Part shown: one piece after another, positions 1 through 64,000 of the stretch
How the letters are laid out: the number at the start of each line of letters is the position of its first letter
Numbering within the stretch: the first letter of the stretch is position 1
Assembly (NCBI GenBank): GCA_902624425.1
Contig: CACNXK010000003.1
Location: 41,798-105,797 of the forward strand
From: an uncultured SAR86 cluster bacterium
Lineage (GTDB): Bacteria > Pseudomonadota > Gammaproteobacteria > Magnimaribacterales > D2472
Length of the DNA stretch: 64,000 nucleotides
Direction: 5' to 3'
Notes under the pieces: model-generated
Database searches by the model: none
The model's input: the letters and a program-made list of their open reading frames with translations, nothing else
Told to the model about the DNA's origin: nothing
Program-made: the position numbers and the translations under genes

Positions 1-107
1 TCTCCAGAAACTATATTCAAGACACCAGATTGAAAATTAAAATTTATATCTTTAAGAACTTCTTCCTTCTCATAAGAAAAATTAAGTGATTTAAGAATTA
101 AATTCAT
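1..107 (-). CDS. ABC transporter ATP-binding protein, N-terminal fragment (continues off the left edge)
   Basis: Reverse-strand ATG at 105-107. My translation MNLILKSLNFSYEKEEVLKDINFNFQSGVLNIVSGE looks like the lead-in to an ABC ATPase Walker A loop. Truncated, so absent from the ORF track. Confidence 0.4.
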   Translation of the reverse strand, partial: MNLILKSLNFSYEKEEVLKDINFNFQSGVLNIVSG

Positions 108-167
108 ATTTTTATATGCCTCAATAAATGTATATATTAAACTAGCTTACTTTCTTCAAAAAGTTTT

Positions 168-1340
168 ATGTATAAATATAAGATTTTCAACAACATCGCC
201 TCCGAGGGATTAAATTACCTGCTAGATGAGAATTTAATTTTAAGTGATGATGATCCCGAAGCAATACTTTTAAGAAGCAAGGTTCTTGGTGAGGAAGACT
301 TTAATAAAAATTTGCTTTGTATCGGAAGGGCGGGAGCAGGTGTAAATAATATTCCCATTGATTTAGCGTCACATAAGGGAGTGGTTGTTTTTAATACGCC
401 TGGAGCTAATGCAAATGCTGTTAAGGAGTTAGTTTTATGTGGATTACTATTGTCTTCGCGGGGAATTATTCAAGGTAATTCTTTTGCAAAGAGTCTTTCA
501 ATAACTGAACCAAATGAGTTTAATTTAACTATTGAAAAGCAAAAAAAGAGCTTCAAAGGCTCTGAGCTCTATGGAAAAACGCTGGGAATAATAGGGCTGG
601 GAGCAATAGGCTCAATGGTTGCTCAGTCGGCAAATGCTCTTGGAATGAAATTAATAGGTTTTGACCCATATATATCTGTAGATGCTGCTTGGCGATTACC
701 AAAGGAAGTTCATAAAGCAGACTCTATGGAGGAGCTTGTTGGAACTTCAGATTTTGTCTCAGTGCACGTTCCTTTATTAGAAACTACAAAGAATCTCATT
801 TCTAGCGACTTACTAAAACATTTTAAACAAGGAGCAAAACTTATAAACCTCTCCAGAGGTGGAATTGTTAAAAATAATGATGTTATTAATGCATTGAAAG
901 ATGAAAGACTAAGTTGTTTTGTAACAGATTTCCCATCATTAGAATTATCAGAAAGAGCTAACTCAACTGGAGATGTGATTTTATTACCTCATCTTGGAGC
1001 AAGTACTCTAGAGGCCGAGGTGAATTGTGCTGTTATGGCTGCAGAACAGGTAGTAGACTTTCTTAAAAATGGGAATATAAATAACTCTGTTAATTTTCCT
1101 AAAACAAAGCTAAGCAGATCAACGGACCATAGATTAGTCATTATTAACAAAAATGAGCCTGGCATGATTGGGAAGATTGCCGAATTTATAGCAAATGAGA
1201 AATTAAACATTAGCGATATGGTTAATAAGAGCAGGGAAGATATTGCGATAAATCTTATTGACCTAGATAGCAAACCAAAAGAAGAGTTGATACATTCTCT
1301 TCGAAAAATTGAGCATGTACTATCAGTGAGACAGTGTTAA
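168..1340 (+). CDS. serA: D-3-phosphoglycerate dehydrogenase with C-terminal ACT domain
   Basis: 390 aa. 2-hydroxyacid dehydrogenase pattern GRAGAGVNNIPIDLASHKGVVVFNTPGANANAVKELV, NAD fold GIIGLGAIGSMVA, and ACT-like tail HRLVIINKNEPGMIGKIAEFIANEKLNISDM. Confidence 0.85.
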   Translation: MYKYKIFNNIASEGLNYLLDENLILSDDDPEAILLRSKVLGEEDFNKNLLCIGRAGAGVNNIPIDLASHKGVVVFNTPGANANAVKELVLCGLLLSSRGIIQGNSFAKSLSITEPNEFNLTIEKQKKSFKGSELYGKTLGIIGLGAIGSMVAQSANALGMKLIGFDPYISVDAAWRLPKEVHKADSMEELVGTSDFVSVHVPLLETTKNLISSDLLKHFKQGAKLINLSRGGIVKNNDVINALKDERLSCFVTDFPSLELSERANSTGDVILLPHLGASTLEAEVNCAVMAAEQVVDFLKNGNINNSVNFPKTKLSRSTDHRLVIINKNEPGMIGKIAEFIANEKLNISDMVNKSREDIAINLIDLDSKPKEELIHSLRKIEHVLSVRQC

Positions 1341-1520
1341 AAACAACATTTTGTAAACCTTGTAAGCTAATTTAAATACTTGATGAATGTGTAACATTTG
1401 TTCATATTTGCCCACAAGGTATGAAGTAAAATTGATATTTAAATATCGTAAACGTTAAAAACAATAAACAAGGATACTAATTTTACTTAAACTACTGATA
1501 TAAGGTTATTTATTATAAAA

Positions 1521-1542
1521 TTGATCAATTTTTGATCAATCT
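1521..1542. repeat. Two tandem 11-bp units TTGATCAATTT / TTGATCAATCT, each with a GATC site
   Basis: Read directly from the sequence. They sit in nearly pure A/T sequence about 45 bp upstream of the DnaA-box cluster. Confidence 0.7.
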
Positions 1543-1587
1543 TATCAAGACCCTTATTCTATAATGTTTTTTAATATAATATTAAAG

Positions 1588-1622
1588 TTATCCATAAAGT
1601 TATCCACAGATTCTGTGGATAA
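1588..1622. promoter_or_regulatory. Cluster of three DnaA-box 9-mers
   Basis: TTATCCATA (1588-1596), TTATCCACA (1600-1608) and inverted TGTGGATAA (1614-1622). The last two form a perfect 9-bp inverted repeat with a 5-nt spacer. TTATCCACA is the DnaA box consensus. Confidence 0.65.
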
Positions 1623-1636
1623 AATTTAAGTGTTTT

Positions 1637-2314
1637 ATGAGTAAACTTTTTAAGGGTGTTGATATAAGTTGGAAACCATTCATCGAGAGTGAGTTTCAAA
1701 AGTCATACATGCAAGAAATTAAATCTTTCTTGATAAATTGTTCCCAAAATAATGAAGTAATATATCCGCATCCCAAAGATATCTTTAAATCATTAGAGTT
1801 AACATCCTTTCAAAGCGTAAAGGTTGTGATCTTAGGACAAGATCCATATCATGGACCCAATCAAGCTCATGGGTTAGCTTTTTCTGTTAAGAAAAACGTC
1901 CCAATTCCACCCTCACTAAAAAATATTTTTAAAGAAATATCAGAGGACCTTCATAGCAATAAAAGATTATCTGGAGATCTTACCAATTGGGCTAAACAGG
2001 GAGTTCTTCTTTTAAACACATGTTTGACGGTTTTTCCTGGGAGGCCTGGCTCTCATGCAAACCTAGGTTGGCAAAAATTTACTGACTCAATAATAGATGC
2101 AGTTGATACAAAGGATAATGTTGTGTTCTTATTATGGGGCTCTTATGCACAAAAAAAGAAAGATTTACTGCTGAACAAAAATAATTTAGTTTTGGAAGCT
2201 CCCCATCCCTCTCCATTATCAGCTCATAGAGGATTTTTTGGATGCAAGCACTTTTCAAAAGCGAATGAGTTTTTAAGGAAAAACAAGATTGAGGAAATTG
2301 ACTGGTCTAGTTAG
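1637..2314 (+). CDS. ung: Uracil-DNA glycosylase
   Basis: Family-1 UDG motifs GQDPYHGPNQAHGLAFSV and HPSPLSA; 225 aa. Confidence 0.95.
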   Translation: MSKLFKGVDISWKPFIESEFQKSYMQEIKSFLINCSQNNEVIYPHPKDIFKSLELTSFQSVKVVILGQDPYHGPNQAHGLAFSVKKNVPIPPSLKNIFKEISEDLHSNKRLSGDLTNWAKQGVLLLNTCLTVFPGRPGSHANLGWQKFTDSIIDAVDTKDNVVFLLWGSYAQKKKDLLLNKNNLVLEAPHPSPLSAHRGFFGCKHFSKANEFLRKNKIEEIDWSS

Positions 2315-3038
2315 GAATAAAACTCACAAGCTTAAAAATATTCTCACCTGAGCTTATTTCTTTGAGAGTTTTTATTTTCTTTGAATCAATGTTTGTCTCA
2401 TCTTGATACTCTATGGGGATAATTTCTTTTTTCTTTTTACTAAGGTGTTCCGTTCTAGCAATAACTTCTTGACCCCGAAAACAGCCCTTTTTGAAAGAAA
2501 CATGGCTTTTATTCATCCCAAGGTCATGTGGCCTATGCATTCCTGAATCTGGGCAAGAAAACAAAAATTGACCGAGAAGTAAAATGTTTAACTCAAAATC
2601 TTCAATTGAAAGCAAACTGTCGCAACTGTCTTTAAAAATATTAATATCACAACATATTTCACCATTTGCTAATAAATAATCTTTTTCGGCTGTGTTGTTA
2701 AAGAATTTATAAGTGACCTCTCTTGTATTAGTTTCTATCTCAAGACCATAAAATTTAATAAACTTATTTAATTCCTCAATTAAAATATTTGCGCATGATT
2801 CGTCTGAAATAATTTCAATTCCATTAGCTCCTGAAACCAAAAATTCAGCTTTAATAAATCCCTTTTCATCACAGAGGCAAGATTGTATAAATTTTTTAGA
2901 CTCTAGATCCTTCAGATCAGCAGTTATTTGTCCTTGAAGGAATTCAAATACTTTTTTTTCTTCACCAAGAAAAGAAATAACTTCTTTATTGATGGTAAAA
3001 GAGCCAGGTTTGAAATATGATTCTAGTTTTTTGATAAT
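2307..3038 (-). CDS. ygfZ: Folate-binding tRNA-modification / Fe-S cluster repair protein YgfZ (start uncertain)
   Basis: C-terminal signature KKGCFRGQEVIART. The frame stays open upstream of the track start (TTG at 2840) to a stop at 3054-3056. That stretch encodes the conserved N-terminal motif FLQGQITAD. No ATG/GTG/TTG is available there, so the 3038 (ATT) start is a guess. Confidence 0.7.
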   Translation of the reverse strand: MIKKLESYFKPGSFTINKEVISFLGEEKKVFEFLQGQITADLKDLESKKFIQSCLCDEKGFIKAEFLVSGANGIEIISDESCANILIEELNKFIKFYGLEIETNTREVTYKFFNNTAEKDYLLANGEICCDINIFKDSCDSLLSIEDFELNILLLGQFLFSCPDSGMHRPHDLGMNKSHVSFKKGCFRGQEVIARTEHLSKKKKEIIPIEYQDETNIDSKKIKTLKEISSGENIFKLVSFIPN

Positions 3039-3070
3039 TACGAGTAAATTGTTTTAAATTATTTTATCCG

Positions 3071-3316
3071 ATGGAAGCTGAAATAAATAGAATTAAATGG
3101 AAATCAAGACGAGGTATGCGCGAGCTAGATCTTTTATTTGAAAACTTTTTTAAATTTCATGCTTCAAAGATTTCAAAAACTGAGCTTCAAACATTGCGAG
3201 AACTTTTAGTATATGATGATCAATCCCTATTTGATTTTATATTTAAAGATAAAACCCTTGGCAATTTAAAACATGAGGAATTTATAAAAAAATTTCTAAA
3301 AAAATATGAAAAATAA
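3071..3316 (+). CDS. sdhE: FAD assembly factor SdhE (YgfY)
   Basis: 81 aa with RIKWKSRRGMRELDLLFENF, matching the SdhE RGxxE motif. It is divergent from ygfZ, as in enterobacteria. Confidence 0.9.
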   Translation: MEAEINRIKWKSRRGMRELDLLFENFFKFHASKISKTELQTLRELLVYDDQSLFDFIFKDKTLGNLKHEEFIKKFLKKYEK

Positions 3317-3318
3317 AA

Positions 3319-3345
3319 GAACTTTTTGTGGTTTTACATGTCTTA
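3319..3345 (+). promoter_or_regulatory. Sigma-E (ECF sigma-24) type promoter upstream of rpoE
   Basis: GAACTT (3319-3324), 16 nt, TCTTA (3341-3345). This resembles the GGAACTT-N16-TCnnA pattern of autoregulated rpoE/algU promoters. Confidence 0.5.
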
Positions 3346-3363
3346 ATGATTGAGGTATGAGTA

Positions 3364-3936
3364 ATGAATATTCCTCAAAAAAATGAAGCCTTGCTTTTAG
3401 AAAAGGCGAAAAAAGGAGATAAACAAGCATTTAATCTTATGGTAATAAAATATCAACCTCGCATCATGAGTGTTTTATATGGATTTTTAAAAATTCACTC
3501 GGATGCTGAAGACTTGACACAACAAACCTTTATTAAGGCATGGACCAACCTTGAAAAATTTAGGGGAGATAGTAGTTTTTATACATGGATCTACAGAATA
3601 GCCATTAACCTTGCAAAGAATTTTGTTAAAAAGCCATCAACACAAATTGAGAAAACATCCTTATCTATTGATGATCACCATTATGATCTTCCTGAAGATT
3701 TAGATCCATTATCTTTTATTTCAAACGAGGAGTTAAAGAGTGACTTAGATAATTTTATAAGCTCAATGCCTGAAAAATTAAAAACTGCTTTCATCCTTAG
3801 AGAATACGAAGGTAAGTCATATGAAGAAATAGCTACGGTCACTAATTGTCCTGTTGGAACCGTTAGATCAAGAATTTTTAGAGCCAGAGAAGAAATAGTT
3901 AATTATTTTAAAAAAGAAGTATATGAAACAGAATGA
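3364..3936 (+). CDS. rpoE: ECF RNA polymerase sigma factor RpoE/AlgU
   Basis: 190 aa. Region 2 (DAEDLTQQTFIKAW, YTWIYRIAINLAKN) and region 4 (SYEEIATVTNCPVGTVRSRIFRARE). Confidence 0.9.
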   Translation: MNIPQKNEALLLEKAKKGDKQAFNLMVIKYQPRIMSVLYGFLKIHSDAEDLTQQTFIKAWTNLEKFRGDSSFYTWIYRIAINLAKNFVKKPSTQIEKTSLSIDDHHYDLPEDLDPLSFISNEELKSDLDNFISSMPEKLKTAFILREYEGKSYEEIATVTNCPVGTVRSRIFRAREEIVNYFKKEVYETE

Positions 3937-4606
3937 TATAAATGAATTGATATCAGCTTATTATGATGATGAGTTGACCCAAAGTGAATTGAACTATTTA
4001 CTTGAGGAAACTAGAAAGAATCCAAAGCTCTTATCTAAACTCAGTAATTACGGATTAATAAGCACAATTTCTGAAAAAAATGAGAAAGTTATTTCAATTT
4101 TTGACAATATTTCAAATTTTGTTCAGAGAAGATGGGTTAGCAATGGCTTAACTGCTTCGGCTGCTGTTCTTCTTACAATTTTATTTCTAAGTGACCCATT
4201 TGAATCAAGGTTCTCTGAATCAGACCAAATTAACTCTCAAATAAGAGATGCAATTGAAAGTGAAGAAGCTGCCAAAACTTTCAGTTTAATTGAAAATGAT
4301 CTCATACCTCATGTCATGTCAATAATAGACAATAATGGCAAATCTTTTGGAGACGATCTTGCAATAGATCTATCACCAGTAGGCTTCAATCGATTAGATA
4401 ACAATCCTGGCTATTTCGTTAAAGGTAAGAAGAAAATCCAAGTAAGGGTTGAGCCAAACACACTTGGCATTTCAGAAAATAGGTACTGGAAATCTGGTAC
4501 CAAGCTAATTTATCTTTACCCAACAGTTGATGGGAAAATAATTTCTATTTACGGAGATTTATCAATTCAAGAGGTTGAAAAAATTATACCTGTCCTAATT
4601 AAATAA
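3923..4606 (+). CDS. rseA: Anti-sigma-E factor, RseA/MucA-like
   Basis: Overlaps rpoE by 14 nt. RseA_N-like N-terminus ELISAYYDDELTQSE and one central TM segment (LTASAAVLLTILFL). Confidence 0.65.
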   Translation: MKQNDINELISAYYDDELTQSELNYLLEETRKNPKLLSKLSNYGLISTISEKNEKVISIFDNISNFVQRRWVSNGLTASAAVLLTILFLSDPFESRFSESDQINSQIRDAIESEEAAKTFSLIENDLIPHVMSIIDNNGKSFGDDLAIDLSPVGFNRLDNNPGYFVKGKKKIQVRVEPNTLGISENRYWKSGTKLIYLYPTVDGKIISIYGDLSIQEVEKIIPVLIK

Positions 4607-4609
4607 CTC

Positions 4610-5980
4610 ATGAAAAAAATTCTTTTTGTATTTCCAATATTTTTATTTTCTCTCATAGAGGCTTTTGATCAAAATATTCCTGATCTTGTCGAAGAGACTT
4701 CTCCTGCTGTTGTAAACATTACATCTAAAAGAGAGGTAACTTACTCAAATCAAGATTACTTTAGGGGAATGCCAGAAGAGTTTGAAAGATTTTTTGGAAT
4801 TCCGAGAGACTTTGGTCAGCAACCCCAAACAAGAGAATCTGTTGCGTATGGATCAGGATTCTTTTTTAAAGAGAATTACCTTCTTACTAATTATCATGTT
4901 GTGAATGAAGCTACTGAGGTAATTGTATCTCTCACAGACAGAAGAGAGTTCATAGCTGAGGTTATAGGTGTCGATATGCTTTCTGATTTGGCAGTTCTTA
5001 AAATCGAGGGAGACGATCTTCCAGATCTTCAGATGGGGAGTAGTGATGAGCTTAAGGTTGGTGATTGGGTGATTGCAATTGGGTCGCCATTTAGCTTTGA
5101 CTTTTCTGTCACTGCTGGAATTGTTAGTGCAAAAGGAAGAAGTATTCAAAACCAAAATATAGGCGGCTATGTTCCATTTATTCAAACAGATGTTGCGATT
5201 AATCCTGGAAATTCTGGTGGACCACTATTTAATCTTGAAGGCGAGGTTGTAGGCATAAACTCTCAAATCTATTCAAGAAGTGGGGGCTATCAAGGCGTTT
5301 CCTTTTCAATTCCTATTGATGTAGCAATAGAGGTTGCGGATCAAATAATTGCATCTGGTGAAGTTTCAAGAGGTTATTTGGGGGTGAGAATGGGTGATGT
5401 AGATTCAGACCTTGCACAAGCCCTTGGAATGAAAAAGCCTTATGGAGCATTAATTAACAGTATAGAAAAAGATGGTGCGGCAGATAAAGGCGGCCTTAAA
5501 ACCGGCGATGTAATTATTGAGTTTGCTGGTGAAGAAGTTAAATTTGCTGGCGATCTCCCTCATATAGTTGGAAGAAAATTACCAGGAAGTAAATCAACTG
5601 CAAAAGTTGTTCGAAATGGTAAGACAATTAAGTTAGATTTCGAACTTGGTAAGCTTGAGAGTGCGGATAACACATTTGTTCCTGCATCATCATCTGAAAC
5701 AAAATATCCCCTTGGAATCAAAGTTGAAGATTTACCAGATGATTTCGATGGTGCTGATTCCGGTGTAGTTGTATCTAAAGTAGATAATTCTGCTAGCTCA
5801 GCAACAAAGATTTTAGAGGGTGACATTATTACTGATATTCAATCAGGTTTTCAGAGATACTCAATTGAGGATTCTCAAAGCTTTGATGAAATTGTTTCTA
5901 AGTTTGAAAGTGGAGATAAAATAGCAATCTTTGGTCTTAGAGGTGGCTCAAGATTTATTGTCCCAATTACAGTTGATTAG
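4610..5980 (+). CDS. degP: Periplasmic serine endoprotease DegP/MucD (trypsin-like plus PDZ)
   Basis: Signal peptide, catalytic motifs TNYHVV and GNSGGPLFN, and PDZ-like LGVRMGDV...GLKTGDVIIEF. Confidence 0.9.
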   Translation: MKKILFVFPIFLFSLIEAFDQNIPDLVEETSPAVVNITSKREVTYSNQDYFRGMPEEFERFFGIPRDFGQQPQTRESVAYGSGFFFKENYLLTNYHVVNEATEVIVSLTDRREFIAEVIGVDMLSDLAVLKIEGDDLPDLQMGSSDELKVGDWVIAIGSPFSFDFSVTAGIVSAKGRSIQNQNIGGYVPFIQTDVAINPGNSGGPLFNLEGEVVGINSQIYSRSGGYQGVSFSIPIDVAIEVADQIIASGEVSRGYLGVRMGDVDSDLAQALGMKKPYGALINSIEKDGAADKGGLKTGDVIIEFAGEEVKFAGDLPHIVGRKLPGSKSTAKVVRNGKTIKLDFELGKLESADNTFVPASSSETKYPLGIKVEDLPDDFDGADSGVVVSKVDNSASSATKILEGDIITDIQSGFQRYSIEDSQSFDEIVSKFESGDKIAIFGLRGGSRFIVPITVD

Positions 5981-6026
5981 ATTTATCTCTTAATAAGAGG
6001 GGTTTTCATTTAAAATACCCTTACTT

Positions 6027-7814
6027 ATGAAACACATACGAAACTTTTCTATCATTGCTCATATTGATCATGGCAAGTCTACGCTATCAGATAGGTTGAT
6101 TGAGTTTTGTGGAGGATTGTCGGCTAGAGAAATGTCAAGCCAGATACTTGACTCTATGGAGATTGAGCAAGAAAGAGGTATTACCATTAAAGCTCAAGCA
6201 GTTTCATTAGAATATACACATAAAGATCAAACATATCTTTTAAACTTTATTGATACGCCGGGACACGTTGATTTTTCTTATGAGGTGTCTAGATCTTTGT
6301 CAGCATGTGAAGGTGCTTTATTGTTGGTTGATGGCTCACAAGGAGTTGAAGCTCAAACACTTGCAAATTGCTATACAGCTGTAGATCAGGGTTTAGAGGT
6401 AATTCCAGTAATAAACAAAATTGATCTTGATCAAGCAGATCCCGACAGAGTTAAGCAAGAAATTGAAGATATGATTGGACTTGATTCCACGACTGCGCCT
6501 CTTGTCAGCGCTAAATCTGGGCAGGGCGTAGAGGCACTTTTGGAAACCCTCATAGAAAAAGTTCCAGCTCCAGTTGGGTCAGTTGATGATGAGCTAAAAG
6601 CACTAATTATAGATTCATGGTTTGATCCTTATCTGGGAGTTGTTTCTCTAATAAGGATTGTTAATGGTGAAATAAAAGTAGGTGAAAAGGTTAAAGTATT
6701 TTCTACCAATCAAACCTATAAAGTTGAAGAAATAGGAATTTTTTCACCAAAAAAGATTAAGAAAGAAAAGTTATCTGCTGGAGAAGTAGGCTATTTAGTC
6801 TCGGGTATAAAAGATATTAAAGGGGCTCCAGTAGGAGATACACTGACATCTAATTTAAAAGAAGAAATACAACCATTACCTGGCTTCAAGACAGTAACCC
6901 CAAATGTTTTTTCATCGCTTTTCACAATTGATTCAGATGATTATGAGAGATTTAGAGATGCATTATCCAAACTTGCACTTAATGATTCCTCGCTAGTTTA
7001 TGAGCCTGAAGTTTCAGATGCACTTGGTTTTGGTTTTCGATGTGGTTTTTTAGGTACATTACATATGGAGGTTGTTCGCGAGAGGTTAGAGAGAGAATAT
7101 GATTTAGATTTAATTTCGACAGCACCATCTGTTCAGTATCAAGTTCTCAAAACAGATGGAGAAACTATAATTTGTGATAATCCCTCTCAACTTCCTGAAC
7201 CTAATTTTATTGAAGAAATTAGAGAACCAATTGTTCGCACGAATATTCTCACTCCAAATGAATACGTGGGCTCTGTAATTACTTTATGTAATAACAACAG
7301 AGGTGTTCAAAAAAATATGGAGTACTTTGGAAATCAGGTATCTATAGTCTTTGAGCTTCCTCTTGGAGGCGTAATTATTGATTTTTTTGATCAGATTAAA
7401 TCAATAACAAAGGGCTTTGCTTCAGTGGAGCACTCTTTGATAGGCTTTTTTAAATCTGATCTAACAAAAATTGATGTATTAATAAACAACAACAAAGTCG
7501 ATGCACTCTCGATGATTGTTCATAAATCTTTTTCTAATAGGAAGGCTAGAGAAATTGCAAAAAATCTTCAAAAACTGATTCCAAGACAGATGTTTGATGT
7601 TCCGATACAGGTTACACTTGGATCAAAGATTATCTCGAGAGAAACGGTTAAGGCATATAGAAAAAATGTTACCGCTAAACTATATGGTGGTGATGTAACT
7701 AGAAAAAAGAAACTTTTAGAAAAACAGAAAGAGGGTAAGAAGAAAATGAAACAACTTGGAAGTGTCTCCATACCTCAAGAGGCATTCTTAAACTATTTTA
7801 ATTCTGGCGACTAA
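6027..7814 (+). CDS. lepA: Elongation factor 4
   Basis: [30 protein letters not shown]; 595 aa. Canonical lepA-lepB order. Confidence 0.97.
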
Positions 7815-8719
7815 TGTTTGGATTGGATAAAGATACTGGTAATTTAATAATTATAATCTCAGTCATTGGGATACTGGCATGTGTTTGTCTTTGGCTTCTC
7901 AGAAGCTTAAACCTTGTTTTAAGGAGCTATGAAATTAGAACAGTTGAAAACTACTTAAGTTGGATAGGTGTGTCTCTAGCCTTTTTAATTTTGTTAATGA
8001 TCTTTGTTACAGCTGGAGATCTAGGCATTCTTTTATTAATAGGTTCTATAGTAAGTTTTTTATTAATGCTTGCTGGGCTGGTTGCAAAAAATACAGAGAT
8101 CACAAAAACTGGAAGAGGGTGGTTCCTCCCATTTTTTTTGATTTTCATATTGAGAACTTTTCTTTATGAGCCCTATCAAATTCCTTCTGGATCAATGATG
8201 CCTGGTCTCAAAGTAGGTGACTTCATTCTCGTAAAAAAGTTTACATATGGCATCAAAATCAACAGAACTGGTTCCCCTTTAGCTTTTGAAAAAGATCCTG
8301 AACTTGGAGATGTGGTTGTCTTCATTCCACCTCATGACCATAGACCATTTGTAAAAAGATTGATTGGCAAACCAGGTGACAGAATTACCTACATTAATAA
8401 GAAGATTTATATAAATGGAAAAGCTATAAGTCAAAAACTAATAAGTGAAGAAGACAATATAAGAATCTATCAAGAGCTAATTAATAATAAAACCATCCAA
8501 ATACAACAAGTGATTACTCGAATTAATTACCCTGAGGAGTGGATTGTGCCTGAAAATAAGTATTTTGTAATAGGTGATAATAGAGATAATTCAAATGATA
8601 GCAGATACTGGGGATTTGTACCCAAAGAAAACTTTATGGGGACGGCAGACTACATCTGGATGTCTTGGGAATGCTGGACATGCATACCATCATTTAAAAG
8701 AGCAGGTAGAATTAATTAA
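7814..8719 (+). CDS. lepB: Signal peptidase I
   Basis: SGSMMPGL (catalytic Ser box), VKRLIG, GDNRDNSNDSRYWGFV. Confidence 0.93.
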   Translation: MFGLDKDTGNLIIIISVIGILACVCLWLLRSLNLVLRSYEIRTVENYLSWIGVSLAFLILLMIFVTAGDLGILLLIGSIVSFLLMLAGLVAKNTEITKTGRGWFLPFFLIFILRTFLYEPYQIPSGSMMPGLKVGDFILVKKFTYGIKINRTGSPLAFEKDPELGDVVVFIPPHDHRPFVKRLIGKPGDRITYINKKIYINGKAISQKLISEEDNIRIYQELINNKTIQIQQVITRINYPEEWIVPENKYFVIGDNRDNSNDSRYWGFVPKENFMGTADYIWMSWECWTCIPSFKRAGRIN

Positions 8720-9372
8720 TGTATCAGAAGCTTTACGAGCAAATTAATTACTCTTTTAAAAATGAGGAAATATTAGAATTAGTTCTTTCTCACAAAAGTA
8801 CTGGTGATAAGAATAATGAAAGATTGGAGTTTCTTGGTGATGCAATCCTCGGAGCTGTTATATCAGAGGATTTATATAATAGATTTTGTGATATTCAGGA
8901 GGGAGACTTAACAAGAATCAGAGCCTCACTTGTAAAAGGTTCGAAACTTGCTGAAAAAGGCAAAGATCTGGGAATTTTATCTCTTGCCAAGCTTTCAAAA
9001 GCTGCTAAAAATTTATCAGACATTGAGGGTTCCTCAATATCAGAAACTATTTTTGAGGCGTTAATAGGAGGTATTTATCTAGATTCCTCTTGGCATGATG
9101 TAAAAAGAGTTATTTTATTTCTGTATAAAAAAGATCTTGAATCAATAAATATTAATGATTCATTCAAAGATCCAAAATCAGAACTGCAAGAATATCTTCA
9201 ATCTATTGGAAAAGAACCATTGGAGTATAAATGTGAAGGATTTCATGATGGCAATCAAGAGATCTTCAAATGCCATGCTTCTTTTGGTGAGAGAAAGTTT
9301 TTCGCTGATGGCAAATCAAAAAAGAAAGCACAAATGAAAGTTGCAGAGAAAATTTTGAAATCAATAGAATGA
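8719..9372 (+). CDS. rnc: Ribonuclease III
   Basis: RNase III signature ERLEFLGDAILG plus a C-terminal dsRBD. Confidence 0.95.
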   Translation: MYQKLYEQINYSFKNEEILELVLSHKSTGDKNNERLEFLGDAILGAVISEDLYNRFCDIQEGDLTRIRASLVKGSKLAEKGKDLGILSLAKLSKAAKNLSDIEGSSISETIFEALIGGIYLDSSWHDVKRVILFLYKKDLESININDSFKDPKSELQEYLQSIGKEPLEYKCEGFHDGNQEIFKCHASFGERKFFADGKSKKKAQMKVAEKILKSIE

Positions 9373-10265
9373 AAAATTTTTGCGGATTAGTTTCTATCGT
9401 AGGAAAACCAAATGTCGGTAAATCTACCTTATTAAATAAAATCATTGAACAAAAGATCTCTATAACATCTAGAAAATCACAAACTACTAGGAATAATATT
9501 CTTGGAATTAAAACAAAAGAAAACTTTCAAATGGTGTTTGTAGATACTCCTGGTGTTCACATGAATGCATCGAAGATTATGAATAAAGTGTTAAATCAAA
9601 CTGCTTTGGGCGCAGTTCAGGACGCTGATGTAATTATTTTTATGATTCAAAGAAACAAAATCAATGCTCTAGATGAACTCATTCTTGAAAAATTAAAAGG
9701 CCTTAAAAATAAAAAGATTTGTGTAATTAATAAACTTGATCAAGTCAAATCTACTAATAGCTTACTGCCTCTTATAGAGCGGTTAAATAATGAGCATGAA
9801 TTTGACGAAATTATTCCAATCTCAGCAAAAACTGGAAAAAATATTAGCGAGCTTGAAGATATCATCTGTAGAAATCTTCCTGAAAATAATCATCTTTATG
9901 ATAGTGAAACAAAGTTTCTAGCAAAAAAATCTTTTATGGTTGCAGAGATAGTTAGAGAGAAAATTATAAGGTTTTTAGGCGACGAGCTGCCACACGAGAT
10001 ATATGTACAAGTTCAAAAGATTGATGATAAAAATAATATCATTAATATTGATGCAGATATTATTGTTGCAAGAGAATCACAAAAAGGAATTGTCGTAGGC
10101 AAAAATGGAGCTAAACTCAAAAAAATTGGTGAAACAGCTAGATTAGATTTAGAGAAATTCTTTAACAAAAAAGTTTTTTTGAAGACATGGGTCAAAACAA
10201 AAAAGAATTGGAATAATGATTCAGACTTTATTTCAAGTCTTGGCATTGGAAGCTTATATGAGTGA
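9369..10265 (+). CDS. era: GTPase Era
   Basis: G1 GKPNVGKSTLLN, G3 DTPG, NKLD, and a KH domain (VARESQKGIVVGKNG). Confidence 0.95.
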   Translation: MKNFCGLVSIVGKPNVGKSTLLNKIIEQKISITSRKSQTTRNNILGIKTKENFQMVFVDTPGVHMNASKIMNKVLNQTALGAVQDADVIIFMIQRNKINALDELILEKLKGLKNKKICVINKLDQVKSTNSLLPLIERLNNEHEFDEIIPISAKTGKNISELEDIICRNLPENNHLYDSETKFLAKKSFMVAEIVREKIIRFLGDELPHEIYVQVQKIDDKNNIINIDADIIVARESQKGIVVGKNGAKLKKIGETARLDLEKFFNKKVFLKTWVKTKKNWNNDSDFISSLGIGSLYE

Positions 10266-10947
10266 ATTATGGCGCGATGCTTTTCTTTTGCACCAAAGGC
10301 CATATGGAAATTCGAGTGTTATGGCTGAAATGTTTACTTTGGATAATGGTCGAATATCAGTCATTGCAAAAGGAGCAAAAAAGCCAAAATCAAAGTTTTT
10401 TGGTGTTTTGTCTCCATTTTCAAAACTAAGAATTACTTATAGGGGAAAATCAGAATTGAAAACTCTTACAAACGTAGATAAAGAGGATATTTTTTCAGAT
10501 AGTTTTTCAAAACTCTCTTATACACTTCTCTATATAAATGAACTATTAATAAAGATTCTCCCTCAGGGTGCCCCGCAAAAAGAATTATTTAATCTTTATG
10601 ATAAGTTTCTATTAGAAATAAAAACTAGCAATGAAATCGATATTATTTTAAGGAGGTTTGAAATTGATTTGCTGGAAATGCTTGGTTATGGAATAAATTT
10701 CATTAATGAAGTTGATTCTGGTCAAAGCATAGACGCGGATAAATTATATGATTTTGTTCCTGAGTTAGGATTTAAGGAATCACCAAATGGTATTTTTAAC
10801 GGTAAAGAGATAATCTCAATATCAAAATTAGATTTTGAGAACATAAATAAAAAGAAATTTAAGTCATTAACCACAATGGCAATCGGATATAGTCTTGATG
10901 GTGGCGATTTAAAAAGTAGACAAATTTTCAAGACTCTTAAAAAATGA
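10258..10947 (+). CDS. recO: DNA repair protein RecO
   Basis: From the internal ATG at 10258, MSELWRDAFLLHQRPYGNSSVMAEMFT parallels the E. coli RecO N-terminus. The track start at 10216 would overlap era by 50 nt. Confidence 0.85.
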   Translation: MSELWRDAFLLHQRPYGNSSVMAEMFTLDNGRISVIAKGAKKPKSKFFGVLSPFSKLRITYRGKSELKTLTNVDKEDIFSDSFSKLSYTLLYINELLIKILPQGAPQKELFNLYDKFLLEIKTSNEIDIILRRFEIDLLEMLGYGINFINEVDSGQSIDADKLYDFVPELGFKESPNGIFNGKEIISISKLDFENINKKKFKSLTTMAIGYSLDGGDLKSRQIFKTLKK

Positions 10948-11315
10948 TAATCGGAACAGGCGTAGATATTGTTGAAATCGAAAGATTTATGAGAATGGAT
11001 AATCTTGATGGGATTGCAAAAAAAATCTTACACTCTAACGAGTTAGCTGAATTCCATAAGAATAAAAATAAATACTTATTCCTTTCAAAAAAGTTTGCTT
11101 TCAAAGAAGCTTTTGTTAAAGCTATTGGTACTGGTTTAAGAGAACCCTTTTTCTTAAACAATATTGAAATAGTTAGAGATAAGTTAGGTAAACCCATGGT
11201 TGTTACTCATGATGAAGCAAAAAAGGAATTTGAGAATTTGGGGATAACAAAAGCGCATGTTAGTCTTTCAGATACGGAGCAATATGTAGTTGCATTTGTT
11301 GTATTAGAAAAATGA
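10944..11315 (+). CDS. acpS: Holo-[acyl-carrier-protein] synthase
   Basis: IIGTGVDIVEIERF N-terminus, 123 aa. It sits after recO; no pdxJ lies between them. Confidence 0.9.
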   Translation: MIIGTGVDIVEIERFMRMDNLDGIAKKILHSNELAEFHKNKNKYLFLSKKFAFKEAFVKAIGTGLREPFFLNNIEIVRDKLGKPMVVTHDEAKKEFENLGITKAHVSLSDTEQYVVAFVVLEK

Positions 11316-11956
11316 ATACCTTTATTTTATTAGGACCCCCTGGAGCAGGAAAGGGCACTCAAGCAGATTTAATTTCAGCACATTTTGGTATTCCTAAAAT
11401 AAGTACTGGCGATATGTTGCGTTCTGCTGTTGCGTCAAAGAGTGATCTTGGAAATAGGGTTGAGGATATCCTTAACTCCGGCAAACTCGTATCAGATGAT
11501 ATTATTATTGAATTAATAAATGACCGTATCAATCAATCAGATTGTAAATTAGGATATCTTTTTGATGGAGTTCCAAGAACACTTGGTCAAGCAGATCTTT
11601 TTTTACAGAATGATATTGGGGTAAAAAAAGTAATAGATATTTCACTAGATGATGAATTAATCATAAAGAGAATGTCAGGAAGAAGATTCCACATAGCATC
11701 GGGTAGAAGCTATCATATTGAATTTAATCCTCCAAAAGTTGATGGCATAGATGACGAAACGGGAGAACCCCTTATTCAAAGAGAGGATGATTTTCCTGAG
11801 ACCGTAAAAAAAAGGCTTGAGGTTTATCATACTCAAACTAAACCACTTACAGATTTTTACAAAAGAAAGGCCTCAGAGGGCATTATGAGCTTTATCTCAA
11901 TTAATGGTAATCAGTCAGTAGACGAAGTCTTTAGCGAAATTAAGACTTATTTATAA
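11312..11956 (+). CDS. adk: Adenylate kinase
   Basis: P-loop GPPGAGKGTQA, GDMLR, and a LID region. Confidence 0.95.
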   Translation: MNTFILLGPPGAGKGTQADLISAHFGIPKISTGDMLRSAVASKSDLGNRVEDILNSGKLVSDDIIIELINDRINQSDCKLGYLFDGVPRTLGQADLFLQNDIGVKKVIDISLDDELIIKRMSGRRFHIASGRSYHIEFNPPKVDGIDDETGEPLIQREDDFPETVKKRLEVYHTQTKPLTDFYKRKASEGIMSFISINGNQSVDEVFSEIKTYL

Positions 11957-11958
11957 AA

Positions 11959-12411
11959 ATGAAAATAATTTCTTATGACGGCTCTATGCAAGAAAAATCA
12001 TCAATGTCAGCTCTATTAGATAATGATATTAAGACTGAAATAATTGAACATGGAAAAAAAACAAGGCCTTCTTGGGAAACATTTTTTAAAAAATTTAATC
12101 TTCGGCATAAAGATTTATCCGACATTGATCTTTTTCTTATTTGTATTGGTCCAGGATCTTCCTATACAGCTGTTCGATCATCAGTCAGCTTCTTCAAAGC
12201 CTTATGCACTGGTTTAAGTAAGCCCTTAGCCGGTATCAGCTATGATGAGCTCAGCAATTTTAGAAAAAAAAATAATGGTGTTGTTAATATAAACTCAGTT
12301 GACATGATAAATCTCGCCAAACTCAATATCGAAGATTATTTAGACTCAACTCCTTCTTCTGTAAATCCTGTTCATGATGAAAGAAATAATTTTAAAGAAA
12401 TGAATGTCTGA
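11959..12411 (+). CDS. tsaB: Shortened TsaB (YeaZ)-like protein
   Basis: 150 aa. LICIGPGSSYTAVRSSVSFFKALCTGLSKPLAGIS aligns by eye with the TsaB core [23 protein letters not shown]...PMIGVS. The N- and C-terminal ends are also TsaB-like, and the middle is missing. Confidence 0.55.
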   Translation: MKIISYDGSMQEKSSMSALLDNDIKTEIIEHGKKTRPSWETFFKKFNLRHKDLSDIDLFLICIGPGSSYTAVRSSVSFFKALCTGLSKPLAGISYDELSNFRKKNNGVVNINSVDMINLAKLNIEDYLDSTPSSVNPVHDERNNFKEMNV

Positions 12412-13192
12412 TATTGTTTTAAGTCTGATGCTTGGTATTATTCAGGGCCTCACTGAATTTCTTCCTATATCAAGTTCGGCCCATCTTCTTATACCTACTC
12501 TTTTATTTGGAGCAAACGACTTAGGGTTAGAATTTGATATTGCAGTTCATGCAGGAACTCTTTGTGCTGTTATCTATTTCTTTAAAGATGATATCAAGGT
12601 TTATATATCATCAATATTCAACTCTTCCAGTAGTTATGAAAATGATAGAAGAGTTGCTATTAATTTATTAATTGCAACAGTACCGATAGTGTTGGCAGGA
12701 ATATTTCTTAACGACTTAATTTCACAAAGGTTAGTAACTAAAGAACTTATTGCATGGTCAAATATTATCTTTGCTTCACTGCTTCTATTAAGCTTTTACT
12801 TATCGAAGAAAAATAAAGATATATTTCATTTATCTATGTCAATGAGCTTTTTTATAGGCTGTATTCAAATCTTTGCATTAATCCCAGGAGCCTCAAGGTC
12901 AGGAGTTGTAATCATGGCTTGTTTATTTTTAGGATTAAACTTAAAAGATTCCTCAAGATTTGCGTTTCTTTTGGCTATTCCAACTATTTTGGGTGCATTG
13001 GTATTTTTGATTAGCGATTCAATTTCAGCAAATTTGAATATTTTTAGCATTCAACTATTCATTGGATTCATAACCTCTGCACTTGTTGCCTTCTTTACTA
13101 TTAAGTATTTCCTTCAATTTGTTGATCGCATTGGTATGACACCTTTTTTTATATATAGAATCTTTTTAGGCCTGTTACTCATAATTCTGTGA
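12404..13192 (+). CDS. uppP: Undecaprenyl-diphosphatase
   Basis: QGLTEFLPISSSAHL and PGASRSG motifs; polytopic membrane protein. Confidence 0.93.
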   Translation: MSDIVLSLMLGIIQGLTEFLPISSSAHLLIPTLLFGANDLGLEFDIAVHAGTLCAVIYFFKDDIKVYISSIFNSSSSYENDRRVAINLLIATVPIVLAGIFLNDLISQRLVTKELIAWSNIIFASLLLLSFYLSKKNKDIFHLSMSMSFFIGCIQIFALIPGASRSGVVIMACLFLGLNLKDSSRFAFLLAIPTILGALVFLISDSISANLNIFSIQLFIGFITSALVAFFTIKYFLQFVDRIGMTPFFIYRIFLGLLLIIL

Positions 13193-13824
13193 AAGAAGAA
13201 CATTTCTTTTATATAAATAACATTCTTCACTATAAGATTAGTAACAATGAAAGTTTAAGCTTTGATTTTCTTAAAGGTAGATTATTTAATCGACTGAAAA
13301 AGATTGAACATGAATCATTAATTAAGAAAGCTATAGGTAAAAATAAAGTTAAATTAAAAATTTTTGACGCCACAGCAGGATCACTTATTGATTCAATAAT
13401 TTTTTTAAAGCTTGGTCACAGAGTTGTTGCATGTGAACATAGCAAAATCCTATATAGGCTTTTAGATGATGCAATTTTAAGAGCTAAAAAGGAATATGAT
13501 TTTTTTGAAAATCTTACATTTGTAAACTTAGACTCAGCTAAAATCATAGATAATCACAAAGATTCAGATATTTTTTATTTTGACCCAATGTTTAAAGACA
13601 TAAAACAAAATGTAAAACGGTCAGGAACCCTCCAAAAAATAGGAAACATTTTGGATCTTGAGAAACTTGAAGACACAAGCATCCAAATTTTTGATCAGTT
13701 GCTAAAAAATAAATATAAAAAGATTATTGTTAAGAGACCAATCAAGAGTAACCCACTCAACGAAAAGATAAATTATCAAGTTAAAGGAAGAGCAATTAGA
13801 TATGATATTTATGTTAAAACTTAA
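13189..13824 (+). CDS. rsmJ: 16S rRNA m2G1516 methyltransferase RsmJ
   Basis: GTG start. DATAGSLIDSIIFLKLGHRV, FYFDPMF, IIVKRP and RYDIYV all parallel E. coli RsmJ (YhiQ). Confidence 0.8.
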   Translation: MKEEHFFYINNILHYKISNNESLSFDFLKGRLFNRLKKIEHESLIKKAIGKNKVKLKIFDATAGSLIDSIIFLKLGHRVVACEHSKILYRLLDDAILRAKKEYDFFENLTFVNLDSAKIIDNHKDSDIFYFDPMFKDIKQNVKRSGTLQKIGNILDLEKLEDTSIQIFDQLLKNKYKKIIVKRPIKSNPLNEKINYQVKGRAIRYDIYVKT

Positions 13825-13827
13825 TGA

Positions 13828-13912
13828 TGGTGCCCCATATCTGAGTCGAACAGATACTCCCGAAGGAACGCGATTTTGAGTCGCGCGCGTCTACCAATTC
13901 CGCCAATGGGGC
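13828..13912 (-). tRNA. tRNA-Leu (anticodon CAA)
   Basis: The reverse complement reads GCCCCATTGGCGGAATTGGTAGACGCGCGCGACTCAAAATCGCG...TTCGACTCAGATATGGGGCACCA. It has a 7-bp acceptor stem, anticodon loop CTCAAAA, a long variable arm and an encoded CCA. Confidence 0.93.
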
Positions 13913-13960
13913 AAGTTGCTAATTGTAGCTAACTATTCATTCTTTTAAAATTAGCAATTT

Positions 13961-14983
13961 ATGAAAACAATAGAATTTGATTACGACTTACCCGAAGAGT
14001 TAATAGCAGCTTATCCTTGCAAAGATAGGACCAAAAGCAGGCTTCTTGTTGACTCTAATCCTGAAGACCACAGAATCTTTTCAGAAATAGATAGATTTAT
14101 AAATAAAGATGATTTATTGATTCTGAATAATACCTCTGTTTTACCAGCAAGATTATTTGGAAAAAAAGAAACTGGTGGGGAAGTGGAAGTTTTTCTTGAG
14201 AGAATTATTGGTGAAACTACAGCACTTGTTCAAATTCGGTCTTCAAGATCACCTAAACCAGGTACAACTATAGTCGTTGAAAATAATGAGCATTGTTTTA
14301 AATTACTGTGCAAGGATCGTAAAGACGAATTCTTTATTATTGATTTTCAAGACGACCCAAAAAAGGTATTTAATTCTCTAGGAAAAATACCGTTGCCACC
14401 TTATATAAAAAGGAAAACTGAGAAAGAGGATAGCCACAGATATCAAACTGTATATGAAAACAAAAATTATCAGGAATCTGTTGCTGCACCTACAGCAGGG
14501 CTTCATTTTGATAACTTATTATTAAGAAAATTAAAAAAGAAAGGCACAAAGATTGAATATATTAATTTGACGGTTGGGGCGGGAACTTTTCAACCAGTTA
14601 AAGCAGAAAACATCACTGATCACAAAATTCATAGTGAGTACATTAATGTTTCGAAAGAGCTCGTTAACGAAATAATAAATACTAAAAAGATTGGTGGAAA
14701 TGTAATAGCAGTTGGGACAACTTCGTTAAGGGCCATAGAAACAGTATTTTCAAAACAATTAGATGAATATGATGGGTTAACAGATATTTTTATTTATCCA
14801 GGATATGAATTTAAAGCAATTGATAAGTTAATAACAAATTTTCACTTACCTAAATCAACTTTACTAATGCTTGTAGCTGCATTCATAGGTTTTGATAGAA
14901 TGAAACACTTATATGAAATAGCAATCAAAGAAAGATACCGGTTTCTTTCTTATGGCGATGCAACGTTTCTTACTAGAAAATGA
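13961..14983 (+). CDS. queA: S-adenosylmethionine:tRNA ribosyltransferase-isomerase
   Basis: [12 protein letters not shown]-terminus and [10 protein letters not shown]. Precedes tgt. Confidence 0.95.
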
Positions 14984-16101
14984 AATACAAACTTTTAAAA
15001 AAAGATGGTTATGCAAGAAGAGGTTTCCTTGAACTTCAACACGGCGACATTCAGACACCTGTATTTATGCCTGTTGGCACAAATGCAACAGTTAAGGGTT
15101 TAACTGTTGAAGATCTTGAAGAAACAGGCTCACAAATAATTCTTTCTAATACATATCATTTAATGCTCCGTCCGGGAGATGAAATCATAAAAGATTTAGG
15201 CGGTCTTCATAGTTTTTGTAATTGGCAAAAACCTATCCTTACTGACTCAGGGGGCTTTCAAGTTTGGAGTTTAGGCGATCTTGCAAAAGTATCAGAGAAG
15301 GGAGTAAGTTTTAAATCACCATATGATGGAAAAAATATATTTATGAGTCCAGAAGATTCCATACAAATTCAAGAAAACCTTGGATCAGATATTGTGATGG
15401 TATTTGATGAATGCACAAATTATCCATCTACTAAAAAAGTTGCACAACAATCTATGGAGCTATCAGCTAGATGGGCTGCCAGATCGAAAGATGCTCATAA
15501 ATCTCAATCAGCATTATTCGGGATTGTTCAGGGAGGAATGTTTGAAGATTTGAGAGAAGAATCACTAAACCTTACTCTGGGATGTGAATTTGATGGCATT
15601 GCAATTGGAGGATTAAGTGTTGGAGAACCCAAGGAAGAAAAAACCAAAGTACTGAGGCATTTGTCAAAAATTCTTCCAGATGATAAGCCTAGGTACCTTA
15701 TGGGAGTTGGCAAGCCTGAAGATATCGTTGAGGCAGTTTTCTTTGGTGTTGAAATGTTTGACTGCGTCTTGCCTACACGTAATGCAAGGAATGGACAGCT
15801 TATAACAAGCACAGGCGTTATAAATATAAGGAATGCGAAATATAGAAATGATGATTCTCCCATAGATGATAATTCAGATTCTAAGGTGTGTAAGAATTAC
15901 TCAAAAGCTTATTTACATCATTTAGATAAAACTAATGAAATGCTTGGATCAATGCTTGCCAGCTACCACAATATTTATTACTACCATGAACTTATGAGGC
16001 AAATAAGGCAGTCAATTGATGACGATATATTCGTAAACTTTGCAAAAGACTTTTATAATAGTCGAAATTTACCAATTCCAGATTATTTGGAGGGCTTATA
16101 A
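14980..16101 (+). CDS. tgt: Queuine tRNA-ribosyltransferase
   Basis: [33 protein letters not shown]. Confidence 0.96.
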
Positions 16102-16383
16102 ATGGAATTTTTCCCACTGTTATTTTTACTTTTTTTATTTGCTTTGTTGTATTTCACGACAATTAGACCACAACAAAAACGTCAAAAAGAAATCAATGCA
16201 ATGCTTGATGCACTTGAGAAAGGTGATGAGATATCAACTGCAGGAGGAATTCTTGGTAAGGTAAGAAATATTAAGGGACCTTATGTGGCAATTGAAGTCA
16301 GCGAAAATGTAACTTTCAAGATTCAAAAGACTGCTATTGCAAATACTTTACCTAAAGGAACTATAGATTCCATAAATAGCTAA
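16102..16383 (+). CDS. yajC: Preprotein translocase subunit YajC
   Basis: 93 aa, single TM followed by IRPQQKRQKE. Lies in the tgt-yajC-secD-secF order. Confidence 0.9.
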   Translation: MEFFPLLFLLFLFALLYFTTIRPQQKRQKEINAMLDALEKGDEISTAGGILGKVRNIKGPYVAIEVSENVTFKIQKTAIANTLPKGTIDSINS

Positions 16384-16386
16384 TTT

Positions 16387-18246
16387 ATGAATAAATTTCC
16401 GACATGGCGCTACTTTGTAATTATTGCAGTGCTAATGCTTGGGATACTTTATGCTCTTCCTAATCTTTATCCGGCGCAACCTGCAATCCAGGTAGCTTAT
16501 ACAGATTCGTCTAAATCTGCAGATCAATCGTTACTCAATACAATCCGAGAAGAAATTGCTAAGCAAGATATAAAAATTTCAGAAATTAATCTCAAGAATA
16601 ACAACATTGTTGCTCAGTTTTCTTCTGTAGAAGATCAACTTGTAGCTAAAACAGCCCTTCAGAAGGCTTTACTTGACAAAGTTATTGTTGCATTAAAGCT
16701 TGAGCCTACTACTCCAGAATGGTTAGCATCTATTGGTGGACGACCTCTTAAACTTGGTCTTGACCTGTCAGGCGGTGTTCATTTCTTATTAGAGGTAGAT
16801 GTTGAAACGGCTCTGGGTGATAAAGTTGATGGCCTTTTAAATTCCTATAGAAAGAAATTTAGAGCTGAAAACATAAACTATATTTCTTCATCAATTTCAG
16901 GTGAACAGGTTACATTTAAATTTAAATCTAATGAGGATTATGAAAAAGCGTTAGATATATTCCTCACAGATACCCTTACTCCTACCGGATCTCAATTTGA
17001 TTTAGTTGAGCAGAGTAATATCTCAACTTTAAAGGTAAGTTATTCAGATACAGCTATTAAAGAGCTGCGAGATTATGCAGTTAAGCAAAACTTAATGACA
17101 CTTAGAAATAGAGTTAATGAACTAGGGGTATCAGAGCCAGTTGTTCAGCGACAAGGGGCAAATAGAATTGTTGTTGAATTACCTGGTGTTCAAGATACTG
17201 CAGCAGCAAAAAAGATTATTGGTAAAACAGCTAACTTAGAATTTAGACTTGAAGCAAAATCTAATGCATCACGTCTGAGAAAAACTGAGTTTGAGTATAA
17301 AGACGAGAGATATGGAACAGCATTTTTAGAAAATGATGTAATTGTTACCGGCGATAGAGTCACAAATGCTAATACAGGTTTTGATGAGAGTGGTTTTGCT
17401 CAAGTAAACATTACTCTGGATATGCAGGGTGGAAGAGCCATGCAGCGAGCTACTAATGGCAATGTTGGCAGAAGACTTGGTGTCTTATTTGTTGAGCAGA
17501 AAAGTAAATCTACACTTGTTATAGATGAGTTCGGTAACGAGGTGATTGAACAAACCTCATACATAGAAAAAAATATAATTAATCTTGCAACTGTTCAAGC
17601 TGTTTTAGGAACTAATTTTAGAATCACTGGTGTTGGCTCACCACAAGAGGCAAGTGAACTTGCATTGTTATTAAGAGCTGGTGCTTTGGCCGCGCCAATG
17701 AAATTTGTTGAGGAAAGAACTGTAGGGCCTAGCCTTGGGAAAGAAAATATTGAACTAGGTATGAGATCAGTAATGATAGGGTTTTTAATGGTTATTCTTT
17801 TTATGGGCTTTTATTATCGATTATTTGGATTAGCAGCAAACGTAGCACTTGCATCCAATCTTGTTCTTATAACCGGGATTATGTCTCTGCTTGGTGCAAC
17901 ACTTACATTGCCGGGTATTGCTGGAATAGTTTTAACAGTTGGTATGGCTGTAGATGCAAACGTTCTAATATTTTCAAGAATTAGAGAAGAGCTCAAAGGT
18001 GGTAAAAATCCGCATCAGGCAATTCAAGATGGCTTCTCAAGAGCATTTATAACAATCTTTGATGCCAATGTAACGACTCTGATTGCTGCATTAATTTTAT
18101 ATGCGATTGGTACAGGCCCAATTAAGGGATTTGCTGTAACTCTTTCAATTGGGATCATTACGTCAATGTTTACTGCAATAATGGGAACAAGAGCAATTGT
18201 TCAATTAATTTATGGGTCTAAAAATATTAAGGAGCTTAGAGTTTGA
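16387..18246 (+). CDS. secD: Protein translocase subunit SecD
   Basis: 619 aa. LGLDLSGGVHFLLEVD and the C-terminal 6-TM SecDF core. Confidence 0.95.
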   Translation: MNKFPTWRYFVIIAVLMLGILYALPNLYPAQPAIQVAYTDSSKSADQSLLNTIREEIAKQDIKISEINLKNNNIVAQFSSVEDQLVAKTALQKALLDKVIVALKLEPTTPEWLASIGGRPLKLGLDLSGGVHFLLEVDVETALGDKVDGLLNSYRKKFRAENINYISSSISGEQVTFKFKSNEDYEKALDIFLTDTLTPTGSQFDLVEQSNISTLKVSYSDTAIKELRDYAVKQNLMTLRNRVNELGVSEPVVQRQGANRIVVELPGVQDTAAAKKIIGKTANLEFRLEAKSNASRLRKTEFEYKDERYGTAFLENDVIVTGDRVTNANTGFDESGFAQVNITLDMQGGRAMQRATNGNVGRRLGVLFVEQKSKSTLVIDEFGNEVIEQTSYIEKNIINLATVQAVLGTNFRITGVGSPQEASELALLLRAGALAAPMKFVEERTVGPSLGKENIELGMRSVMIGFLMVILFMGFYYRLFGLAANVALASNLVLITGIMSLLGATLTLPGIAGIVLTVGMAVDANVLIFSRIREELKGGKNPHQAIQDGFSRAFITIFDANVTTLIAALILYAIGTGPIKGFAVTLSIGIITSMFTAIMGTRAIVQLIYGSKNIKELRV

Positions 18247-19154
18247 TGAATATTAATTTCATGCGATTTAGAAAGATTGCAATTACTATTTCATTAATTT
18301 TGTTTGTAGGCTCAATTGGATCTATTTTCATGAAAGGTCTTAGTCTTGGCTTAGATTTCAGCGGAGGAACACTTGTTGAAATCCAGTATGAGGATTCTGT
18401 AGATCTTTCAGAAATTAGAGCTGTTTTAAGTGAAAATGGCTATGAAGATTTCCAAGTTGTTAATTTTGGTTCTAGTTTAGATGTCCTTATAAAAATTGCT
18501 GATCAGCCTGGTAATAGTTCTCTTGGTGATCAAATATTTGCTTTGTTATCCTCAAATAATTTTGAAGGAGAGCTCAAACGAATTGAATTTGTTGGTCCTC
18601 AAATTGGGTCAGAACTGAGAGACCAAGGTGGCTTAGGGATGCTTGTTGCTCTTGGAATGATCTTGCTCTATGTAGCTTTTAGATTCCAATATAAATTTGC
18701 TTTGGGAGCTGTAGCAGCGCTAGGACATGATGTGGTAATTATCTTAGGATTATTCTCAATTTTTGCTTGGGATTTTGATCTTTCCGTCTTAGCTGCTCTT
18801 TTAGCGGTAATAGGTTACTCACTTAATGACTCAATAGTTGTATCCGATAGGATTAGAGAAAACTTTAGATCAGAGAGGGCTCTAGGTTCTGAAGATTTAA
18901 TAAATCTCTCTCTTAATCAAACTCTAAGTAGAACAGTGATTACGTCTTTAACGACTTTACTTGTTTTATTCGCACTATTTTTCTTTGGCGGTGATGCTGT
19001 AAGAGGATTCAGTTTAGGTCTAATTATTGGGGTTCTAATTGGAACATATTCATCACTTTATATTGTTACAACAATACTTATTTCATTAAATTTATCTCAA
19101 GAAGATATGGCTGTGCCCGATGTTGAGGGTGCAGAATTTGATGATATGCCCTAA
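18243..19154 (+). CDS. secF: Protein translocase subunit SecF
   Basis: GLDFSGGTLVEIQY and GYSLNDSIVVSDRIREN. Confidence 0.95.
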   Translation: MMNINFMRFRKIAITISLILFVGSIGSIFMKGLSLGLDFSGGTLVEIQYEDSVDLSEIRAVLSENGYEDFQVVNFGSSLDVLIKIADQPGNSSLGDQIFALLSSNNFEGELKRIEFVGPQIGSELRDQGGLGMLVALGMILLYVAFRFQYKFALGAVAALGHDVVIILGLFSIFAWDFDLSVLAALLAVIGYSLNDSIVVSDRIRENFRSERALGSEDLINLSLNQTLSRTVITSLTTLLVLFALFFFGGDAVRGFSLGLIIGVLIGTYSSLYIVTTILISLNLSQEDMAVPDVEGAEFDDMP

Positions 19155-19954
19155 GTCTTACTATCTAAATTGGATTCAACAGCTTGAAGTATTGGCTTAA
19201 AACATTTTGGCGAACAGCAAACAATATTCTCGCTGCCATGATACTTTGGACTTCCATAAAAGTCTGAAAGAAGGGCTCCAGCTTCTTCGGCAATAACTAT
19301 TCCTGCAGCAACATCCCATGGCTTGAGGCCATTACCCCAAAAACCATCCAATCTTCCAGCAGCAATATAAGCTAAATCTAGAGCAGAACAGCCAGTTCTT
19401 CGAATGGTAATCTCATTTTTGTAAAGCTCCATAAAAGTACCAAGCAAGTTATATTTATAATCCTGTTCCGGAGTGCTGCGTGAACTACAGCTCAATAATG
19501 CATCTGTTAGGCTTTTTTGATCACTTACCCTTATTCTTTCTCCATTTAACTGAGCACCTTTACCTTTTGATGCAGAAAATTCCTCTCTTCTTGTTGGATC
19601 AATTATGACTCCATGAGTAGGTACTCCATCAACTAAGGCACACAGGGAAATACAGTAATGAGGGAATCCTTTAATAAAATTTGTAGTTCCATCAATTGGA
19701 TCAAGTATCCATGTCACATTTGAGTTATTAATTTCTTCACCCGACTCCTCACCTAAGAAATTATGCTCAGGATAATAAGATTTAATATCTTCAAATATTA
19801 TTTGTTCAACTCGTCTATCAACTTCAGTAACATAATCAGTAGATCCTTTTTTTTCTACCTTAAGCTTGTGAAGTTTTTTTACTGCAAATTCTAACTCTAC
19901 TGCTCCTTTTCGGGCAGCCATAAGTCCTATATTTAATAATGCTGGTTGATTCAT
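19151..19954 (-). CDS. suhB: Inositol-1-monophosphatase family protein SuhB
   Basis: WILDPIDGTTNF and WDVAAG motifs. I prefer the start MNQPALLNIGLMAARKG (cat at 19952-19954), which matches the E. coli SuhB N-terminus. The track start at 19981 is 9 codons further upstream. Confidence 0.9.
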   Translation of the reverse strand: MNQPALLNIGLMAARKGAVELEFAVKKLHKLKVEKKGSTDYVTEVDRRVEQIIFEDIKSYYPEHNFLGEESGEEINNSNVTWILDPIDGTTNFIKGFPHYCISLCALVDGVPTHGVIIDPTRREEFSASKGKGAQLNGERIRVSDQKSLTDALLSCSSRSTPEQDYKYNLLGTFMELYKNEITIRRTGCSALDLAYIAAGRLDGFWGNGLKPWDVAAGIVIAEEAGALLSDFYGSPKYHGSENIVCCSPKCFKPILQAVESNLDSKT

Positions 19955-19990
19955 CTCGCATATTGTAATGGAAATATTCATAATAACGAT

Positions 19991-20716
19991 ATGAATGACA
20001 TAAAAAATCAGATTGACATTGTTTTAGTGGAAACTTCTCATCCAGGCAATATCGGTTCTGTTGCAAGAGCAATGAAAACAATGGGCCTCAAAAATCTAAT
20101 ATTAGTAAATCCAAAAGACTTTCCAAGCAAAGATGCATTTGTCTTATCTGGCAATGCGCAAGATGTAATTGAGCAGGCAATTGTTGTTAAAACTCTTGAT
20201 GAAGCTTTAAGAGAAAGTACTAATATTTACGCTACCTCAGCAAGAACACGAACTATCTCGTGGCCAATTATTACAGCAGATGAAGCTGGTATAGAGATAA
20301 ATAAGAATGTTAATAAAGATTCAAAAACATCGATAATCTTTGGAAGAGAGGATAGGGGGCTAACTAATGACGAATTACAAAAGGCTAATAAGCATATCTT
20401 GATTCCATCAAGCGAAGAGTATCCAGTTCTAAATATTGCAATGTCAGTTCAAGTTATCGCTTATGAGATTTTTAAAAATTCTGATAATGAAATTGATACT
20501 GAGTGGCAAGATTATCCGGAACTTAATTCAAAGGAATTAACAATGCTTATAGATCACTTCATTGATACAAGTTATAAACTTAATTTGTTTGATGAAGAGA
20601 ATGCAAAAAAAATTCTTGTCAGAATTAAAAGAATGTTTACACGATTAAAACCTGACAAGATGGAAGGCAATTTTCTTCGTGGATTTTTAACAAGAGTTAA
20701 TAAAAAAATTAAGTAA
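19991..20716 (+). CDS. trmJ: tRNA (cytidine/uridine-2'-O)-methyltransferase TrmJ
   Basis: From the ATG at 19991, MNDIKNQIDIVLVETSHPGNIGSVARAMKTMGL matches the TrmJ N-terminus. Divergent from suhB, as in E. coli. Confidence 0.9.
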   Translation: MNDIKNQIDIVLVETSHPGNIGSVARAMKTMGLKNLILVNPKDFPSKDAFVLSGNAQDVIEQAIVVKTLDEALRESTNIYATSARTRTISWPIITADEAGIEINKNVNKDSKTSIIFGREDRGLTNDELQKANKHILIPSSEEYPVLNIAMSVQVIAYEIFKNSDNEIDTEWQDYPELNSKELTMLIDHFIDTSYKLNLFDEENAKKILVRIKRMFTRLKPDKMEGNFLRGFLTRVNKKIK

Positions 20717-20723
20717 TCAATAT

Positions 20724-20751
20724 TTGAAAGAAGCCTTTAAATGATTATAAT
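20724..20751 (+). promoter_or_regulatory. Sigma-70 type promoter for tRNA-Glu
   Basis: TTGAAA (20724-20729), 16 nt, TATAAT (20746-20751). The tRNA starts at 20762. Confidence 0.6.
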
Positions 20752-20761
20752 TACGGCTCCT

Positions 20762-20837
<76 letters not shown>

Positions 20838-20847
20838 ATTTCTTAAA

Positions 20848-20871
20848 AAGCCCTTTAATTAGGGCTTTTTT
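20848..20871 (+). terminator. Rho-independent terminator after tRNA-Glu
   Basis: Stem AAGCCCT / AGGGCTT, loop TTAATT, followed by a T-run. Confidence 0.75.
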
Positions 20872-20922
20872 ATTACTTATTCAGGGAAAATGTATATTAT
20901 TAGGACATACCTTTTTTATAAA

Positions 20923-22689
20923 ATGAATAAGTTTTTATTTATATTAAGTATTTTTTCTTTTAATGCTTTTACAACCAATCTTGATACTAAGAATTCACTC
21001 ATTGAATTTTATGGAATATCAAATACTAAGATCAACATTGTTATCAAGGATAATATAGATATTCAGGGCAAAGTTACTTCTGCTGGCTCGCTTGCTCTTG
21101 AAAAGAATATTGCATCAAAAAATGCTTTTATCATTCAAAAGCTCATCGATGCTGATTTTCATATAGCTGGAAAAGCAAATTTATCCGAATGGGCTAATTT
21201 TAGAAGTGAAGATTCTGTAAGTGGCTGGTCAAGCTATGGAGGCCAAACAAAACATTTCTTAAATACTGAATATAATCCATGTGGATCAAGTTCTGGGTCT
21301 GCTGTTGCAGTTGCAATTGGAATTGTAGACATAGCTATTGGAACAGAGACTAATGGATCAATATCTTGTCCATCTTCAGTGAACGGAATTGTTGGATTTA
21401 AGCCTACTGTTGGTCTTGTGAGTAGATCGGGAATTATTCCTATCTCAAGCACTCAAGATACCGCAGGTCCAATGGGTAAATCTGTCGATCTGGTTGCTAA
21501 AACCTTACAGGTTATTGCTGGATATGATCCATTAGATCCAGCCACCCAAGATATTCCAGATGATTTAGATTTAAATTTTTCAAAAGATTTAGAGAATTCA
21601 TCTATAGCAGGAAAAAGATTTGCTATTCTTCAATCTGACTCAAGTAATATATTAATTAAACCTAAGCTTGATGCGATAAAAAAAATACTCTCAGAAAATG
21701 GAGCAATATTAGTAGAAATTGAAGATACGAGAGAGTATCCAGGAGAGGACGAATATTTTCTTTTAAAATATGAATTTAAGCATGGCTTAGAAAAATATTT
21801 GCATTACGCATCAGAAAAAAAGAAAACACTTCAAGAAATAATAGACTTTAATGGGAAAAACCGTAAACGTGTAATGCCATACTTTGGCCAAGATATTCTA
21901 ATTGCATCACTTGAGGCTTCAAAAGATGAAGAGCGTTACAAGACAGCAATTAAAAGAACTAAAGCAATTAAAGATCAGACCCTAGACTTATTCAATAAAT
22001 ATGATCTTGATGCGATGATTGGATTAACAAGAGGACCTGCTTGGAAAATAAATTATGATGGTGGTGATTCAGTAGCTATTGATAGATCAAAAAGTTTTGG
22101 TAATGGGGGTTTCGCAGCAATTTCTGGATTGCCTCATTTAACAATTCCATTCTTTGAAATAGATAACTTCCCAGTTGGACTTTCTATAATTGGTTATCCT
22201 TGGAGTGACAAGAAGGTTTTAGAAATAGGCGCTTTTTTAGAGGGAAAGAAAAAAGTTAATATTGACTATGAAATATCATCAAATGGGCTTTGTAAAGTTT
22301 ATAGAGATGATACGTTAACGGGTTATTACTATCGTGTTTCTGATTGTGCTAATGATGCAGAATTTACACCCATTTATAAAAGAGCTGCTGAGTATCCAAT
22401 GAGAGCAATGAGTAGAAATATTATGGGCTATTCTATTGTTATGTTTGATATTGAGAAAAATGGAAAGACCTCAAATCATAAAATTACAGAAGAGAAGTGT
22501 TTCAATATTAAAGCAGATGGAAATTACTATTGGTATGAGTCATCTGATGAGACAGTATACATGCCAATAGATTGTAAATATTTCAATAACAGCACTATAA
22601 AAGCTGCCAAGAGGCTAAGATATGAAAATAATTTTGGAGGAATTATAAAAGAGGTTGAACATAAGTTTACCTACCTTCTGAAGGACTAA
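20923..22689 (+). CDS. Exported amidase-signature enzyme with C-terminal TonB-C-like domain
   Basis: Signal peptide [17 protein letters not shown]. Amidase signature [11 protein letters not shown]...[12 protein letters not shown]...[12 protein letters not shown]. The tail [40 protein letters not shown]...[10 protein letters not shown] resembles a TonB C-terminal domain. An alternative start lies at 20890. Confidence 0.75.
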
Positions 22690-22691
22690 TT

Positions 22692-23591
22692 ATGGAAACA
22701 ACATTACTTTTCAAAACGACGCTTATTCTAACTTTTGAACTTGGAATTGCCTTTGGGTTATGTATATATTTGCTTAAAGCTGCAAAAAGGGCAGCCTTAG
22801 CCGAAAAACCCTTTTTTGGAGTTTATTTTAGACTTGCCGTGAATATGAAAAATGAAATTGATTTGATCCCAGATGCAACAAGAGTAATTGAATATCCAAG
22901 AACAATGCAGAAGCAAGTTATTAAACCAAAGGAGGAATGGAAGAATCCAAGAAAACAGGAAACTGAAGTCGTATTTGTAAATGCTGAAAATAGGGAAGAA
23001 GCAATTGCGTATCTTAAAGATGGCTTCTATGACAGTCTATTTATACCAAAAATAATTCAAGAGTCTTTTGGACTATGGTTGCTATCAAGTATTGCTCTTT
23101 TTATAGCATCTATTTCACCTCCGCATGAGAATTACCTCTTGTTAGGAATGTCCCTTTTTACATTCTCAAATTTATGCTTGGGTCCTCTTTTGGCCTGGAT
23201 CATGTTGATGATGGATGAAAATGATGGAATAAGAGCTTTGAAAATAACTATAATTGTTACATTTTTAGCAGGCTTTATTGGTTACTCTGATTTTTATAGT
23301 TTTGCTCAAAATGGATATCTCATATTATTGATGTTTCTATTACTAACGGGCCTTATAATTTTGTCTCTAGTCAATATTATTAGAGGATTCTCAAGAGGCA
23401 CATCTAGGTTAATAGCTATAGGCGGAGCAGCTTTATTCACTTTGTTCATAATTGTAGATTTCAATAGGTTAGTTTATCTTGAAGACTTAAATATTAATGA
23501 CTGGAATACAGCTTTTTATATGTCATATACACTTTACTTAGATATTATAAATTTACTATTACAGATTTTAGATGCAATGAGTAACTCATAA
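22692..23591 (+). CDS. Bax inhibitor-1/YccA family membrane protein with about 85-aa insertion after TM1
   Basis: C-terminal family motif FIIVDFNRL...YTLYLDIINLLLQIL, multiple TM segments, and a hydrophilic insert KAAKRAALAEK...NREEAIAYLKDG. Confidence 0.6.
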   Translation: METTLLFKTTLILTFELGIAFGLCIYLLKAAKRAALAEKPFFGVYFRLAVNMKNEIDLIPDATRVIEYPRTMQKQVIKPKEEWKNPRKQETEVVFVNAENREEAIAYLKDGFYDSLFIPKIIQESFGLWLLSSIALFIASISPPHENYLLLGMSLFTFSNLCLGPLLAWIMLMMDENDGIRALKITIIVTFLAGFIGYSDFYSFAQNGYLILLMFLLLTGLIILSLVNIIRGFSRGTSRLIAIGGAALFTLFIIVDFNRLVYLEDLNINDWNTAFYMSYTLYLDIINLLLQILDAMSNS

Positions 23592-23944
23592 TGAATTCAT
23601 CTTTTTTTAAGCTATTAAAGACATCAACATTGGTAACTTTATTTTTTTCTTCGATGTTGTTTTCTGATGAATATTTCATTATTGATGTTCGATCATTGGA
23701 TGAAGTACAAACAGGAATTTTAGAGGATGCTATTCATATTGAATGGACCAAAATTAGTTCAGAAATAGATAATTTAAATCTTTCCAAAGATGATGAAATT
23801 TTTCTTTATTGCAGAAGTGGAAATAGATCTGGCAAAGCCCAAGTTATTTTACAAAATCTTGGATTTACAAATGTCTTGAATGCCGGAGGTATCAATGAAG
23901 CTGCCAAAAAGCTAGAAAAGAAAATAGTTAAATATTCAGATTAA
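23591..23944 (+). CDS. Exported single-domain rhodanese sulfurtransferase (PspE-like)
   Basis: Signal peptide and active-site loop YCRSGNRSGKA. Confidence 0.8.
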   Translation: MNSSFFKLLKTSTLVTLFFSSMLFSDEYFIIDVRSLDEVQTGILEDAIHIEWTKISSEIDNLNLSKDDEIFLYCRSGNRSGKAQVILQNLGFTNVLNAGGINEAAKKLEKKIVKYSD

Positions 23945-23973
23945 TTAATACTAATAAGTGATAAAATCTTCAT

Positions 23974-26619
23974 ATGAAATCTGGTAAAGATTTTGATCCA
24001 ATCGAAACAAGAGAATGGATTGAATCACTCGATGATGTAATAGATGATCAGGGAACTGATAGAGCTTCATTTCTTCTCAATAAATTAGCTAAACATTTAA
24101 TGGCTAAGGGTGCAGTCCCTTCATATAACTTAACAACACCTTTCAAAAATACTATTTCACCTGAAAATGAGGCTATGATGCCCGGCGATCTTTTCATGGA
24201 AAGAAGAATAAGATCATTAATTAGATGGAATGCTCTTGTAACGGTTTTAAGAGCTAATAAAAGTGATGATGAGCTAGGCGGACATATTGCTACCTTCTCT
24301 TCAGCTGCCATGCTTTACGATATAGGCTTTAATTATTTTTTTAGAGGACAAGAAAGTAAAAATGACGATTTAATCTATTTCCAAGGGCATTCTTCACCTG
24401 GAATTTATGCAAGAAGTTTTCTTGAGGGTCGCTTAGATGAAGATGATTTAGATAATTTCAGAAGAGAGGTTGATAAACCAGGACTCTCTTCATATCCACA
24501 TCCCTGGTTAATGCCTGATTACTGGCAGTTTCCTGTAGTTTCAATGGGTCTTGGTCCCATATCTGCAATCTATCAAGCGCATGTTATGAAGTATTTGCAT
24601 GCTAGAGGTTTGAAAGACTTAGGGGATAGAAAAATCTGGGGCTTTTGGGGAGATGGAGAAATGGATGAGCCTGAATCATTAGGTGCTATTGGTTTAGCTG
24701 CAAGAGAAAAGTTAGACAATTTAATCTTTGTAATTAACTGTAATTTGCAAAGGCTTGATGGTCCTGTGCGAGGAAATGGAAAAGTCATTCAGGAGCTTGA
24801 AAGACAATTTAGAGGCTCAGGCTGGAATGTGATTAAAGTAGTTTGGGGCAGATTGTGGGATCCTATAATTGCAAAAGATAAAACAGGAAATCTTCAAAAA
24901 ATAATGGATGAGGTTGTTGATGGTGAAATGCAAAACTTTAAGGCAAAAGGAGGCGCATATACAAGAGAACATTTCTTTGGAAAGCATCCTGATGCACTGA
25001 AGCTTGTCAAAGGTCTTTCCGATGAGGAGATTTATAAACTTAATCGAGGTGGACATGATCCTTATAAAGTTTATGCTGCATATCACGAAGCAGTTAATCA
25101 TAAAGGATCTCCTACAGTTATTCTCGCACTAACAACTAAGGGATATGGTGTAGGATCTAGAGAGGCGGACAATACTACTCATCAGGTAAAAAAACTTTCT
25201 TTAGATAATATAAAAATCTTTAGAGATAGATTTGATATACCAGTTTCAGATGAGGAAATAGAAAATCTTCCATATGTTCGTCCAAAAAAAGACTCTCCTG
25301 AAATCAAATACCTCAAAGAGACAAGGGAAAAACTTGGAGGACCAATTCCAAAAAGAAGGAAGCATAACGAAGTTCTAAAACTTAAAAATAAAGATGCTTT
25401 TAAGGTAATACATGATGGAAGTGGTGAAAGGAAAGTCTCTACAACTACTAACTGCGTAAGGATTATGAATAACCTTATTAAAGATGAATCAATTGGAGAG
25501 CGTGTAGTTCCAATAGTCCCAGATGAAGCAAGAACATTCGGAATGGAGGGAATGTTTAAACAAATCGGTATCTACTCATCTGAGGGCCAACTTTATGAAC
25601 CAGAAGATGCTGACCAAGTGATGTGGTACAAAGAGTCTGAGACTGGAGTCATGCTTGAGGAGGGAATTACGGAAGCAGGATCATTTGCTGCATGGACTGC
25701 ACTAGCAACCTCATACACAAATCATAATTTAACTATGATCCCTTTTTATGTTTTTTATTCAATGTTTGGATTTCAAAGAATTCATGACTTAGCGTGGGCT
25801 GCAGGTGATGCTCAGGCCAAAGGATTCTTAATTGGTGCAACATCTGGAAGAACCACCTTAAATGGAGAAGGTCTTCAGCATCAAGACGGGCATAGTCACA
25901 TCTTATCTTCAACTATTCCTAACTGTAAATCATATGATCCAGCATATGGTTACGAATTAGCTGTAATAATTGAGCATGGCCTCAAGGAGATGTATCAAGA
26001 TAAGAAAAATTATTTTTATTATTTGACGGTCACAAATGAAAGGTATGTCCAACCTCCTAAGCCAAAAGGAAAGAATACCGATATGAACATAATCAAAGGA
26101 ATGCATAGGATTCGCGAGGTTAAAAATCCTAAGGTTAGATTGCTGGGGTCAGGTTCAATTTTAAACGAAAGCATTAAAGCAGCTGAAAAGCTCAATGATT
26201 ATGGTATAGAAAGTGAAATTTGGAGTGTTACAAGTTTTAATATGCTGCGTAAAGATGGAATGGAAACTGAGAATCAAAATATTAAAAATCCAACTAGTAA
26301 AGCAAAAGAAGCCTTTGTAACAAAATCTTTCTCTGAAAATGAGATTCCTACTATTGCATCAACAGATTATATGAGAGCTTACTCTGAACAAATTAGACCA
26401 TATATTAATTCTGCATATTACACGCTTGGAACAGATGGTTTTGGAAGAAGTGACAGCAGAGATAAGTTACGAGAATTTTTTGAAATTGATGCTAACAGCA
26501 TTGTAATGACCTCAGCTTATGCGCTTCATAAAGAAGGAAAAATTGATAAAAAAGAACTTCAAAAGATTTATAAAGATATCAAGGTTGATAAAAACAAAAT
26601 TTCGCCTTGGAATGAGTAA
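23974..26619 (+). CDS. aceE: Pyruvate dehydrogenase E1 component
   Basis: 881 aa homodimeric-type E1. GHIATFSSAA, FQGHSSPGIYARSFLEGR, GDGEMDEPES. Confidence 0.96.
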   Translation: MKSGKDFDPIETREWIESLDDVIDDQGTDRASFLLNKLAKHLMAKGAVPSYNLTTPFKNTISPENEAMMPGDLFMERRIRSLIRWNALVTVLRANKSDDELGGHIATFSSAAMLYDIGFNYFFRGQESKNDDLIYFQGHSSPGIYARSFLEGRLDEDDLDNFRREVDKPGLSSYPHPWLMPDYWQFPVVSMGLGPISAIYQAHVMKYLHARGLKDLGDRKIWGFWGDGEMDEPESLGAIGLAAREKLDNLIFVINCNLQRLDGPVRGNGKVIQELERQFRGSGWNVIKVVWGRLWDPIIAKDKTGNLQKIMDEVVDGEMQNFKAKGGAYTREHFFGKHPDALKLVKGLSDEEIYKLNRGGHDPYKVYAAYHEAVNHKGSPTVILALTTKGYGVGSREADNTTHQVKKLSLDNIKIFRDRFDIPVSDEEIENLPYVRPKKDSPEIKYLKETREKLGGPIPKRRKHNEVLKLKNKDAFKVIHDGSGERKVSTTTNCVRIMNNLIKDESIGERVVPIVPDEARTFGMEGMFKQIGIYSSEGQLYEPEDADQVMWYKESETGVMLEEGITEAGSFAAWTALATSYTNHNLTMIPFYVFYSMFGFQRIHDLAWAAGDAQAKGFLIGATSGRTTLNGEGLQHQDGHSHILSSTIPNCKSYDPAYGYELAVIIEHGLKEMYQDKKNYFYYLTVTNERYVQPPKPKGKNTDMNIIKGMHRIREVKNPKVRLLGSGSILNESIKAAEKLNDYGIESEIWSVTSFNMLRKDGMETENQNIKNPTSKAKEAFVTKSFSENEIPTIASTDYMRAYSEQIRPYINSAYYTLGTDGFGRSDSRDKLREFFEIDANSIVMTSAYALHKEGKIDKKELQKIYKDIKVDKNKISPWNE

Positions 26620-27891
26620 ATGAAACAAATAATTAAAATTCCAAGTTTGGGTGATGCAGAAAATACTGAAGTCATAGAAATCTGTGTTAATCCTGGTGAC
26701 AGTGTTGGTTCAGATGATTCAATTGTTGTTCTTGAATCTGAAAAAGCAGCTATGGATGTCCCTGCTTCAAAGCAAGGAGTCGTAAAGAAAGTTCTTGTAA
26801 AAATTGGGGATGAAGTTAAAGAGGGCGATGACTTTTTGGAAATTGAAGTTTCTGAGGAGGTAATCAAAGAGAAAAAATCAGATCAAAATAAGAAAGATGA
26901 TTTGCAACATGACGAAGCTTCTAAAGAGGAGGTTGTTGTGGAGCAAGCTGTTGTAAAAGAGGATGTTGTTCAGGAATCAGATGAATCGCAAGAATATAAA
27001 ACTTCCAAATCTGGAATTTATGCTGGTCCTGCAGTTAGAAAGTTGGCAAGAGAGTTTGGCATAAATTTGAATGAGGTTTTAGCTTCCGGTCCCAGAAATA
27101 GAATACTTAAAGAAGATCTTCATAAATTCGTAAAATCTAAACTCAAAGATTCTTCATCTGGAATTCCAAAAATGCCAAGTATTGATTTTTCTGAATTTGG
27201 TGATGTTGAAGAGATTGATCTTACAAAATTCCAAAAAACATCTGCTTTAAATCTCCAGCAATCTTGGATAACTATCCCTCATGTTACGCAACATGATGAA
27301 ACCTCAATAGATGAGCTATTAGAACTTAGGAAATCACTTATTAAAAAATATAAAACAAAAGTCTCACCATTAGCATTCTTTGCAAAAGGTATATGCAGAT
27401 TACTTGAAGAATTCCCTATGTTTAATGCATCTATTGATATGAATAGTATGAAGATAATCAAAAAAGACTTTATAAATCTTGGTATTGCAGTTGATACTCC
27501 GCAAGGATTAATTGTTCCAAATATTAAGTCAACAAATAAACTTTCTATTCAAGAAATCTCTAATGAAATAGGAAGGCTAGCTGATTTGGCGAAATCTAGA
27601 AAAATTAAAGTTGCTGACTTAAAGGGATCTACATTCACCATAAGCTCTCTCGGAAGTTTTGGAGGAAGATACTTTACTCCAATTATTAATCCACCTGAAG
27701 TTGCCATATTAGGCATTTCAAAAAGCTATGAATCGGTTTTGATTGAGGAGGGAAAGCCTAAAAAATCAGTTAAACTTCCAATATCTCTATCTTATGATCA
27801 TCGAATTATTAACGGTGTTGAGGGGGTTAGGTTTACAACAAGATTTTGTGAAATTTTACAAGATGTTAATTTTTTTAAGGAGAATTTTTAA
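26620..27891 (+). CDS. aceF: Dihydrolipoamide acetyltransferase E2 (single lipoyl domain)
   Basis: Lipoyl motif VLESEKAAMDVPA, an E3-binding segment (AGPAVRKLAREFGINL) and the catalytic SYDHRIINGVEG. Confidence 0.95.
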   Translation: MKQIIKIPSLGDAENTEVIEICVNPGDSVGSDDSIVVLESEKAAMDVPASKQGVVKKVLVKIGDEVKEGDDFLEIEVSEEVIKEKKSDQNKKDDLQHDEASKEEVVVEQAVVKEDVVQESDESQEYKTSKSGIYAGPAVRKLAREFGINLNEVLASGPRNRILKEDLHKFVKSKLKDSSSGIPKMPSIDFSEFGDVEEIDLTKFQKTSALNLQQSWITIPHVTQHDETSIDELLELRKSLIKKYKTKVSPLAFFAKGICRLLEEFPMFNASIDMNSMKIIKKDFINLGIAVDTPQGLIVPNIKSTNKLSIQEISNEIGRLADLAKSRKIKVADLKGSTFTISSLGSFGGRYFTPIINPPEVAILGISKSYESVLIEEGKPKKSVKLPISLSYDHRIINGVEGVRFTTRFCEILQDVNFFKENF

Positions 27892-28348
27892 GAATTGCCT
27901 CTTTTGAACCATCATCATTGATTATAACAATCAAAGGTTCCCATACTTCTCCATCACATATAAAAGCAAGACATCCTTCAACCTTAAGCGAACCATCTTC
28001 ATTTAGATAGAGGTTTGATTTATATGTGTTACCACTCCTAGGGTCATAAATTTTTCCTCCCTTAAAGATTTTTTGATTGTTTTCATTTATTTTAAAATTG
28101 CTGAGTAAATTTATCCCTACAAGAGTTCTAGAACGTAATTTTTTATCTTTATTTTCCAGGTCTAATAAACTCTCAGGATCAACTCCATCTTCCACGAAAA
28201 TTGTCTCAATATTTGCACAAATGAAATCATCACAATTTTTTATTTTTACGATGGACCCAGAGGTTAACCAATATCCAAATATATTGGATTCTGAAAAGAT
28301 ATTTAAATTAAAAAAAGTTAATATTAAAAATAAAATATACTTATTCAT
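27875..28348 (-). CDS. Exported DUF2147-family protein
   Basis: Signal peptide MNKYILFLILTFFNLNIFS. GYWLT...KNCDDFICANI...GGKIYDPRSGNTYKSNLYLNEDGSLKVEGC matches the DUF2147 pattern. The 3' end overlaps aceF convergently by 17 nt. Confidence 0.7.
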   Translation of the reverse strand: MNKYILFLILTFFNLNIFSESNIFGYWLTSGSIVKIKNCDDFICANIETIFVEDGVDPESLLDLENKDKKLRSRTLVGINLLSNFKINENNQKIFKGGKIYDPRSGNTYKSNLYLNEDGSLKVEGCLAFICDGEVWEPLIVIINDDGSKEAILKNSP

Positions 28349-28360
28349 GTTAATTATTCT

Positions 28361-29545
28361 TTGAGATTTATGCATAATTTTGTCACACATTTAGAATGTT
28401 CGAAAGTTGGGGATCATTACAAATATGATGAAATAAATAATTTATCAAAAATTAATAAACCACTTCTCGTTAAATATGATTTAGAAAAGATAAAAAACAA
28501 ATTTTCAAGAAAAGATTTCATTCAAGATTTTTCACAGCTACCAGGATTTTGGAAATATCAATATCTTCTTCCTCTTGCAAACGTAAGTTCGGTTATTGAT
28601 TTGGGAGAAGTAATAACACCACTAGTTAAAGTAAGCACGTTTCCAAATTTATTTTTTAAGGATGAAGGCAGACTGCCAACAGGATCTTTCAAAGCTAGGG
28701 GATTAGCTCTAGCAGTTGCAAGAGCAAAAGAATTAGGGATTAAAAAAATTGCTATACCAACGAATGGCAATGCTGGTGCTGCGCTTGCAGCATATGCATC
28801 TGCAGCAGGAATTGAATCCTATGTTTTCTGTCCAAAAGATACTCCTCCAATCAACATTAAAGAGGCAGAATTACAGGGTGCAAAAACATTTACCATTGAT
28901 GGCCTTATTAATGATTGTGGCTTATTAATAGCAGAACATAAAGAAAAAGAAGGTTGGTTTGATATTTCAACATTAAAAGAGCCATATAGACTGGAGGGAA
29001 AGAAAACAATGGGCTTTGAACTAGCTGAGCAATTGAATTGGCAATTACCAAAAAATATATTTTATCCAACTGGAGGAGGTACAGGCTTAATTGGAATGTG
29101 GAAAGCTTTCAATGAACTAAAAAAACTAGGCTGGATCGATTGCGAATTTCCGAAAATGTTTGCAATTCAATCTTCAACATGTTCACCCATTGTAAAGGCA
29201 TTTAACGAGGGAAAAGACTATGCTGATCCTTGGCTAAATGCTCAAACTTTAGCATCGGGTATTAGAGTTCCAGTTGCTGTTGGAGATTTTTTAATTTTAC
29301 AAACTATTAGAGAATCAAATGGTTATGCAATCGCAGTTGATGATCAGGAAATAATAAGAGAAAGAGACAACATAGCTACTACTCATGGATTTTTAGCCTG
29401 TCCTGAGGGAGCCGCAACGTTGGCAGGCTATAATAAAGCACTCCAAATGGGACTGGTTGACGAAAATGAAAAGACAGTTTTATTTAACTGTGCAACCGGA
29501 CTGAAATATCCTATGCCAGAAGTAAATAACAAATTTCATGAATAA
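28361..29545 (+). CDS. Threonine synthase-like PLP-dependent enzyme
   Basis: Fold-type II PLP lysine motif PTGSFKARGLALAV, a glycine loop PTGGGTGLIG, about 390 aa. Start is TTG at 28361 or ATG at 28370. Confidence 0.7.
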   Translation: MRFMHNFVTHLECSKVGDHYKYDEINNLSKINKPLLVKYDLEKIKNKFSRKDFIQDFSQLPGFWKYQYLLPLANVSSVIDLGEVITPLVKVSTFPNLFFKDEGRLPTGSFKARGLALAVARAKELGIKKIAIPTNGNAGAALAAYASAAGIESYVFCPKDTPPINIKEAELQGAKTFTIDGLINDCGLLIAEHKEKEGWFDISTLKEPYRLEGKKTMGFELAEQLNWQLPKNIFYPTGGGTGLIGMWKAFNELKKLGWIDCEFPKMFAIQSSTCSPIVKAFNEGKDYADPWLNAQTLASGIRVPVAVGDFLILQTIRESNGYAIAVDDQEIIRERDNIATTHGFLACPEGAATLAGYNKALQMGLVDENEKTVLFNCATGLKYPMPEVNNKFHE

Positions 29546-30464
29546 TAAATTTAGACTTTTAAATCCATTTTCTAAAAAGTATAAAAAAGTTTTATCTTTT
29601 GATGGTGGAGGTGTTAGAGCAATCATAGGAGTATATTTTCTTAAGAGATTAGAAAGTGAGTCATCAAAAAGTATTTTTGATTCATTTGATCTATTTATTG
29701 GAACAAGCGCAGGCGCAACAAATGCATTGATGCTGGGTATGAATGGATCAAGGGTTGATGATATTGAAAAATTCTGGACTGTAAAGAACTTAAAAAAAAT
29801 AATGAACCAATCTCTAATAGATAAGACTTCAATCTTTCAAACAAGACCTAAGTATACAAATGAAGGCAAAAAGGAAATTCTTCATTACTTTTTTGAAAAC
29901 AAAAAGATAGGAGATTCATTAAAGCCAGTGGTTGTGACTGCTTATGATTTAGAGGCTCGAAAACCTATCCTGCTCTCAAGTTATTCAGATCCAGAAATAT
30001 CAGCAGTCCAAGCTGCAAACGCCTCAAGCGCAGCACCAATATATTTCCCAACAGCTAGCATGGAAGATGGAAGGTGGCTTATTGATGGAGGAATTGCTAC
30101 AAATAATCCAGCCTTACTTGGGTATATTGAAGCTAAAAAACTTTTTGGTACTGATAACCTTAAGATTCTTGGAATTGGCGCTGGTTTAAATAAAAGAAAG
30201 ATTAGTGGAAAGAATTCAAGAAATTGGGGAGCGCTTGGATGGATGCGTCATGACATTCTTGGAATTATGCTCGAGTCAAGTTTGCAGAATGAGATTTTGA
30301 AAGACTTAATCGGCGATAATTATTTACGAGTTAACTCTCCAATAGGAAATGTGAATCGAAGAATGGATGATATGTCACAAAGAAATTTACAGAGAATTAA
30401 AGAGCTCGCAGACGATTGGTGGGAAAAATTTGGTAAAAAGGCACTTAATTTAATAAATTCATAA
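29538..30464 (+). CDS. Patatin-like phospholipase
   Basis: Oxyanion GGGVRAIIG, nucleophile elbow GTSAGA, catalytic Asp in IDGGIATNNP. Overlaps the upstream gene by 8 nt. Confidence 0.88.
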   Translation: MNNKFRLLNPFSKKYKKVLSFDGGGVRAIIGVYFLKRLESESSKSIFDSFDLFIGTSAGATNALMLGMNGSRVDDIEKFWTVKNLKKIMNQSLIDKTSIFQTRPKYTNEGKKEILHYFFENKKIGDSLKPVVVTAYDLEARKPILLSSYSDPEISAVQAANASSAAPIYFPTASMEDGRWLIDGGIATNNPALLGYIEAKKLFGTDNLKILGIGAGLNKRKISGKNSRNWGALGWMRHDILGIMLESSLQNEILKDLIGDNYLRVNSPIGNVNRRMDDMSQRNLQRIKELADDWWEKFGKKALNLINS

Positions 30465-30532
30465 ACTATATGTATTACATTTGTTAAAACTATTGTAAAC
30501 TCACGATTCATTTATTTTTTATAAGGATTTTT

Positions 30533-30778
30533 ATGAATATTTACGTTGGAAACCTACCTTGGTCTATTGATGATCAGCAGTTAGAAGATCTTTTCAAAGA
30601 ACATGGTGAGGTTACCTCAGCAAGAGTCATCACTGACCGTTTTACAAAAAGATCAAGAGGCTTTGGCTTCGTTGAAATGGAAAGTGGAGCTGAGGAAGCA
30701 ATTCAAGCTTTAAATGATTCGGAAGTTGAAGGAAGAAAGCTTGTTGTAAATGAATCTAAGCCAAAAGAAGATAGGTAG
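30533..30778 (+). CDS. RRM-type RNA-binding protein
   Basis: 81 aa. RNP2 IYVGNL and RNP1 RGFGFVEM. Confidence 0.9.
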   Translation: MNIYVGNLPWSIDDQQLEDLFKEHGEVTSARVITDRFTKRSRGFGFVEMESGAEEAIQALNDSEVEGRKLVVNESKPKEDR

Positions 30779-30868
30779 ATTAAATCATAAAAATATAGCT
30801 GAGGCTTGACATACAAAGCGTATTTTTATTCAATTGACATACATTTTACTCACTAGTTAGGGGAATAC

Positions 30869-33800
30869 ATGAATATAAGAAACTTTTTAGTATTTACTAT
30901 GGTGCTTTTTGTTGCACCAAACTATGTTTTTGCGCAGGATAATGATGCAGCTACTGATGTAGAAGAGGTTATAGTAACTGCAACAAAACGTGAAACAAAC
31001 TTAATGGAAACACCGCTCGCTGTATCAGTGATAACGCAAGAGCAAATGGCTTTGCAGGGTCTTTCCAGAATATCAGATCTCTCATCACTCGTACCAAACT
31101 TAGTAGTTGGTAACTCTGGTGAGGATTCTGGTGTATCTATTGCTATTAGAGGTGTTAGTTCTAATAATTATACTGAGCTTGGTGATCCAACAGTTGCTGT
31201 CCATGTTGATGGAATGTATACACCAAGAGCTCAAGCTGCATTAGCTTTAGCACATGACATAGAAAGAATTGAGGTACTTAGAGGACCACAAGGGACATTA
31301 TTCGGTAGAAATTCAACCTCTGGTGCTGTTAACGTTATTTCGGCAAGACCAAAGTTTGGTGATGAAATTTCTGGAAGAATGGGCCTAAGACTTTCTGCTG
31401 ATGGAAGAAATATGACAGAAGTTGATGGTTTTTTAAATATTCCTGTTAGCGATGAAATTGCTTTCAGAGCGTCTTTTAAATCTTCATTAGCAGATTCATT
31501 CATTAATCAAACAGTCGATAGATATGACTGGTCTCTTGATTACAATCGAGATGGAAAAATTGGCCAAAATGTTTCTGGTCCAGGTGGAGCAGAGCAAGGA
31601 ACAGTAACTTGGGCTGATGGAAGAGATATAGTTGCTGATGGAATTCCAAATGTAGATCAAAGAAGAGCAAGGCAAGTCAATGCAAGTGATGCTTACTATA
31701 ATGTAGATAACGAGGCTATGCGACTTGGGATGCTATATGCACCAGTTGATAAGGATTTTGAGTGGTATTTATCCTTTGATTCTTTTCAAGATAATGGAGC
31801 AGGATCAATTTATTTAAAAGATTGTGAGCAAGCAGAAATGTCTAGAGGAATGGAATATGATTTCTCTTGCGATACTGGTGCGAGCGATCCATTTCATGCT
31901 GCTATCAATAACCCAGGTGAACTAGATCTGTCTATTGAGACTGTAAGATCAGAGTTAAAGTTTCAGGTTAATGATAACGTTGTTGGCGAATTAAGAATTG
32001 CTGTTGGTGAGCATGACAGATATCAAATGTATGACGGAGATGGCGGTTTTCACACTTCTCCAACACATCCAGCTTATGGTTTTGTAAGAAATCATCCTGA
32101 CTCAATGGGATTAAATGCTGATGCAGCTGCAGGTAATTTTGGAGGCCTATTTGGTCAACAATATGGATGGGGACCTAGAGTTCCAGTTTCAGCTGGTGTT
32201 GGATATAACAATGACGTTTATTATAGAAATACTGCATGGGAATTTGGTTATGATAATTGCCAAGTTGAATGGAATAACGGTAATCCTTTTCAATATGGGT
32301 GTCAGTACTCATTTTGGATGATGGATGTTGATAGAGTTGCTGGCTTGTTGGGATTAGAACCAAGTAACGGAGCAGCTGCGGCTCTTAATAATGCTGTAAA
32401 ACCAATGTGGTTCGATGAGTTATACAGAACCATCCAAAATAATAAGTCCAATGTTCTTGAGTTCCAGCTAAAGTCTGATGGAGATGGTGATGTTCAATGG
32501 GTAGCTGGAGTCTTCCATATGGAAGAAGAAACATATACTAGATTTGATGTAGAGATGCCTTTCTTAGGACCAATTATTAGACCTCTACATGAAGTTTATC
32601 TTCAGCCTGAGAGAACTACTGAAACATCAGCAATATTTGGTCAATTAGATTATAAAACTGGTGTCGATGGTCTTAACCTTACAGTCGGATACAGACATAC
32701 CTGGGATGAGAAAAGAGATGTTGGTGGAAGAACTTATAAGACCTATGGTTATTTTGACAATGCCAATGCCTATTGTAATGCAGCAGCAGGAACTCCAGAG
32801 TGTTTCTGGTTTGAAAGCTATGATTTTGTTGGTGTCACAACTCTTACAGGTTTTGATGGAACAAATTTCACATTTTCTCCATGGGATGCTTACTATCAGT
32901 CAGATGATTTAACAGCAAATATGGGTATTTCTGGAAGTGATGATCTATCTGCATTTACGGCTAATGCTAAAAATGATTATGACGCTAAATGGGATCAAGG
33001 AACATGGAGACTTGGAGCTGACTATGTCGCAAATGAAGATCTATTCTTATATGCATCAGTAGCTACTGGTTATAAAGCTGGTGGTTTTGGTGATAATGTT
33101 GATAGAGGTGATGGTCAATTTATCAATTTTGAATATGATCCAGAATTTAATACAACATATGAGATTGGTTTTAAATCTGTTCATTTAGATGGTGATCTCA
33201 AATTACTCGGAAATGTTTTCTATAGTGATTATGAGGACATGCAAAGGACTCTTTTTGGTTTTGTTGGATACAGAGAGCTTGATGGTCAAGCTATTTATAC
33301 ATTAATGACCAAGAATGTTCCTAATTCAACTATTCAAGGTGTCGAACTAGAATTTGACTGGAAACCATACGAAGCTGGTAGATTATTTGGTTGGGTTTCT
33401 TTGCTAGAAACCGAAAATGGTGGATCAAGTACATCTGAGGCAACTCAAGATGGTTATCTTTGTTTAGAGAGGGCTCTTGTGGGTGTTGATCCTTGTTCAG
33501 CTGATGGCACTATTGACCTAAGTGGTAAGCATTTAACATGGTCTCCAGAGAAATCATGGAATCTCCAGTTTGAACACAATACTTATACAGGAAATGGCTT
33601 TAGAATCATGAACATTATCAATGTAAATTACACTGGCGAAATGTTCTATAACGAAAGTAATTACGACAAAGCACCATTCCACAGTGGAAGAGATGATCTC
33701 TATACTGTTAATACAAGCATGGTGTTTATAAATGAGGCAAATGCATGGGGGTTAGAGTTTTATATTCATAATGCCACTGATGAGCTGATTAAAACTGACT

Positions 33801-33883
33801 CATATCCTGCTAATGCTGGTTTTGTAAAAGCTATGTATGCTCCGCCAATGGCATATGGAGTAAGATTCCAGAAGGATTTTTAA
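30869..33883 (+). CDS. TonB-dependent outer-membrane receptor (1004 aa)
   Basis: Signal peptide, TonB box/plug EEVIVTATKRETNLMETPLAVSVIT, IEVLRGPQGTLFGRNSTSGAVN, and a C-terminal aromatic residue (...RFQKDF). Confidence 0.93.
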   Translation: MNIRNFLVFTMVLFVAPNYVFAQDNDAATDVEEVIVTATKRETNLMETPLAVSVITQEQMALQGLSRISDLSSLVPNLVVGNSGEDSGVSIAIRGVSSNNYTELGDPTVAVHVDGMYTPRAQAALALAHDIERIEVLRGPQGTLFGRNSTSGAVNVISARPKFGDEISGRMGLRLSADGRNMTEVDGFLNIPVSDEIAFRASFKSSLADSFINQTVDRYDWSLDYNRDGKIGQNVSGPGGAEQGTVTWADGRDIVADGIPNVDQRRARQVNASDAYYNVDNEAMRLGMLYAPVDKDFEWYLSFDSFQDNGAGSIYLKDCEQAEMSRGMEYDFSCDTGASDPFHAAINNPGELDLSIETVRSELKFQVNDNVVGELRIAVGEHDRYQMYDGDGGFHTSPTHPAYGFVRNHPDSMGLNADAAAGNFGGLFGQQYGWGPRVPVSAGVGYNNDVYYRNTAWEFGYDNCQVEWNNGNPFQYGCQYSFWMMDVDRVAGLLGLEPSNGAAAALNNAVKPMWFDELYRTIQNNKSNVLEFQLKSDGDGDVQWVAGVFHMEEETYTRFDVEMPFLGPIIRPLHEVYLQPERTTETSAIFGQLDYKTGVDGLNLTVGYRHTWDEKRDVGGRTYKTYGYFDNANAYCNAAAGTPECFWFESYDFVGVTTLTGFDGTNFTFSPWDAYYQSDDLTANMGISGSDDLSAFTANAKNDYDAKWDQGTWRLGADYVANEDLFLYASVATGYKAGGFGDNVDRGDGQFINFEYDPEFNTTYEIGFKSVHLDGDLKLLGNVFYSDYEDMQRTLFGFVGYRELDGQAIYTLMTKNVPNSTIQGVELEFDWKPYEAGRLFGWVSLLETENGGSSTSEATQDGYLCLERALVGVDPCSADGTIDLSGKHLTWSPEKSWNLQFEHNTYTGNGFRIMNIINVNYTGEMFYNESNYDKAPFHSGRDDLYTVNTSMVFINEANAWGLEFYIHNATDELIKTDSYPANAGFVKAMYAPPMAYGVRFQKDF

Positions 33884-33904
33884 TTTAATATCATTTAAAA
33901 AAGA

Positions 33905-33930
33905 GGAGAGCAAAAGCTCTCCTTTTTTTT
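33905..33930 (+). terminator. Rho-independent terminator after the TonB-dependent receptor
   Basis: Stem GGAGAGC / GCTCTCC, loop AAAA, followed by eight T. Confidence 0.85.
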
Positions 33931-33952
33931 GATTTAAATTTATAATTATCTT

Positions 33953-34345
33953 ATGTCAAATGCATCAAATTATATAAAAAAATGGCATCAGGTAATGCTT
34001 GAAGGAAAAATGGAACTTCTTGATAACCTTCTCAATGATAATGCTACTTTTTATTCACCCGTAGTTTTCACACCACTTGAAGGCAAAGAAATTACAAAAA
34101 TGTATCTAAGCGCAGCTGGTCTTTCATTCAATATGGATAGCTTTAAATACACTAGAGAATTGAATGATGGTAATCACTCTGTTCTAGAGTTCGAGACTAC
34201 AATTGATGACATAAGCGTAAATGGGGTGGATATGATTGAGTGGGATGATGATGGCAAGATACTTAATTTTAAAGTCATGATTAGACCCTTTAAAGCAGTT
34301 GAAATCGTTAGAGCAAAAATGGTTGAAGCTCTTGAACAAATTTAG
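33953..34345 (+). CDS. NTF2/SnoaL-like small protein
   Basis: 130 aa. W..M..G....L..LL.DN..F.SPVV..P..GK pattern typical of SnoaL-like folds. Confidence 0.55.
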   Translation: MSNASNYIKKWHQVMLEGKMELLDNLLNDNATFYSPVVFTPLEGKEITKMYLSAAGLSFNMDSFKYTRELNDGNHSVLEFETTIDDISVNGVDMIEWDDDGKILNFKVMIRPFKAVEIVRAKMVEALEQI

Positions 34346-34478
34346 TTGAATACTTTATTTTATCAAGCAGCCTACGGTGATTGGTTAGTCAAATTAGGTG
34401 CAAGCATTGAACATGGAAAAGTAGATGATACTGATTCTAAAACCGATGTATTAGTGTTTACTGAGATTAAAGATCGAC

Positions 34479-35204
34479 TTAATTAGCCATTGCCGCTTCG
34501 TTATAGGCAGATATTAGTATTTGCCAATCGGCCTGTTGCCAATAAATATTTTGTAATCGTTTTTCTTTCTCAAATGATCGCTTTAAACGCGCTATGTTTG
34601 AGTTTTTCCAATTACTGCCTTGTTTAATTTGGCATTTATCAAAATCAATTAACCAAACCTCGTTTTCTATATCGAGCATAATGTTGTGGATATTTAAATC
34701 GTGGAGATAAATCTGATGATGATGAAATTTGGCAATGGTTTGACCAATTTTTTTCCAAACATCAGCGGTTAAGCTGTTTGCTAGTAAAATATGATGTAAG
34801 TCCTTAGCGCTGGGAATTTTTTTTAGAATGATATCGGCTTGGTAATATAAGCCAGTCCTCTTCAACATCGCTGCGATCGGGGTTGGACAATTTAAATCCA
34901 TATTTTTCATGTGCTGTAGCAGCTTAAATTCTCGCCATGCTCGTGATTTTTCAATGCCTGTATACATATATTGATCACTTAGTACTTTTCCAATCAAGCC
35001 ACCGCGACGATAGTGCCGTAACACATATTCATTTTTGTTATGTTTAAAAAAGTAGGTGGTGCCACGGCCAGTTGCCTGTCCTGTTATGGCATTTTGTGTC
35101 TTCCAATATTGGCCCGTAAACATTTTTGGGACAGGTATAGGGAAATGGTTTGCATCAAACAACATGATGTGGGACTTAACTGATTTTTGTTGTATGTATG
35201 CCAT
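34479..35204 (-). CDS. kdkA: 3-deoxy-D-manno-octulosonic acid (Kdo) kinase
   Basis: YVLRHYRRGGLIGKVLSDQY and LHDLNIHNIMLD...WLIDFDK match the KdkA family pattern. G+C is higher than in the flanks. Confidence 0.85.
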   Translation of the reverse strand: MAYIQQKSVKSHIMLFDANHFPIPVPKMFTGQYWKTQNAITGQATGRGTTYFFKHNKNEYVLRHYRRGGLIGKVLSDQYMYTGIEKSRAWREFKLLQHMKNMDLNCPTPIAAMLKRTGLYYQADIILKKIPSAKDLHHILLANSLTADVWKKIGQTIAKFHHHQIYLHDLNIHNIMLDIENEVWLIDFDKCQIKQGSNWKNSNIARLKRSFEKEKRLQNIYWQQADWQILISAYNEAAMAN

Positions 35205-35208
35205 GTAA

Positions 35209-36114
35209 CTATTTTTGGCTTAAACGGATTTTACTTCGCACTTTAGACAATTGAGAATTTTCTTTATAACGTCCTTTTGTAACATGATGAATATGAAAAA
35301 CACCATGAATATGCTTAGGCTCACCATCAGTGCCAAGTAGCCAGCGAAAGGCGGTGTCTTCATAGGTTTTACGCCAGCGGTCAGATTCAGTTTGAAATAT
35401 TGACAGTTTTTCACAATAACCTATAGCACGAGCAACGTCACCATGAACAATTTGAAATGCGCCGCGTGCTTTATCACGGGATTTATCACGCTCATATAAA
35501 CTGAAATTTTCTGTTTCTATATCGATAACTTGTGGTTGGGCATCATTTGACAACAATGGGTCATCATCTTCTAACATCTCAGTGATTTTTTCTTCCTTAG
35601 GAAAAAACAATGAACCTTTCTCGCCTTGTAAACTATCGGCGAGTGAGTCTAAACAGTTCTCATAAAAGATAACGTCGCAATCTGTAAACCATATCCAGTC
35701 AGCTTCTGTTGACCGTGCAGCCATATTTCGGCCTATACCACGTCTAAAGAGCTTTCCTTTGGTAAGAGGGTGGAAATTCCAAGTTATGTTTGGCGTAGTT
35801 ATTTGACTAAAGAAGTCCAATGTAGCCTTTGTTTTAGTATCTTCCTCAGCATAAAAAACGGTCACAGTTAAATTTAGTTTTGTTGGTGGATAGTTTACAA
35901 ACGAACTTAATTGATAGGTTAACATGTTGGCATAACCCCAACAGTGACTAACAATTTCTAAATCAAACTTTCCCTTTACTGCCTTGCGATCTGCTTCAGC
36001 AGGTATTTTATCGCGAAACAATGACTGCGGTAAAATACGACCAAACACTAAACGATAAGCTTGTATAGCAAAGCTATTAAAGACATTTGGTGAAAATGTT
36101 TTTGTTTCTATCAT
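35209..36114 (-). CDS. GT-A fold glycosyltransferase (probable LPS core)
   Basis: RNMAARSTEADWIWFTDCDVIF (DxD-type motif). Lies 4 nt upstream of kdkA and shares its higher G+C. Confidence 0.6.
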   Translation of the reverse strand: MIETKTFSPNVFNSFAIQAYRLVFGRILPQSLFRDKIPAEADRKAVKGKFDLEIVSHCWGYANMLTYQLSSFVNYPPTKLNLTVTVFYAEEDTKTKATLDFFSQITTPNITWNFHPLTKGKLFRRGIGRNMAARSTEADWIWFTDCDVIFYENCLDSLADSLQGEKGSLFFPKEEKITEMLEDDDPLLSNDAQPQVIDIETENFSLYERDKSRDKARGAFQIVHGDVARAIGYCEKLSIFQTESDRWRKTYEDTAFRWLLGTDGEPKHIHGVFHIHHVTKGRYKENSQLSKVRSKIRLSQK

Positions 36115-36242
36115 GATAAATAAGTAAGCCTACTCATTTCTTAAAAATCTAATAAAAGTTCCACAATCCTAATCATACCAAAATGATGAGTAATGATGAG
36201 TTTTATGAATCTCTTTCATAACTAAACTTTTTATAATTCTGC

Positions 36243-36271
36243 TTGAAAGCCTATTCCATTGCAGTTATATT
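36243..36271 (+). promoter_or_regulatory. Sigma-70 type promoter for tRNA-Gly(GCC)
   Basis: TTGAAA (36243-36248), 17 nt, TATATT (36266-36271). The tRNA starts at 36289. Confidence 0.6.
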
Positions 36272-36288
36272 TACTACCCACTTGTGAT

Positions 36289-36364
36289 GCGGGAATAGCT
36301 CAGCTGGTAGAGCGCAACCTTGCCAAGGTTGAGGTCGCGAGTTCGAACCTCGTTTCCCGCTCCA
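36289..36364 (+). tRNA. tRNA-Gly (anticodon GCC)
   Basis: GCGGGAATAGCTCAGCTGGTAGAGCGCAACCTTGCCAAGGTTGAGGTCGCGAGTTCGAACCTCGTTTCCCGCTCCA. Full cloverleaf, loop TTGCCAA. Confidence 0.95.
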
Positions 36365-36377
36365 AATTAGAACCAAA

Positions 36378-36854
36378 ATGAAAGAATTATTTCCCTATTA
36401 CGGCAAAAAAATATTAGTTACAAGTGAAATGTGTGATCACAATGGTCATATGAATACGGGTTCATATACAAAATGTTTTGATGACTGTTGGGGCCAAATG
36501 TATGTAGACATGGGGTTTGATGATAAATATTTTAATGATGGCTTTTCAACTTTTACATTAGAAGAAAATTTAAAGTACTTTAAAGAGTTCTTGGAAGGTG
36601 ATTTTATTTATCCCTTTTTCCGTATTGTAGGATTGAATAAAAAGTGCATTCATATCCTCGGCTGTCTTTTAGATTCTAATAATAATATCTCAACAGTTTA
36701 TGAAACGGTTCTTGGTCACATTGATATGAATTTACGTAAAATGGTTGAAATGGATGACCCCTTTTTTAATTCAATTAAAAATTTGAAGCATCATCATGAC
36801 AATTATGGGAATCTTCCTTTTGATTTAAGGTTAGCAGTTAAAGAAAGCGTTTAA
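36378..36854 (+). CDS. Hotdog-fold acyl-CoA thioesterase (4HBT/YbgC-like)
   Basis: 158 aa. CDHNGHMNTGSYTKCFDD resembles the D..GHVnn..Y..yf motif. Confidence 0.55.
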   Translation: MKELFPYYGKKILVTSEMCDHNGHMNTGSYTKCFDDCWGQMYVDMGFDDKYFNDGFSTFTLEENLKYFKEFLEGDFIYPFFRIVGLNKKCIHILGCLLDSNNNISTVYETVLGHIDMNLRKMVEMDDPFFNSIKNLKHHHDNYGNLPFDLRLAVKESV

Positions 36855-36869
36855 GACCTCTGATAAAAT

Positions 36870-39035
36870 ATGGATATGAAAAATTACGTAAAACGTCAAA
36901 ACTTGAGCATTCATAGTGCACTTGATAGATTCCTATCTGATGAAGTCTTGGTTGGGCTTAATATAGATGCAGAAGAATTCTGGAATAATTTCGAAGAACT
37001 TCTTAATAAATTTCACGAAAGAAATAAAGATTTATTAAAAAAGAGATCTTTTTTGCAAGATCAGATTTCTGATTGGCATAAAAATAATGATCTGAACTTA
37101 GATGAATATAAAAAGTTTTTAATTGAAATCGGTTATTTAGAAAAAACTCCTGATGATTTCACAATTACAACTGAAAACACAGATCAAGAAATATCTAGCA
37201 TTCCAGGTCCGCAGTTAGTCGTCCCAATAATGAATGCAAGATTTGCCTTAAATGCAACAAATGCAAGATGGGGTAGTCTTTATGATGCACTTTATGGAAC
37301 AGATGTTATTTCGGAAGATGAAGGTGCAACAAGAGAAGGACCCTATAATGAAATCAGAGGAAATAAGGTAATAGACTATGCAAAACAATTTTTAGATGAT
37401 TGTTTTCCAATCGAAGACTTCAGCCACAGTGATGTTTCACATATCACTATAGAAAATCAAAGACTGGTATTTTGTTCTGACCAAGAACAAATTTCCTATT
37501 TGAAAGACGAGTCTCAATTCAAAGGTTTCAATGGTATTTTTGAAAGTCCAACTGCAATTCTTTTAGTCAATAATAATCTTCATATAGAAATTCAAATAGA
37601 CTCTGATCATCCAGTTGGCAAGAGCGATAAAGCAAATATTAAAGATATTATTTTAGAATCTGCTGTCTCAACAATCCAAGACTGTGAAGATTCAGTCGCA
37701 GCTGTTGATGCAGAAGATAAAGTAACAGCCTACAGAAACTGGCTAGGTTTGATGAAAGGTGATCTTTCTGAATCATTTGAAAAGAATGGAAAACAAATTA
37801 CCAGAGTCTTAAAGGAAGATAGACAGTACTTAGATTTGGAAGGTAAAAGTTTTTCTCTTCCTGGAAGAAGTCTTTTGTTAGTCAGAAATGTAGGCCATTT
37901 AATGCAGAACTCTTCTGTAATTTTAGAAAATGGTGAGGAGGTATTTGAGGGTATTTTGGATGCTGTTTTTACTATTTGCATAGCACTTTATGATTTAAAA
38001 AATCTAAATAGTCTTTCAAATTCTAGAACTGGGAGCATGTATATTGTGAAGCCTAAAATGCATGGATCTGAGGAAGTAGCTTTTACTTGTGATTTATTTG
38101 ATGCTGTTGAAAAAATTTTTAAATTAAAAAAGAATACAGTTAAAGTTGGCATCATGGATGAGGAGAGAAGAACCACTTTAAACTTAAAATCATGTATTGA
38201 AAAAGCAAAAGAAAGAGTAATCTTCATTAATACAGGATTTTTAGATAGAACTGGTGATGAAATACATACAAGCATGGAAGCAGGAGCTATGGTTCCAAAA
38301 TCAGAGATGAAAATGCAGCCATGGATTAACTCATATGAGGACTGGAATGTAGACATTGGAATACAGTGTGGCTTGAATGGTAAAGCTCAAATCGGAAAAG
38401 GTATGTGGGCAATGCCTGATGAAATGAAGGAAATGGTAGAGACTAAAATTATTCATCCTTTATCTGGCGCAACATGTGCATGGGTTCCTTCACCTACAGC
38501 AGCAACACTTCATGCAATGCATTACCATGAAGTTGATGTTCTTTCTCAACAGGAAAAACTTTCTTCAAGAAAGTCTGCAGATATAGATAAGATCTTATCC
38601 ATACCACTTTTGAAAGATGATTTAGATAAGAAAACTATAAGGGATGAAATTGCAAATAGTGCTCAAGGCATTCTTGGATATGTAGTTAGATGGATTGACC
38701 AAGGTATAGGGTGCTCAAAAGTTCCTGATATTAATAATATAGGCTTAATGGAAGACAGGGCAACTTGTAGGATTTCCAGCCAACATATATCAAATTGGCT
38801 TCATCATGGTATCTGCTCAGAAGAGGAAGTGATTGATATTTTTAAAGAAATGGCCCTGGTAGTTGACGAACAGAATAAAGATGATCCTTTATATAATAAA
38901 ATGGGTTCAAATTTTTCTGGTTTTGCATTTCAGGCATCATTAGATTTAGCAATAAAGGGAGTAAATCAGCCAAGTGGATATACTGAACCTTTATTGCATA
39001 AATGGCGTTTAGAGTTTAAGAAAAATACTTCTTAA
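36870..39035 (+). CDS. glcB: Malate synthase G
   Basis: 721 aa. IPGPQLVVPIMNARFALNATNARWGSLYDALYGTD, MDEERRTT, and size typical of the G isoform. Confidence 0.93.
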   Translation: MDMKNYVKRQNLSIHSALDRFLSDEVLVGLNIDAEEFWNNFEELLNKFHERNKDLLKKRSFLQDQISDWHKNNDLNLDEYKKFLIEIGYLEKTPDDFTITTENTDQEISSIPGPQLVVPIMNARFALNATNARWGSLYDALYGTDVISEDEGATREGPYNEIRGNKVIDYAKQFLDDCFPIEDFSHSDVSHITIENQRLVFCSDQEQISYLKDESQFKGFNGIFESPTAILLVNNNLHIEIQIDSDHPVGKSDKANIKDIILESAVSTIQDCEDSVAAVDAEDKVTAYRNWLGLMKGDLSESFEKNGKQITRVLKEDRQYLDLEGKSFSLPGRSLLLVRNVGHLMQNSSVILENGEEVFEGILDAVFTICIALYDLKNLNSLSNSRTGSMYIVKPKMHGSEEVAFTCDLFDAVEKIFKLKKNTVKVGIMDEERRTTLNLKSCIEKAKERVIFINTGFLDRTGDEIHTSMEAGAMVPKSEMKMQPWINSYEDWNVDIGIQCGLNGKAQIGKGMWAMPDEMKEMVETKIIHPLSGATCAWVPSPTAATLHAMHYHEVDVLSQQEKLSSRKSADIDKILSIPLLKDDLDKKTIRDEIANSAQGILGYVVRWIDQGIGCSKVPDINNIGLMEDRATCRISSQHISNWLHHGICSEEEVIDIFKEMALVVDEQNKDDPLYNKMGSNFSGFAFQASLDLAIKGVNQPSGYTEPLLHKWRLEFKKNTS

Positions 39036-39036
39036 A
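39015..39036. promoter_or_regulatory. Perfect inverted repeat TTTAAGAA-N6-TTCTTAAA upstream of the sRNA promoter
   Basis: 8-bp arms read directly from the sequence. The repeat overlaps the glcB stop codon and is centred about 75 nt before the predicted sRNA start. The outer hexamers TTTAAG/CTTAAA resemble GacA/UvrY box half-sites TGTAAG/CTTACA. Confidence 0.4.
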
Positions 39037-39064
39037 AAAAACTTAACTTTTTTCTATTTAGGTG

Positions 39065-39092
39065 TTGACACTTATCAGAAAGAGAGTAATAT
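39065..39092 (+). promoter_or_regulatory. Sigma-70 promoter of the candidate sRNA
   Basis: TTGACA (39065-39070), 16 nt, TAATAT (39087-39092). Confidence 0.65.
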
Positions 39093-39098
39093 TAACTT

Positions 39099-39319
39099 TA
39101 CCTAACGAGGACCGATAAGAGACCAACTGCAGACGGAAACTTAAGAGAAATCGAAGGAAGAGCCCTCAAGGCGAAAGCGTTTTAAAGAGTATACGATAAA
39201 AAATAGCTTTAAAACCCACCAAGGATGAAGAGATAACATCTAAGGAGCTAAAGAAAATCTCACTTTAGACACTTGAGGAACTCGAACTAAGAGACAGAGC
39301 GCAAGCTCTGTTTTTTTTT
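39099..39319 (+). ncRNA. Candidate Csr/Rsm-family (CsrA-sequestering) small RNA, about 220 nt
   Basis: Bounded by a consensus-like promoter and a strong terminator (ACAGAGC-GCAA-GCTCTGT plus T9 at 39294-39319). There is no plausible ORF. Six GGA motifs in A(N)GGA context at 39109, 39135, 39156, 39223 (CAAGGATG), 39244 and 39277. The 5' end is predicted only. Confidence 0.6.
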
Positions 39320-39367
39320 GTGTTGTAAAAATTCCTTATGGTTCTTTTTTAATGTAATATCCAACCC

Positions 39368-40777
39368 ATGTTCACTAGAACAAAGATTATTTGCACTATT
39401 GGCCCAGCTACATCTGAATTAAATATAATGCAAAAGATGTATGCAGCTGGAATGAATGTCGTTCGCATTAATATGTCACATGCATCTCATGATGAGGCGT
39501 TAAATGTAATTAATAATGTTAAATTAATTAATAAAAATTTAGATATTAAAATGGGTCCAATTTCTATTTTAATAGATACTCAAGGCCCAGAAATCAGAAC
39601 AGGAGACAGAGATACATCTCTTGATTTAAAACTTGGTGATAAAGTAAATCTTACTGTAAGAGATGAAGTTGATGTTGAAACATCATCTATCAAAATTAAC
39701 TATAGAGGATTAATTAACAGTGTTAAAAAAGGTTCCAAGATTTCTGTAGATAATGGCCTAGTAAATTTTGAAGTTTTAGAAAAACATGATGACAAGCTTT
39801 TATGCAGAGTTATTGATGGAGGTAAAATTGGTAGCAAGAGAAGTGTTAATCTGCCCGGAGTAAGGATTGATCTTCCTTCAATAACCAAAAAAGACAAAGA
39901 AGATATAAATTTTGCTATCAAACATGATGTAGATTACATAGCTCTTTCCTTTGTTCGAAAAATACAAGATATTCATAGTTTAAGAAAGATCCTAAAAAGA
40001 AAGAAATCACCAATAAAAATTGTTTCAAAGATTGAAGATAATGAAGGTCTTTCTAATATTCATGCTATTACTCAAGAATCAGATTCTGTCATGGTTGCCA
40101 GAGGTGATCTTGGAATTGAAACAAGCTTGGCTGATCTGCCAAATGTTCAAAGACGAATAATGTATGCATGTTCAAAATGGGGTAGAAGATCTATCGTAGC
40201 TACTCACTTGTTAGAATCAATGATAGAGAAACCAACACCTACCAGAGCCGAAGTAACTGATGTTGCTAACACTATCTATGAGGGTGCAGATGCAATTATG
40301 CTGTCTGGTGAGACTAGTATTGGGAAGTATCCTGTTGAATGTATTAAGTTTCTCAAATCAATAGCTGGTAGTTCAGAAAAATTTAGAACATTAGGTTATG
40401 AAGAAAAACTTAAATTAAGCAGCGACTGGGAATATTTAGCAAAGACTGCAAGAGATCTCGCTGAGTCAATTGATGCTGATGGTATTATCGTTGTTACAAG
40501 AAGCGGGTATACAGCAAATCTAGTTGCCAATGCAAAGCCATTCAATGTTCCAATATATGCTTTCACCAATGATAAAAGAGTTCATAGTCAGCTTTCATTA
40601 GTTGGCTCTGTTTTAAGTATTTATCAAAAAAGTATTGTTGATAATAAAAATAATATGTCTAAAATTGCTAATACACTCAAAAAGGTTTTTAGTAAAAAGA
40701 AAAAATTGAAGTTTGTTCTTATTTCGGGGATGTTTTCTGAGAAACATTCTGATGCAATTAGGGTTGTAAACTTTTAA
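39368..40777 (+). CDS. pyk: Pyruvate kinase
   Basis: TKIICTIGPA, MNVVRINMSHA, MVARGDLGIE, and a C-terminal regulatory domain. Confidence 0.95.
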   Translation: MFTRTKIICTIGPATSELNIMQKMYAAGMNVVRINMSHASHDEALNVINNVKLINKNLDIKMGPISILIDTQGPEIRTGDRDTSLDLKLGDKVNLTVRDEVDVETSSIKINYRGLINSVKKGSKISVDNGLVNFEVLEKHDDKLLCRVIDGGKIGSKRSVNLPGVRIDLPSITKKDKEDINFAIKHDVDYIALSFVRKIQDIHSLRKILKRKKSPIKIVSKIEDNEGLSNIHAITQESDSVMVARGDLGIETSLADLPNVQRRIMYACSKWGRRSIVATHLLESMIEKPTPTRAEVTDVANTIYEGADAIMLSGETSIGKYPVECIKFLKSIAGSSEKFRTLGYEEKLKLSSDWEYLAKTARDLAESIDADGIIVVTRSGYTANLVANAKPFNVPIYAFTNDKRVHSQLSLVGSVLSIYQKSIVDNKNNMSKIANTLKKVFSKKKKLKFVLISGMFSEKHSDAIRVVNF

Positions 40778-40787
40778 AGGGGATAGC

Positions 40788-42350
40788 ATGTTTTTTAATT
40801 CATTAGATTTTTCAATCATTGCAATTTATTGTGTCGGTATAATCGCCATAGCTACATATGTTTCTAGGCAACAATCAGGATCTGAGAGAAGTCCTGAAGA
40901 TTATTTTTTAGCCGGCAGATCCCTTCCTTGGTGGGCTATAGGAGCTTCTCTGATTGCTGCAAATATTTCCGCAGAACAAATTATCGGTATGTCAGGTCAG
41001 GGTTTTGTAGTGGGTATTGCAATTGCTACATATGAACTTACAGCTGCAATTGCTCTAATTGTCATGGCAAAGTATTTCCTGCCTCTCTTTCTAAAAAAAC
41101 AAATCTATACGATGCCGCAATTCTTAGAGCAACGCTTTGATAAAAGAGTTAGCCTGGTATTATCCTTTTTCTGGCTTGCAGTGTATGTATTTATCAATCT
41201 TACTTCAGTCTTGTGGCTAGGCTCTCTAGCTATCAATACTCTTACAGGACTTGAAACTTTCTATGGTCTAGTTTTACTTGCAATTCTATCTTTAGCATAT
41301 TCTTTATATGGGGGATTAAAGGCTGTTGCACTTACAGATATTATTCAAGTTGTACTCTTAATATTTGGAGGATTAGCCGTCTCATTCATTGCTTTATCAA
41401 AGATTGGAAATGGTGTTGTTACTGATGGTTTCGTTGAAGTGTATAGATCATTACCTGAAAAATGGGACATTATTTTGTCTCCTGATAATCCATCCTATAA
41501 AGACCTTCCAGGTGTTTGGGTCTTAATTGGAGGTCTCTGGATAGCACACTTTGCATATTGGGGTTTCAATCAATATATAACTCAAAGAGCTCTTGGCGCT
41601 AAATCTCTTCCAGAAGCACAAAAAGGAGTTATGTTTGCAGCCTATTTAAAGATTATTATGCCTCTTGTTATCGTTCTCCCAGGTATATGCGCAGCTGTTC
41701 TATTCCCATTACTTGAAACAAGCGATAAAGCATATCCTATGATGATGTCTTTACTGCCTAATGGATTGTTAGGATTAACCTTCGCTGCATTAATTGCAGC
41801 TATCGTTTCGTCTTTAGCATCTATGACCAATAGTATAAGCACAATATTTACTATGGATGTATATAGAGCTTATGCAACAAATAATCCGTCTAATGCAAGA
41901 TTGGTTAACATTGGAAGATCAACCTCGGTTGTTGCTTTAGTAATAGCTGTATTTTCTGCAACACCTCTATTGGGGAGCCTAGAGTCAGCATTTCAATATA
42001 TTCAAAACTTTACCGGATTTTTTACTCCAGGGATTTTAGTTATATTTTTAGTAGCTCTATTTTGGCCAAAGGCTACAACATTATCAGTGCTTAATGCTGC
42101 ATTAACTTCTCTAGCTTTATCAATATTTATATTTTACTTTTTCCCTGAATATCCATTCATTCATAGAATGGCTGTGGTGTTCTTTTCATCATTCTTTGTT
42201 TGTTATTTAACATCTTTTATTCAAGGCTATACAGACAGTCCTAAGGCTATTAACTTAAATGATATGAGTTTTGCAACATCTAGAGCTTTTAATATAAATA
42301 CTGCTGTTGTTGTAGTGATATTATCAATAATCTATATTAGCCTGTGGTAA
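40788..42350 (+). CDS. Sodium:solute symporter (SSS family, SGLT-like sugar transporter)
   Basis: 520 aa polytopic protein. YFLAGRSLPWWAIGASLIAANISAEQIIGMSG is typical of SGLT-type SSS carriers. Confidence 0.85.
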   Translation: MFFNSLDFSIIAIYCVGIIAIATYVSRQQSGSERSPEDYFLAGRSLPWWAIGASLIAANISAEQIIGMSGQGFVVGIAIATYELTAAIALIVMAKYFLPLFLKKQIYTMPQFLEQRFDKRVSLVLSFFWLAVYVFINLTSVLWLGSLAINTLTGLETFYGLVLLAILSLAYSLYGGLKAVALTDIIQVVLLIFGGLAVSFIALSKIGNGVVTDGFVEVYRSLPEKWDIILSPDNPSYKDLPGVWVLIGGLWIAHFAYWGFNQYITQRALGAKSLPEAQKGVMFAAYLKIIMPLVIVLPGICAAVLFPLLETSDKAYPMMMSLLPNGLLGLTFAALIAAIVSSLASMTNSISTIFTMDVYRAYATNNPSNARLVNIGRSTSVVALVIAVFSATPLLGSLESAFQYIQNFTGFFTPGILVIFLVALFWPKATTLSVLNAALTSLALSIFIFYFFPEYPFIHRMAVVFFSSFFVCYLTSFIQGYTDSPKAINLNDMSFATSRAFNINTAVVVVILSIIYISLW

Positions 42351-44782
42351 AAAAATTTTCCCTAATTGCCTTATTATTTGGTATTTCTATCAATACTAGT
42401 GCATCTATAGATTGGTCAAGTCCATCATCTTGTAATATAGAAGATTCAAAGAACCTTGATGAAATAATCAATCAAATGACTCTTAGACAAAAGGTAGGCC
42501 AAATAATTATGCCTGACATTCAATATGTCACACCTGATGAAGCAAAAAAATATCAGTTAGGTTCAATTCTCAACGGAGGTGGAAGTTGGCCAAATAATAA
42601 AAAAACTAGCACAGTCAAAGATTGGCAAAATCTAAGTAAAGCTTATTATGATGCTTCACCAATTATTGGAGATCAAATTGTTCCAATAATATGGGGAACA
42701 GATGCTGTGCATGGTCATAGTAATGTTATTGGGGCGACTGTATTCCCTCACAATATTGGCATTGGCGCGACTCAAGATACTGATCTGATTAAAAGAATTG
42801 CAGAGGTTGTTGCAAAGGAAGTTCTCTCGACAGGGATCGTTTGGACTTTTGCTCCTACAATCACAGTTCCTCAGAATGATACTTGGGGTAGGACCTATGA
42901 AGGTTTTTCAGAGAATCAAGATCTTGTATCAAGAATAGGAAAAGCTTTTATTGAGGGAGTTCAAGGAACCGGCGATGAATTTCTTGATTCAAATCATATT
43001 ATGGCAACTGCGAAGCACTTCATTGGTGATGGTGGCACTTTTAAGGGAATTGATAAGGGGGATACTCGAATTTCTGAAGGTGGTTTGAAGAACATACATG
43101 GAACGCCATACTATTCAGCTTTTGAAGCTTGTGTTCAATCTGTTATGGCAAGTTTTAACTCCTGGAATGGTGTAAAAATGCATGGCCACGAATATCTATT
43201 AACTGATGTTTTGAGGGATCAAATGGGTTTCAATGGGCTGGTTGTTGGAGATTGGAATGGTCACGGAGAGGTTCCAGGCTGTACAAATGCAAATTGTCCA
43301 GAAAGTTTCAATGCTGGTGTGGATATTTATATGGCCCCCGATGAATGGAAAGAGCTTTACACAAATACAGTAAGGGCAGTTAAATCCGGAGATATTTCAG
43401 AGGATAGATTGGATGATGCCGTTAGAAAAATTCTCACTGTGAAGGATAGGCTTGGAATGTTAAATGGACGAAAGCCTCATGAATATGAAAATTATGTTGG
43501 TAAAATTGAGCATAGAGAGCTAGCAAGAGAGGCGGTATCAAAATCTCTTGTTTTGCTCAAGAATAACGATAATCTACTACCTCTAGATTCCACAAAGCAT
43601 TTTCTAGTAATTGGAAATGCTGCTGTTGAGATAATGAATCAAATGGGTGGTTGGACAATCACGTGGCAGGGTACTGAGTTAAATAGATCAGATTTTCCAA
43701 ATACACTATCCATATACGAAGCTTTAGCTGAACAAGTCATTCAGAATGGGGGCTCAATAGAGTTTTCACAAAATGGTAGTTACAAGCAAAAACCTGACTA
43801 TGTAATTTCAGTTTATGGTGAAAATCCCTATGCAGAGTTCTTTGGGGATGTGAAGGATTTATCATTTAAATCGTCGGACTTAAATTATCTAAGCGCAATG
43901 CGAAAGATTAGTAACGAATCTATTCCCATTACTTCAATATTTTTAAGCGGAAGGCCTCTGGCGGTTAACAAACAAATAAATCTTTCCTCTGCTTTCATTG
44001 CTGCATGGCTCCCTGGTCAGGCCGTTGAAGGAATAGCTGATGTTATTTTTAAAAAAAATGGAAAGATAAATAAAGATTTTACAGGAAAACTTTCATTTAC
44101 TTGGCCTAAAAAATCTACGCAGACTGTTCTAAATTCTAATGATCCTCTATCCGATCATTTATTCGCCTTTGGGTATGGATTATCTTATTCCGATACTATT
44201 AACATTCCTTTTCTTGAAGAAGAAGAAATAATCGAAAAGATTGAAAGTAAGATTATTTTTGAAGGCTCACCTTTGAATGCTAATGAGTTTGTAATTGAAA
44301 ATAATAAATCTCCATCGATTGTTAATGCTAATTTATACACTAGTCCTGAAAAAAATATTTCTTTGAAAAGATTTGATCTTAATCAGCAGTACGATTCTAG
44401 AAACATTGTTTTTAATGATTCCGAGCTAATGAATGCCTGGGGCATATCATTGAATGAGAATCTTGTTATGAGTGAGCTTAGCAACCCATATGTGAGCATG
44501 AAGTTTCGAGTAAACTCTAGATCTGATGATCTATTATTTTTTGTTGCAACCTGCGGTGTAAATTGCAGTGGAGCAATTAATTTAATGGATTTCTTAAGTG
44601 ATCAAAATAATAATTCTTGGATCGAGGTTGATATTAGTTATAAATGTCTAGAGAAAAGCGGTCTAGATTTATCTAAAGTATATATTCCTGCGATGTTAAT
44701 GACTTCTGGAAAATGGGATATAGATATTAATAAGATTGTTATAAATAAAGATAGAAGTTCCAAGAGAGTTATTCAGTGCTAG
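42344..44782 (+). CDS. Exported glycoside hydrolase family 3 beta-glucosidase / exo-beta-glucanase
   Basis: GTG start overlapping the symporter stop, with a signal peptide. GH3 motifs GTDAVHGH, KHFIGDGG and the nucleophile region VVGDWNGH; 812 aa with an extra C-terminal domain. Confidence 0.9.
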   Translation: MVKKFSLIALLFGISINTSASIDWSSPSSCNIEDSKNLDEIINQMTLRQKVGQIIMPDIQYVTPDEAKKYQLGSILNGGGSWPNNKKTSTVKDWQNLSKAYYDASPIIGDQIVPIIWGTDAVHGHSNVIGATVFPHNIGIGATQDTDLIKRIAEVVAKEVLSTGIVWTFAPTITVPQNDTWGRTYEGFSENQDLVSRIGKAFIEGVQGTGDEFLDSNHIMATAKHFIGDGGTFKGIDKGDTRISEGGLKNIHGTPYYSAFEACVQSVMASFNSWNGVKMHGHEYLLTDVLRDQMGFNGLVVGDWNGHGEVPGCTNANCPESFNAGVDIYMAPDEWKELYTNTVRAVKSGDISEDRLDDAVRKILTVKDRLGMLNGRKPHEYENYVGKIEHRELAREAVSKSLVLLKNNDNLLPLDSTKHFLVIGNAAVEIMNQMGGWTITWQGTELNRSDFPNTLSIYEALAEQVIQNGGSIEFSQNGSYKQKPDYVISVYGENPYAEFFGDVKDLSFKSSDLNYLSAMRKISNESIPITSIFLSGRPLAVNKQINLSSAFIAAWLPGQAVEGIADVIFKKNGKINKDFTGKLSFTWPKKSTQTVLNSNDPLSDHLFAFGYGLSYSDTINIPFLEEEEIIEKIESKIIFEGSPLNANEFVIENNKSPSIVNANLYTSPEKNISLKRFDLNQQYDSRNIVFNDSELMNAWGISLNENLVMSELSNPYVSMKFRVNSRSDDLLFFVATCGVNCSGAINLMDFLSDQNNNSWIEVDISYKCLEKSGLDLSKVYIPAMLMTSGKWDIDINKIVINKDRSSKRVIQC

Positions 44783-45681
44783 ATAAGAATCTTCTTCTTG
44801 TCGATATTGGTGGCACAAATATTAGATATGCATATTCAAATATTGGAGATTCTGATTTTGTCTCTGAAAATAAAGCTGAACTTGATAGCCTAAATGATTT
44901 TGATAATTTGATGTCAGTGCTGTTAGCAAAGTCAGATATTAAACACATTGTATTTTCTATTGCAGGGCCTAAAGTAAATAACTCGATCAAGATGACCAAT
45001 AGGAATTTTGAAATTGATGCTGATGAAATTAAAAAAAGATTTAATCTAGATTCCTGTTATTTACTAAATGACTGGGAGTCAATTGGATATAGTATTAGAA
45101 CATTCTCTGAAAATGATTTTGATAACTTTAAAGAGGGCGAGCCTTTTAATAATACCTTTTTAGTCATTGGGCCTGGTACTGGTCTTGGCGCATCAGTGAT
45201 TTCTGGCAATAATGTGATTGCAACAGAGATAGGAAATACTAATTTGGGCTTATCTGCTTTGAAATCTCTTCTAAAGATAAACAGTGATGAATATAATGTT
45301 TTAGAGGATATTATTTCAGGCACTGGAATTTCTAGAATGTTTGAAACAAAGACTGGAAATAAAGTTAAATCAGAAGAAATCTTTTCTCTTTCTATCAATG
45401 GTGACGATGATGCCATAGAGGTAATTGATATGTTTACCATAGCTTTTGCAAGAACTCTCTCAGATTTATCGCTGGTATTTTCAAGCGGAGGGGGAATTAT
45501 TCTTGCGGGATCTCTTTCTAGGTCTTTTTTGTCGATTGCAAATAAAGATTTGTTTAATAAGCATTTTATAGAAGGGAAAAGTGATATTCACAGGGAAATT
45601 CTTAATAAGGTCGGTATTAAAGTAGCAAATAGGGGTTATACCTGTCTTTTTGGCAGTCTTAACTATATTAATAGCATATAA
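44776..45681 (+). CDS. glk: Glucokinase
   Basis: GTG start overlapping GH3 by 7 nt. LLLVDIGGTNIRYA ATP-binding motif and GPGTGLG. Confidence 0.85.
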   Translation: MLDKNLLLVDIGGTNIRYAYSNIGDSDFVSENKAELDSLNDFDNLMSVLLAKSDIKHIVFSIAGPKVNNSIKMTNRNFEIDADEIKKRFNLDSCYLLNDWESIGYSIRTFSENDFDNFKEGEPFNNTFLVIGPGTGLGASVISGNNVIATEIGNTNLGLSALKSLLKINSDEYNVLEDIISGTGISRMFETKTGNKVKSEEIFSLSINGDDDAIEVIDMFTIAFARTLSDLSLVFSSGGGIILAGSLSRSFLSIANKDLFNKHFIEGKSDIHREILNKVGIKVANRGYTCLFGSLNYINSI

Positions 45682-45723
45682 TCTGTTTAAAATTCCTTGT
45701 TCTTGTGTATAATTCAGCACGTT

Positions 45724-45918
45724 ATGGCAGATAAAAAACAAACAAAAGTATATTTAATTCCTGAAGGCGAGACTCGTGATTCTCACACTTACCACTACAC
45801 TGTAATTAAAACTAGAAAATTTATTTTAGAAAATACTAAACTAAGACTTAAGAAGTTTAATCCCGTGAAAAGAGTTCACGAATGGTTTGTTGAAGCCAAA
45901 TTGCCGCCCCACAGTTAA
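45724..45918 (+). CDS. rpmG: Divergent ribosomal protein L33-like ORF
   Basis: From the ATG at 45724: MADKKQTKVYLIPEGETRDSHTYHYTVIKTRKFILENTKLRLKKFNPVKRVHEWFVEAKL. It aligns by eye with L33 (...[21 protein letters not shown]...[23 protein letters not shown]). It is stand-alone, with no rpmB partner. Confidence 0.5.
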   Translation: MADKKQTKVYLIPEGETRDSHTYHYTVIKTRKFILENTKLRLKKFNPVKRVHEWFVEAKLPPHS

Positions 45919-47018
45919 TCCAATTCTTTTTTTCTGATTTCTGACGACGATATGTCGTCTCTGAATGTATTTTCATCAAAACCAGTAAATCTGGGTTTTA
46001 ACTCTTCTGGTATATCAACATCTTCAAGGGACCTAAATTTATCAAAATCTTTTCTTCCAAAAACTAGGAAGTTTATATTGAAGTCTTCAAAGATCATTAA
46101 ATTTTCTCTCATGATCTTTGAGTTTTTATAATACTTTTCATTAAATAATCTTCTTAAGGTGTCATAACCAATTACAAAAGTGGCATTTTCAAATAATTTT
46201 GCTTTATCAATAAATCTCCCAGCTTTTGTTAAAACCCATGAATCATTTTCAAACTGATTGATTGTGTTTGAGATTTCAAAGAAAGTTAATGGCGGCTTAT
46301 CAACATTATCAATACAGATTTCGTAATAAAGATCCATTCCAGTTTTTCTTTCTGCAACTTCTTTCATTTTAAGATGCCCTTTATGAAGAGGATTAAATGA
46401 TCCGGGAAATATTAATTCTGGTTTGTTAGCAGTGTTGGAAATAAATCCGACTTTGTCATCAATCAGGTCAATCCAATCTTTTTCTCCATGAACTTCAGTA
46501 ATCTCAATTTCATCAGATATTTGAGGATATTCAAAATCTAAAGCACAAGACTTTGATATCAAATTTAATATAAATGTTGATAATAAGTTTTCTTCTTCTT
46601 CACGAGATCTCTTATTTTTTTCAAGAACACAGTTGATGACTATTGTATGTTTTTGGTTTTGTAAGGCAATGTGGAATCTATGCTCTCCAAGCTTATTATA
46701 GTTACTCTTCAAAGAGGCTGTTACGGCGATACCAAATAGATACTTTTTATCAATATCAGATATCTTTAACGCTTTCTTATATGCCAATGATGCCATGCTA
46801 AGTGATGTTGCTTGAGAACAATAATGATCAGGTTGTTTATTTAAATGAATATCTAGTGATTCTCTAGAGTAGGGCACATAAGATTCTAAAATGGATTGGC
46901 TTGCACCTGGCACACCCATTAAAGCAGAAATAGCATTAGTTCCTCCACCACTCGAAGAAATTACAAATTTATAGGGCGATTCATGAATCGCTTTGATTGA
47001 TGAAATATCAAAGGTCAT
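45915..47018 (-). CDS. Fusion protein: CinA-C/PncC-like domain plus NadD-like nucleotidyltransferase
   Basis: N-terminal SSSGGGTNAISALMGVPGASQSILESYVPYS resembles the PncC signature ESCTGG...PG.S..F.GG.V.YS. The C-terminal half has GSFNPLHKGHL (HxGH) and ISSSEIRKK (ISST.IR). Confidence 0.65.
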   Translation of the reverse strand: MTFDISSIKAIHESPYKFVISSSGGGTNAISALMGVPGASQSILESYVPYSRESLDIHLNKQPDHYCSQATSLSMASLAYKKALKISDIDKKYLFGIAVTASLKSNYNKLGEHRFHIALQNQKHTIVINCVLEKNKRSREEEENLLSTFILNLISKSCALDFEYPQISDEIEITEVHGEKDWIDLIDDKVGFISNTANKPELIFPGSFNPLHKGHLKMKEVAERKTGMDLYYEICIDNVDKPPLTFFEISNTINQFENDSWVLTKAGRFIDKAKLFENATFVIGYDTLRRLFNEKYYKNSKIMRENLMIFEDFNINFLVFGRKDFDKFRSLEDVDIPEELKPRFTGFDENTFRDDISSSEIRKKELD

Positions 47019-47054
47019 TGTGTAAATAATTATTATTTGCTTTATTATGCATAT

Positions 47055-47942
47055 ATGCGCATAAAATTGTATTTTTCTATAGTTTGCTTATTTATCTCTT
47101 TTTCTTCTTTCACAGACAGCTTCAATAAGTTAACGTTCTCACTTTGGTCAAAACCAGATATAGAAATCTTTTATTCACTTCCGGAGGAGGTGAATCAAGA
47201 TACTAAAGTGCTTTTTGTTATTCATGGCGCATCAAGGACAGCCGAGTCATATTTTAGAAAATGGTATGAATATACGAATAATAAAAATATTATTTTGATT
47301 GCACCAAAATTTGATAAAGCAGCTTTTCCATCCTATAACTCTCTTGTTGTCGATAAAAAGCTTGCTCAAGGAAAAGGCTGTGAATATGAATATTCAGGAT
47401 ACTGTCTAGAACCTCAAAACAATCCCAACAACTCTCTTAGTGACTCAATAAGCCTAATATTTGATTATTTTAGATCTAAATTCGAGATTCAGGAGAACTC
47501 ATATAGAATTTATGGTCACTCAGGAGGGTCACAGTTTGTTCATAGATATCTTTTATTTGGTCAGGATACTAGGGCTGAAAAAGCAGTTATGGCCAATGCT
47601 GGATGGTATACCTTTTTAAAAGATATTAATTATCCTTATGGTGTCAAAGATATGCCTATCTCTGAAGATAGACTCAAATGGTTTCTATCTCTTAAAGGAG
47701 CGATTATGCTTGGTGACGAAGATATAGACCCTAACCATGGTTCATTAAGGAGTGATAAAGGGGCAAAAGAGCAGGGTAATAATAGATTTCAAAGGGGCAT
47801 TCGTTATTTTGAAAGAAATGTTCTCATTGCTGATTCTTTCGATATGCCATTTAGATGGAGATTGCAAGTTGTCAAAAATGCAGCTCATGAGAACTCAAAA
47901 ATGATACAAGCTGCAGCTCCATTCTTACTTGAAGATCTCTGA
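47055..47942 (+). CDS. Exported alpha/beta hydrolase (esterase)
   Basis: Signal peptide MRIKLYFSIVCLFISFSSF, VLFVIHGASRTAE, and nucleophile elbow GHSGGSQF. The track start (TTG at 47037) is less likely. Confidence 0.6.
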   Translation: MRIKLYFSIVCLFISFSSFTDSFNKLTFSLWSKPDIEIFYSLPEEVNQDTKVLFVIHGASRTAESYFRKWYEYTNNKNIILIAPKFDKAAFPSYNSLVVDKKLAQGKGCEYEYSGYCLEPQNNPNNSLSDSISLIFDYFRSKFEIQENSYRIYGHSGGSQFVHRYLLFGQDTRAEKAVMANAGWYTFLKDINYPYGVKDMPISEDRLKWFLSLKGAIMLGDEDIDPNHGSLRSDKGAKEQGNNRFQRGIRYFERNVLIADSFDMPFRWRLQVVKNAAHENSKMIQAAAPFLLEDL

Positions 47943-47961
47943 ATACTTGACTTTCCTGCTA

Positions 47962-48027
47962 ATGTGTCTATTATGTGACATTAATGTTACAAATTGACAT
48001 GCAAATGTCACAATTAGGACACAATAA
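47962..48027 (+). repeat. Six degenerate 11-bp direct repeats in helical phase
   Basis: ATGTGTCTATT / ATGTGACATTA / ATGTTACAAAT / TGACATGCAAA / TGTCACAATTA / GGACACAATAA. The array also includes the inverted repeat TGTGACAT (47974-47981) / ATGTCACA (48005-48012) and the hairpin TGACAT-GCAA-ATGTCA (47995-48010). Confidence 0.7.
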
Positions 48028-48105
48028 AATGAGTAAAATTTTTAAAAAATTAGACGAGTTGATGAAGGAAAGTTCTATAAGTAAAGTTTGTCTTAATTTT
48101 ATAGA

Positions 48106-49062
48106 TTAATAAGATAGCTTAATACTATTTATAATCTCTCCCTCTATATCCAATAGTTCGACTAAAACGGAGTTGTTGTCAATCTCAATAACTCCGTAAT
48201 TCTCTTTATAGTATGTTTCATCAATTAAATATTCGTCAGTTTCATCAAAAGAACTTCCAGGTTTATTCATAGAGGAAGAAGTTATTTCATAAATTCCATC
48301 CATGTTGTAGATTCCACCTCTATGTCTATCACCCGAAACAAGCAAAACATTATTTTTGTGATTATCAATTAGGCTCAACAATCTTTTTTGCTCAAGAGGG
48401 AAATTGCTCCACTTTTCGTAAGGATGATCTTTGGCAATTATTTGGATAGAACTAAATACAATTAAGAAATCAAACTCATCTTTTAGTTCACTCTCTAACC
48501 AATTCCACTGACTAGTTCCAAGAATTGTTGCGTCAGGATTTAGGTTCTCAACATAATTTCCTTTTGGACCCTTTAATTTAGATCTAAAAAATCTTGTATC
48601 TAAAAAAATTAGTTTAAAAACCTTACCATTTATTATTTTTTCTTCTGAAAAATAAATACCATCTCTATTATGTCTATCGTCATCTAAGGATATGTCCCAA
48701 AAATTTAGAAATATTTCTTGAGATTGTCTTTTAAGAGAATATTCAGAGCCAGCATCATTTAGCCCGTAATCATGATCATCCCAAATTGGAAATATCTCTA
48801 CATTATTTAACCATTTTGGAAATAGATCTTTCTGCTTTTTATAAGCGCCAACCATTTTCCTCAAAGATCCGCTTGGAACATCGCCATATACATTATCTCC
48901 AAGGAATACAAAGTAATCCAAGTTCTCTTCACCAATAGCATCCCAGATAGGTTGAGGAAAATCTTGATCAAGGCATGATCCAAGACCAAATTTTACAGTG
49001 TCGGCATGAACAAAAGACAAACTTAAAGCAGATAAAAGATATAATTTGATAAAATTGTTCAT
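48106..49062 (-). CDS. Exported PhoD-like metallophosphatase
   Basis: Signal peptide. YFVFLGDNVYGD, PIWDDHDYGLNDAG and LLVSGDRHRGG metallophosphoesterase/PhoD-like motifs. Confidence 0.75.
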   Translation of the reverse strand: MNNFIKLYLLSALSLSFVHADTVKFGLGSCLDQDFPQPIWDAIGEENLDYFVFLGDNVYGDVPSGSLRKMVGAYKKQKDLFPKWLNNVEIFPIWDDHDYGLNDAGSEYSLKRQSQEIFLNFWDISLDDDRHNRDGIYFSEEKIINGKVFKLIFLDTRFFRSKLKGPKGNYVENLNPDATILGTSQWNWLESELKDEFDFLIVFSSIQIIAKDHPYEKWSNFPLEQKRLLSLIDNHKNNVLLVSGDRHRGGIYNMDGIYEITSSSMNKPGSSFDETDEYLIDETYYKENYGVIEIDNNSVLVELLDIEGEIINSIKLSY

Positions 49063-49075
49063 AAATAAATTATAG

Positions 49076-49807
49076 ATGATGATTAAGAAAAAAAATCTTT
49101 TAATTGCTTTATTTTTTTTAGCCTCCTGCAGTAATGAAAGCTCTTATGAGCAACAAAATCTTTCTGAATTAATTCAACCAGATCTCAATTACTTCAGTTC
49201 CCAGTATGATTGTTCATTATTGGGCGCTAATAATTTAAACGACCTCGAACAATATATTCCAAAACTTTCAGCTTTACTCAAAAATCATAGTTTTAAATAT
49301 CAATTAGAGTTTTACTTTGCTGATAATCAAAAAAATGAAATAAAGAGCTTTATTATTAATGTTAAAAATAGTCAAGTTATTGATAGAGAAAAACTGGGAT
49401 TATTTATTAATTCTGAAAATGAGATATTTCAATGTCTCCAAAAAAATAATAATCTTATTGCAACAACTTTAATATCTAAGTTAGATATACAGAACAGTAT
49501 TTTTTATCTAGAGATACTTGATTGTGAATTTTCTTCAGATTCAAATTTCGGAACGTTTAAGGTTGCATCTGATTATTTCTTTAATTTATTGAACGAATAT
49601 AGTATTGCTTATAAGGCTGATTTTCTTAATTCAGATTCAGATTCTAGAAACTTTTATTGGCATAATTTATTTAATTCTCCTGAGGATAGAGATGATTTCT
49701 TTGCTAACTGGGTTGGCAGTGATGAATCTATTGAAATCAAGGAATTATTTTCTGGACAATCTGAATGTTTTTCATCTAACTCATATATTGGTTATAAGGT
49801 TTATTAG
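49076..49807 (+). CDS. Lipoprotein of unknown function (paralogue 1 of a three-gene family)
   Basis: Lipobox LIALFFLASCSN. Shares the repeated module ...C.F....[ND]F......Y.........FYWHNLFNSPEDRDDFFANW with the next two genes. Confidence 0.6.
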   Translation: MMIKKKNLLIALFFLASCSNESSYEQQNLSELIQPDLNYFSSQYDCSLLGANNLNDLEQYIPKLSALLKNHSFKYQLEFYFADNQKNEIKSFIINVKNSQVIDREKLGLFINSENEIFQCLQKNNNLIATTLISKLDIQNSIFYLEILDCEFSSDSNFGTFKVASDYFFNLLNEYSIAYKADFLNSDSDSRNFYWHNLFNSPEDRDDFFANWVGSDESIEIKELFSGQSECFSSNSYIGYKVY

Positions 49808-49912
49808 TTTTTAGGTGTTTTTTTTAACTATATATTGATTTTTGGATGTGATACTGAAACAATCATATTGAGATTAAATCTCATTAAAAAATATAATTTA
49901 CGGAGGATATAA

Positions 49913-50671
49913 ATGAAATATTTATTACTTGTACCTTTTTTATTTTCAATTACTAGCTTTGCTCAGGACTCTGAATATAAGTATGAACCAGTTGTTAATA
50001 AAGCTGAGTACTATATAGGTACATATAACAATGGAAAAGATCTAGATGATATGGTTATGTGGTATCAAAAATTTGCTGATTGGGCTGAAGATCAGGGTGA
50101 TGTTTACGACACAATGACGGTAGCTCTGCTTACGCCTTATTTTAATAGTGATTTATCAGCAGTTGATGTTGTTTGGGTAAATAATTGGCCATCATCTGTT
50201 GAACAATTTAAGGGTTTAGAAACTTGGGTCACTGGAGGAGGGGATAAGTTACTAAGAACTCTTCCTTCTACTAATTCTGAACAAGTTGATGCATGGCAAT
50301 GGACTATTTCTGATCCTGCTGAATTTGGCGTTGGAGATATGATGTATGCAACCTATTCAGACTGCTCTAATGCGGAAGGTGTCAATAATAATAATGTTTA
50401 TGATCTTTATATGGATTTTGCCAAGATGGTGAAGAAAGATGGAGATACAATAGGTAGAAAAATGATTGTGCCAAATGCCGGTCGAGCACTTCCTGAAGGA
50501 GTAGACTTTATTAGATTAATGTATACAGCATCAATATCTGAAACAGGTGTGAACCAAGCTCTATACAATGATAAATTTGCAGATCGTCAAGAAACTAAAG
50601 ACTTACAAGCCAGTTTTACATGCACTAATGCAAGAACTTATACTGGTCTTGTAATGAGAGCTCCGGAGTAA
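49913..50671 (+). CDS. Exported protein of unknown function (paralogue 2)
   Basis: Signal peptide MKYLLLVPFLFSITSFAQD. Module YYIGTYNNGKDLDDM...VVWVNNWPSSVEQFKGLETW, with an internal second copy. Confidence 0.6.
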   Translation: MKYLLLVPFLFSITSFAQDSEYKYEPVVNKAEYYIGTYNNGKDLDDMVMWYQKFADWAEDQGDVYDTMTVALLTPYFNSDLSAVDVVWVNNWPSSVEQFKGLETWVTGGGDKLLRTLPSTNSEQVDAWQWTISDPAEFGVGDMMYATYSDCSNAEGVNNNNVYDLYMDFAKMVKKDGDTIGRKMIVPNAGRALPEGVDFIRLMYTASISETGVNQALYNDKFADRQETKDLQASFTCTNARTYTGLVMRAPE

Positions 50672-50673
50672 AG

Positions 50674-51456
50674 ATGTATAAATTACTTTTAATAACTACT
50701 TTACTGTTTAATTCTTTTTCAGCAATTGCTGAAACATCTGATCAATATATTCATAGGTCAGAGTTTTTTTTCTGTAATTTTAATGATGGAAAAGACTATA
50801 GTGATCTGCTAAAAGAACAGGCCTCTTATGAAGGATTCTTAAAGGAAAAAGGACTTCAATATAACAGAATCAATTTGTTACCTATCTGGGATAATAATGC
50901 AGAGTATGATTATGTTATGTGGGGTAATTGGCCAAGCGGTCAAGATCAATATAAAGAATGGGGCGCCTATATGAATGAGTATCCAAAATGGGCAAGAGAG
51001 AATGATGTTCCCCCTCAAAATGTCGGCGACTGTGCAAAAGGAGCTGTTTCTATGAGGTTTCATTCCGTCCTAAGACTAAGAATCCCTATGGAGGAAAGAG
51101 ATGAGCGTCTATTCACTGATTGGAGAAGATGTAAGTTTACTGAAGATGCAAATGTTACAAAACTTAAAGCTCTTTATGCTAAACAAGAAAAATTAGCAAA
51201 AGATTTTGGACTAGGTGGATATGGAGTAAGTCTTTTTACACCATATAGAGGTAATCAGGAAGCAACAGATCGTGACTTTATGATGATGACGCATTGGTAT
51301 AACTCTGATAGTAGAGTCAATATGATTTCATCTTGGAGAGAATGGAACGATTTAATGCGGGAGAATGGTATGTGGGAAGAAAGATCTAAACATATTGAGT
51401 CATGCTCAAATGCTGATACATACCAAGCTCACATGATTTACAACACTCATGAATAG
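50674..51456 (+). CDS. Exported protein of unknown function (paralogue 3)
   Basis: Signal peptide. Module FFFCNFNDGKDYSDL...YVMWGNWPSGQDQYKEWGAY. Lies 2 nt after paralogue 2. Confidence 0.6.
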   Translation: MYKLLLITTLLFNSFSAIAETSDQYIHRSEFFFCNFNDGKDYSDLLKEQASYEGFLKEKGLQYNRINLLPIWDNNAEYDYVMWGNWPSGQDQYKEWGAYMNEYPKWARENDVPPQNVGDCAKGAVSMRFHSVLRLRIPMEERDERLFTDWRRCKFTEDANVTKLKALYAKQEKLAKDFGLGGYGVSLFTPYRGNQEATDRDFMMMTHWYNSDSRVNMISSWREWNDLMRENGMWEERSKHIESCSNADTYQAHMIYNTHE

Positions 51457-51478
51457 TACTTGGTAGATTTTAAAAAAA

Positions 51479-51498
51479 GGGGCTCATGCCCCTTTTTT
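51479..51498 (+). terminator. Rho-independent terminator after paralogue 3
   Basis: Stem GGGGC / GCCCC, loop TCAT, A-tract before and T6 after. Confidence 0.8.
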
Positions 51499-51519
51499 AT
51501 TTTATAATACTGATTCTGT

Positions 51520-51595
51520 GCGGGTGTGGTGTTAACGGCTAGCACAATAGCCTTCCAAGCTATTGGTACGGGTTCGAATCCCGTCACCCGCTCCA
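51520..51595 (+). tRNA. tRNA-Gly (anticodon UCC)
   Basis: GCGGGTGTGGTGTTAACGGCTAGCACAATAGCCTTCCAAGCTATTGGTACGGGTTCGAATCCCGTCACCCGCTCCA. The cloverleaf checks by hand; loop CTTCCAA. Confidence 0.9.
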
Positions 51596-51604
51596 TTAAA
51601 ACAA

Positions 51605-51626
51605 AAGCGGACCAAGGCCCGCTTTT
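51605..51626 (+). terminator. Hairpin plus T-run after tRNA-Gly(UCC)
   Basis: AAGCGGACC AA GGCCCGCTT followed by TTTT (one internal mismatch). Confidence 0.55.
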
Positions 51627-51706
51627 AGTTGACCCCTGGGGAAAAAAATTAAGAGGAATTGGTCAACACTTATATGGACAAACCTTATTAAGATAAGTTC
51701 AGTTTT

Positions 51707-52441
51707 TTATAGAAATAAAATTAGGAATAATGTTGCAAGGCCCATACCAGTTCCAAATGGTAGGAGTGTTCCTTCTTTAAAGCCTGTAATATAGATCAAT
51801 AAAGAAATAATTGATCCTCCAAGAACAATCGGCCCAATTAACTTATATCCTAGAACTGAACAAAGTGATGCTAAAAAAATAAAATCGCCATCACCAATAC
51901 CATCTTTTGATTTGATTGATTTAAAAATGAAATTCAATAACCACAATGAAGAATATCCTAAACATATACCTAAAAAAGAATCAGTGATAGTGATTTCATT
52001 ACCTATTAATGCTAGTGCCAATCCTAAAATTATTATTAGAGTGCTTATATTTGTAGAAAGTAAAAGAAATTTATAATCTAAAAGTATTTGGATAATTATT
52101 AATATACAAATTAGATAAAGCAAAATATTGATCCAAGTAATATCGAGATTAATAAAGAAAAAGATTGTAAACAGACCAATCAAAAGCTCATAAATTAGAT
52201 AAGAAACTTTAATTCTTGATTTGCAGTACCAACATTTTCCCATCAAAAACAAATAACTGATGATAGGTATAAGCATTAGGGGCTTTAAAGTTCTTTTACA
52301 ACTTGGACAGAAAGATGGAGGACTAGTTATGGAAATTGCTTTAGCTTCTAACGTTAGTGTTTGACGATTTATAAAGCTGAATATAAAGCTTCCAAAAATA
52401 GCTCCAACAAATAAAAAAACAAAAAAATCTATTAAGAACAA
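51707..52441 (-). CDS. pilD: Prepilin peptidase (A24 family; PilD/GspO)
   Basis: Cys motif CPSCKRTL...CWYCKSRI, Asp motif GIGDGDFIFLA, polytopic, 244 aa. Confidence 0.8.
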   Translation of the reverse strand: MFLIDFFVFLFVGAIFGSFIFSFINRQTLTLEAKAISITSPPSFCPSCKRTLKPLMLIPIISYLFLMGKCWYCKSRIKVSYLIYELLIGLFTIFFFINLDITWINILLYLICILIIIQILLDYKFLLLSTNISTLIIILGLALALIGNEITITDSFLGICLGYSSLWLLNFIFKSIKSKDGIGDGDFIFLASLCSVLGYKLIGPIVLGGSIISLLIYITGFKEGTLLPFGTGMGLATLFLILFL

Positions 52442-52524
52442 TTTACTTTCTTTTTGTAAAGAAATAACAAAATATTAAAAAAAGAATTGTGGGGACTGCA
52501 TAAATAGAAATTACTATAAGTTTA

Positions 52525-54219
52525 TCAACCATTATTTACTCCTAAAGCGAGAGAATCCGGTCTTCTTAAATCGGAAACTCCAAGGAATTCTCCATTACTA
52601 ATCATTATTGATTGTGTGCATGTTGCTGTATCAATAATATCGACATCATAACCTAGATCTAATAATTCATTTAACTGTTTATAGTTTTCTTCAATATCAA
52701 TGTCATCAGGATACCATTGATGATGAATCCTTTTGGAAGCTGTTGCTTCTTCGAGCGAATGCTTAAAATCAACTACATTCAGGATAATTTGCAGTACTGC
52801 AGTTATAATTCTGGAACCACCTGGAGAGCCAATAGCAAGAAATGGTTTATCATTTTCAAATACAAGTGTTGGAGTCATTGAGCTTAAAGGTCTTTTAGCT
52901 GGCTCTATCTCATTAGCCTTGCCGCCCAATAATCCAAATTGATTAGGAACACCAGGTTGTCCAGAAAAATCATCCATCTCATTATTCATCAAGACCCCAG
53001 TACCTTTTATAGTTACTCCTGATCCAAAAGCTGAATTTATGGTGTAGGTATTAGATATAACATTTCCAAACTTGTCAGCAATTGAGAAATGAGTCGTTTC
53101 ATTAGATTCAAGATTTATATACATTCCTGGGTTAATTTTTGATGAGGGCAAGACGCCTAAATCTTTAATTGATGCAGAAATCTTTTTTGCATACTCCTTT
53201 GATGTTATTTTAGAGATAGGTACTTCAAAAAAATCAGGATCTCCAAGATACTCAGACCTATCTGCATATGCATATTTCATTGTTTCTGAAAGTAAAGAAA
53301 CATATTCATAACTATTATGTTCATAAGAACTTAATTCAAAATTTTCTAAAATATTGAGCATTTGAATAAGATGAATACCCCCGGATGAGGGAGGAGGCAT
53401 GGTAACTATTGTTTTTCCTCTGTAAGTCCCTTTAATGGGATCTCTCCAAACGGATCTATAATCTAAGAGATCCTGCTCTGTGATTAATCCGCCATTTTCT
53501 CTCATATCAGCAGCTATTAAAGAAGCTGTTTCTCCTGAATAGAATCCATTTAGGCCATCCTTTTGTATTCTTTTTAATGTTTTAGCAAGATCATTTTGTA
53601 TTAACCTAGAATCTTTTAGGTTAGGGTAGTTTCTTAAAAAGATATTCCGAGTTTCGTCATAATATGACATTTTTTCAGAATAATTATTAAGGGTTTGAGC
53701 CATATAATCAGACATGACAAAACCTCTTTCAGCTAAAATTATTGCTGGTTGAATTAGATCTGCCCATGGCAGAGAACCAAATCTTTGATGAACACTCCAA
53801 AAACCATGAACTGTTCCTGGAACACCAATTGCTTTATATCCAAATGTTGACTTGAGAATATCAAATTCTCCATTCTCATCTAGATACATGTCTCTAAAAG
53901 ATGCAGCAGGAGCCTTTTCACGATAATCAATGGCATAGGTGTCGTTTGAATCTTCATCATAAATGACCATAAATCCGCCACCACCTATATTTCCGGCTCG
54001 TGGAAGAACAACTGCTAATGCGAAGCCAACTGCTATAGCTGCATCAAAGGCATTACCGCCTTGAGTTAATATATTTTCACCTATTTCAGTTGCTAGATAG
54101 TGCTGAGTTACAACCACACCATCTGAAGAAATATCTGATTGAGCATAAGAAGCAATCGATTGCGAAGGGACGGATATTAAAACAAGCGCAAGAAAAAAAT
54201 TATAAATAATTTTCATCAA
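52525..54219 (-). CDS. ggt: Gamma-glutamyltranspeptidase
   Basis: Signal peptide, GGGGFMVIY, the autoprocessing/catalytic Thr region ESNETTHFSIADKFGN, and GSPGGSRIIT. Confidence 0.93.
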   Translation of the reverse strand: MMKIIYNFFLALVLISVPSQSIASYAQSDISSDGVVVTQHYLATEIGENILTQGGNAFDAAIAVGFALAVVLPRAGNIGGGGFMVIYDEDSNDTYAIDYREKAPAASFRDMYLDENGEFDILKSTFGYKAIGVPGTVHGFWSVHQRFGSLPWADLIQPAIILAERGFVMSDYMAQTLNNYSEKMSYYDETRNIFLRNYPNLKDSRLIQNDLAKTLKRIQKDGLNGFYSGETASLIAADMRENGGLITEQDLLDYRSVWRDPIKGTYRGKTIVTMPPPSSGGIHLIQMLNILENFELSSYEHNSYEYVSLLSETMKYAYADRSEYLGDPDFFEVPISKITSKEYAKKISASIKDLGVLPSSKINPGMYINLESNETTHFSIADKFGNVISNTYTINSAFGSGVTIKGTGVLMNNEMDDFSGQPGVPNQFGLLGGKANEIEPAKRPLSSMTPTLVFENDKPFLAIGSPGGSRIITAVLQIILNVVDFKHSLEEATASKRIHHQWYPDDIDIEENYKQLNELLDLGYDVDIIDTATCTQSIMISNGEFLGVSDLRRPDSLALGVNNG

Positions 54220-54776
54220 TGAACCTTTTTACTTTCACCAGAGATATTCGATAAGTCATATCCTAAATCCTCAGAAACAGCTGAAATAAGATTGTGGGGA
54301 GGCTCATCAAATATTAAATCAGTATTTGCATCTATGACATGCCAAGAATTATTCTTAATTTCAGACTCAAGTTGATTTGCAGACCAGCCACAATATCCAA
54401 GAAATAATTTAAATTTATTTGGCCCAGCATTAGTGTTTACACTATTAATTACCTCTGGAGCACTTGTAAGAAAAAGCCTATCAGTTAAAGGACTAGTATT
54501 CGCATTTGAGATTGATCTATCATTATGCAGCATGAAAACCTTATCTAGATCTACTGGGCCTCCTCGCATAAGCCTTTCAAAGCTAGTTATATGATTATTA
54601 GTTTTATTACCTATTGATGATAAAAATTTTGATACAGTAAAATCAGTAGGCTGATTTACTATAAAGCCAAAAGCACCATTGCCATCATGTTCGCATAAAT
54701 ATATCAATGTATTAGAAAAAAAGTCACCAGGCACCTTTTCTATAAAATATAGAAATTTATTTTTTAAGGATTTCAT
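54216..54776 (-). CDS. algH: YqgE/AlgH family protein (UPF0301)
   Basis: FFSNTLIYLCEHDGNGAFGFIVNQP, RGGPV, and GYCGWSANQLESEI..NSW. Confidence 0.88.
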   Translation of the reverse strand: MKSLKNKFLYFIEKVPGDFFSNTLIYLCEHDGNGAFGFIVNQPTDFTVSKFLSSIGNKTNNHITSFERLMRGGPVDLDKVFMLHNDRSISNANTSPLTDRLFLTSAPEVINSVNTNAGPNKFKLFLGYCGWSANQLESEIKNNSWHVIDANTDLIFDEPPHNLISAVSEDLGYDLSNISGESKKVH

Positions 54777-56404
54777 TAAGATAGCTTATCTATAGCTTCA
54801 GCTTTTGCCCATTTATAGTTTGCTTTTCCATTTGGTGCTCTTTTTACTTCATCAACGAAAAGGATATTTTTAGGAGCTTTATAACCAGAAATCTTAGTTT
54901 TTGTGAAATCAGTAAGATCCTGCTCCGAAATATCAGAATTTTTATTCAGTGAAACAACTGCAACTACTCTCTGCCCAAATTTTTCATCATCTAATCCAAC
55001 AACTAGACAGTCATATACACTCTCGCTTAATTTGATAGCTTCCTCGACTTCTTCTGGATAGACTTTTTCACCAGCAGTGTTAATACAATTACTTCCTCTA
55101 CCTAAAAGATTAATAGTCCCATCTTCATTGATTGTTGCATAATCGCCAGGGAAGCTATATCGAACGCCATTGAATTCCTTAAAAGTCTCAGCTGACTTAA
55201 CAGGATCTTTATAATATCCCTCAGGAACTAATCCACTTGTTCCAATTTTACCCATTACTCCAGAACCAGGTTCAACTTCCTCGCCATCATCAGAAACTAT
55301 AACTGTCCCTGGATTTAATCTAAATTTAGCTGTTTCAGTTGGCATTGCTCTTGAAGTTATTGATGCACCCATGCCACCCTCTGTAGAGCCCATGGTATCC
55401 ATTAACATCATGTCGTGATGTTCAAGAAGTGCCTTCTTAACCTCACTGCTCCACATAACGCCCGATGAAATTATTAACATAACAGAAGAAATATCATAAG
55501 GTTTTCCAGCCTCTTTAGCTTTATTGAGAGACTCTAACATTGGCTTAGCAAAAGCATCACCAACAATTACAATACTAGAAATCTTGGATCTTTCGACTTC
55601 TTCCCACAACTTATCAGCATCAAAACTTAGATTAGGAACAGATACCACACACCCACCAGTCAACATCGGCAGGAAAGCTCCTAACCACATACCGGTTCCA
55701 TGCATCAACGGACAAGCGACTAGAGACTTTGGAAGCATGTTTGCTTCTTTAATTTTTGCAACATATTCAGGCAGTTGATCTATATCATCAGGCATCTCAA
55801 AACCCATCGCTTTGAGAGTCTTTAACATACTTGTTACAAAACCACCTTGTTTATACATTACACCTTTAGGCATTCCGGTTGTGCCACCTGTATACAACAT
55901 ATAAATTTCTTCTTCCGATCTATCTTGAGGTGGGAGCGGATCAAAATCTTTAATTATTTCATTAAAGAAGACAGCATTATCATTTAAGGGCTCCGTTCCA
56001 TCATCAATTTGAATGTAAGCTTTAACTTGAGGAAGCTTATCTTTAATTAAATCAATTTGAGATGAGTAACAACCATGAAAAAAAACTGCTTCAGTATCTG
56101 AGTTATCTAAAAGATAAACAAGTTCATCTTCTTTATATCTATAGTTGACATTTATGGGGCAACCCCCCATTTTAAAAACACCAAACTGAGCAATAAGAAA
56201 CTCATTACAGTTATGTAAATATATCCCAACTTTCGAATCCTGTTTAAGTCCTTTTTCTTGAAGGAAATTAGCAATCTTTGAAGCCTGTGACTCATACTCT
56301 GACCAAGAGACAACTTGTGAATCATTAATTAGTGCTGGAGAGTCACCAACAAGCTTTGCATTTGACTCCCAAATTTTTGCAAAATGTAATTTACCAGAAC
56401 TCAT
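54776..56404 (-). CDS. AMP-dependent acyl-CoA synthetase/ligase
   Basis: AMP-binding motif MLYTGGTTGMPKGV, YATINEDGTINLLGR, and the C-terminal lysine region PNGKANY. Confidence 0.85.
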   Translation of the reverse strand: MSSGKLHFAKIWESNAKLVGDSPALINDSQVVSWSEYESQASKIANFLQEKGLKQDSKVGIYLHNCNEFLIAQFGVFKMGGCPINVNYRYKEDELVYLLDNSDTEAVFFHGCYSSQIDLIKDKLPQVKAYIQIDDGTEPLNDNAVFFNEIIKDFDPLPPQDRSEEEIYMLYTGGTTGMPKGVMYKQGGFVTSMLKTLKAMGFEMPDDIDQLPEYVAKIKEANMLPKSLVACPLMHGTGMWLGAFLPMLTGGCVVSVPNLSFDADKLWEEVERSKISSIVIVGDAFAKPMLESLNKAKEAGKPYDISSVMLIISSGVMWSSEVKKALLEHHDMMLMDTMGSTEGGMGASITSRAMPTETAKFRLNPGTVIVSDDGEEVEPGSGVMGKIGTSGLVPEGYYKDPVKSAETFKEFNGVRYSFPGDYATINEDGTINLLGRGSNCINTAGEKVYPEEVEEAIKLSESVYDCLVVGLDDEKFGQRVVAVVSLNKNSDISEQDLTDFTKTKISGYKAPKNILFVDEVKRAPNGKANYKWAKAEAIDKLS

Positions 56405-56481
56405 ATCTTTTACTATTAAAACATAATATTATTTTCCACAAAAGCATAGTAGAATTTAGAATCATCTTTAGAGGATATTTT

Positions 56482-58158
56482 ATGACAGATGCATACTCAG
56501 AAGCAGTAAAAAAATATACAGAGCCTGGTCAAATTTTTGAATTCAAAGAAGTAACTAATGATAAGGGCGTTACTTACCGCGAATTTTGTAACCCAGCAAT
56601 ACCAGAAAATTTAAGAAAGTTTTTTGATTTTGGTTTACTTCATCCTGACAAAGATTGGCTTGTCTATGACGATGAGCGATATGAATACAAAGAAATATTC
56701 GATAAATCTGCAAAACTCGCTAACGCATTAATTGCTGCTGGTATACAAAAAGGTGACAGAGTTGCAATTTGCATGGTCAATTCCCCTGAATACATCATTG
56801 CTATGATGGGAATTATTGGGATAGGAGCTGTAGCAGTGCCTCTAAACTCTTGGTGGGTTCCCAAAGAGGTAACATACGGCCTACAAAATAGTGAAGCAAA
56901 GCTCTTAATTGCTGATGATAAAAGATTGGTGGGTCTGGATGATCTTGATTTAATAAAAGTTTCAGTAAGATCAGAAACCAGTGATCATCAAGACTTCTAT
57001 GATTTTATTAAGGATCAAAGTGATTCATGGCCAGAAGTAGATATTTCTGGTGAAGACAATGCAACTATATTTTATACATCAGGCTCTACTGGCAACCCTA
57101 AAGGCGTTTTATTGACTCATAAAAGTATGATTTCAGGCTTCTTTTCATGGTTATGTATTTCTCAGATAAGGGTTGAGTTATATGGTGATGGATTGGATGT
57201 TAATAGTGGTAAGCAACTATCAATTCTTCATTGTGTTCCTTTATTTCATGTAACCGGTAGTCATGTAGGTTTCTTTATGTCAATTCCTGTTGGCAGAAAG
57301 ATTGTTATGATGAAAAAATGGGATGCAAAAGAAGCACTTGAACTACTTGAAAAAGAAAAAATAACAAATATAACAGGTGTTCCAACGCAAACCTGGGAGC
57401 TTCTAAATCATCCTGATAGAGATAAATATGATCTCAGTAACCTTGAAGATTTATCAGGAGGAGGCGCAGCAAGACCTCCAGAGCATGTGAAACAGCTTGA
57501 TGAAGCTTTTAAGGCCAGACCCTCTATAGGATATGGATTAACTGAAACTAATGCAATCGGAACAATCGGTGGCGGTGATGAATATCTTCAAAACCCCTCT
57601 AGCTGTGGCAGAGTTGTGCCACCATTAACTGATGTTGATATCATCGATTCAAATTGGAATTCATTGCCTGAAGGCGAGGTTGGAGAGATTGTTATCAAAA
57701 GTCCAGCAAATATGGCCGGCTATTGGAAAAATGAGGAAGCAACCAATGAGGTGATCAATGAAGAGGGATGGTTTAAGTCTGGTGATTTAGGATATTTTAA
57801 TGGTCCATTTCTGCACATTGTTGATAGAGTCAAGGATCTAGTTATTAGAGGTGGAGAAAATATTTCATGTATAGAAGTAGAGGCAGCAATATATGAGCAT
57901 GATTCTGTTTCCGAGGTTTGTGTCTTTGGGATACCTGAGGAGAGGCTTGGTGAAAAACTCTGTGCTGCAATCCACCTAAAAGACTCTAAAAATTTGGATG
58001 AAGATACGTTAAATTCTTTCTTAGCTGAGAGATTGGCAAAGTTTAAGATCCCTGCCTTTGTAGTTTTTGAAGACAATCCATTGCCGCGAGTTGGTTCAGG
58101 GAAATTTTCAAAAACGCAATTGCGTGAAATGTTTGTGAATTATGAAAAAGAGCTTTAA
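56482..58158 (+). CDS. AMP-dependent acyl-CoA synthetase/ligase (second, divergent copy)
   Basis: Preferred start is the ATG at 56482, preceded by GAGGA (56471-56475). IFYTSGSTGNPKGV, GYGLTETN, WFKSGDLGY...VDRVKDLVIRGGENI. The track start at 56332 would overlap the divergent gene. Confidence 0.85.
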   Translation: MTDAYSEAVKKYTEPGQIFEFKEVTNDKGVTYREFCNPAIPENLRKFFDFGLLHPDKDWLVYDDERYEYKEIFDKSAKLANALIAAGIQKGDRVAICMVNSPEYIIAMMGIIGIGAVAVPLNSWWVPKEVTYGLQNSEAKLLIADDKRLVGLDDLDLIKVSVRSETSDHQDFYDFIKDQSDSWPEVDISGEDNATIFYTSGSTGNPKGVLLTHKSMISGFFSWLCISQIRVELYGDGLDVNSGKQLSILHCVPLFHVTGSHVGFFMSIPVGRKIVMMKKWDAKEALELLEKEKITNITGVPTQTWELLNHPDRDKYDLSNLEDLSGGGAARPPEHVKQLDEAFKARPSIGYGLTETNAIGTIGGGDEYLQNPSSCGRVVPPLTDVDIIDSNWNSLPEGEVGEIVIKSPANMAGYWKNEEATNEVINEEGWFKSGDLGYFNGPFLHIVDRVKDLVIRGGENISCIEVEAAIYEHDSVSEVCVFGIPEERLGEKLCAAIHLKDSKNLDEDTLNSFLAERLAKFKIPAFVVFEDNPLPRVGSGKFSKTQLREMFVNYEKEL

Positions 58159-58196
58159 TTTTTTTTATGATGATGTATAAATATTAATTAGTAGTT

Positions 58197-58892
58197 ATGT
58201 CGCATCATATTTTAGTAGTAGAAGACGAACCAGATATAAACAAAACCGTTTCTTATAATTTAGCCAATGAGGGTTTTCACCCCGTAAGTGCGCTCAACCT
58301 TAAAGAAGCTGATGATCAACTTTCATCAAATAATATATCTTTAATAATTCTAGATTTAATGCTTCCTGATGGCTCGGGATTAGATTTTTGTAAAACTCTT
58401 AAGTCATCAAATATTTATAAAAATATTCCTATAATTATTGTTACAGCAAAAGGTGATGAAGTTGATAAAGTAGTTGGTTTTGAGCTTGGCGCAGATGATT
58501 ATGTAACGAAACCTTTCAGCGTAAGAGAGCTTATGTTGAGAATAAAGGCCATATTAAAAAGAAATACACAGGAAAGAAACTCAAACTCTAGCACAGTCTT
58601 TACTTTTGAGGGCTTGACTATTAGTGATGACTCTCATGAGGTTTTTGTTAACAATATTGAGATAAATTTAACTGCTTTGGAATTTAAACTTTTGAAGCAT
58701 TTAGTTGACAGAAGAGGCAGGGTTCAAACTCGTGACCAGCTTTTAGAAGAAGTTTGGGGATATTCTTCTCATGTTACTACCAGAACCGTCGATACTCATG
58801 TCAAAAGATTAAGAGAAAAGCTTAAAGAAATGGGTAAACATATCCAAACAATCAGAGGTGTTGGATATAGGTTCTCTAGGTCATCTGAATAG
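58197..58892 (+). CDS. phoB: OmpR-family response regulator, PhoB-like
   Basis: ILVVEDEPDI, DLMLPDGSGLDFC, IPIIIVTAKGDEVDKVVGFELGADDYVTKPFSVRELMLRIKAILKR and TRTVDTHVKRLREKL all parallel PhoB. Confidence 0.65.
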   Translation: MSHHILVVEDEPDINKTVSYNLANEGFHPVSALNLKEADDQLSSNNISLIILDLMLPDGSGLDFCKTLKSSNIYKNIPIIIVTAKGDEVDKVVGFELGADDYVTKPFSVRELMLRIKAILKRNTQERNSNSSTVFTFEGLTISDDSHEVFVNNIEINLTALEFKLLKHLVDRRGRVQTRDQLLEEVWGYSSHVTTRTVDTHVKRLREKLKEMGKHIQTIRGVGYRFSRSSE

Positions 58893-58898
58893 AGTCTA

Positions 58899-60107
58899 AT
58901 GTTTTCTTTTCTTAGAATCTTCACTGTTTTCTTAATTTCATTTATCTCGTTCTTTTTAATTCAGAGCTACTTTGATGGGGCTTACAGCTCCAATCTTGAA
59001 ATAAGCATCACAATTTTTTTATTTTCATTATTTTCATCATTGCTTGTTTGGAGAATTAACCGAACTAGAATTAAATTGATTGCAAAACAAACAGATTCTT
59101 TTGGAAGTGTTTTAGATAACTTAGGAGAGGGTGTTCTGCTGGCTTCTACATATGGTGATATTACATATGCAAATGAAAGCATGCTAAAGATATTTGAGTT
59201 CAAATCTCTTAAAAATAAAAATATTAATGATTTAAAAATTAATGCATTAAAGAATATGTTTAAAAATGCTTTAAAAGATGGCTTATTCCAATATGAATTT
59301 CAAATCCAAGGCAAAAGTTCAAATCCTAAATGGTTACTTGGATCCATAAATAGATCAAAAACAACAAATGAAATCATTCTTGTGATTAATGATGTTACTG
59401 AATTAAGGGCAAATGCTTCTATGAGAAGAGATTTTATTTCCAATTTATCGCATGAATTAAGAACTCCCGTTAGTGTTATTTCTGCAAATGCTGAAACTTT
59501 GGTGGATGGTGCTATTGATAACAAGAAGGATGCAAAAATTTTTTCAAAAGCCATCCTTCATAATGCTGAAAGGATTTCAGGTTTGGTTAGTGACTTAATA
59601 GACTTATCAAGGATTGATTATGGCGAGATTCACTTAGATCTTAGTGAATTAAATGTTTGTGATGTTGTAAATGTTGTTAAAAATTCACATTACAGTTCTG
59701 CTAAAAGAAAAGGAATAAATATCAATTTTATAGAGAAAAAACTACCCAATGTTCTAGCGGACGAGGCTGCTGTTGAGAGAATCATGACGAATCTTCTAGA
59801 TAATGCTATTAAATACACTAAAGCTAATGACGAAGGTGAGGTTGAGATTGAAGTAAAGAAAGAGAAAAATTTCATTAAAGTTTTAGTTAAAGATCTTGGA
59901 ATAGGGATACAAAGCTCTGATCAAGAGCTTGTTTTTAAGCGATTCTATAGAACGCCAGATGCAAGGGCAAGCCAAAAAACTGGAAGCGGTCTTGGGCTTG
60001 CAATTGTAAAAAACCTCACTATAAGTCTTGGTGGTCAAGTTGGTGTAATGAAAAGAAGTTATAAAGGCAGCACTTTTTGGTTTACACTCCCAATTTACAA
60101 TTCCTAA
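58899..60107 (+). CDS. phoR: Sensor histidine kinase, PhoR-like
   Basis: N-terminal TM segments, a PAS-like region, H-box FISNLSHELRTPVSVI, N-box LLDNAIKYT, and G-boxes DLGIGI / GSGLGLAIV. Confidence 0.6.
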   Translation: MFSFLRIFTVFLISFISFFLIQSYFDGAYSSNLEISITIFLFSLFSSLLVWRINRTRIKLIAKQTDSFGSVLDNLGEGVLLASTYGDITYANESMLKIFEFKSLKNKNINDLKINALKNMFKNALKDGLFQYEFQIQGKSSNPKWLLGSINRSKTTNEIILVINDVTELRANASMRRDFISNLSHELRTPVSVISANAETLVDGAIDNKKDAKIFSKAILHNAERISGLVSDLIDLSRIDYGEIHLDLSELNVCDVVNVVKNSHYSSAKRKGININFIEKKLPNVLADEAAVERIMTNLLDNAIKYTKANDEGEVEIEVKKEKNFIKVLVKDLGIGIQSSDQELVFKRFYRTPDARASQKTGSGLGLAIVKNLTISLGGQVGVMKRSYKGSTFWFTLPIYNS

Positions 60108-60172
60108 CTTAAGCTAGCTGTTTAAAGTATATTCCCTTTAAATAAGCTAAAATACTCAGTTCGTTTTTTAAT

Positions 60173-60556
60173 ATGAATAAAATAAATCTAAAATATGTGT
60201 TCTACTTTTTAGTGATATCACTATCAGCATATCTGCTTGTAAGCACTTTGATCTTGAACAGCTCCAATAAAATAGAGGATTTTTCTGTAATTAGGCCAAT
60301 TAATGTCCAAAACACAACAATACGAAACGATATCTCTAGTACACCTCCTGCAAGCTTTAATTATGAATTATCCGCTGTGAGATTGGGTGATGAGAATACA
60401 TCAGTGATTGTAAAAAAGGGAGGTACGGAATACGTAGTTCAGATTAATGAGTTGTTAGAAAATAAATATAAACTAATACAAGTAGATAAAAGTGTAATAA
60501 TTTTTGAATTTCAAGGTAAAAAATTTACAATAAATAATAGGTTTAGTAATGAATAA
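60173..60556 (+). CDS. gspC: Short GspC-like type II secretion protein (TM plus HR domain only)
   Basis: 127 aa. N-terminal TM segment. YELSAVRLGDENTSVIVKKGGTEYVVQINELLENKYKLIQVDKSVIIFEFQGKKFTI resembles the GspC/PilP HR domain. Sits directly upstream of gspD, overlapping it by 8 nt. Confidence 0.55.
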   Translation: MNKINLKYVFYFLVISLSAYLLVSTLILNSSNKIEDFSVIRPINVQNTTIRNDISSTPPASFNYELSAVRLGDENTSVIVKKGGTEYVVQINELLENKYKLIQVDKSVIIFEFQGKKFTINNRFSNE

Positions 60557-62396
60557 CTTTTTTAAAAAATCTTTATTAGCGACGACATTATGCGCATTTT
60601 TTATTGTGCAAGCTCAGGAAACTTTTATTCTTAATTATGAAGATGTCGATATTAAAAAAGTAACTCAAGATATAGCTAATTTTTCAAAGAAAACTATTAT
60701 TCTCGATCCAAGAGTAAAAGGGAAGGTTACAATCTTTTCTAACTCATCACTATCTTCTGATGAAGTTTGGGATGTTTATTTACGCACAATACAGGTTAAT
60801 GGTTTTAGCGCCCTTAATGATGAGAATTTTGTAAGGATTGTCCCTGAAAACGAAGCAACTAGAGATCAAAACTCTGGAGAATCAGGCGGCGAATTTATTA
60901 CAAGAGTTATTGAGCTTAAAAATAGGTCCTCAGTTGAACTTTTACCACTCATTAAGCCAATCGCCGGAAGGCAAGCGAATGTTTCAAGTATTGCATCAAT
61001 TAACTCTTTACTTATCGTTGATAGAAAAAGCAATGTTGAAAGAATAACGGAGGTAGTTCAGTCATTAGATGAAGACAACACTGCAAGTGTGACTATTGTT
61101 GATTTAAAAAATCTGTCATCAGTTGAAGCAGTTAGAATTCTTGAGAAGTTAAAATCCCAAAACAATCCTACAATCAATAATTTTGTTGCCATTTCTTTCA
61201 GTGCATCAAATTCTGTAATAGTGTCTGCCAACTCAATTACAACAAATATAATCAAAGAAACACTTCAGCAATTAGATGCTGATGCAATTAGTGAAGGTTC
61301 AGTCGCTGTCATATATCTTAAATATGCTAATGCTGAGGAGGTTGCTGGAATAGTTAGTTCTATAGCTTCAAGATTTATTTCTTCAGAATCAGAAAAACCA
61401 ATAGTCACCTACCATGCTCCAACAAATTCGGTTGTTGTATCAAGTGATGAATCAAATATAGCAACTATAAAAAATCTTATATCTAAACTTGATATAAGAA
61501 GGGCTCAAGTATTAGTAGAAGCTATAGTAGTAGAGCTTTCAGAAACAGCTGCAAGAAGCTTGGGTGTAGAAACTATTTTTGCTGGTGCAGAGGATGGAGA
61601 AATACCCATTGGAATTACTAGATTTCAGAATGGAACAGGACCTGACCTTCTAGGCTTAACAGGATCTGCGATTGAGTCTGGTGATAATGCTAATTTTTCA
61701 AATATTGCAGCTAATTCGCTTTTAAACTCTCAGGGCATCATTGCAGGTATTGGAAAAATATCAGAGGATGATGACAGCATGATAGCGATTATCAATGCTA
61801 TAGATGCAGATAAGAATTCTAATATCTTAACTACTACATCATTATTGGCAATGGACAATGAGGAAGCTTCTACTGTTATTGGTCAGGAAATTCCTATTAC
61901 AACAGGTGAAAGTTTAGGTTCAAATAATACAAACCCCTTCAGGACAACCTCAAGAGAAGAGGTTGGTATCAAGCTTTCAGTAAAGCCTCAAATTAATGAG
62001 GGCAATTCAGTTATCTTAGAGATAAAACAGGAAGTATCAGGTGTTGCTGGCCCATTAACTGGGACTACTGATTTAATTACAAATAAAAGAACAATAGAAA
62101 CTACTGTATTGGTAGATAACAATCAAATTATTGTTTTGGGCGGTTTGGTTGATGAAGACATACAGGAAGATATTCAGAGAGTCCCTGTCCTAGGTTCAAT
62201 TCCAGTTCTGGGTAAATTGTTCCAATCATCCAGTGAGTCAAAAGTGAAAAAGAATTTAATGGTCTTTTTAAGACCTAAGATTTTAGTTGACTCGGAATCG
62301 GTTTCTCAGATTTCGACTGAAAAGTATAATTTTATCAAAGCAGAACAATTACTTAAGCAGCAATCTAAGCTAATCGACCTCACAAAAGATAAATAG
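60549..62396 (+). CDS. gspD: Type II secretion system secretin GspD
   Basis: N0 domain FILNYEDVDIKKVTQDIANFSKKTIILDPRVKGKVTIFS and secretin core VPVLGSIPVLGKLF. Confidence 0.93.
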   Translation: MNNFFKKSLLATTLCAFFIVQAQETFILNYEDVDIKKVTQDIANFSKKTIILDPRVKGKVTIFSNSSLSSDEVWDVYLRTIQVNGFSALNDENFVRIVPENEATRDQNSGESGGEFITRVIELKNRSSVELLPLIKPIAGRQANVSSIASINSLLIVDRKSNVERITEVVQSLDEDNTASVTIVDLKNLSSVEAVRILEKLKSQNNPTINNFVAISFSASNSVIVSANSITTNIIKETLQQLDADAISEGSVAVIYLKYANAEEVAGIVSSIASRFISSESEKPIVTYHAPTNSVVVSSDESNIATIKNLISKLDIRRAQVLVEAIVVELSETAARSLGVETIFAGAEDGEIPIGITRFQNGTGPDLLGLTGSAIESGDNANFSNIAANSLLNSQGIIAGIGKISEDDDSMIAIINAIDADKNSNILTTTSLLAMDNEEASTVIGQEIPITTGESLGSNNTNPFRTTSREEVGIKLSVKPQINEGNSVILEIKQEVSGVAGPLTGTTDLITNKRTIETTVLVDNNQIIVLGGLVDEDIQEDIQRVPVLGSIPVLGKLFQSSSESKVKKNLMVFLRPKILVDSESVSQISTEKYNFIKAEQLLKQQSKLIDLTKDK

Positions 62397-63902
62397 ATGT
62401 CTGATATACCTAATGATGTCATGGCTGAAACATCAAGCATTCTTCCTTACGACTTCGTAAAACAGAATAATATCTTTGGAATAGATAAAAATGGCGAGAT
62501 TAAAATTTATTCAACTTCAGAGCTAAGCTTTGATATACATCAGGAGCTATTTAGGTATATAGGGAAATCATTTGAAGTAGAAATTTGTGATGCTGAGGAA
62601 TTAAATAACCTCATAACATCAAATTTTTCTGTGATTTCACAAAACTCTGAACTTTCAGAAGAACTTAAAGATAATTTTGATCTCAAAACTTTTGCAGGAA
62701 CAATTACAGCTACAGAAGATCTATTAAGTGGGAGCAATGATGCCCCAATCATAAAACTTATAAATGGTATTTTAAGTCAGGCAATTAAGTTAAGAGCATC
62801 TGATATTCACTTTGAGCCATATGAAGATTCTTTATCGGTTAGATATAGGATAGATGGAATATTGCAGGAAGTTTTATCTCAAGATCCTCGACTCACACCA
62901 TTAATTATTGCCAGACTAAAGGTAATTTCAAAACTTGATATTTCTGAAAGGAGGTTGCCACAGGATGGAAGAGTTTCGTTATCACTAGGAGATAAAAATG
63001 TTGATGTTCGTGTTTCAACTTTACCATCTACATATGGAGAAAGAATTGTATTAAGACTCTTAGATAAACAATCAGCACAAATCAATATTAATGATCTTGG
63101 TTTACCGCAAACAATACTTTCAACCTATAAGAAGTCTTTAAGTGAATCAGAAGGTATTATTCTAGTTACTGGACCAACAGGCTCAGGAAAAACTACAACG
63201 CTTTATGCTGGTCTTAGAGATCTTAGTGACTCGTCTCAAAATATTCTTACTGTTGAGGATCCAATTGAATATACCCTGAAAGGCATTGGACAAACACAGG
63301 TTAATCAAAAGACAGGGTACTCTTTTGCTACAGGATTACGCGCAATGCTCAGGCAAGATCCAGATGTTGTGATGGTGGGAGAAATAAGAGATACAGAAAC
63401 TGCCCAAATTGCTATTCAGGCTAGCTTAACGGGCCATCTAGTTTTATCAACAGTACATACAAATAGCGCTGTCGGAGCTATCACTAGGCTGAGAGATATG
63501 GGAATAGAATCATTTTTAATATCTTCAAGTTTGAAAACAGTAATTTCTCAAAGACTTGTAAGAAGGTTATGTGATAGATGCAAAGTTAAAAACACTATTA
63601 ATAAAGACATTGCTGATTTGTTTGGTCTTAAGCAGAATCTTGAAGTTTATGATCACAAGGGCTGTGATAAATGTAATGGTACTGGATACAAAGGAAGAAT
63701 TGCTGTTGCAGAGTGTGTAAATGTTGATAAAACCATTAAAGACATGATTCACAACGAAAAGTCAGAGAATGAGATTAATGAGTATGTATTTAAAAATGCT
63801 CCATCTATAAATTCTTCATGCTCAGATCTTCTTATAAAAGGTATAACGTCTTGTGATGAGCTCATCAGATCTAACAATATAAAAGAAGATGCCTTCGTAT
63901 AG
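62397..63902 (+). CDS. gspE: Type II secretion system ATPase GspE
   Basis: Walker A GPTGSGKTTTLYA, Asp box, Walker B DPDVVMVGEIRD, and tetracysteine CDRC...CDKC. Confidence 0.95.
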   Translation: MSDIPNDVMAETSSILPYDFVKQNNIFGIDKNGEIKIYSTSELSFDIHQELFRYIGKSFEVEICDAEELNNLITSNFSVISQNSELSEELKDNFDLKTFAGTITATEDLLSGSNDAPIIKLINGILSQAIKLRASDIHFEPYEDSLSVRYRIDGILQEVLSQDPRLTPLIIARLKVISKLDISERRLPQDGRVSLSLGDKNVDVRVSTLPSTYGERIVLRLLDKQSAQININDLGLPQTILSTYKKSLSESEGIILVTGPTGSGKTTTLYAGLRDLSDSSQNILTVEDPIEYTLKGIGQTQVNQKTGYSFATGLRAMLRQDPDVVMVGEIRDTETAQIAIQASLTGHLVLSTVHTNSAVGAITRLRDMGIESFLISSSLKTVISQRLVRRLCDRCKVKNTINKDIADLFGLKQNLEVYDHKGCDKCNGTGYKGRIAVAECVNVDKTIKDMIHNEKSENEINEYVFKNAPSINSSCSDLLIKGITSCDELIRSNNIKEDAFV

Positions 63903-64000
63903 CTATAAAGCTTTTGATTCAGAAGGCGGAATTCAATCAGGATTTATAAATGCCGAAAGTGAAAGATTGGCAAGAAAGGAAATAAAAAGTCTTAATTTAA
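63889..64000 (+). CDS. gspF: Type II secretion system protein GspF, N-terminal fragment (runs off the right edge)
   Basis: The ATG at 63889 overlaps the gspE stop. My translation MPSYSYKAFDSEGGIQSGFINAESERLARKEIKSLNL matches the GspF N-terminal pattern (F.Y.A.D..G....G...A.....A...L...G). Confidence 0.75.
   Translation, partial: MPSYSYKAFDSEGGIQSGFINAESERLARKEIKSLNL

What the first reader, a model, noticed from the sequence alone, without database searches (positions are those of the whole stretch)
1341..1636. Three consensus DnaA boxes plus GATC-bearing tandem 11-mers in an oversized AT-rich spacer (candidate oriC or DnaA-control locus)
SEEN: The serA-ung spacer is 296 bp, in a window where most genes abut or overlap. 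It holds TTATCCATA (1588-1596), TTATCCACA (1600-1608) and the inverted TGTGGATAA (1614-1622). The last two form a perfect 9-bp inverted repeat with a 5-nt spacer. About 45 bp upstream are two tandem 11-mers, TTGATCAATTT / TTGATCAATCT (1521-1542), each with a GATC, embedded in almost pure A/T. From ung onward, about 17.5 kb of genes (1637-19154) are all on the + strand except one tRNA. ESTABLISHED: TTATCCACA is the high-affinity DnaA box. Enterobacterial-type origins pair DnaA boxes with GATC-initiated AT-rich repeats (the DUE). Non-origin DnaA-box triplets also exist (datA, DARS). INFERENCE: This is a chromosomal origin, a DnaA titration or reactivation site, or DnaA control of ung. CAVEATS: No dnaA, rpmH, mnmG or mioC is adjacent. 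serA on the left is also on the + strand, so no orientation switch is visible here.
Basis: partly seen in the sequence, partly recalled or inferred. Interest (0 to 1): 0.6.

Follow-up and report, generated by a model that had tools for sequence, protein, structure and literature searches.

The report
DARS-like DnaA box trio in SAR86
The three DnaA boxes upstream of ung are real and conserved across the marine SAR86 clade, but their spacing matches E. coli's DnaA-reactivating sequences (DARS), not a replication origin, which would extend this replication-timing device far beyond E. coli's relatives.

Summary
The only two perfect DnaA boxes in the 64 kb window lie at 1600-1608 and 1614-1622. A third one-mismatch box lies at 1588-1596. 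They sit in the second-largest, most AT-rich spacer.

Read on the minus strand, the three boxes are TTATCCACA-5 nt-TGTGGATAA-3 nt-TATGGATAA. This is exactly the box I/II/III geometry of the E. coli DARS1 and DARS2 cores. E. coli oriC and datA do not have this geometry.

The trio is invariant in geometry in seven SAR86 lineages, including the isolate HIMB1674. An IHF consensus site follows it 85-87 nt beyond box III. The same module, with the IHF site at 85 nt, lies upstream of priA in the high-GC family Rhodanobacteraceae. There, GC skew and gene orientation argue against an origin.

In SAR86 I found no dnaA within -31 to +62 kb. There is no gene-orientation switch and no inversion of strand skew at the spacer. 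There is also no box-trio-DUE layout of the origin type.

Best reading (about 0.57): a non-origin, DARS2-like DnaA/IHF assembly site. It may also influence ung expression. An origin (about 0.1) is not formally excluded, because I could not scan the whole HIMB1674 genome. DARS has so far been reported only in E. coli and its relatives.

The parts
1614..1622 (-). DnaA box I equivalent (TTATCCACA on the minus strand; perfect consensus), nearest to the ung start codon
   Evidence: invariant in all SAR86 lineages and in Rhodanobacteraceae
1609..1613 (.). 5-nt spacer between the head-to-head boxes I and II. The length is invariant but the sequence is free (GAATC/GATTC here; ATTTC, TTTTC, CAATC, AGAGC elsewhere). 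Position 1611 is polymorphic in the population.
   Evidence: the 5-bp spacing is the stated DARS feature
1600..1608 (-). DnaA box II equivalent (TGTGGATAA on the minus strand; perfect consensus), head-to-head with box I
1588..1596 (-). DnaA box III equivalent (TATGGATAA on the minus strand, one mismatch). It has the same orientation as box II and lies 3 nt from it. It is the most variable box among relatives (TTGGGATAA, TTTGGATAA, TGTGGATGG).
1523..1537 (.). Conserved middle block, GATCAATTTTTGATC, 50 nt beyond box III. It is self-complementary and fits the Fis consensus GNNNAWWWWWTNNNC. It also overlaps a sigma-70-like -35 hexamer on the minus strand. Function unassigned.
   Evidence: (same position in L088 and Rhodanobacter; degenerate in other SAR86)
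1488..1500 (-). IHF-binding consensus WATCARNNNNTTR (TATCAGTAGTTTA on the minus strand), 87 nt beyond box III and on the same strand as the box I-to-III reading
   Evidence: present at 85-87 nt in the eight scanned lineages, five SAR86 and three Rhodanobacteraceae (0-1 mismatch); also visible at the matching offset in L182 and L183; alignments A2/A3
1341..1636 (.). serA-ung intergenic spacer that holds the whole module (22.6% GC)
   Evidence: 293-295 of 296 identical in ten metagenome contigs of the same species
1637..2314 (+). ung (uracil-DNA glycosylase). It starts 14 nt from box I and is transcribed away from the module.
   Evidence: (PF03167)
168..1340 (+). serA-like D-3-phosphoglycerate dehydrogenase, on the IHF-site side of the module

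Best explanation
The spacer holds a non-origin DnaA assembly site of the DARS type (DnaA-reactivating sequence, closest to E. coli DARS2).

Proposed mechanism. DnaA binds the perfect boxes I and II, which face each other across 5 bp. The two AAA+ domains meet head-to-head. A third DnaA on the weaker box III, 3 bp away, joins head-to-tail. IHF binds its consensus site about 86 bp beyond box III and bends the DNA back onto this trimer. In E. coli this kind of complex releases ADP from ADP-DnaA. The resulting apo-DnaA rebinds ATP, which raises the pool of initiation-competent ATP-DnaA before the next round of replication. Because box I lies 14-85 nt from the ung start, the same complex may also modulate ung transcription.

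What is shown here: the sequence geometry, its conservation, its phasing with the IHF consensus, and the lack of origin signatures.

What is inferred: DnaA and IHF binding, and the nucleotide exchange.
For: 1. Geometry. On the minus strand the element reads TTATCCACA-5-TGTGGATAA-3-TATGGATAA. E. coli DARS1 reads TTATCCACT-ATTCC-TGTGGATAA-CCA-TGTGTATTA. DARS2 reads TTATTCACC-TTTTC-TGTGGATAG-AGT-TGTGAAGAA. The DARS2 core limits are confirmed by the published deletion primers. Sugiyama 2019 (PMC6868365) states that boxes I and II are head-to-head and 5 bp apart, and that all three boxes are essential.

2. Specificity. In 2.3 Mb of fetched DNA, strong box pairs occur only head-to-head with 5 nt or direct with 3 nt. 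Of 25 spacer combinations, only 5/3 gave hits: 8, including both E. coli DARS. E. coli oriC and datA give none. There were 0 chance hits in 19 Mb of random sequence.

3. Conservation. The geometry is identical in seven SAR86 lineages, whose Ung proteins are only 55-59% identical to the window's. These include HIMB1674, CP151794.1. The flanking sequence has diverged.

4. IHF site. An IHF consensus lies on the same strand 85-87 nt after box III in the eight lineages scanned, and is visible at the same offset in the two SAR86 lineages added later. In E. coli DARS2 the IBS1-2 pair lies at 58 and 74 nt, about one helical turn closer.

5. A second lineage. The same module, alignable almost without gaps, lies upstream of priA in Rhodanobacteraceae: the L088 MAG, Dyella caseinilytica and Rhodanobacter sp. 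B04. There, GC skew keeps its sign across it. In Dyella, 7 of 8 genes on one side point toward it.

6. No origin signature in SAR86.
Against: - No experiment: DnaA and IHF binding and ADP release are untested.
- I could not locate dnaA or the true oriC in any SAR86 genome, so 'non-origin' rests on local evidence only.
- Replication-linked skew in SAR86 is weak. The differences are about 0.04-0.05, roughly 1-1.5 standard errors per data set, and the left-flank data sets are orthologous and so not independent.
- The order of accessory sites differs from DARS2. E. coli has core-IHF-Fis. Here a Fis-like block lies between core and IHF, and it is degenerate in most SAR86 lineages.
- I did not show that SAR86 encodes IHF, Fis, Hda or DiaA.
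- The flanking genes differ from those of E. coli DARS1/2, so this is not an ortholog by position.
- Proximity to the ung start fits a plain operator equally well.
Confidence: 0.57

Rival explanations
1. It is the chromosomal replication origin (oriC) of SAR86. DnaA bound to the three boxes, helped by IHF, would unwind the adjacent AT-rich region that holds the GATC 11-mers.
For: - These are the only perfect DnaA boxes in about 95 kb of SAR86 sequence examined.
- The spacer is AT-rich (22.6% GC) and carries an IHF consensus.
- Genes to the right are 44:11 co-oriented away from it.
- nrdAB on the left points away.
- The SAR86 origin has not been described.
- Some small genomes have origins with few boxes (own knowledge).
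Against: - There are only three boxes, in a tight 35-bp cluster whose geometry E. coli oriC lacks.
- The two tandem boxes point away from the AT-rich side. No run of three or more NAN trios follows a box within 16 nt, as the basal unwinding system requires (reading).
- serA, immediately to the left, points into the spacer.
- Over 31 kb to the left, orientation is about 12:12, and a 7-gene operon points toward the spacer.
- GC3 skew of + strand genes exceeds that of - strand genes by about 0.04-0.05 on both sides.
- No dnaA, dnaN, mnmG or rpmH lies within -31 to +62 kb.
- The 11-mer duplication is species-specific.
- The homologous module in Rhodanobacteraceae shows no skew switch and has convergent genes.
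Confidence: 0.1
2. It is only a transcriptional operator. DnaA, helped by IHF, represses or activates the adjacent DNA-repair gene (ung in SAR86, priA in Rhodanobacteraceae). This would couple repair capacity to the replication cycle, with no role in DnaA nucleotide exchange.
For: - Box I lies 14 nt (window) to about 85 nt (relatives) from the ung start, and 135-148 nt from the priA start. In both cases the gene is transcribed away from the module.
- All DARS-geometry trios seen here lie beside replication or repair genes: uvrB, mutH, priA, ung.
- DnaA is a known transcription factor, for example at dnaA and nrdAB (own knowledge).
- No sigma-70-like + strand promoter was found downstream of the boxes. 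Bound DnaA would therefore sit at or after any ung promoter.
Against: - The distance from the boxes to the start codon is not conserved (14 to about 150 nt), whereas the internal geometry and the 85-87 nt distance to the IHF site are strictly kept.
- A simple operator does not need a head-to-head 5-bp pair plus a third box at 3 bp.
- The E. coli elements with this geometry were shown to act in DnaA reactivation.
- The two functions are not mutually exclusive.
Confidence: 0.2
3. It is a datA-like site. A DnaA-box cluster with IHF would titrate DnaA or stimulate hydrolysis of DnaA-bound ATP, which restrains initiation rather than promoting it.
For: DnaA boxes together with an IHF site are also the minimal make-up of E. 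coli datA.
Against: The E. coli datA region has no 5/3 arrangement; its close pair is head-to-head with a 3-nt spacer. Three boxes give little titration capacity. The geometry matches DARS exactly.
Confidence: 0.06
4. The palindrome is an RNA hairpin (serA terminator) or the operator of an unrelated dimeric regulator, and only resembles DnaA boxes.
For: In this species the arms extend to an 11-nt perfect inverted repeat, 1600-1610 / 1612-1622.
Against: - No terminator-like site was detected and no T-run follows the stem.
- The extension into the spacer is not conserved in relatives, where the spacer reads GAAAT, GAAAA, CAATC or AGAGC.
- Both arms are the exact 9-mer DnaA consensus in every lineage.
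- The third box and the phased IHF site are left unexplained.
- There is no Rfam hit in the spacer.
Confidence: 0.03

Closest known systems
E. coli DARS2 (DnaA-reactivating sequence 2, rppH-mutH spacer)
   Same: - Three DnaA boxes: I and II head-to-head across 5 bp, III 3 bp from II in the same orientation.
- An IHF consensus on the box III side, on the same strand.
- An intergenic site next to a DNA-repair gene.
   Different: - The IHF site is 85-87 nt from box III here, against 58/74 nt in E. coli, about one helical turn further.
- Boxes I and II are both perfect here. In DARS2 they carry 2 and 1 mismatches.
- A Fis-like block lies between the core and IHF, not beyond IHF.
- The neighbouring gene is on the box I side and close (14-150 nt), not on the box III side about 490 nt away.
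- The flanking genes are different.
- Activity is untested.
E. coli DARS1 (bioD-uvrB spacer)
   Same: Identical 5/3 geometry with a perfect box II. The 5-nt spacer is even similar (ATTCC against GATTC/ATTTC). It lies upstream of a repair gene (uvrB).
   Different: DARS1 works without IHF or Fis, and no IHF consensus was found within 225 nt of its box III. The SAR86 module has a strictly placed IHF consensus.
Bacterial oriC (E. coli type; basal unwinding system of Richardson/Pelliciari)
   Same: High-affinity DnaA boxes, an IHF site, and AT-rich DNA with GATC-containing repeats.
   Different: - There are only three boxes, in a head-to-head arrangement not seen in E. coli oriC.
- The box orientation relative to the AT-rich side is wrong for box-trio-DUE.
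- There is no skew or orientation switch.
- There are no indicator genes.
E. coli datA
   Same: A non-origin DnaA-box cluster that depends on IHF.
   Different: datA has more boxes spread over about 1 kb, a 3-nt head-to-head pair, and the opposite effect on DnaA (ATP hydrolysis).
DnaA-regulated promoters (dnaA, nrdAB, uvrB P3)
   Same: DnaA boxes close to a gene start.
   Different: Such promoters have no fixed three-box geometry and no phased IHF site.

Membership tests
DARS (DnaA-reactivating sequence) | Core of three DnaA boxes (I, II, III) | tested here: met
   Boxes at 1614-1622, 1600-1608 and 1588-1596 carry 0, 0 and 1 mismatches. The definition is from PMC6868365.
DARS (DnaA-reactivating sequence) | Boxes I and II in opposite (head-to-head) orientation, separated by 5 bp | tested here: met
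   TTATCCACA-GAATC-TGTGGATAA. The spacing is the same as in E. coli DARS1 and DARS2 read here and as stated.
DARS (DnaA-reactivating sequence) | Box III in the orientation of box II, 3 bp away | tested here: met
   TGTGGATAA-CTT-TATGGATAA. DARS1 has CCA and DARS2 has AGT as the 3-nt spacer. Only the 5/3 combination gives hits among 25 tried.
DARS (DnaA-reactivating sequence) | Lies outside the replication origin | tested here: inconclusive
   SAR86: no dnaA within -31 to +62 kb, no orientation switch and no skew inversion, but the true oriC was not located. Rhodanobacteraceae homolog: skew keeps its sign and genes converge.
DARS (DnaA-reactivating sequence) | DARS2 type: IHF-binding site at a fixed distance from the core, required for activity | tested here: met
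   The consensus WATCARNNNNTTR lies 85-87 nt after box III in the eight lineages scanned and appears at the same offset in L182 and L183. E. coli IBS1-2 lies at 58/74 nt. This is sequence only; binding was not tested.
DARS (DnaA-reactivating sequence) | DARS2 type: Fis-binding site required for activity | tested here: inconclusive
   A perfect Fis consensus lies 50-51 nt after box III in the window, L088 and Rhodanobacter, but is degenerate in other SAR86 lineages and placed differently from E. coli. No fis gene was seen in the sequence held.
DARS (DnaA-reactivating sequence) | Promotes ADP release from ADP-DnaA and regenerates ATP-DnaA | not testable with these tools
   This needs a biochemical assay.
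DARS (DnaA-reactivating sequence) | Positional orthology with E. coli DARS1 (bioD-uvrB) or DARS2 (rppH-mutH) | tested here: not met
   The flanks here are serA and ung. In Rhodanobacteraceae they are a DUF3667/DUF1232 gene and priA.
oriC (chromosomal origin) | Switch of strand composition skew and of gene orientation at the site | tested here: not met
   Left flank is about 12:12. The GC3 difference between + and - genes has the same sign on both sides. Power is limited because the skew is weak.
oriC (chromosomal origin) | DnaA box(es) followed within 16 bp by three or more DnaA-trios and an AT-rich unwinding element on the 3' side of the TTATCCACA reading | tested here: not met
   The rule is from PMC8287927. 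After box 2 on the + strand come the inverted box and the ung ATG. After box I on the minus strand come boxes II and III. No NAN run of three or more lies in range (reading).
oriC (chromosomal origin) | Adjacent indicator genes (dnaA, dnaN, rpmH, mnmG, mioC) | tested here: not met
oriC (chromosomal origin) | Supports autonomous replication; coverage peak in growing populations | not testable with these tools
   This needs a minichromosome assay or read-depth profiles.

The most novel reading that the evidence does not exclude
DARS-type DnaA/IHF modules are not an enterobacterial speciality. They would be an ancient, widespread device of Gammaproteobacteria, present from streamlined ocean SAR86 to soil Rhodanobacteraceae. 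They would be kept at a fixed internal geometry (I-5-II-3-III, with IHF about 85 nt away) and recurrently placed beside replication or repair genes (uvrB, mutH, priA, ung). That placement would couple regeneration of ATP-DnaA with expression of repair functions.
Probability: 0.3. Interest if true: 0.75.

Novelty: new member of a known kind. Interest (0 to 1): 0.6.

Why it matters
DARS elements set the timing of replication initiation in E. coli by recycling ADP-DnaA. The papers I could search describe them only in E. coli and closely related gammaproteobacteria.

A module with the same three-box geometry and a phased IHF site occurs in SAR86, one of the most abundant bacterial clades in the surface ocean, and in Rhodanobacteraceae. 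This suggests that the DnaA nucleotide-exchange cycle is a general gammaproteobacterial mechanism.

It also gives a simple sequence signature for finding such sites: TTATCCACA-N5-TGTGGATAA-N3-box, then WATCARNNNNTTR about 85 nt on. It offers culturable test organisms (Dyella, Rhodanobacter, HIMB1674).

Finally, it warns that origin finders based on DnaA-box clusters could mis-call these sites as oriC in genomes with weak skew, which would bias growth-rate estimates based on coverage.

Tried and rejected
- Skew at four-fold degenerate sites on 10-kb flanks was too weak to locate an origin: within the window, GC4 differs by only about 0.09 +/- 0.07 between + and - genes. I replaced it with per-gene coding-strand skew on longer flanks.
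- An exact-protein look-up of SerA found nothing.
I walked left instead through NrdB homologs and one metagenome scan. This reached about -31 kb only.
- I could not obtain a SAR86 DnaA sequence or the position of dnaA in CP151794.1. A motif search for DnaA in all fetched loci found none.
- The SAR86 isolate paper and its supplements say nothing on the origin, the record's start point, IHF or Fis.
- IHF/HU and Fis genes were not found in the about 95 kb of SAR86 sequence held. This says nothing about the rest of the genome.
- An IHF consensus in the middle block was rejected (2 mismatches on either strand).
- A sigma-70 promoter for ung within the spacer was not found.
- A terminator reading of the palindrome was rejected.
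- GATC enrichment was rejected.
- A first version of the box-pair census timed out and was rerun with array code.

Full report
**What is there**

The window is a low-GC (33.8%) marine gammaproteobacterial segment. Its gene order is serA, ung, a minus-strand ORF, sdhE, rpoE, rseA, degP, lepA, lepB, rnc, era, recO and so on. Its nearest genomes belong to the SAR86 clade, order Magnimaribacterales.

- TTATCCATA at 1588-1596
- TTATCCACA at 1600-1608
- TGTGGATAA at 1614-1622
- the 11-mers TTGATCAATTT/TTGATCAATCT at 1521-1542

The two perfect boxes are the only perfect ones in the 64 kb. No other box with at most one mismatch lies in the spacer. The spacer is the second-largest gap in a window whose median gap is 2 bp, and it is 22.6% GC.

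Two details need correction:
- GATC is not enriched.
- A conserved minus-strand gene (2307-2840) follows ung, so the downstream stretch is not uniformly on the + strand.

**Conservation**

Ten metagenome contigs of the same species carry the spacer at 293-295 of 296 identity. The only variants are at 1379, 1436 and 1611, and 1611 is the middle of the 5-nt spacer between two boxes.

Other SAR86 lineages have Ung proteins only 55-59% identical to the window's, and their flanking spacer sequence has diverged. They still keep the three boxes with identical spacing. These lineages are L015/L016, L017, L064, L182, L183 and the closed genome of the isolate HIMB1674. In that genome, CP151794.1, the spacer lies at about 294.6-294.9 kb of 1,616,670 bp.

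**The geometry is that of DARS**

Read on the minus strand, the element is TTATCCACA-GAATC-TGTGGATAA-CTT-TATGGATAA.

I fetched the two E. coli K-12 loci that hold the DnaA-reactivating sequences:
- DARS1, in the bioD-uvrB spacer, reads TTATCCACT-ATTCC-TGTGGATAA-CCA-TGTGTATTA.
- DARS2, in the rppH-mutH spacer, reads TTATTCACC-TTTTC-TGTGGATAG-AGT-TGTGAAGAA.

The published primers used to delete 'DnaA box I-III' of DARS2 bracket exactly that DARS2 stretch.

Sugiyama et al. 2019 state three things. The DARS core has three essential boxes. Boxes I and II are head-to-head and 5 bp apart. [quoted passage not shown]

I ran a mechanical census of 2.3 Mb of non-redundant fetched DNA:
- Strong box pairs occurred only head-to-head with a 5-nt spacer, or direct with a 3-nt spacer.
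- Of 25 spacer combinations for three boxes, only 5/3 scored. It gave 8 hits: five SAR86 lineages, one other gammaproteobacterial MAG, and both E. coli DARS.
- E. coli oriC and datA do not score. The close pair in datA has a 3-nt spacer.
- Random sequence with the window's dinucleotide make-up gave 0 hits in 19 Mb.

**Accessory sites**

I aligned the elements in the box I-to-III direction (alignments A2 and A3). Beyond box III they show:
- about 50 nt of unconserved sequence of conserved length;
- then, about 20 nt further, a match to the IHF consensus WATCARNNNNTTR on the same strand.

The IHF match starts 85 nt after box III in six lineages, 86 nt in one, and 87 nt in the window (1488-1500, minus strand). 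It carries 0-1 mismatch. The two SAR86 lineages added later, L182 and L183, show the same motif at the matching offset.

E. coli DARS2 has its two IHF sites, 3 bp apart as published, at 58 and 74 nt. That is about one helical turn closer.

The middle block fits the Fis consensus GNNNAWWWWWTNNNC in the window, L088 and Rhodanobacter, but is degenerate in other SAR86 lineages. It also overlaps a minus-strand sigma-70-like promoter. I leave its role open. In DARS2 the order is core, IHF, Fis, so the layout here is not identical.

**A second, distant lineage**

The non-SAR86 hit, L088, is a 65-70% GC MAG. The module sits 135 nt upstream of priA. PriA homologs led to Dyella caseinilytica and Rhodanobacter sp. 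B04:
- In Dyella (CP064030.1) the core lies at 3,956,911-3,956,945 of 4,812,204 bp.
- Both carry TTATCCACA-N5-TGTGGATAA-GTC-TGTGGATG upstream of priA.
- Both have the IHF consensus exactly 85 nt on.

In these GC-rich genomes, GC skew keeps its sign across the module: +0.045/+0.071 in L088, -0.056/-0.013 in Dyella, and -0.057/-0.008 in Rhodanobacter. In Dyella, seven of the eight genes on one side point toward the module. No dnaA is nearby. That is not how an origin looks.

**Is the SAR86 copy an origin?**

I could not scan a whole SAR86 genome, so this is not settled. The local evidence is against it:
- No dnaA or other indicator gene lies within -31 to +62 kb.
- To the right, genes are 44:11 on the + strand. 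To the left, over 31 kb, they are about 12:12. That stretch includes serA pointing into the spacer and a seven-gene operon pointing toward it.
- Skew at four-fold sites is too weak for short flanks. However, coding-strand GC3 skew of + genes exceeds that of - genes by about 0.04-0.05 on both sides of the spacer. An origin would invert that difference. The left-flank data sets are orthologous, so this is modest evidence.
- The boxes do not follow the box-spacer-trios-DUE rule of the basal unwinding system. The tandem boxes face away from the AT-rich side.
- The 11-mer duplication is species-specific.

**Other readings**

A plain DnaA operator for ung remains plausible, and it is compatible with a DARS role. 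Box I is 14 nt from the ung ATG here, about 60-85 nt away in relatives, and 135-148 nt from priA. That distance is variable, while the internal geometry and the IHF distance are fixed.

It is striking that every trio with this geometry seen here lies beside a replication or repair gene: uvrB, mutH, priA or ung.

A terminator or a foreign palindromic operator is unlikely.

**Novelty**

The papers I could search describe DARS only in E. coli and 'E. coli-related' gammaproteobacteria. I found nothing on a SAR86 origin or DARS.

I file this as a new member of a known kind: a DARS2-like module in two distant gammaproteobacterial lineages. It has its own accessory layout. Function is inferred from geometry only.

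Noticed in passing
window 39106-39294 (+): Full-length IMES-1 RNA motif (RF02034, 194 bits) in the largest intergenic gap of the window, upstream of the ORF at 39368-40777. It is a marine-metagenome RNA of unknown function, here placed in a SAR86 genome context.
   Followed up: no
window 2307-2840 (-): Minus-strand ORF of 177 aa that overlaps the ung stop by 8 nt. It is called as a gene in all metagenome contigs. It is 277-279 aa in other SAR86 lineages, with a weak GCV_T/folate-binding hit in L182.
   Followed up: partly
window 1539 to 1512 (-): Sigma-70-like promoter on the minus strand (TTGATC-16 nt-TATAAT, 10 of 12 matches). Its -35 hexamer is the conserved middle block. It points toward the 3' end of serA, where no gene is called.
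   Followed up: no
L095 1308-1342, L096 1136-1170, L088 15923-15957, window 1588-1622: Every DARS-geometry trio found sits beside a DNA replication or repair gene: uvrB and mutH in E. coli, priA in Rhodanobacteraceae, ung in SAR86. The sample is too small for a test, but this is unlikely to be chance.
   Followed up: partly
L096 1452-1486 (E. coli rppH-mutH spacer): A second, weaker 5/3-spaced arrangement (TTATCCCAG-CTTTC-TGTGGATAA-CAT-GGTGTAAGA) lies 316 nt from the DARS2 core, inside the 455-bp DARS2 region.
   Followed up: no
L180 1407-1427 (E. coli datA region): datA holds a head-to-head box pair with a 3-nt spacer (TTATTCACA-3-TGTGGATGA). This geometry is distinct from the 5-nt DARS pair.
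   Followed up: no
L001-L010 and L097, L099, L107 (contig ends): Many independent assemblies break at the same places, about 2-3 kb and 11 kb beyond the left end of L001-L010, and about 2 kb beyond the Amidohydro_3 gene. This suggests a repeat or a hypervariable island 20-30 kb left of the spacer.
   Followed up: no
L091 17353-18105; L182 17415-18164: A proteorhodopsin gene (PF01036) lies about 15 kb from the DnaA-box module in HIMB1674-like SAR86 lineages.
   Followed up: no
L181 21646-22175; L088 10001-10654: In Rhodanobacteraceae, ung lies only 5-12 kb from the priA-linked module. That is why the L088 copy was picked up by an Ung-based search.
   Followed up: no

Follow-up and report, generated by a model that had tools for sequence, protein, structure and literature searches.

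An IMES-1 (RF02034) RNA gene with its own promoter and terminator in the glcB-pyk spacer of a SAR86-cluster gammaproteobacterium

The spacer between the genes for malate synthase G (glcB) and pyruvate kinase (pyk) of a SAR86-cluster gammaproteobacterium harbours a gene for the IMES-1 RNA (Rfam RF02034), a self-contained, non-coding RNA whose structure is supported by covariation. Within the window, by which is meant the whole 64-kb stretch of DNA analysed, cmscan placed the IMES-1 RNA motif at 39106-39294 on the + strand with a score of 194.3 bits (gathering score 81) and E-values of 5e-44 for the whole window and 5e-46 for the region 38900-39500. The match is full-length and not truncated, covering model positions 1-191 of 191, and it overturns the original prediction that this RNA belonged to no named family and would be a lineage-specific member of the Csr/Rsm group. 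The RNA of this spacer is an already catalogued marine orphan and an ordinary member of its family, not a new one. The motif is said to have been reported by Weinberg et al. and by Shi et al. in 2009, reportedly as an exceptionally abundant transcript in marine metatranscriptomes, and to our knowledge no function has been demonstrated for it by anyone. What is added here is an address in SAR86, a conserved promoter, an UP-like tract, a terminator, variation in copy number and a set of gene contexts.

The spacer extends over 332 bp (39036-39367), from the glcB stop codon (39033-39035) to the pyk ATG (39368). It had been singled out as the longest non-coding stretch of the window, and no other intergenic gap exceeds it when the small genes at 3071-3316 (SdhE) and 30533-30778 (an RRM protein) are taken into account. 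Its + strand contains no ORF of at least 30 aa, in agreement with the earlier statement that no credible ORF is present. Downstream lie pyk, a Na+/solute symporter, a GH3 glycosidase and glucokinase. Two ORFs of 881 and 423 aa that had been suspected to be alaS-lysC, the usual neighbours of csrA, turned out to be aceE-aceF.

The available evidence supports a stand-alone, non-coding sRNA gene of the sigma-70 type on the + strand, ending in an intrinsic terminator of its own. Its promoter consists of a -35 hexamer TTGACA (39065-39070) and, after a 16-nt spacer, a -10 hexamer TAATAT (39087-39092), exactly as first described, and scores 10/12 in the promoter scan. Amongst the 65 unique homologues, TTGAC[N] is found at the -35 position in 64, with the exact TTGACA in 51 of those; the -10 element reads TATATT in 32 and TAATAT in 21, with other TAnnnT sequences also present, and the two hexamers are separated by 16 nt in 58 and by 17 nt in 6. 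Just 5' of the -35, on the same strand, is an A-tract/T-tract, AAAAAAAACTTAACTTTTTT (39036-39053), that recurs in the family: a tract of the form A>=5-N2-9-T>=5 ends 10-13 nt 5' of the -35 in 42/64 unique promoters and lies 31 nt 5' of it in one further variant, whilst the A+T content over the 40 nt 5' of the -35 is 80-90% in 60/64. As far as its sequence goes, this tract resembles an UP element and may act as one. The terminator (39294-39319, + strand) is likewise as originally described, with a 7-bp stem ACAGAGC/GCTCTGT, a GCAA loop and nine T, the first of which closes the stem; stem and T-run are kept in 65/65 homologues. The recurrence of promoter (64/65) and terminator (65/65) is far beyond chance. 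With a start at about 39099, as the position of the -10 element implies, the predicted primary transcript occupies 39099-39319 on the + strand (~221 nt), and a length of ~215-220 nt is predicted for IMES-1 transcripts.

The family sample comprises 134 copies among the matches listed, of which 87 are full length and 65 are unique with flanks; the carriers are at least 120 marine metagenome contigs together with SAR86 single-cell and MAG genomes. The IMES-1 fold has five helices, arranged as a bipartite 5' hairpin and a three-hairpin junction, and is strongly supported by covariation. All of its elements lie on the + strand and follow the Rfam structure. The 5' domain (39106-39153) is formed by P1 (39106-39109 with 39150-39153) and P1b (39116-39120 with 39139-39143), in both of which pairs change on both sides, and which are separated by a 6x6 internal loop (GACCGA / AGAGAA); P1b is paired in 98.5% of cells and is capped by an 18-nt loop containing CAACUGCAGACGG (39124-39136), every position of which is invariant or at least 90% conserved. 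A single-stranded linker, AAGGAAGAGCC (39154-39164), follows, bearing a GGA at 39156 and, 3' of it, an AGAG of which AGA is invariant and the final G at least 90% conserved. The multi-helix junction (39165-39277), which also shows covariation, is closed by P2 (39165-39170 with 39272-39277) and carries P3 (39179-39187 with 39207-39215), P4 (39223-39227 with 39237-39241) and P5 (39248-39253 with 39263-39268). Between P4 and P5, the unpaired junction segment J4/5 reads AAGGAG (39242-39247), a sequence that is also Shine-Dalgarno-like.

With the 65 unique homologues placed on the Rfam structure, 83.6% of cells are paired, and both partners vary in 26 of 42 pairs. Covariation scores 0.418, compared with 0.174 for shuffled alignments, none of 500 of which reached 0.418, and with at most 0.113 when the partners are slid. 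The Rfam structure was used for these counts because RNAalifold, run on a MAFFT alignment, recovered P1b, P3, P4 and P5 and mispaired the linker with the terminator; pair counts for the terminator helix are unreliable, owing to a register shift in its 5' arm in the MAFFT alignment. The minimum free energy of the window copy is -50.5 kcal/mol (z = -3.6 against shuffles), and the corresponding fold is consistent with the multi-helix junction. Of the 232 alignment columns, 76 are invariant and 45 nearly so, with several loops and junctions contributing to them.

SAR86 lineages that diverged deeply have kept the IMES-1 unit. It occupies the same glcB-pyk spacer in five single-cell or MAG genomes of SAR86 (195-202 bits), and the loci in which it precedes pyk include some from lineages in which Pyk shares only 61-65% identity with the window protein; in Gammaproteobacteria other than SAR86 it is absent next to pyk. 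Its neighbourhoods are variable and rich in genes for sugar metabolism and the pyruvate node. The downstream gene is co-oriented where it is pyk (18 loci, the commonest) or a patatin gene (12), and convergent where it is oadB (16) or eda (10). Tandem or double copies are present at five loci (L150, L152, L171, L195 and L241), each tandem copy having a separate promoter and terminator. With downstream genes that are convergent or co-oriented according to the locus, and with these duplications, IMES-1 would be expected to act in trans.

Some of the contigs themselves hint at expression. A picorna-like RNA-virus contig (L124) carries an IMES-1 fragment at its 5' end, and other fragments are fused to unrelated sequence of 50-56% GC, joins that point to IMES-1 having been present as RNA. 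A scan of viral contigs with a loose pattern gave mostly chance matches, with IMES-1 in L124 and L088 only. The high-GC contigs had been considered as possible rRNA chimeras; they were found to contain no rRNA, and consist of IMES-1 fragments fused to unrelated sequence. Dupont et al. 2012 (PMC3358033) placed a non-coding RNA that is abundant in marine metatranscriptomes within the glycolysis and glucose-uptake region of SAR86. The SAR86 address of IMES-1 agrees with that location and, judged by position rather than by sequence, their RNA is probably IMES-1. IMES-1 is likely to be very highly expressed.

The original prediction regarded this RNA as a Csr/Rsm-type sponge. On such a reading, an abundant RNA would use its GGA motifs to titrate a protein of the CsrA family and would thereby free carbon-metabolism mRNAs from translational control. 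This now seems improbable. The six GGAs are indeed where they were placed (39109, 39135, 39156, 39223, 39244 and 39277); however, six is no excess for such an A/G-rich sequence, since 4.27 +/- 1.20 are expected from dinucleotide shuffles (P=0.15) and the 65 family members have a median z of 0.12. By way of comparison, CsrB has ~18-22 GGAs, and RsmY and RsmZ have ~7-8 in shorter RNAs. The expectation that the motifs would lie in loops or linkers is borne out for 39135, 39156 and 39244, which are unpaired in the consensus, but not for 39109 (P1), 39223 (P4) and 39277 (P2), which lie inside covarying helices or at their edges and read GGA in only 37%, 42% and 57% of variants, being lost in 43-63%. 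Conservation is similarly divided. The J4/5 motif at 39244 is the best kept (GGA in 60/65 variants, or 92%, and GGC in 5/65), and that of the P1b loop at 39135 is present in 34% in register and in ~94% if a shift of 1 nt is allowed, whereas the other four stand at 37-60%, the linker motif at 39156 reaching 60% with GGU, GGC, GGG, GUC and AGA as alternatives. Between one and five GGAs, usually three, are fully unpaired in each variant; at L152 the loop and linker GGAs are lost in both copies, and in the minimum free energy fold of the window copy the GG of J4/5 can pair with the CC of CCACC.

In favour of a sponge are the two well-kept, consensus-unpaired sites, ACGG(G)A in the P1b loop and CA/GAGGAGC in J4/5. 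The latter fits the CARGGA core well in most family members (the window copy has UAAGGA), and the linker GGA lies 21 nt from the P1b-loop site. A strong promoter, multicopy or tandem genes and carbon-metabolism neighbours are also Csr/Rsm-like. Moreover, CsrA is nearly universal in Gammaproteobacteria, which counts in favour of this reading, and Buchnera and other reduced symbionts are among the matches to a CsrA protein search, the best 120 of which are all enterobacterial or symbiont relatives. Against this, Csr/Rsm covariance models gave no match even at E<=10 in 38900-39500, where IMES-1 was matched instead, and none at gathering score across the window; only one of the four hairpin loops contains a GGA, and it is mainly outside the GGAs that the RNA is conserved. 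The upstream palindrome that had been tentatively linked to GacA-type activation, TTTAAGAA-N6-TTCTTAAA, does exist at 39015-39036, overlapping the glcB stop codon, but it is part of the glcB coding end, has decayed or moved in even the nearest relatives within SAR86 and is absent where IMES-1 occupies other gene contexts; the GacA/UvrY-type site TGTAAG-N6-CTTACA (up to 2 mismatches) occurs in 1/65 upstream regions. A tblastn search with four CsrA sequences found no csrA either in the window or in the other loci analysed (1.9 Mb, a small part of any genome), and a search with Hfq gave no match in the window or those loci. The SAR86 genome papers and supplements examined make no mention of csrA, hfq or two-component systems. 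Taken together, the retention of only two GGAs, the invariance of many other nucleotides and the stand-alone, sometimes duplicated gene speak for a specific RNA-protein complex rather than a classic CsrA sponge, and IMES-1 appears not to be a repeat-motif sponge of the Csr/Rsm type.

Three further models can be considered. Regulation by base pairing, in which a conserved single-stranded seed, chiefly the P1b loop, would pair with sugar and pyruvate mRNAs, is possible but unlikely. In its favour are the 13 conserved nucleotides exposed in an 18-nt hairpin loop, a terminator with the long U tail typical of chaperone-dependent sRNAs, and the proposal of Dupont et al. 2012 (PMC3358033) that carbon assimilation is subject to RNA-based control. 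Complementary sites in the 64-kb window, however, all have 2 or more mismatches, and none of them falls at a start codon; complements of two conserved IMES-1 elements likewise have no start-codon matches there, and duplexfold of the full-length RNA against 56 start regions produced long-range pairings that are uninformative. In addition, conservation is distributed over at least six separate loops or junctions and not confined to one seed, and seed-type sRNAs do not usually have so elaborate a covarying junction; the 76 invariant and 45 near-invariant columns favour protein binding or a tertiary fold over an sRNA acting by a seed only.

It is very unlikely that the element instead acts in cis, as a leader or riboswitch that controls the pyk-symporter-GH3-glk operon and uses the terminator as expression platform. 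The promoter scan found no promoter-like site from 39319 to the pyk ATG at 39368, and pyk is the commonest downstream gene even in lineages with a divergent Pyk, both of which would suit a leader; many loci, on the other hand, have a convergent or unrelated gene downstream, each tandem copy possesses its own promoter and terminator, and the terminator is invariably retained, with no anti-terminator pairing noticed in an untargeted look. Least probable is a 6S-like RNA that binds the RNA polymerase holoenzyme. Its size (~190-220 nt), its stand-alone gene and its reported abundance are similar to those of 6S RNA, but IMES-1 has neither pairing between its 5' and 3' ends nor a long rod with a central bubble, its fold being a 5' hairpin and a three-hairpin junction, and 6S covariance models gave no match.

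The most likely role, put forward tentatively from architecture and reported abundance, is that of a structured RNA that would bind, scaffold or titrate a specific protein and so influence carbon use. A narrower version, in which IMES-1 would titrate or partner a global RNA-binding protein of SAR86, is doubtful; the protein would be a CsrA homologue, bound through the conserved GGAs at 39135 and 39244, or else the single-RRM protein of 81 aa, itself conserved, whose gene lies 8.3 kb upstream (30533-30778), and the RNA would set metabolism of sugars and the pyruvate node. Were this narrower version true, such control would operate in a heterotroph that ranks among the most abundant in the surface ocean, and an RRM-type protein conserved in the same genome offers a concrete alternative candidate for the partner. 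IMES-1 has long been an orphan, structured and reportedly very abundant in the surface ocean. The picture assembled here, of a stand-alone gene with a strong promoter that adjoins pyk, oadB, eda or glcB across SAR86 and is sometimes duplicated, narrows the experimental options now that a SAR86 isolate, HIMB1674, exists.

Compared with the IMES-1 family as catalogued (RF02034), the window copy has the same helices, the same covariation and the same origin in AT-rich marine genomes, and does not differ structurally. The RNAs of the Csr/Rsm systems (CsrB, CsrC, RsmX, RsmY and RsmZ) are similar in being stand-alone, strongly transcribed and terminator-ended, with purine-rich single strands, paralogous or tandem copies in some lineages and a link to carbon metabolism, and the two conserved unpaired GGAs of IMES-1 could bind one CsrA dimer. 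They differ in that IMES-1 lacks a model match, GGA enrichment and a GacA/UvrY box, that most of its hairpin loops are GGA-free with conservation concentrated in the other loops and junctions, and that it forms a fixed multi-helix junction, not a string of similar GGA hairpins. An abundant decoy sRNA acting on carbon use would follow the same logic as CrcZ/CrcY of Pseudomonas, which titrate Hfq/Crc in catabolite repression. Several purine-rich A-R-N runs occur in IMES-1, and AAGAG recurs in it (6 in the window copy against 2.0 expected, P=0.0035), but AAnAAnAA was not found in it by eye, no hfq was seen in any of the sequence examined, and its promoter is of the sigma-70 type whilst those of CrcZ/CrcY are of the sigma-54/CbrB type. 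In Bacteroides, the single-RRM protein RbpB binds multicopy sRNAs and controls polysaccharide use (PMC11697453). This system, with FopS/GibS, differs from IMES-1 in the RNA itself, FopS being a seed-type RNA of ~65-70 nt and IMES-1 being about three times larger and highly structured; SAR86 nevertheless resembles it in combining TonB-dependent uptake and glycosidases with a multicopy sRNA and a small single-RRM protein, and by this analogy the protein encoded at 30533-30778 may be regarded as a candidate partner of IMES-1.

The 332-bp spacer between the malate synthase G gene (glcB, 36870-39035) and the pyruvate kinase gene (pyk, 39368-40777) is the longest intergenic gap in the window once the small genes for SdhE (3071-3316) and a single-RRM protein (30533-30778) are counted. 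The sequence features underlying the original prediction, that this spacer encodes a CsrA-sponge RNA, are all present: a promoter composed of TTGACA (39065-39070), a 16-nt spacer and TAATAT (39087-39092), scoring 10/12 in a consensus scan; an ACAGAGC-GCAA-GCTCTGT hairpin running into a T run (39294-39319); six GGA trinucleotides (39109, 39135, 39156, 39223, 39244 and 39277); and a perfect palindrome, TTTAAGAA-N6-TTCTTAAA, lying across the glcB stop codon (39015-39036). On the + strand, the interval contains no ORF reaching 30 aa. The accompanying statement that no named family includes this RNA is incorrect: an Rfam scan of the whole window gave a single non-tRNA match, to RF02034, the IMES-1 motif, at 39106-39294 (+). 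The match covers all 191 positions of the model (1-191), and its score of 194.3 bits (E=5e-44) exceeds the gathering score of 81. When 38900-39500 was rescanned with the cut-off relaxed to E=10, no Csr/Rsm covariance model matched the spacer RNA, and the hits other than IMES-1 were weak chance matches. The feature is real but ordinary, in that it is already catalogued. Its expected retention in relatives was borne out: the window Pyk is 92-96% identical to that of SAR86-cluster single-cell genomes and MAGs, and all five SAR86 loci that cover the upstream spacer hold IMES-1 there (195-202 bits). IMES-1 is not beside pyk in the non-SAR86 Gammaproteobacteria compared (Pyk 52-54% identical).

Further homologues were collected by scanning metagenome contigs with a pattern from the P3/J3-4 core, chosen without GGA so that the test of GGA content stayed unbiased. 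At least 120 contigs matched, and iterated nhmmer located at least 134 IMES-1 copies across all loci. Of these, 87 are full length, and 65 are unique and come with flanks; in many cases the contig ends inside IMES-1. Among the 65, TTGACN is found in 64 (exactly TTGACA in 51), followed by a spacer of 16 or 17 nt and a -10 hexamer of TAnnnT form; all 65 have a terminator stem and T-run. The 40 nt 5' of the -35 are 80-90% A+T in 60/64 homologues, and an A-tract/T-tract, which resembles an UP-like element, ends 10-13 nt before the -35 in 42/64 and 31 nt upstream in one further homologue. The neighbouring genes vary. Downstream lie pyk (18 loci), a patatin-like lipase gene (12) or, convergently, genes for the oxaloacetate decarboxylase beta subunit (oadB, 16) and KDPG aldolase (eda, 10); upstream are a divergent IDO-like dioxygenase gene (25), a GH2 glycosidase gene (11) or glcB (5). 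The pairing with pyk is kept even in lineages whose Pyk shares no more than 61-65% identity with that of the window. Three contigs carry tandem copies separated by ~300 nt, every copy having a promoter and a terminator of its own (L152, 1394-1876; L195, 4300-4794; L241, 5184-5663), and two others (L150 and L171) carry copies ~1.2 kb apart. As the patatin-like lipase gene is found both 5' and 3' of IMES-1 copies, it may lie between the latter pairs. Together, the conserved promoter and terminator, varied neighbours and double copies show that IMES-1 is a stand-alone gene, and we infer that its product acts in trans.

When the Rfam consensus structure was projected onto an alignment of these 65 homologues (mean column identity 80%), 83.6% of cells were paired and both sides changed in 26 of the 42 pairs. 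The covariation score of 0.418 compares with 0.174 in shuffles, none of 500 shuffles reached it, and sliding the partners by 1-3 columns reduced it to at most 0.113; the consensus fold is strongly supported. The window copy alone adopts essentially the same fold (-50.5 kcal/mol, z = -3.6), comprising, all on the + strand, P1 (39106-39109 with 39150-39153), P1b (39116-39120 with 39139-39143), P2 (39165-39170 with 39272-39277), P3 (39179-39187 with 39207-39215), P4 (39223-39227 with 39237-39241), P5 (39248-39253 with 39263-39268) and the terminator helix (39294-39311). In the alignment 76 columns are invariant and 45 nearly so, the majority outside the GGAs; the conserved non-GGA elements include CAACUGCAGACGG, GAAAGC, AAGAGU, AAAAAA-AGCUU, CCACCAAG, AAGAGA, UCUC and CUCGAA. 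Among the single-stranded elements, the 13-mer of the P1b loop is the best conserved. This loop also contains the self-complementary hexamer CUGCAG (39127-39132), by which loop-loop dimerisation could occur. AAGAG is the sole short motif repeated above chance (six in the window copy against 2.0 expected, P=0.0035; family median z = 1.9).

That IMES-1 exists as RNA is implied by an 8.7-kb contig, L124 (IMGVR_UViG_3300016740_000053), which encodes an RdRp, a helicase and picornavirus-type (Rhv) capsid proteins and is therefore the genome of a dicistronic picorna-like RNA virus. Its positions 1-~150 are an IMES-1 fragment, from the P1b loop through the P5 loop. The fusion is a cDNA or assembly chimera and, as such a contig could only come from an RNA library, IMES-1 RNA was evidently in that sample. 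Six further contigs (L148, 425-605; L188, 3977-4113; L204, 1214-1395; L219, 907-1095; L223, 599-788; L238, 1407-1547) join IMES-1 fragments to unrelated sequence whose GC content is 50-56%; rRNA, considered as the chimeric partner, was found in none of these contigs. The junctions recur immediately 5' of CAACUGCAG in the P1b loop and, in L148 and L223, directly after AAGGAG/AGGCGC in J4/5, the junction between P4 and P5; these fusions may have arisen as chimeras where abundant RNA fragments end, or may mark processing sites. The IMES-1 motif is said to have been named by Weinberg et al. in 2009, who reportedly found it exceptionally abundant in ocean RNA samples. What such an abundant ocean RNA does is where the residual interest lies.

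Central-carbon genes cluster around IMES-1 in the window: aceE-aceF (23974-27891) lies 11 kb upstream, and pyk is followed by genes for an SSF-family Na+/solute symporter, a GH3 glycosidase and glucokinase (through 40788-45681). This arrangement agrees with the 'glycolysis and glucose uptake' region that Dupont et al. 2012 (PMC3358033) described for SAR86, where they placed an abundant non-coding RNA from marine metatranscriptomes; they inferred RNA-based control of carbon assimilation. Judged by its position, their non-coding RNA is very likely IMES-1, so that the SAR86 home of the motif had very likely been reported already. Carbon use would be the process affected, given the neighbours pyk, oadB, eda, glcB and glycosidases together with this proposal.

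As to mechanism, the anatomy is best fitted, tentatively, by a structured RNA that would act in trans by binding a protein, or possibly a ligand, in a specific complex. This reading draws on the strong autonomous promoter, the fixed multi-helix fold, the paralogous copies and the many invariant unpaired nucleotides scattered over loops and junctions. Its main rival, a seed-type sRNA base-pairing through the conserved loop CAACUGCAGACGG, is rather unlikely; a convincing complementary site was not found in the 64-kb window, a search of little power at that size. A leader of pyk would accord with finding no promoter-like site in 39320-39367, which separates the IMES-1 terminator from the pyk start codon, but is very improbable for a stand-alone gene with its own promoter and terminator, changing neighbours and double copies; pyk, the symporter gene, the GH3 gene and glk may be served by terminator read-through or a non-consensus promoter. 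A 6S-like RNA is the least probable reading of all: the two ends of IMES-1 do not pair, its fold lacks a long rod with a central bubble, and 6S models gave no match. For the favoured protein complex, a concrete candidate partner other than CsrA is possibly the 81-aa single-RRM protein (PF00076, 79.5 bits; + strand), with canonical RNP2 (IYVGNL) and RNP1 (RGFGFVEM) motifs, whose gene lies upstream of a TonB-dependent receptor gene. Its homologues (74-98% identity), some of them named 'RNA-binding protein [SAR86 cluster bacterium]', are conserved across SAR86 and found on many marine contigs, as many as 615 for one cluster; it may be a global RNA-binding protein of the lineage. This candidacy is suggested by the gene's presence in the window, by the Bacteroides precedent, where polysaccharide use is regulated by single-RRM proteins (RbpB) that bind multicopy sRNAs (PMC11697453), and by the scarcity of Shine-Dalgarno sequences. 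The canonical chaperones, Hfq and CsrA among them, are described as missing from Bacteroides (PMC13370968). A Shine-Dalgarno-like 4-mer (GGAG, GAGG, AGGA or AAGG) occurs at -20 to -4 in 7/56 window ORFs, a rough count as start codons came from a mechanical ORF list, and pyk has none.

That IMES-1 is instead a CsrA sponge of the Csr/Rsm type is improbable. In its favour are two well-kept unpaired GGA sites, one of which is, in most variants, a good CARGGA core, the reported abundance of IMES-1 and its multiple copies in some lineages, and the retention of CsrA even in tiny gammaproteobacterial genomes. csrA was not found within the window or 1.9 Mb of collected loci, a small sample. Against it, GGA is not in excess (6 versus 4.27 +/- 1.20 in dinucleotide shuffles, P=0.15; family median z 0.12). 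The predicted exposure and conservation of the motifs hold for 39135, at the 3' end of the P1b loop (GGA or GGGA in ~94% of the 65 variants), and 39244, in J4/5 as AAGGAG (92%), but not for 39109 at the P1 edge (37%), 39223 in the covarying P4 5' arm (42%) or 39277 straddling the P2 3' arm (57%). The linker GGA at 39156 is kept in 60%, being otherwise GGU, GGC, GGG, GUC or AGA, and is followed by an invariant or nearly invariant AGAG. A variant has between 1 and 5 GGAs that are fully unpaired, most often 3, and both L152 copies have lost those of loop and linker. Only one of the four hairpin loops contains GGA; those of P3, P4 and P5 hold other, mostly invariant or nearly invariant, sequences. 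The palindrome, tentatively proposed as a GacA-type activation site, falls within the coding end of glcB and is no longer intact in the closest relatives, and a GacA-box-like site (two mismatches at most) occurs in 1/65 promoters. Membership of the Csr/Rsm family thus fails on model match, on GGA excess and conservation, and on the GacA-type palindrome. In Csr/Rsm RNAs conservation falls on the GGA loops, of which there are ~7-22 within 110-370 nt; IMES-1 is the opposite, its conservation lying mostly outside the GGAs.

Follow-up and report, generated by a model that had tools for sequence, protein, structure and literature searches.

The 163-bp 'intergenic' stretch that separates an upstream gene from a convergent PhoD-like gene in an uncultured SAR86 bacterium holds a conserved row of putative protein-binding sites, laid over the predicted promoter and leader of a 26-codon gene, and this row is probably a repressor operator. 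In the explanation that fits best, the whole 163 bp would form a complete small transcription unit. As such it is an ordinary kind of gene switch, since phased operator arrays and small regulated open reading frames (ORFs) are already well known. All positions refer to the 64-kb stretch of DNA that was analysed (64,000 nucleotides, here called the window), and the features are collected in Table 1.

What recurs is a palindromic heptamer core, TGTnACA, present in exact form at 47974, 47985 and 48006. This heptamer occurs 21 times in the 64 kb, and three of these copies fall here within 39 bp. The ends of the array are two mirror-image half-matches, TGTGTCT at 47963 and GGACACA at 48017. A sequence-only reading of this DNA had described six repeats phased at 11 bp. 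Every string and coordinate that it gave was correct, the six 11-mers from 47962 onward included, and five of its six units do carry a TGTnACA-type heptamer, but unit 4 is a degenerate copy and the phase is not constant. Successive cores are 11, 11, 10, 11 and 11 bp apart, so that on a fixed 11-nt grid units 4–6 are shifted by 1 nt against units 1–3. The arms of the inverted repeat, TGTGACAT (47974–47981) and ATGTCACA (48005–48012), were checked for position and letters, and a hairpin-like TGACAT-GCAA-ATGTCA spans 47995–48010. Tandem Repeats Finder reported just 2.9 copies with a score of 34. When every window position was scored with a weight matrix trained only on the arrays of other lineages, unit 2 ranked first, and only unit 4 found no match (Table 1).

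Table 1. Features of the array locus, with window coordinates. Ranks are among 63,990 window positions scored with the other-lineage weight matrix; variation is among 14 haplotypes of the window locus.
Feature	Position	Strand	Remarks
up301, alpha/beta-hydrolase-like, 301 aa	47037..47942	+	signal-peptide-like N-terminus; GHSGG read from translation
-35 hexamer TTGACT, predicted sigma-70 promoter	47947..47952	+	invariant in 14 haplotypes
Unit 1, TGTGTCT	47963..47969	.	half-match, mirror of unit 6; in promoter spacer, abuts -10; rank 62; 1 variable position
-10 hexamer TATTAT	47969..47974	+	varies at 1 of 6 positions; TAATAT in L004/L022
Unit 2, TGTGACA	47974..47980	.	exact TGTnACA; between -10 and predicted start site; rank 1; only centre base varies (G/A/T)
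Unit 3, TGTTACA	47985..47991	.	with next base, TGTTACAA; rank 163
Unit 4, TGACATG	47995..48001	.	degenerate; left arm of TGACAT-N4-ATGTCA; 10-bp step here; rank 16,712, no match
Unit 5, TGTCACA	48006..48012	.	exact TGTnACA; rank 18; invariant
Unit 6, GGACACA	48017..48023	.	half-match; overlaps AGGA 48016–48019; rank 1086
26-codon ORF MSKIFKKLDELMKESSISKVCLNFID	48029..48109	+	coding signature, conserved frame
PhoD-like metallophosphoesterase, 318 aa, convergent	48106..49062	-	signal peptide; Pfam PhoD, 63.5 bits

Conservation was counted over 14 haplotypes of the window locus. The heptamer cores vary at 5 of 36 positions, compared with 16 of 23 in the spacers between units (Fisher p=2e-5). The arms TGACAT and ATGTCA are invariant, and the 4-nt centre between them reads GCAA, GTAA, GTGA, GAGA, GTTA or TTTA. 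Neither the rest of the 64-kb window nor the scanned SAR86 loci, ~240 kb of genomic and metagenomic sequence (L001–L030), yielded a second array. Other SAR86 genomes with this locus include the single-cell assemblies CACLBJ01, CACJKN01, CABYHU01 and CACNRI01. The array exceeds chance, because it is unique in the scanned DNA and its cores are selectively conserved across relatives. A repetitive extragenic element or MITE was rejected as an identity, with no copy beyond the orthologous slot in the same 64-kb window and ~240 kb of loci. The sequence-only reading had set a multi-site, helically phased binding array against a decaying tandem duplication. The first of these predictions holds up, with cores conserved and spacers free, and a decaying duplication is unlikely, as the same layout is found again in lineages with just 58% identity between the flanking proteins.

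A consensus scan placed a TTGACT-16-TATTAT promoter (10/12 match, 16-nt spacer) 4 nt past the stop codon of the upstream gene, and it is from this match and its conservation that we predict a promoter. The spacer length of 16 is kept in all 14 haplotypes and the first 10 nt of the spacer are hypervariable. In other array types (L005, L018 and L038) the -35 reads TTGACA or TTGACT, in L005-type loci a TAAAAT is found at the distance of the window -10, and array types that are otherwise unalignable retain TTGAC(A/T), 16–17 nt and then a TA...T hexamer. The start site is predicted near 47981, an inferred position. The array extends from the promoter spacer and the -10 across the predicted start site into the ribosome-binding region, to about +43. 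With units over spacer, -10, predicted start site and leader, the geometry would be that of an operator and looks repressor-like, unlike that of a Pho box substituting for a -35 element. The sequence-only reading had taken TAAAAT at 48025–48030 as a -10 and had placed the array outside any classical promoter position. TAAAAT overlaps the ATG at 48029 and therefore cannot serve as the -10 of that ORF; the conserved promoter lies upstream, and the array would be the predicted promoter and operator of its own downstream gene.

In the mechanism that we consider most likely, the predicted sigma-70 promoter would drive the 26-codon ORF, and a DNA-binding protein would occupy the sites cooperatively on one face of the helix. 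The bound protein would block RNA polymerase and repress the promoter, and once it is released the gene would be strongly expressed. The distance from the -35 to the array differs by ~5–6 bp between the window and L038, so the geometry is not rigid, which is acceptable for occlusion. An alternative promoter reading in L038, GTAACA-18-CATAAT, would put most units upstream of the -10 in an activator-like position.

Four other locus types (L005-type, L018, L027 and L038) have the same 11-bp array, again placed between promoter and Shine-Dalgarno site. It has five units in the L005 type and six, all 11 bp apart, in L018; in L027 it reads ATGTTACATTT ATGTAACATTA ATGTTACATTT ATGAAACAGG, with perfect 9-mers ATGTnACAT and 2 nt between them. 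What follows the array differs. The same promoter and array precede a secreted orphan protein of 137–148 aa in some relatives, and in another arrangement a 105-aa secreted protein and then the 26-aa ORF. Searches of Pfam and NCBIfam gave no match for the 137-aa or 105-aa cargo proteins, for the neighbouring unknown ORFs or for up301. The slot between the two flanking genes named in Table 1 carries differing cargo in closely related strains, and in L026 it contains a fragment of the 5' end of the upstream gene. In L038, the array stands before a homologous cargo gene that neither a PhoD-like gene nor the upstream hydrolase gene adjoins. A functional tie to the adjacent phosphatase had been proposed; because the L038 array precedes homologous cargo with no PhoD-like neighbour, the position beside the phosphatase gene appears incidental, and we treat that gene as context only, outside the transcription unit.

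The array had been said to lead into a 26-codon ORF, and it does so, with a coding signature in the ORF. The encoded peptide is MSKIFKKLDELMKESSISK, and the ORF and the convergent PhoD-like gene overlap at their stops by 4 nt. The comparison with L004 shows 7 changes that are synonymous and 2 that are not (binomial p=4.6e-5). Variable sites number 11/4/16 by codon position, there are six peptide variants, and dN/dS (pN/pS) is about 0.05–0.3 among short-type loci and 0.4–0.8 in comparison with L018, whose copy is more divergent. All 17 short-type loci keep the length of 26 codons, and none of them has a frame break; L018 and L026 keep this length as well. The ORF is intact in L026, where the preceding gene is broken, and in both L018 and L026 the homologue starts at an ATGA overlap with the stop of the preceding gene, which suggests translational coupling. 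On these comparisons the ORF looks protein-coding and under purifying selection.

A weak Shine-Dalgarno-like AGGA (48016–48019) lies 9 nt before the ATG at 48029. No conserved Shine-Dalgarno was found among the 14 haplotypes: AGGA becomes ATGA in L020 and GGGA in L002. Database entries for the ORF begin at an upstream ATG. This longer version of 41 or 44 codons was rejected, as it has an in-frame stop in L002 and all changes upstream of 48029 are non-synonymous; a search with the 41-aa form returned just 7 clusters, every one from the same locus. No homologue was found outside this locus; to date the peptide has been met in a single SAR86 sublineage, and it had no match in Pfam or NCBIfam. It has one conserved Cys and is amphipathic and hydrophilic, unlike a membrane peptide. 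It resembles bacterial small proteins of <50 aa in being a stand-alone, predicted regulated and conserved ORF of <50 codons that gene callers miss or mis-start. Examples of such stand-alone regulated genes are those of the E. coli stress-induced small proteins (PMC11429745). Unlike such proteins, the SAR86 peptide is hydrophilic and has no detectable family.

Among putative binders, the winged-helix response regulators of the OmpR/PhoB family are the strongest candidate class, since the unit matches the OmpR ChIP motif TGTWACAW and recurs with an 11-bp period. The Salmonella OmpR ChIP-seq motif TGTWACAW often occurs in 2–3 copies, and TGTTACAA was needed for OmpR binding in EMSA at Salmonella tviA (PMC3586657). 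Unit 3 of the window with its next base is identical to this EMSA-tested site, and the heptamer is nearer to the OmpR motif than to CTGTCAT (PMC3586657). Units 2 and 5 differ from TGTWACAW at the centre base alone. Three of the L027 units (TGTTACAT, TGTAACAT and TGTTACAT) match it and the fourth, TGAAACAG, does not. As expected of an OmpR-type site, the units stand in tandem in several copies, at a spacing of 11 bp or about one helical turn. At the ompF sites F1–F3, six OmpR molecules are bound in tandem. Unlike classical OmpR sites, which lie upstream of the -35 and activate, the units here cover the -10, the predicted start site and the leader, and unlike in the OmpR motif, the centre base in the window lineage goes beyond A/T, with G and C occurring. 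No second target of the motif was found in the window or the L001–L030 loci.

Other regulators offer partial likenesses. ArcA sites are reportedly TGTTA repeats with 11 bp from centre to centre, in 2–5 copies that mostly overlap promoters. The array shares with them the 11-bp period, a variable repeat number, overlap with the core promoter and a predicted repressive logic, and TGTTA occurs in several units. Unlike ArcA arrays, the units here extend to the full palindrome TGTnACA, and many of their centres are G or C. In a comparison by eye, sites for Zur, Fur, LexA, NrdR, CRP, TyrR, HexR and ArgR, and dif sites, did not fit in half-site spacing and were set aside.

The alternative that survives best, though unlikely, is a binder that is not a response regulator at all but a small oligomerising repressor of either the ribbon-helix-helix (ParR/CopG/Arc-like) or the winged-helix (Cox/Apl/Xis-like) type. 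Each 7–9-bp palindrome (A)TGTnACA(T) would accommodate one dimer, and neighbouring dimers would stack at a distance of one turn. Each unit is palindromic, most clearly in the perfect 9-mers and 2-nt gaps of L027, and the array overlaps the promoter. Precedents are familiar: R1 ParR/parC has 11-bp iterons, P2 Cox and 186 Apl recognise direct repeats spaced by one helical turn, and these proteins and lambda Xis are small proteins that polymerise on repeats, often repressing the promoter they cover. The array is like their sites in its short repeats at one turn and its covered promoter. Unlike these phage or plasmid systems, whose binder is usually encoded beside its sites, the locus is chromosomal with no such gene near it; the neighbours encode secreted proteins, lipoproteins and enzymes, and we judge the 26-aa peptide too short for a ribbon-helix-helix protein. 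The palindromes cannot discriminate between the models, because the published OmpR motif is as palindromic (PMC3586657). Three exact TGTNACA copies at 11-bp spacing are also frequent in phage contigs, at >120 loci among the matches listed, where they adjoin integrase genes, terminase small-subunit genes and early promoters. Neighbours as varied as these indicate that several unrelated protein classes use this geometry, so that the pattern does not identify the binder, and the abundance in phage contigs may partly reflect 11-bp tandem repeats in general.

A Pho-box-type activator site is improbable. Under this proposal, the PhoB-like regulator encoded at 58197–58892 would bind the array and switch on a small protein or an antisense RNA under phosphate limitation. 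A Pho box, CTGTCAT-N4-CTGTCAT with an 11-bp period, takes the place of the -35, some 10 bp ahead of the -10. The array has the 11-bp period, 4-bp A/T-rich spacers and TGTCA-like cores, with TGTCAC in unit 5, and a PhoB-like gene lies in the window. Matches to TGTCA-N6-TGTCA with ≤1 mismatch number 4 in the whole window against 4.9 expected, and 3 of the 4 fall inside the array; the conserved core is TGTnACA with its fourth base free, being G, T, C or A here and C in Pho boxes. Unlike a Pho box, the array lies downstream of a conserved TTGACT -35 and its units are palindromic; they sit on the -10 to about +43 and not in the -35 region, and the -10 proposed for this reading, TAAAAT, overlaps the ATG.

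The PhoB-like regulator itself is the sole OmpR-family regulator in the 64-kb window and belongs to a PhoB/PhoR-like pair 10 kb away. It scores 248 bits against the PhoB model and 170 against the OmpR model, the 248 bits to TIGR02154 being below the 296-bit cut-off. Its recognition helix, RTVDTHVKRLR, fits RTVDxH..RLR, which we take to be the pattern of PhoB-type regulators, on a comparison of patterns. Type II secretion genes follow phoBR, and no pst genes occur in the window. Transcription of pst and pho genes by SAR86 under P depletion (PMC12981677) would suit the Pho-box proposal. Against a tie between this regulator and the array, the gene is 10 kb off and no further site of the motif was found in the window, the region upstream of the phoB-like gene included, and the array and cargo of L038 persist with no PhoD-like gene beside them. 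It is conceivable that PhoB is a repressor here. A search for a local regulator gene found none among the immediate neighbours of the array.

Still less probable is that the imperfect 23-nt inverted repeat works as an RNA hairpin, either terminating or stabilising the convergent 3' ends or structuring the leader of the ORF. The arms at 47960–47982 and 48004–48026 are 74% complementary, folding of the entire region is stronger than in shuffles on both strands (z=-3.3 on plus, z=-4.1 on minus), and between the invariant TGACAT and ATGTCA arms the loop is free, four of its six variants fitting GNRA. Units that are themselves palindromic will, all the same, produce dyad symmetry automatically. In L020, L031 and L032 the long dyad is disrupted with no compensating change, and it is missing from the L005, L027 and L018-type arrays that keep the 11-bp units; in L018/L026 the TGACAT/ATGTCA pairing is spoiled and the phasing is perfect. 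For the leader that begins at the predicted start site, folding is not better than that of shuffled controls (z=-0.5). A terminator scan was empty in 47943–48105, with no U-tract after the hairpin on either strand, and an intrinsic (bidirectional) terminator was rejected, as the stems are A/U-rich and what comes after them is AAUAAAAU (plus strand) or UUAGCAGG (minus strand). Rfam gave no family at the gathering score, and the best sub-threshold match at permissive E-values was a snoRNA model with E=0.81. We conclude that the array probably acts at the DNA level, because unit 1 lies upstream of the -10, the dyad is uncompensated or absent, and the leader has z=-0.5. A separate terminator-like hairpin at 48167–48197, inside the PhoD-like coding sequence, loses pairs without compensation in L002 and L020 and is therefore not under structural selection.

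A recombination or attachment site (integrase arm-type or Xer/dif-like) that swaps the cargo genes is very improbable: the differing cargo of closely related strains, the upstream-gene fragment in the L026 slot and the similar arrays that flank integrase genes in phage contigs would suit it, but the neighbourhood has no integrase or recombinase gene, the sequence has no dif-like 11-6-11 structure, and the array always lies between promoter and Shine-Dalgarno site, pointing into the cargo and on one side of it only, and moves together with the cargo gene into a different genomic context in L038.

SAR86 is among the most abundant uncultured bacterial groups of the surface ocean and has very few regulators; to our knowledge, almost nothing is known of its cis-regulatory code or its small proteins. 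A far-reaching view of the locus, which we hold to be doubtful, is that of a SAR86 'expression socket', a strong promoter gated by a 4–6-unit TGTnACA operator behind which small secreted or peptide genes are exchanged between strains. A signal, possibly phosphate through PhoB as a repressor, would then release the 26-aa protein together with antisense control of the phosphoesterase; there is no room for a terminator, so the transcript would run antisense into the convergent PhoD-like gene. If this were true, the window lineage would express a previously unrecognised 26-aa protein. For the repressor operator that we favour, the locus brings no new principle. It does provide a conserved gene of 26 codons, which standard gene callers overlook or mis-start, an example of a promoter and operator kept while the expressed gene changes, and, in TGTnACA at 11-bp phasing, a delimited and comparatively validated motif that can be used for regulon searches in SAR86.

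All strings and coordinates in the sequence-only reading of this region were correct on direct reading of the sequence. That reading described six repeats in a uniform 11-bp phase between two convergent genes, one of them PhoD-like. The array is real. The palindromic heptamer TGTnACA is the element common to its units, with exact copies starting at 47974, 47985 and 48006 (three within 39 bp, out of 21 in the window), and the array ends in mirror-image half-matches at 47963 (TGTGTCT) and 48017 (GGACACA). The uniform phase and the membership of unit 4 did not hold, as TGACATG misfits the heptamer and the step there is 10 bp, not 11 bp. When a weight matrix trained solely on other lineages' arrays was scored over 63,990 window positions, unit 2 ranked 1, unit 5 ranked 18, unit 1 ranked 62, unit 3 ranked 163 and unit 6 ranked 1086; unit 4 ranked 16,712. 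Tandem Repeats Finder counted an 11-nt unit in only 2.9 copies, and a repeat finder reported TGTGACATTA/TAATGTTACA as a palindrome, together with an imperfect 23-nt inverted repeat that also spans the array region. No second such array was found in the 64-kb window or in ~240 kb of SAR86 genomic and metagenomic loci (L001-L030).

Features of the array locus and of other parts of the window
Feature	Position	Strand	Remarks
Region between convergent genes	47943-48105		
Secreted hydrolase-like gene, upstream flank	47037-47942	+	301 aa; no match in family search
Array, units 1-6	47963-48023		
26-codon ORF	48029-48109	+	
PhoD-like metallophosphoesterase, downstream flank	48106-49062	-	Pfam PhoD, 63.5 bits
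IMES-1 RNA motif, full-length	39106-39294	+	Rfam RF02034, 194 bits vs. gathering score 81
Three DnaA-box-like 9-mers	1588-1622		TTATCCATA 1588-1596; TTATCCACA 1600-1608; inverted TGTGGATAA 1614-1622
Small ORF, weak ribosomal protein L33 match	45697-45918	+	Pfam PF00471, 21 bits, below cut-off 25

Relative loci were collected from genomes and metagenomes using the flanking proteins as anchors, which gives no bias toward the array or the ORF, and additional contigs were added via database proteins. The top public matches to the window (G+C ~33%) were SAR86-cluster single-cell genomes and MAGs. The window's 'short' arrangement is common to 17 loci (14 haplotypes), which align without gaps. Among these haplotypes a -35 element, TTGACT, is invariant, the -10 element, TATTAT, has one variable position, and the spacer is always 16 nt long, with free variation over its first ten bases. 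Variable positions make up 5 of 36 specified positions in the heptamer cores vs. 16 of 23 between units (Fisher p=2e-5). Relative to the predicted start at ~47981, the units lie at about -18, -7, +5, (+15), +26 and +37, with the ATG at +49. Such a predicted near-consensus promoter, with phased sites from the -10 to the ribosome-binding region, has the geometry of an operator. Phasing and core conservation thus bear out the proposed regulator-binding array, binding being putative, while the -10 placed earlier at TAAAAT (48025-48030) found no support.

The content of the slot between the flanking genes differs in close relatives, with the promoter and array always at its start. In five loci (L005/6/7/19/24), TTGACA, 16 nt and TAAAAT are followed by five units, AGGAG and a 137-aa signal-peptide protein. 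The cleanest array, ATGTTACATTT ATGTAACATTA ATGTTACATTT ATGAAACAGG, is in L027; identity to the window is 53-58% for its flanking proteins, and its cargo shares 58% identity with that of L005. L018 and L026 have six units (in L018 spaced exactly 11 bp throughout) before a 105-aa signal-peptide protein that bears no relation to the 137-aa protein, after which a homologue of the window's small ORF, likewise of 26 codons, starts at an ATGA overlap. In the more distant contig L038, TTGACT and five array units stand before a gene for a 148-aa protein homologous to the 137-aa one (51% identity), with a hairpin and T-run after it; neither a hydrolase nor a PhoD-like gene adjoins it. Because the array is kept before differing cargo, including in L038, it belongs to the gene behind it. 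The earlier suggestion that it is functionally tied to the PhoD-like gene is unsupported, and the adjacency of that gene is apparently incidental. Within L026 (~740-860), the broken 105-aa gene contains a stretch encoding LLYYAYMRIKLYFSIVCLFI, the N-terminus of the upstream hydrolase-like protein, the result of a local rearrangement or else of chimeric assembly. In L005-L007 and L019, which carry the alternative cargo, identity to the window is 95% for the hydrolase-like gene and only 75% for the PhoD-like allele, placing a recombination breakpoint at or near the array; cargo and PhoD-like allele were apparently swapped together as a block.

Judging from its pattern of substitution, the 26-codon ORF very probably encodes a genuine small protein. 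Compared with L004, the window's copy differs by 7 synonymous changes (at 11.7 synonymous sites) and 2 conservative non-synonymous ones (at 66.3 non-synonymous sites; binomial p=4.6e-5). Across the 14 haplotypes, variable sites by codon position number 11/4/16, giving six peptide variants and zero frame disruptions, and the ORF is intact in L026 despite the broken gene before it. With this coding signature, the claim that the array leads into a small ORF stands. Its Shine-Dalgarno-like AGGA is not conserved among short-type loci. Gene callers extend it in frame to a 41-aa form; this extension has a stop in L002 and solely non-synonymous changes, so the start is ATG 48029. A family search gave no family for the 26-aa peptide, and a protein search with the 41-aa form gave no relatives outside this locus.

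The locus is most likely an operator-covered promoter with a putative small protein gene. In such a system, a binding protein would sit cooperatively on the phased sites along one helix face and occlude RNA polymerase, keeping the gene off until the protein departs. Action of the array region as RNA is less likely. The whole dyad folds better than shuffles (z=-3.3 and -4.1), but the leader alone does not (z=-0.5), the conserved unit 1 precedes the -10, uncompensated changes break the long dyad in L020, L031 and L032, other array types keep the units without it, and the locus has no U-tract or Rfam match. A terminator-like hairpin at 48167-48197 (+; 12 pairs, then AATTCTCTTT) starts 58 nt past the ORF stop, antisense to the PhoD-like CDS and within its 3' part. 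It is probably fortuitous: L002 and L020 lose pairs with no compensating changes, and on the opposite strand its T-rich tail codes for a conserved motif, KENYG.

As to what binds the putative operator, an 11-bp period is typical of OmpR/PhoB-family regulators, and the only one in the window is PhoB-like, paired with a PhoR-like kinase. Its recognition helix, RTVDTHVKRLR, fits the PhoB-type pattern RTVDxH..RLR; the E. coli PhoB DNA-binding domain fell outside the PDB alignments. Pho-box-like pairs (TGTCA-N6-TGTCA, <=1 mismatch) do occur within the array. Against this regulator as binder, the array sits in the wrong place for a Pho box with respect to the promoter, the region upstream of the phoB-like gene lacks the TGTnACA motif, and the window lacks pst genes. 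The earlier Pho-box/activator reading found no support; the PhoB-like protein is an unlikely but possible binder. Within 58197-63902 the PhoB/PhoR-like pair precedes genes for type II secretion (GspD secretin, GspE ATPase), not pst, and the phoB-like gene is only 38 nt from the preceding AMP-binding enzyme gene. The array unit also resembles TGTWACAW, the motif that ChIP-seq gave for Salmonella OmpR; this motif has 2-3 copies per region, and its instance TGTTACAA was validated by EMSA (PMC3586657). Viral contigs were scanned for runs of three exact heptamers spaced 11 bp apart; among the matches listed, arrays adjoin early promoters and genes for integrases and terminase small subunits. Several protein classes therefore use this geometry, which cannot alone name the binder. 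In one group of marine phage contigs among those from IMG/VR (L040-L159; e.g. L051 3091-3130, L067, L108, L158; G+C 0.31-0.36), three copies of TGTTACAATTC plus TGTAACAATTT, near-identical to the SAR86 units, precede TTTACA-N17-TATAAT promoters by ~15-20 nt and often come right after a tRNA or terminator.

Elsewhere in the window, the IMES-1 motif sits between genes for malate synthase G (36870-39035) and pyruvate kinase (39368-40777), which assigns this environmental RNA family to a genome of the SAR86 group. The DnaA-box-like cluster, directly upstream of an ORF at 1637-2314, may belong to an origin or form a promoter regulated by DnaA; the window contains no switch in cumulative GC skew. 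The L33-like ORF has zero cysteines and stands alone after the glucokinase gene.

An operator-covered promoter with a small protein gene is an already known type of system, of which this locus, as read here, is another instance. Its interest lies mainly in the setting, SAR86 being an abundant, uncultured and regulator-poor marine lineage, and in a promoter and operator that are kept while the expressed gene is swapped.
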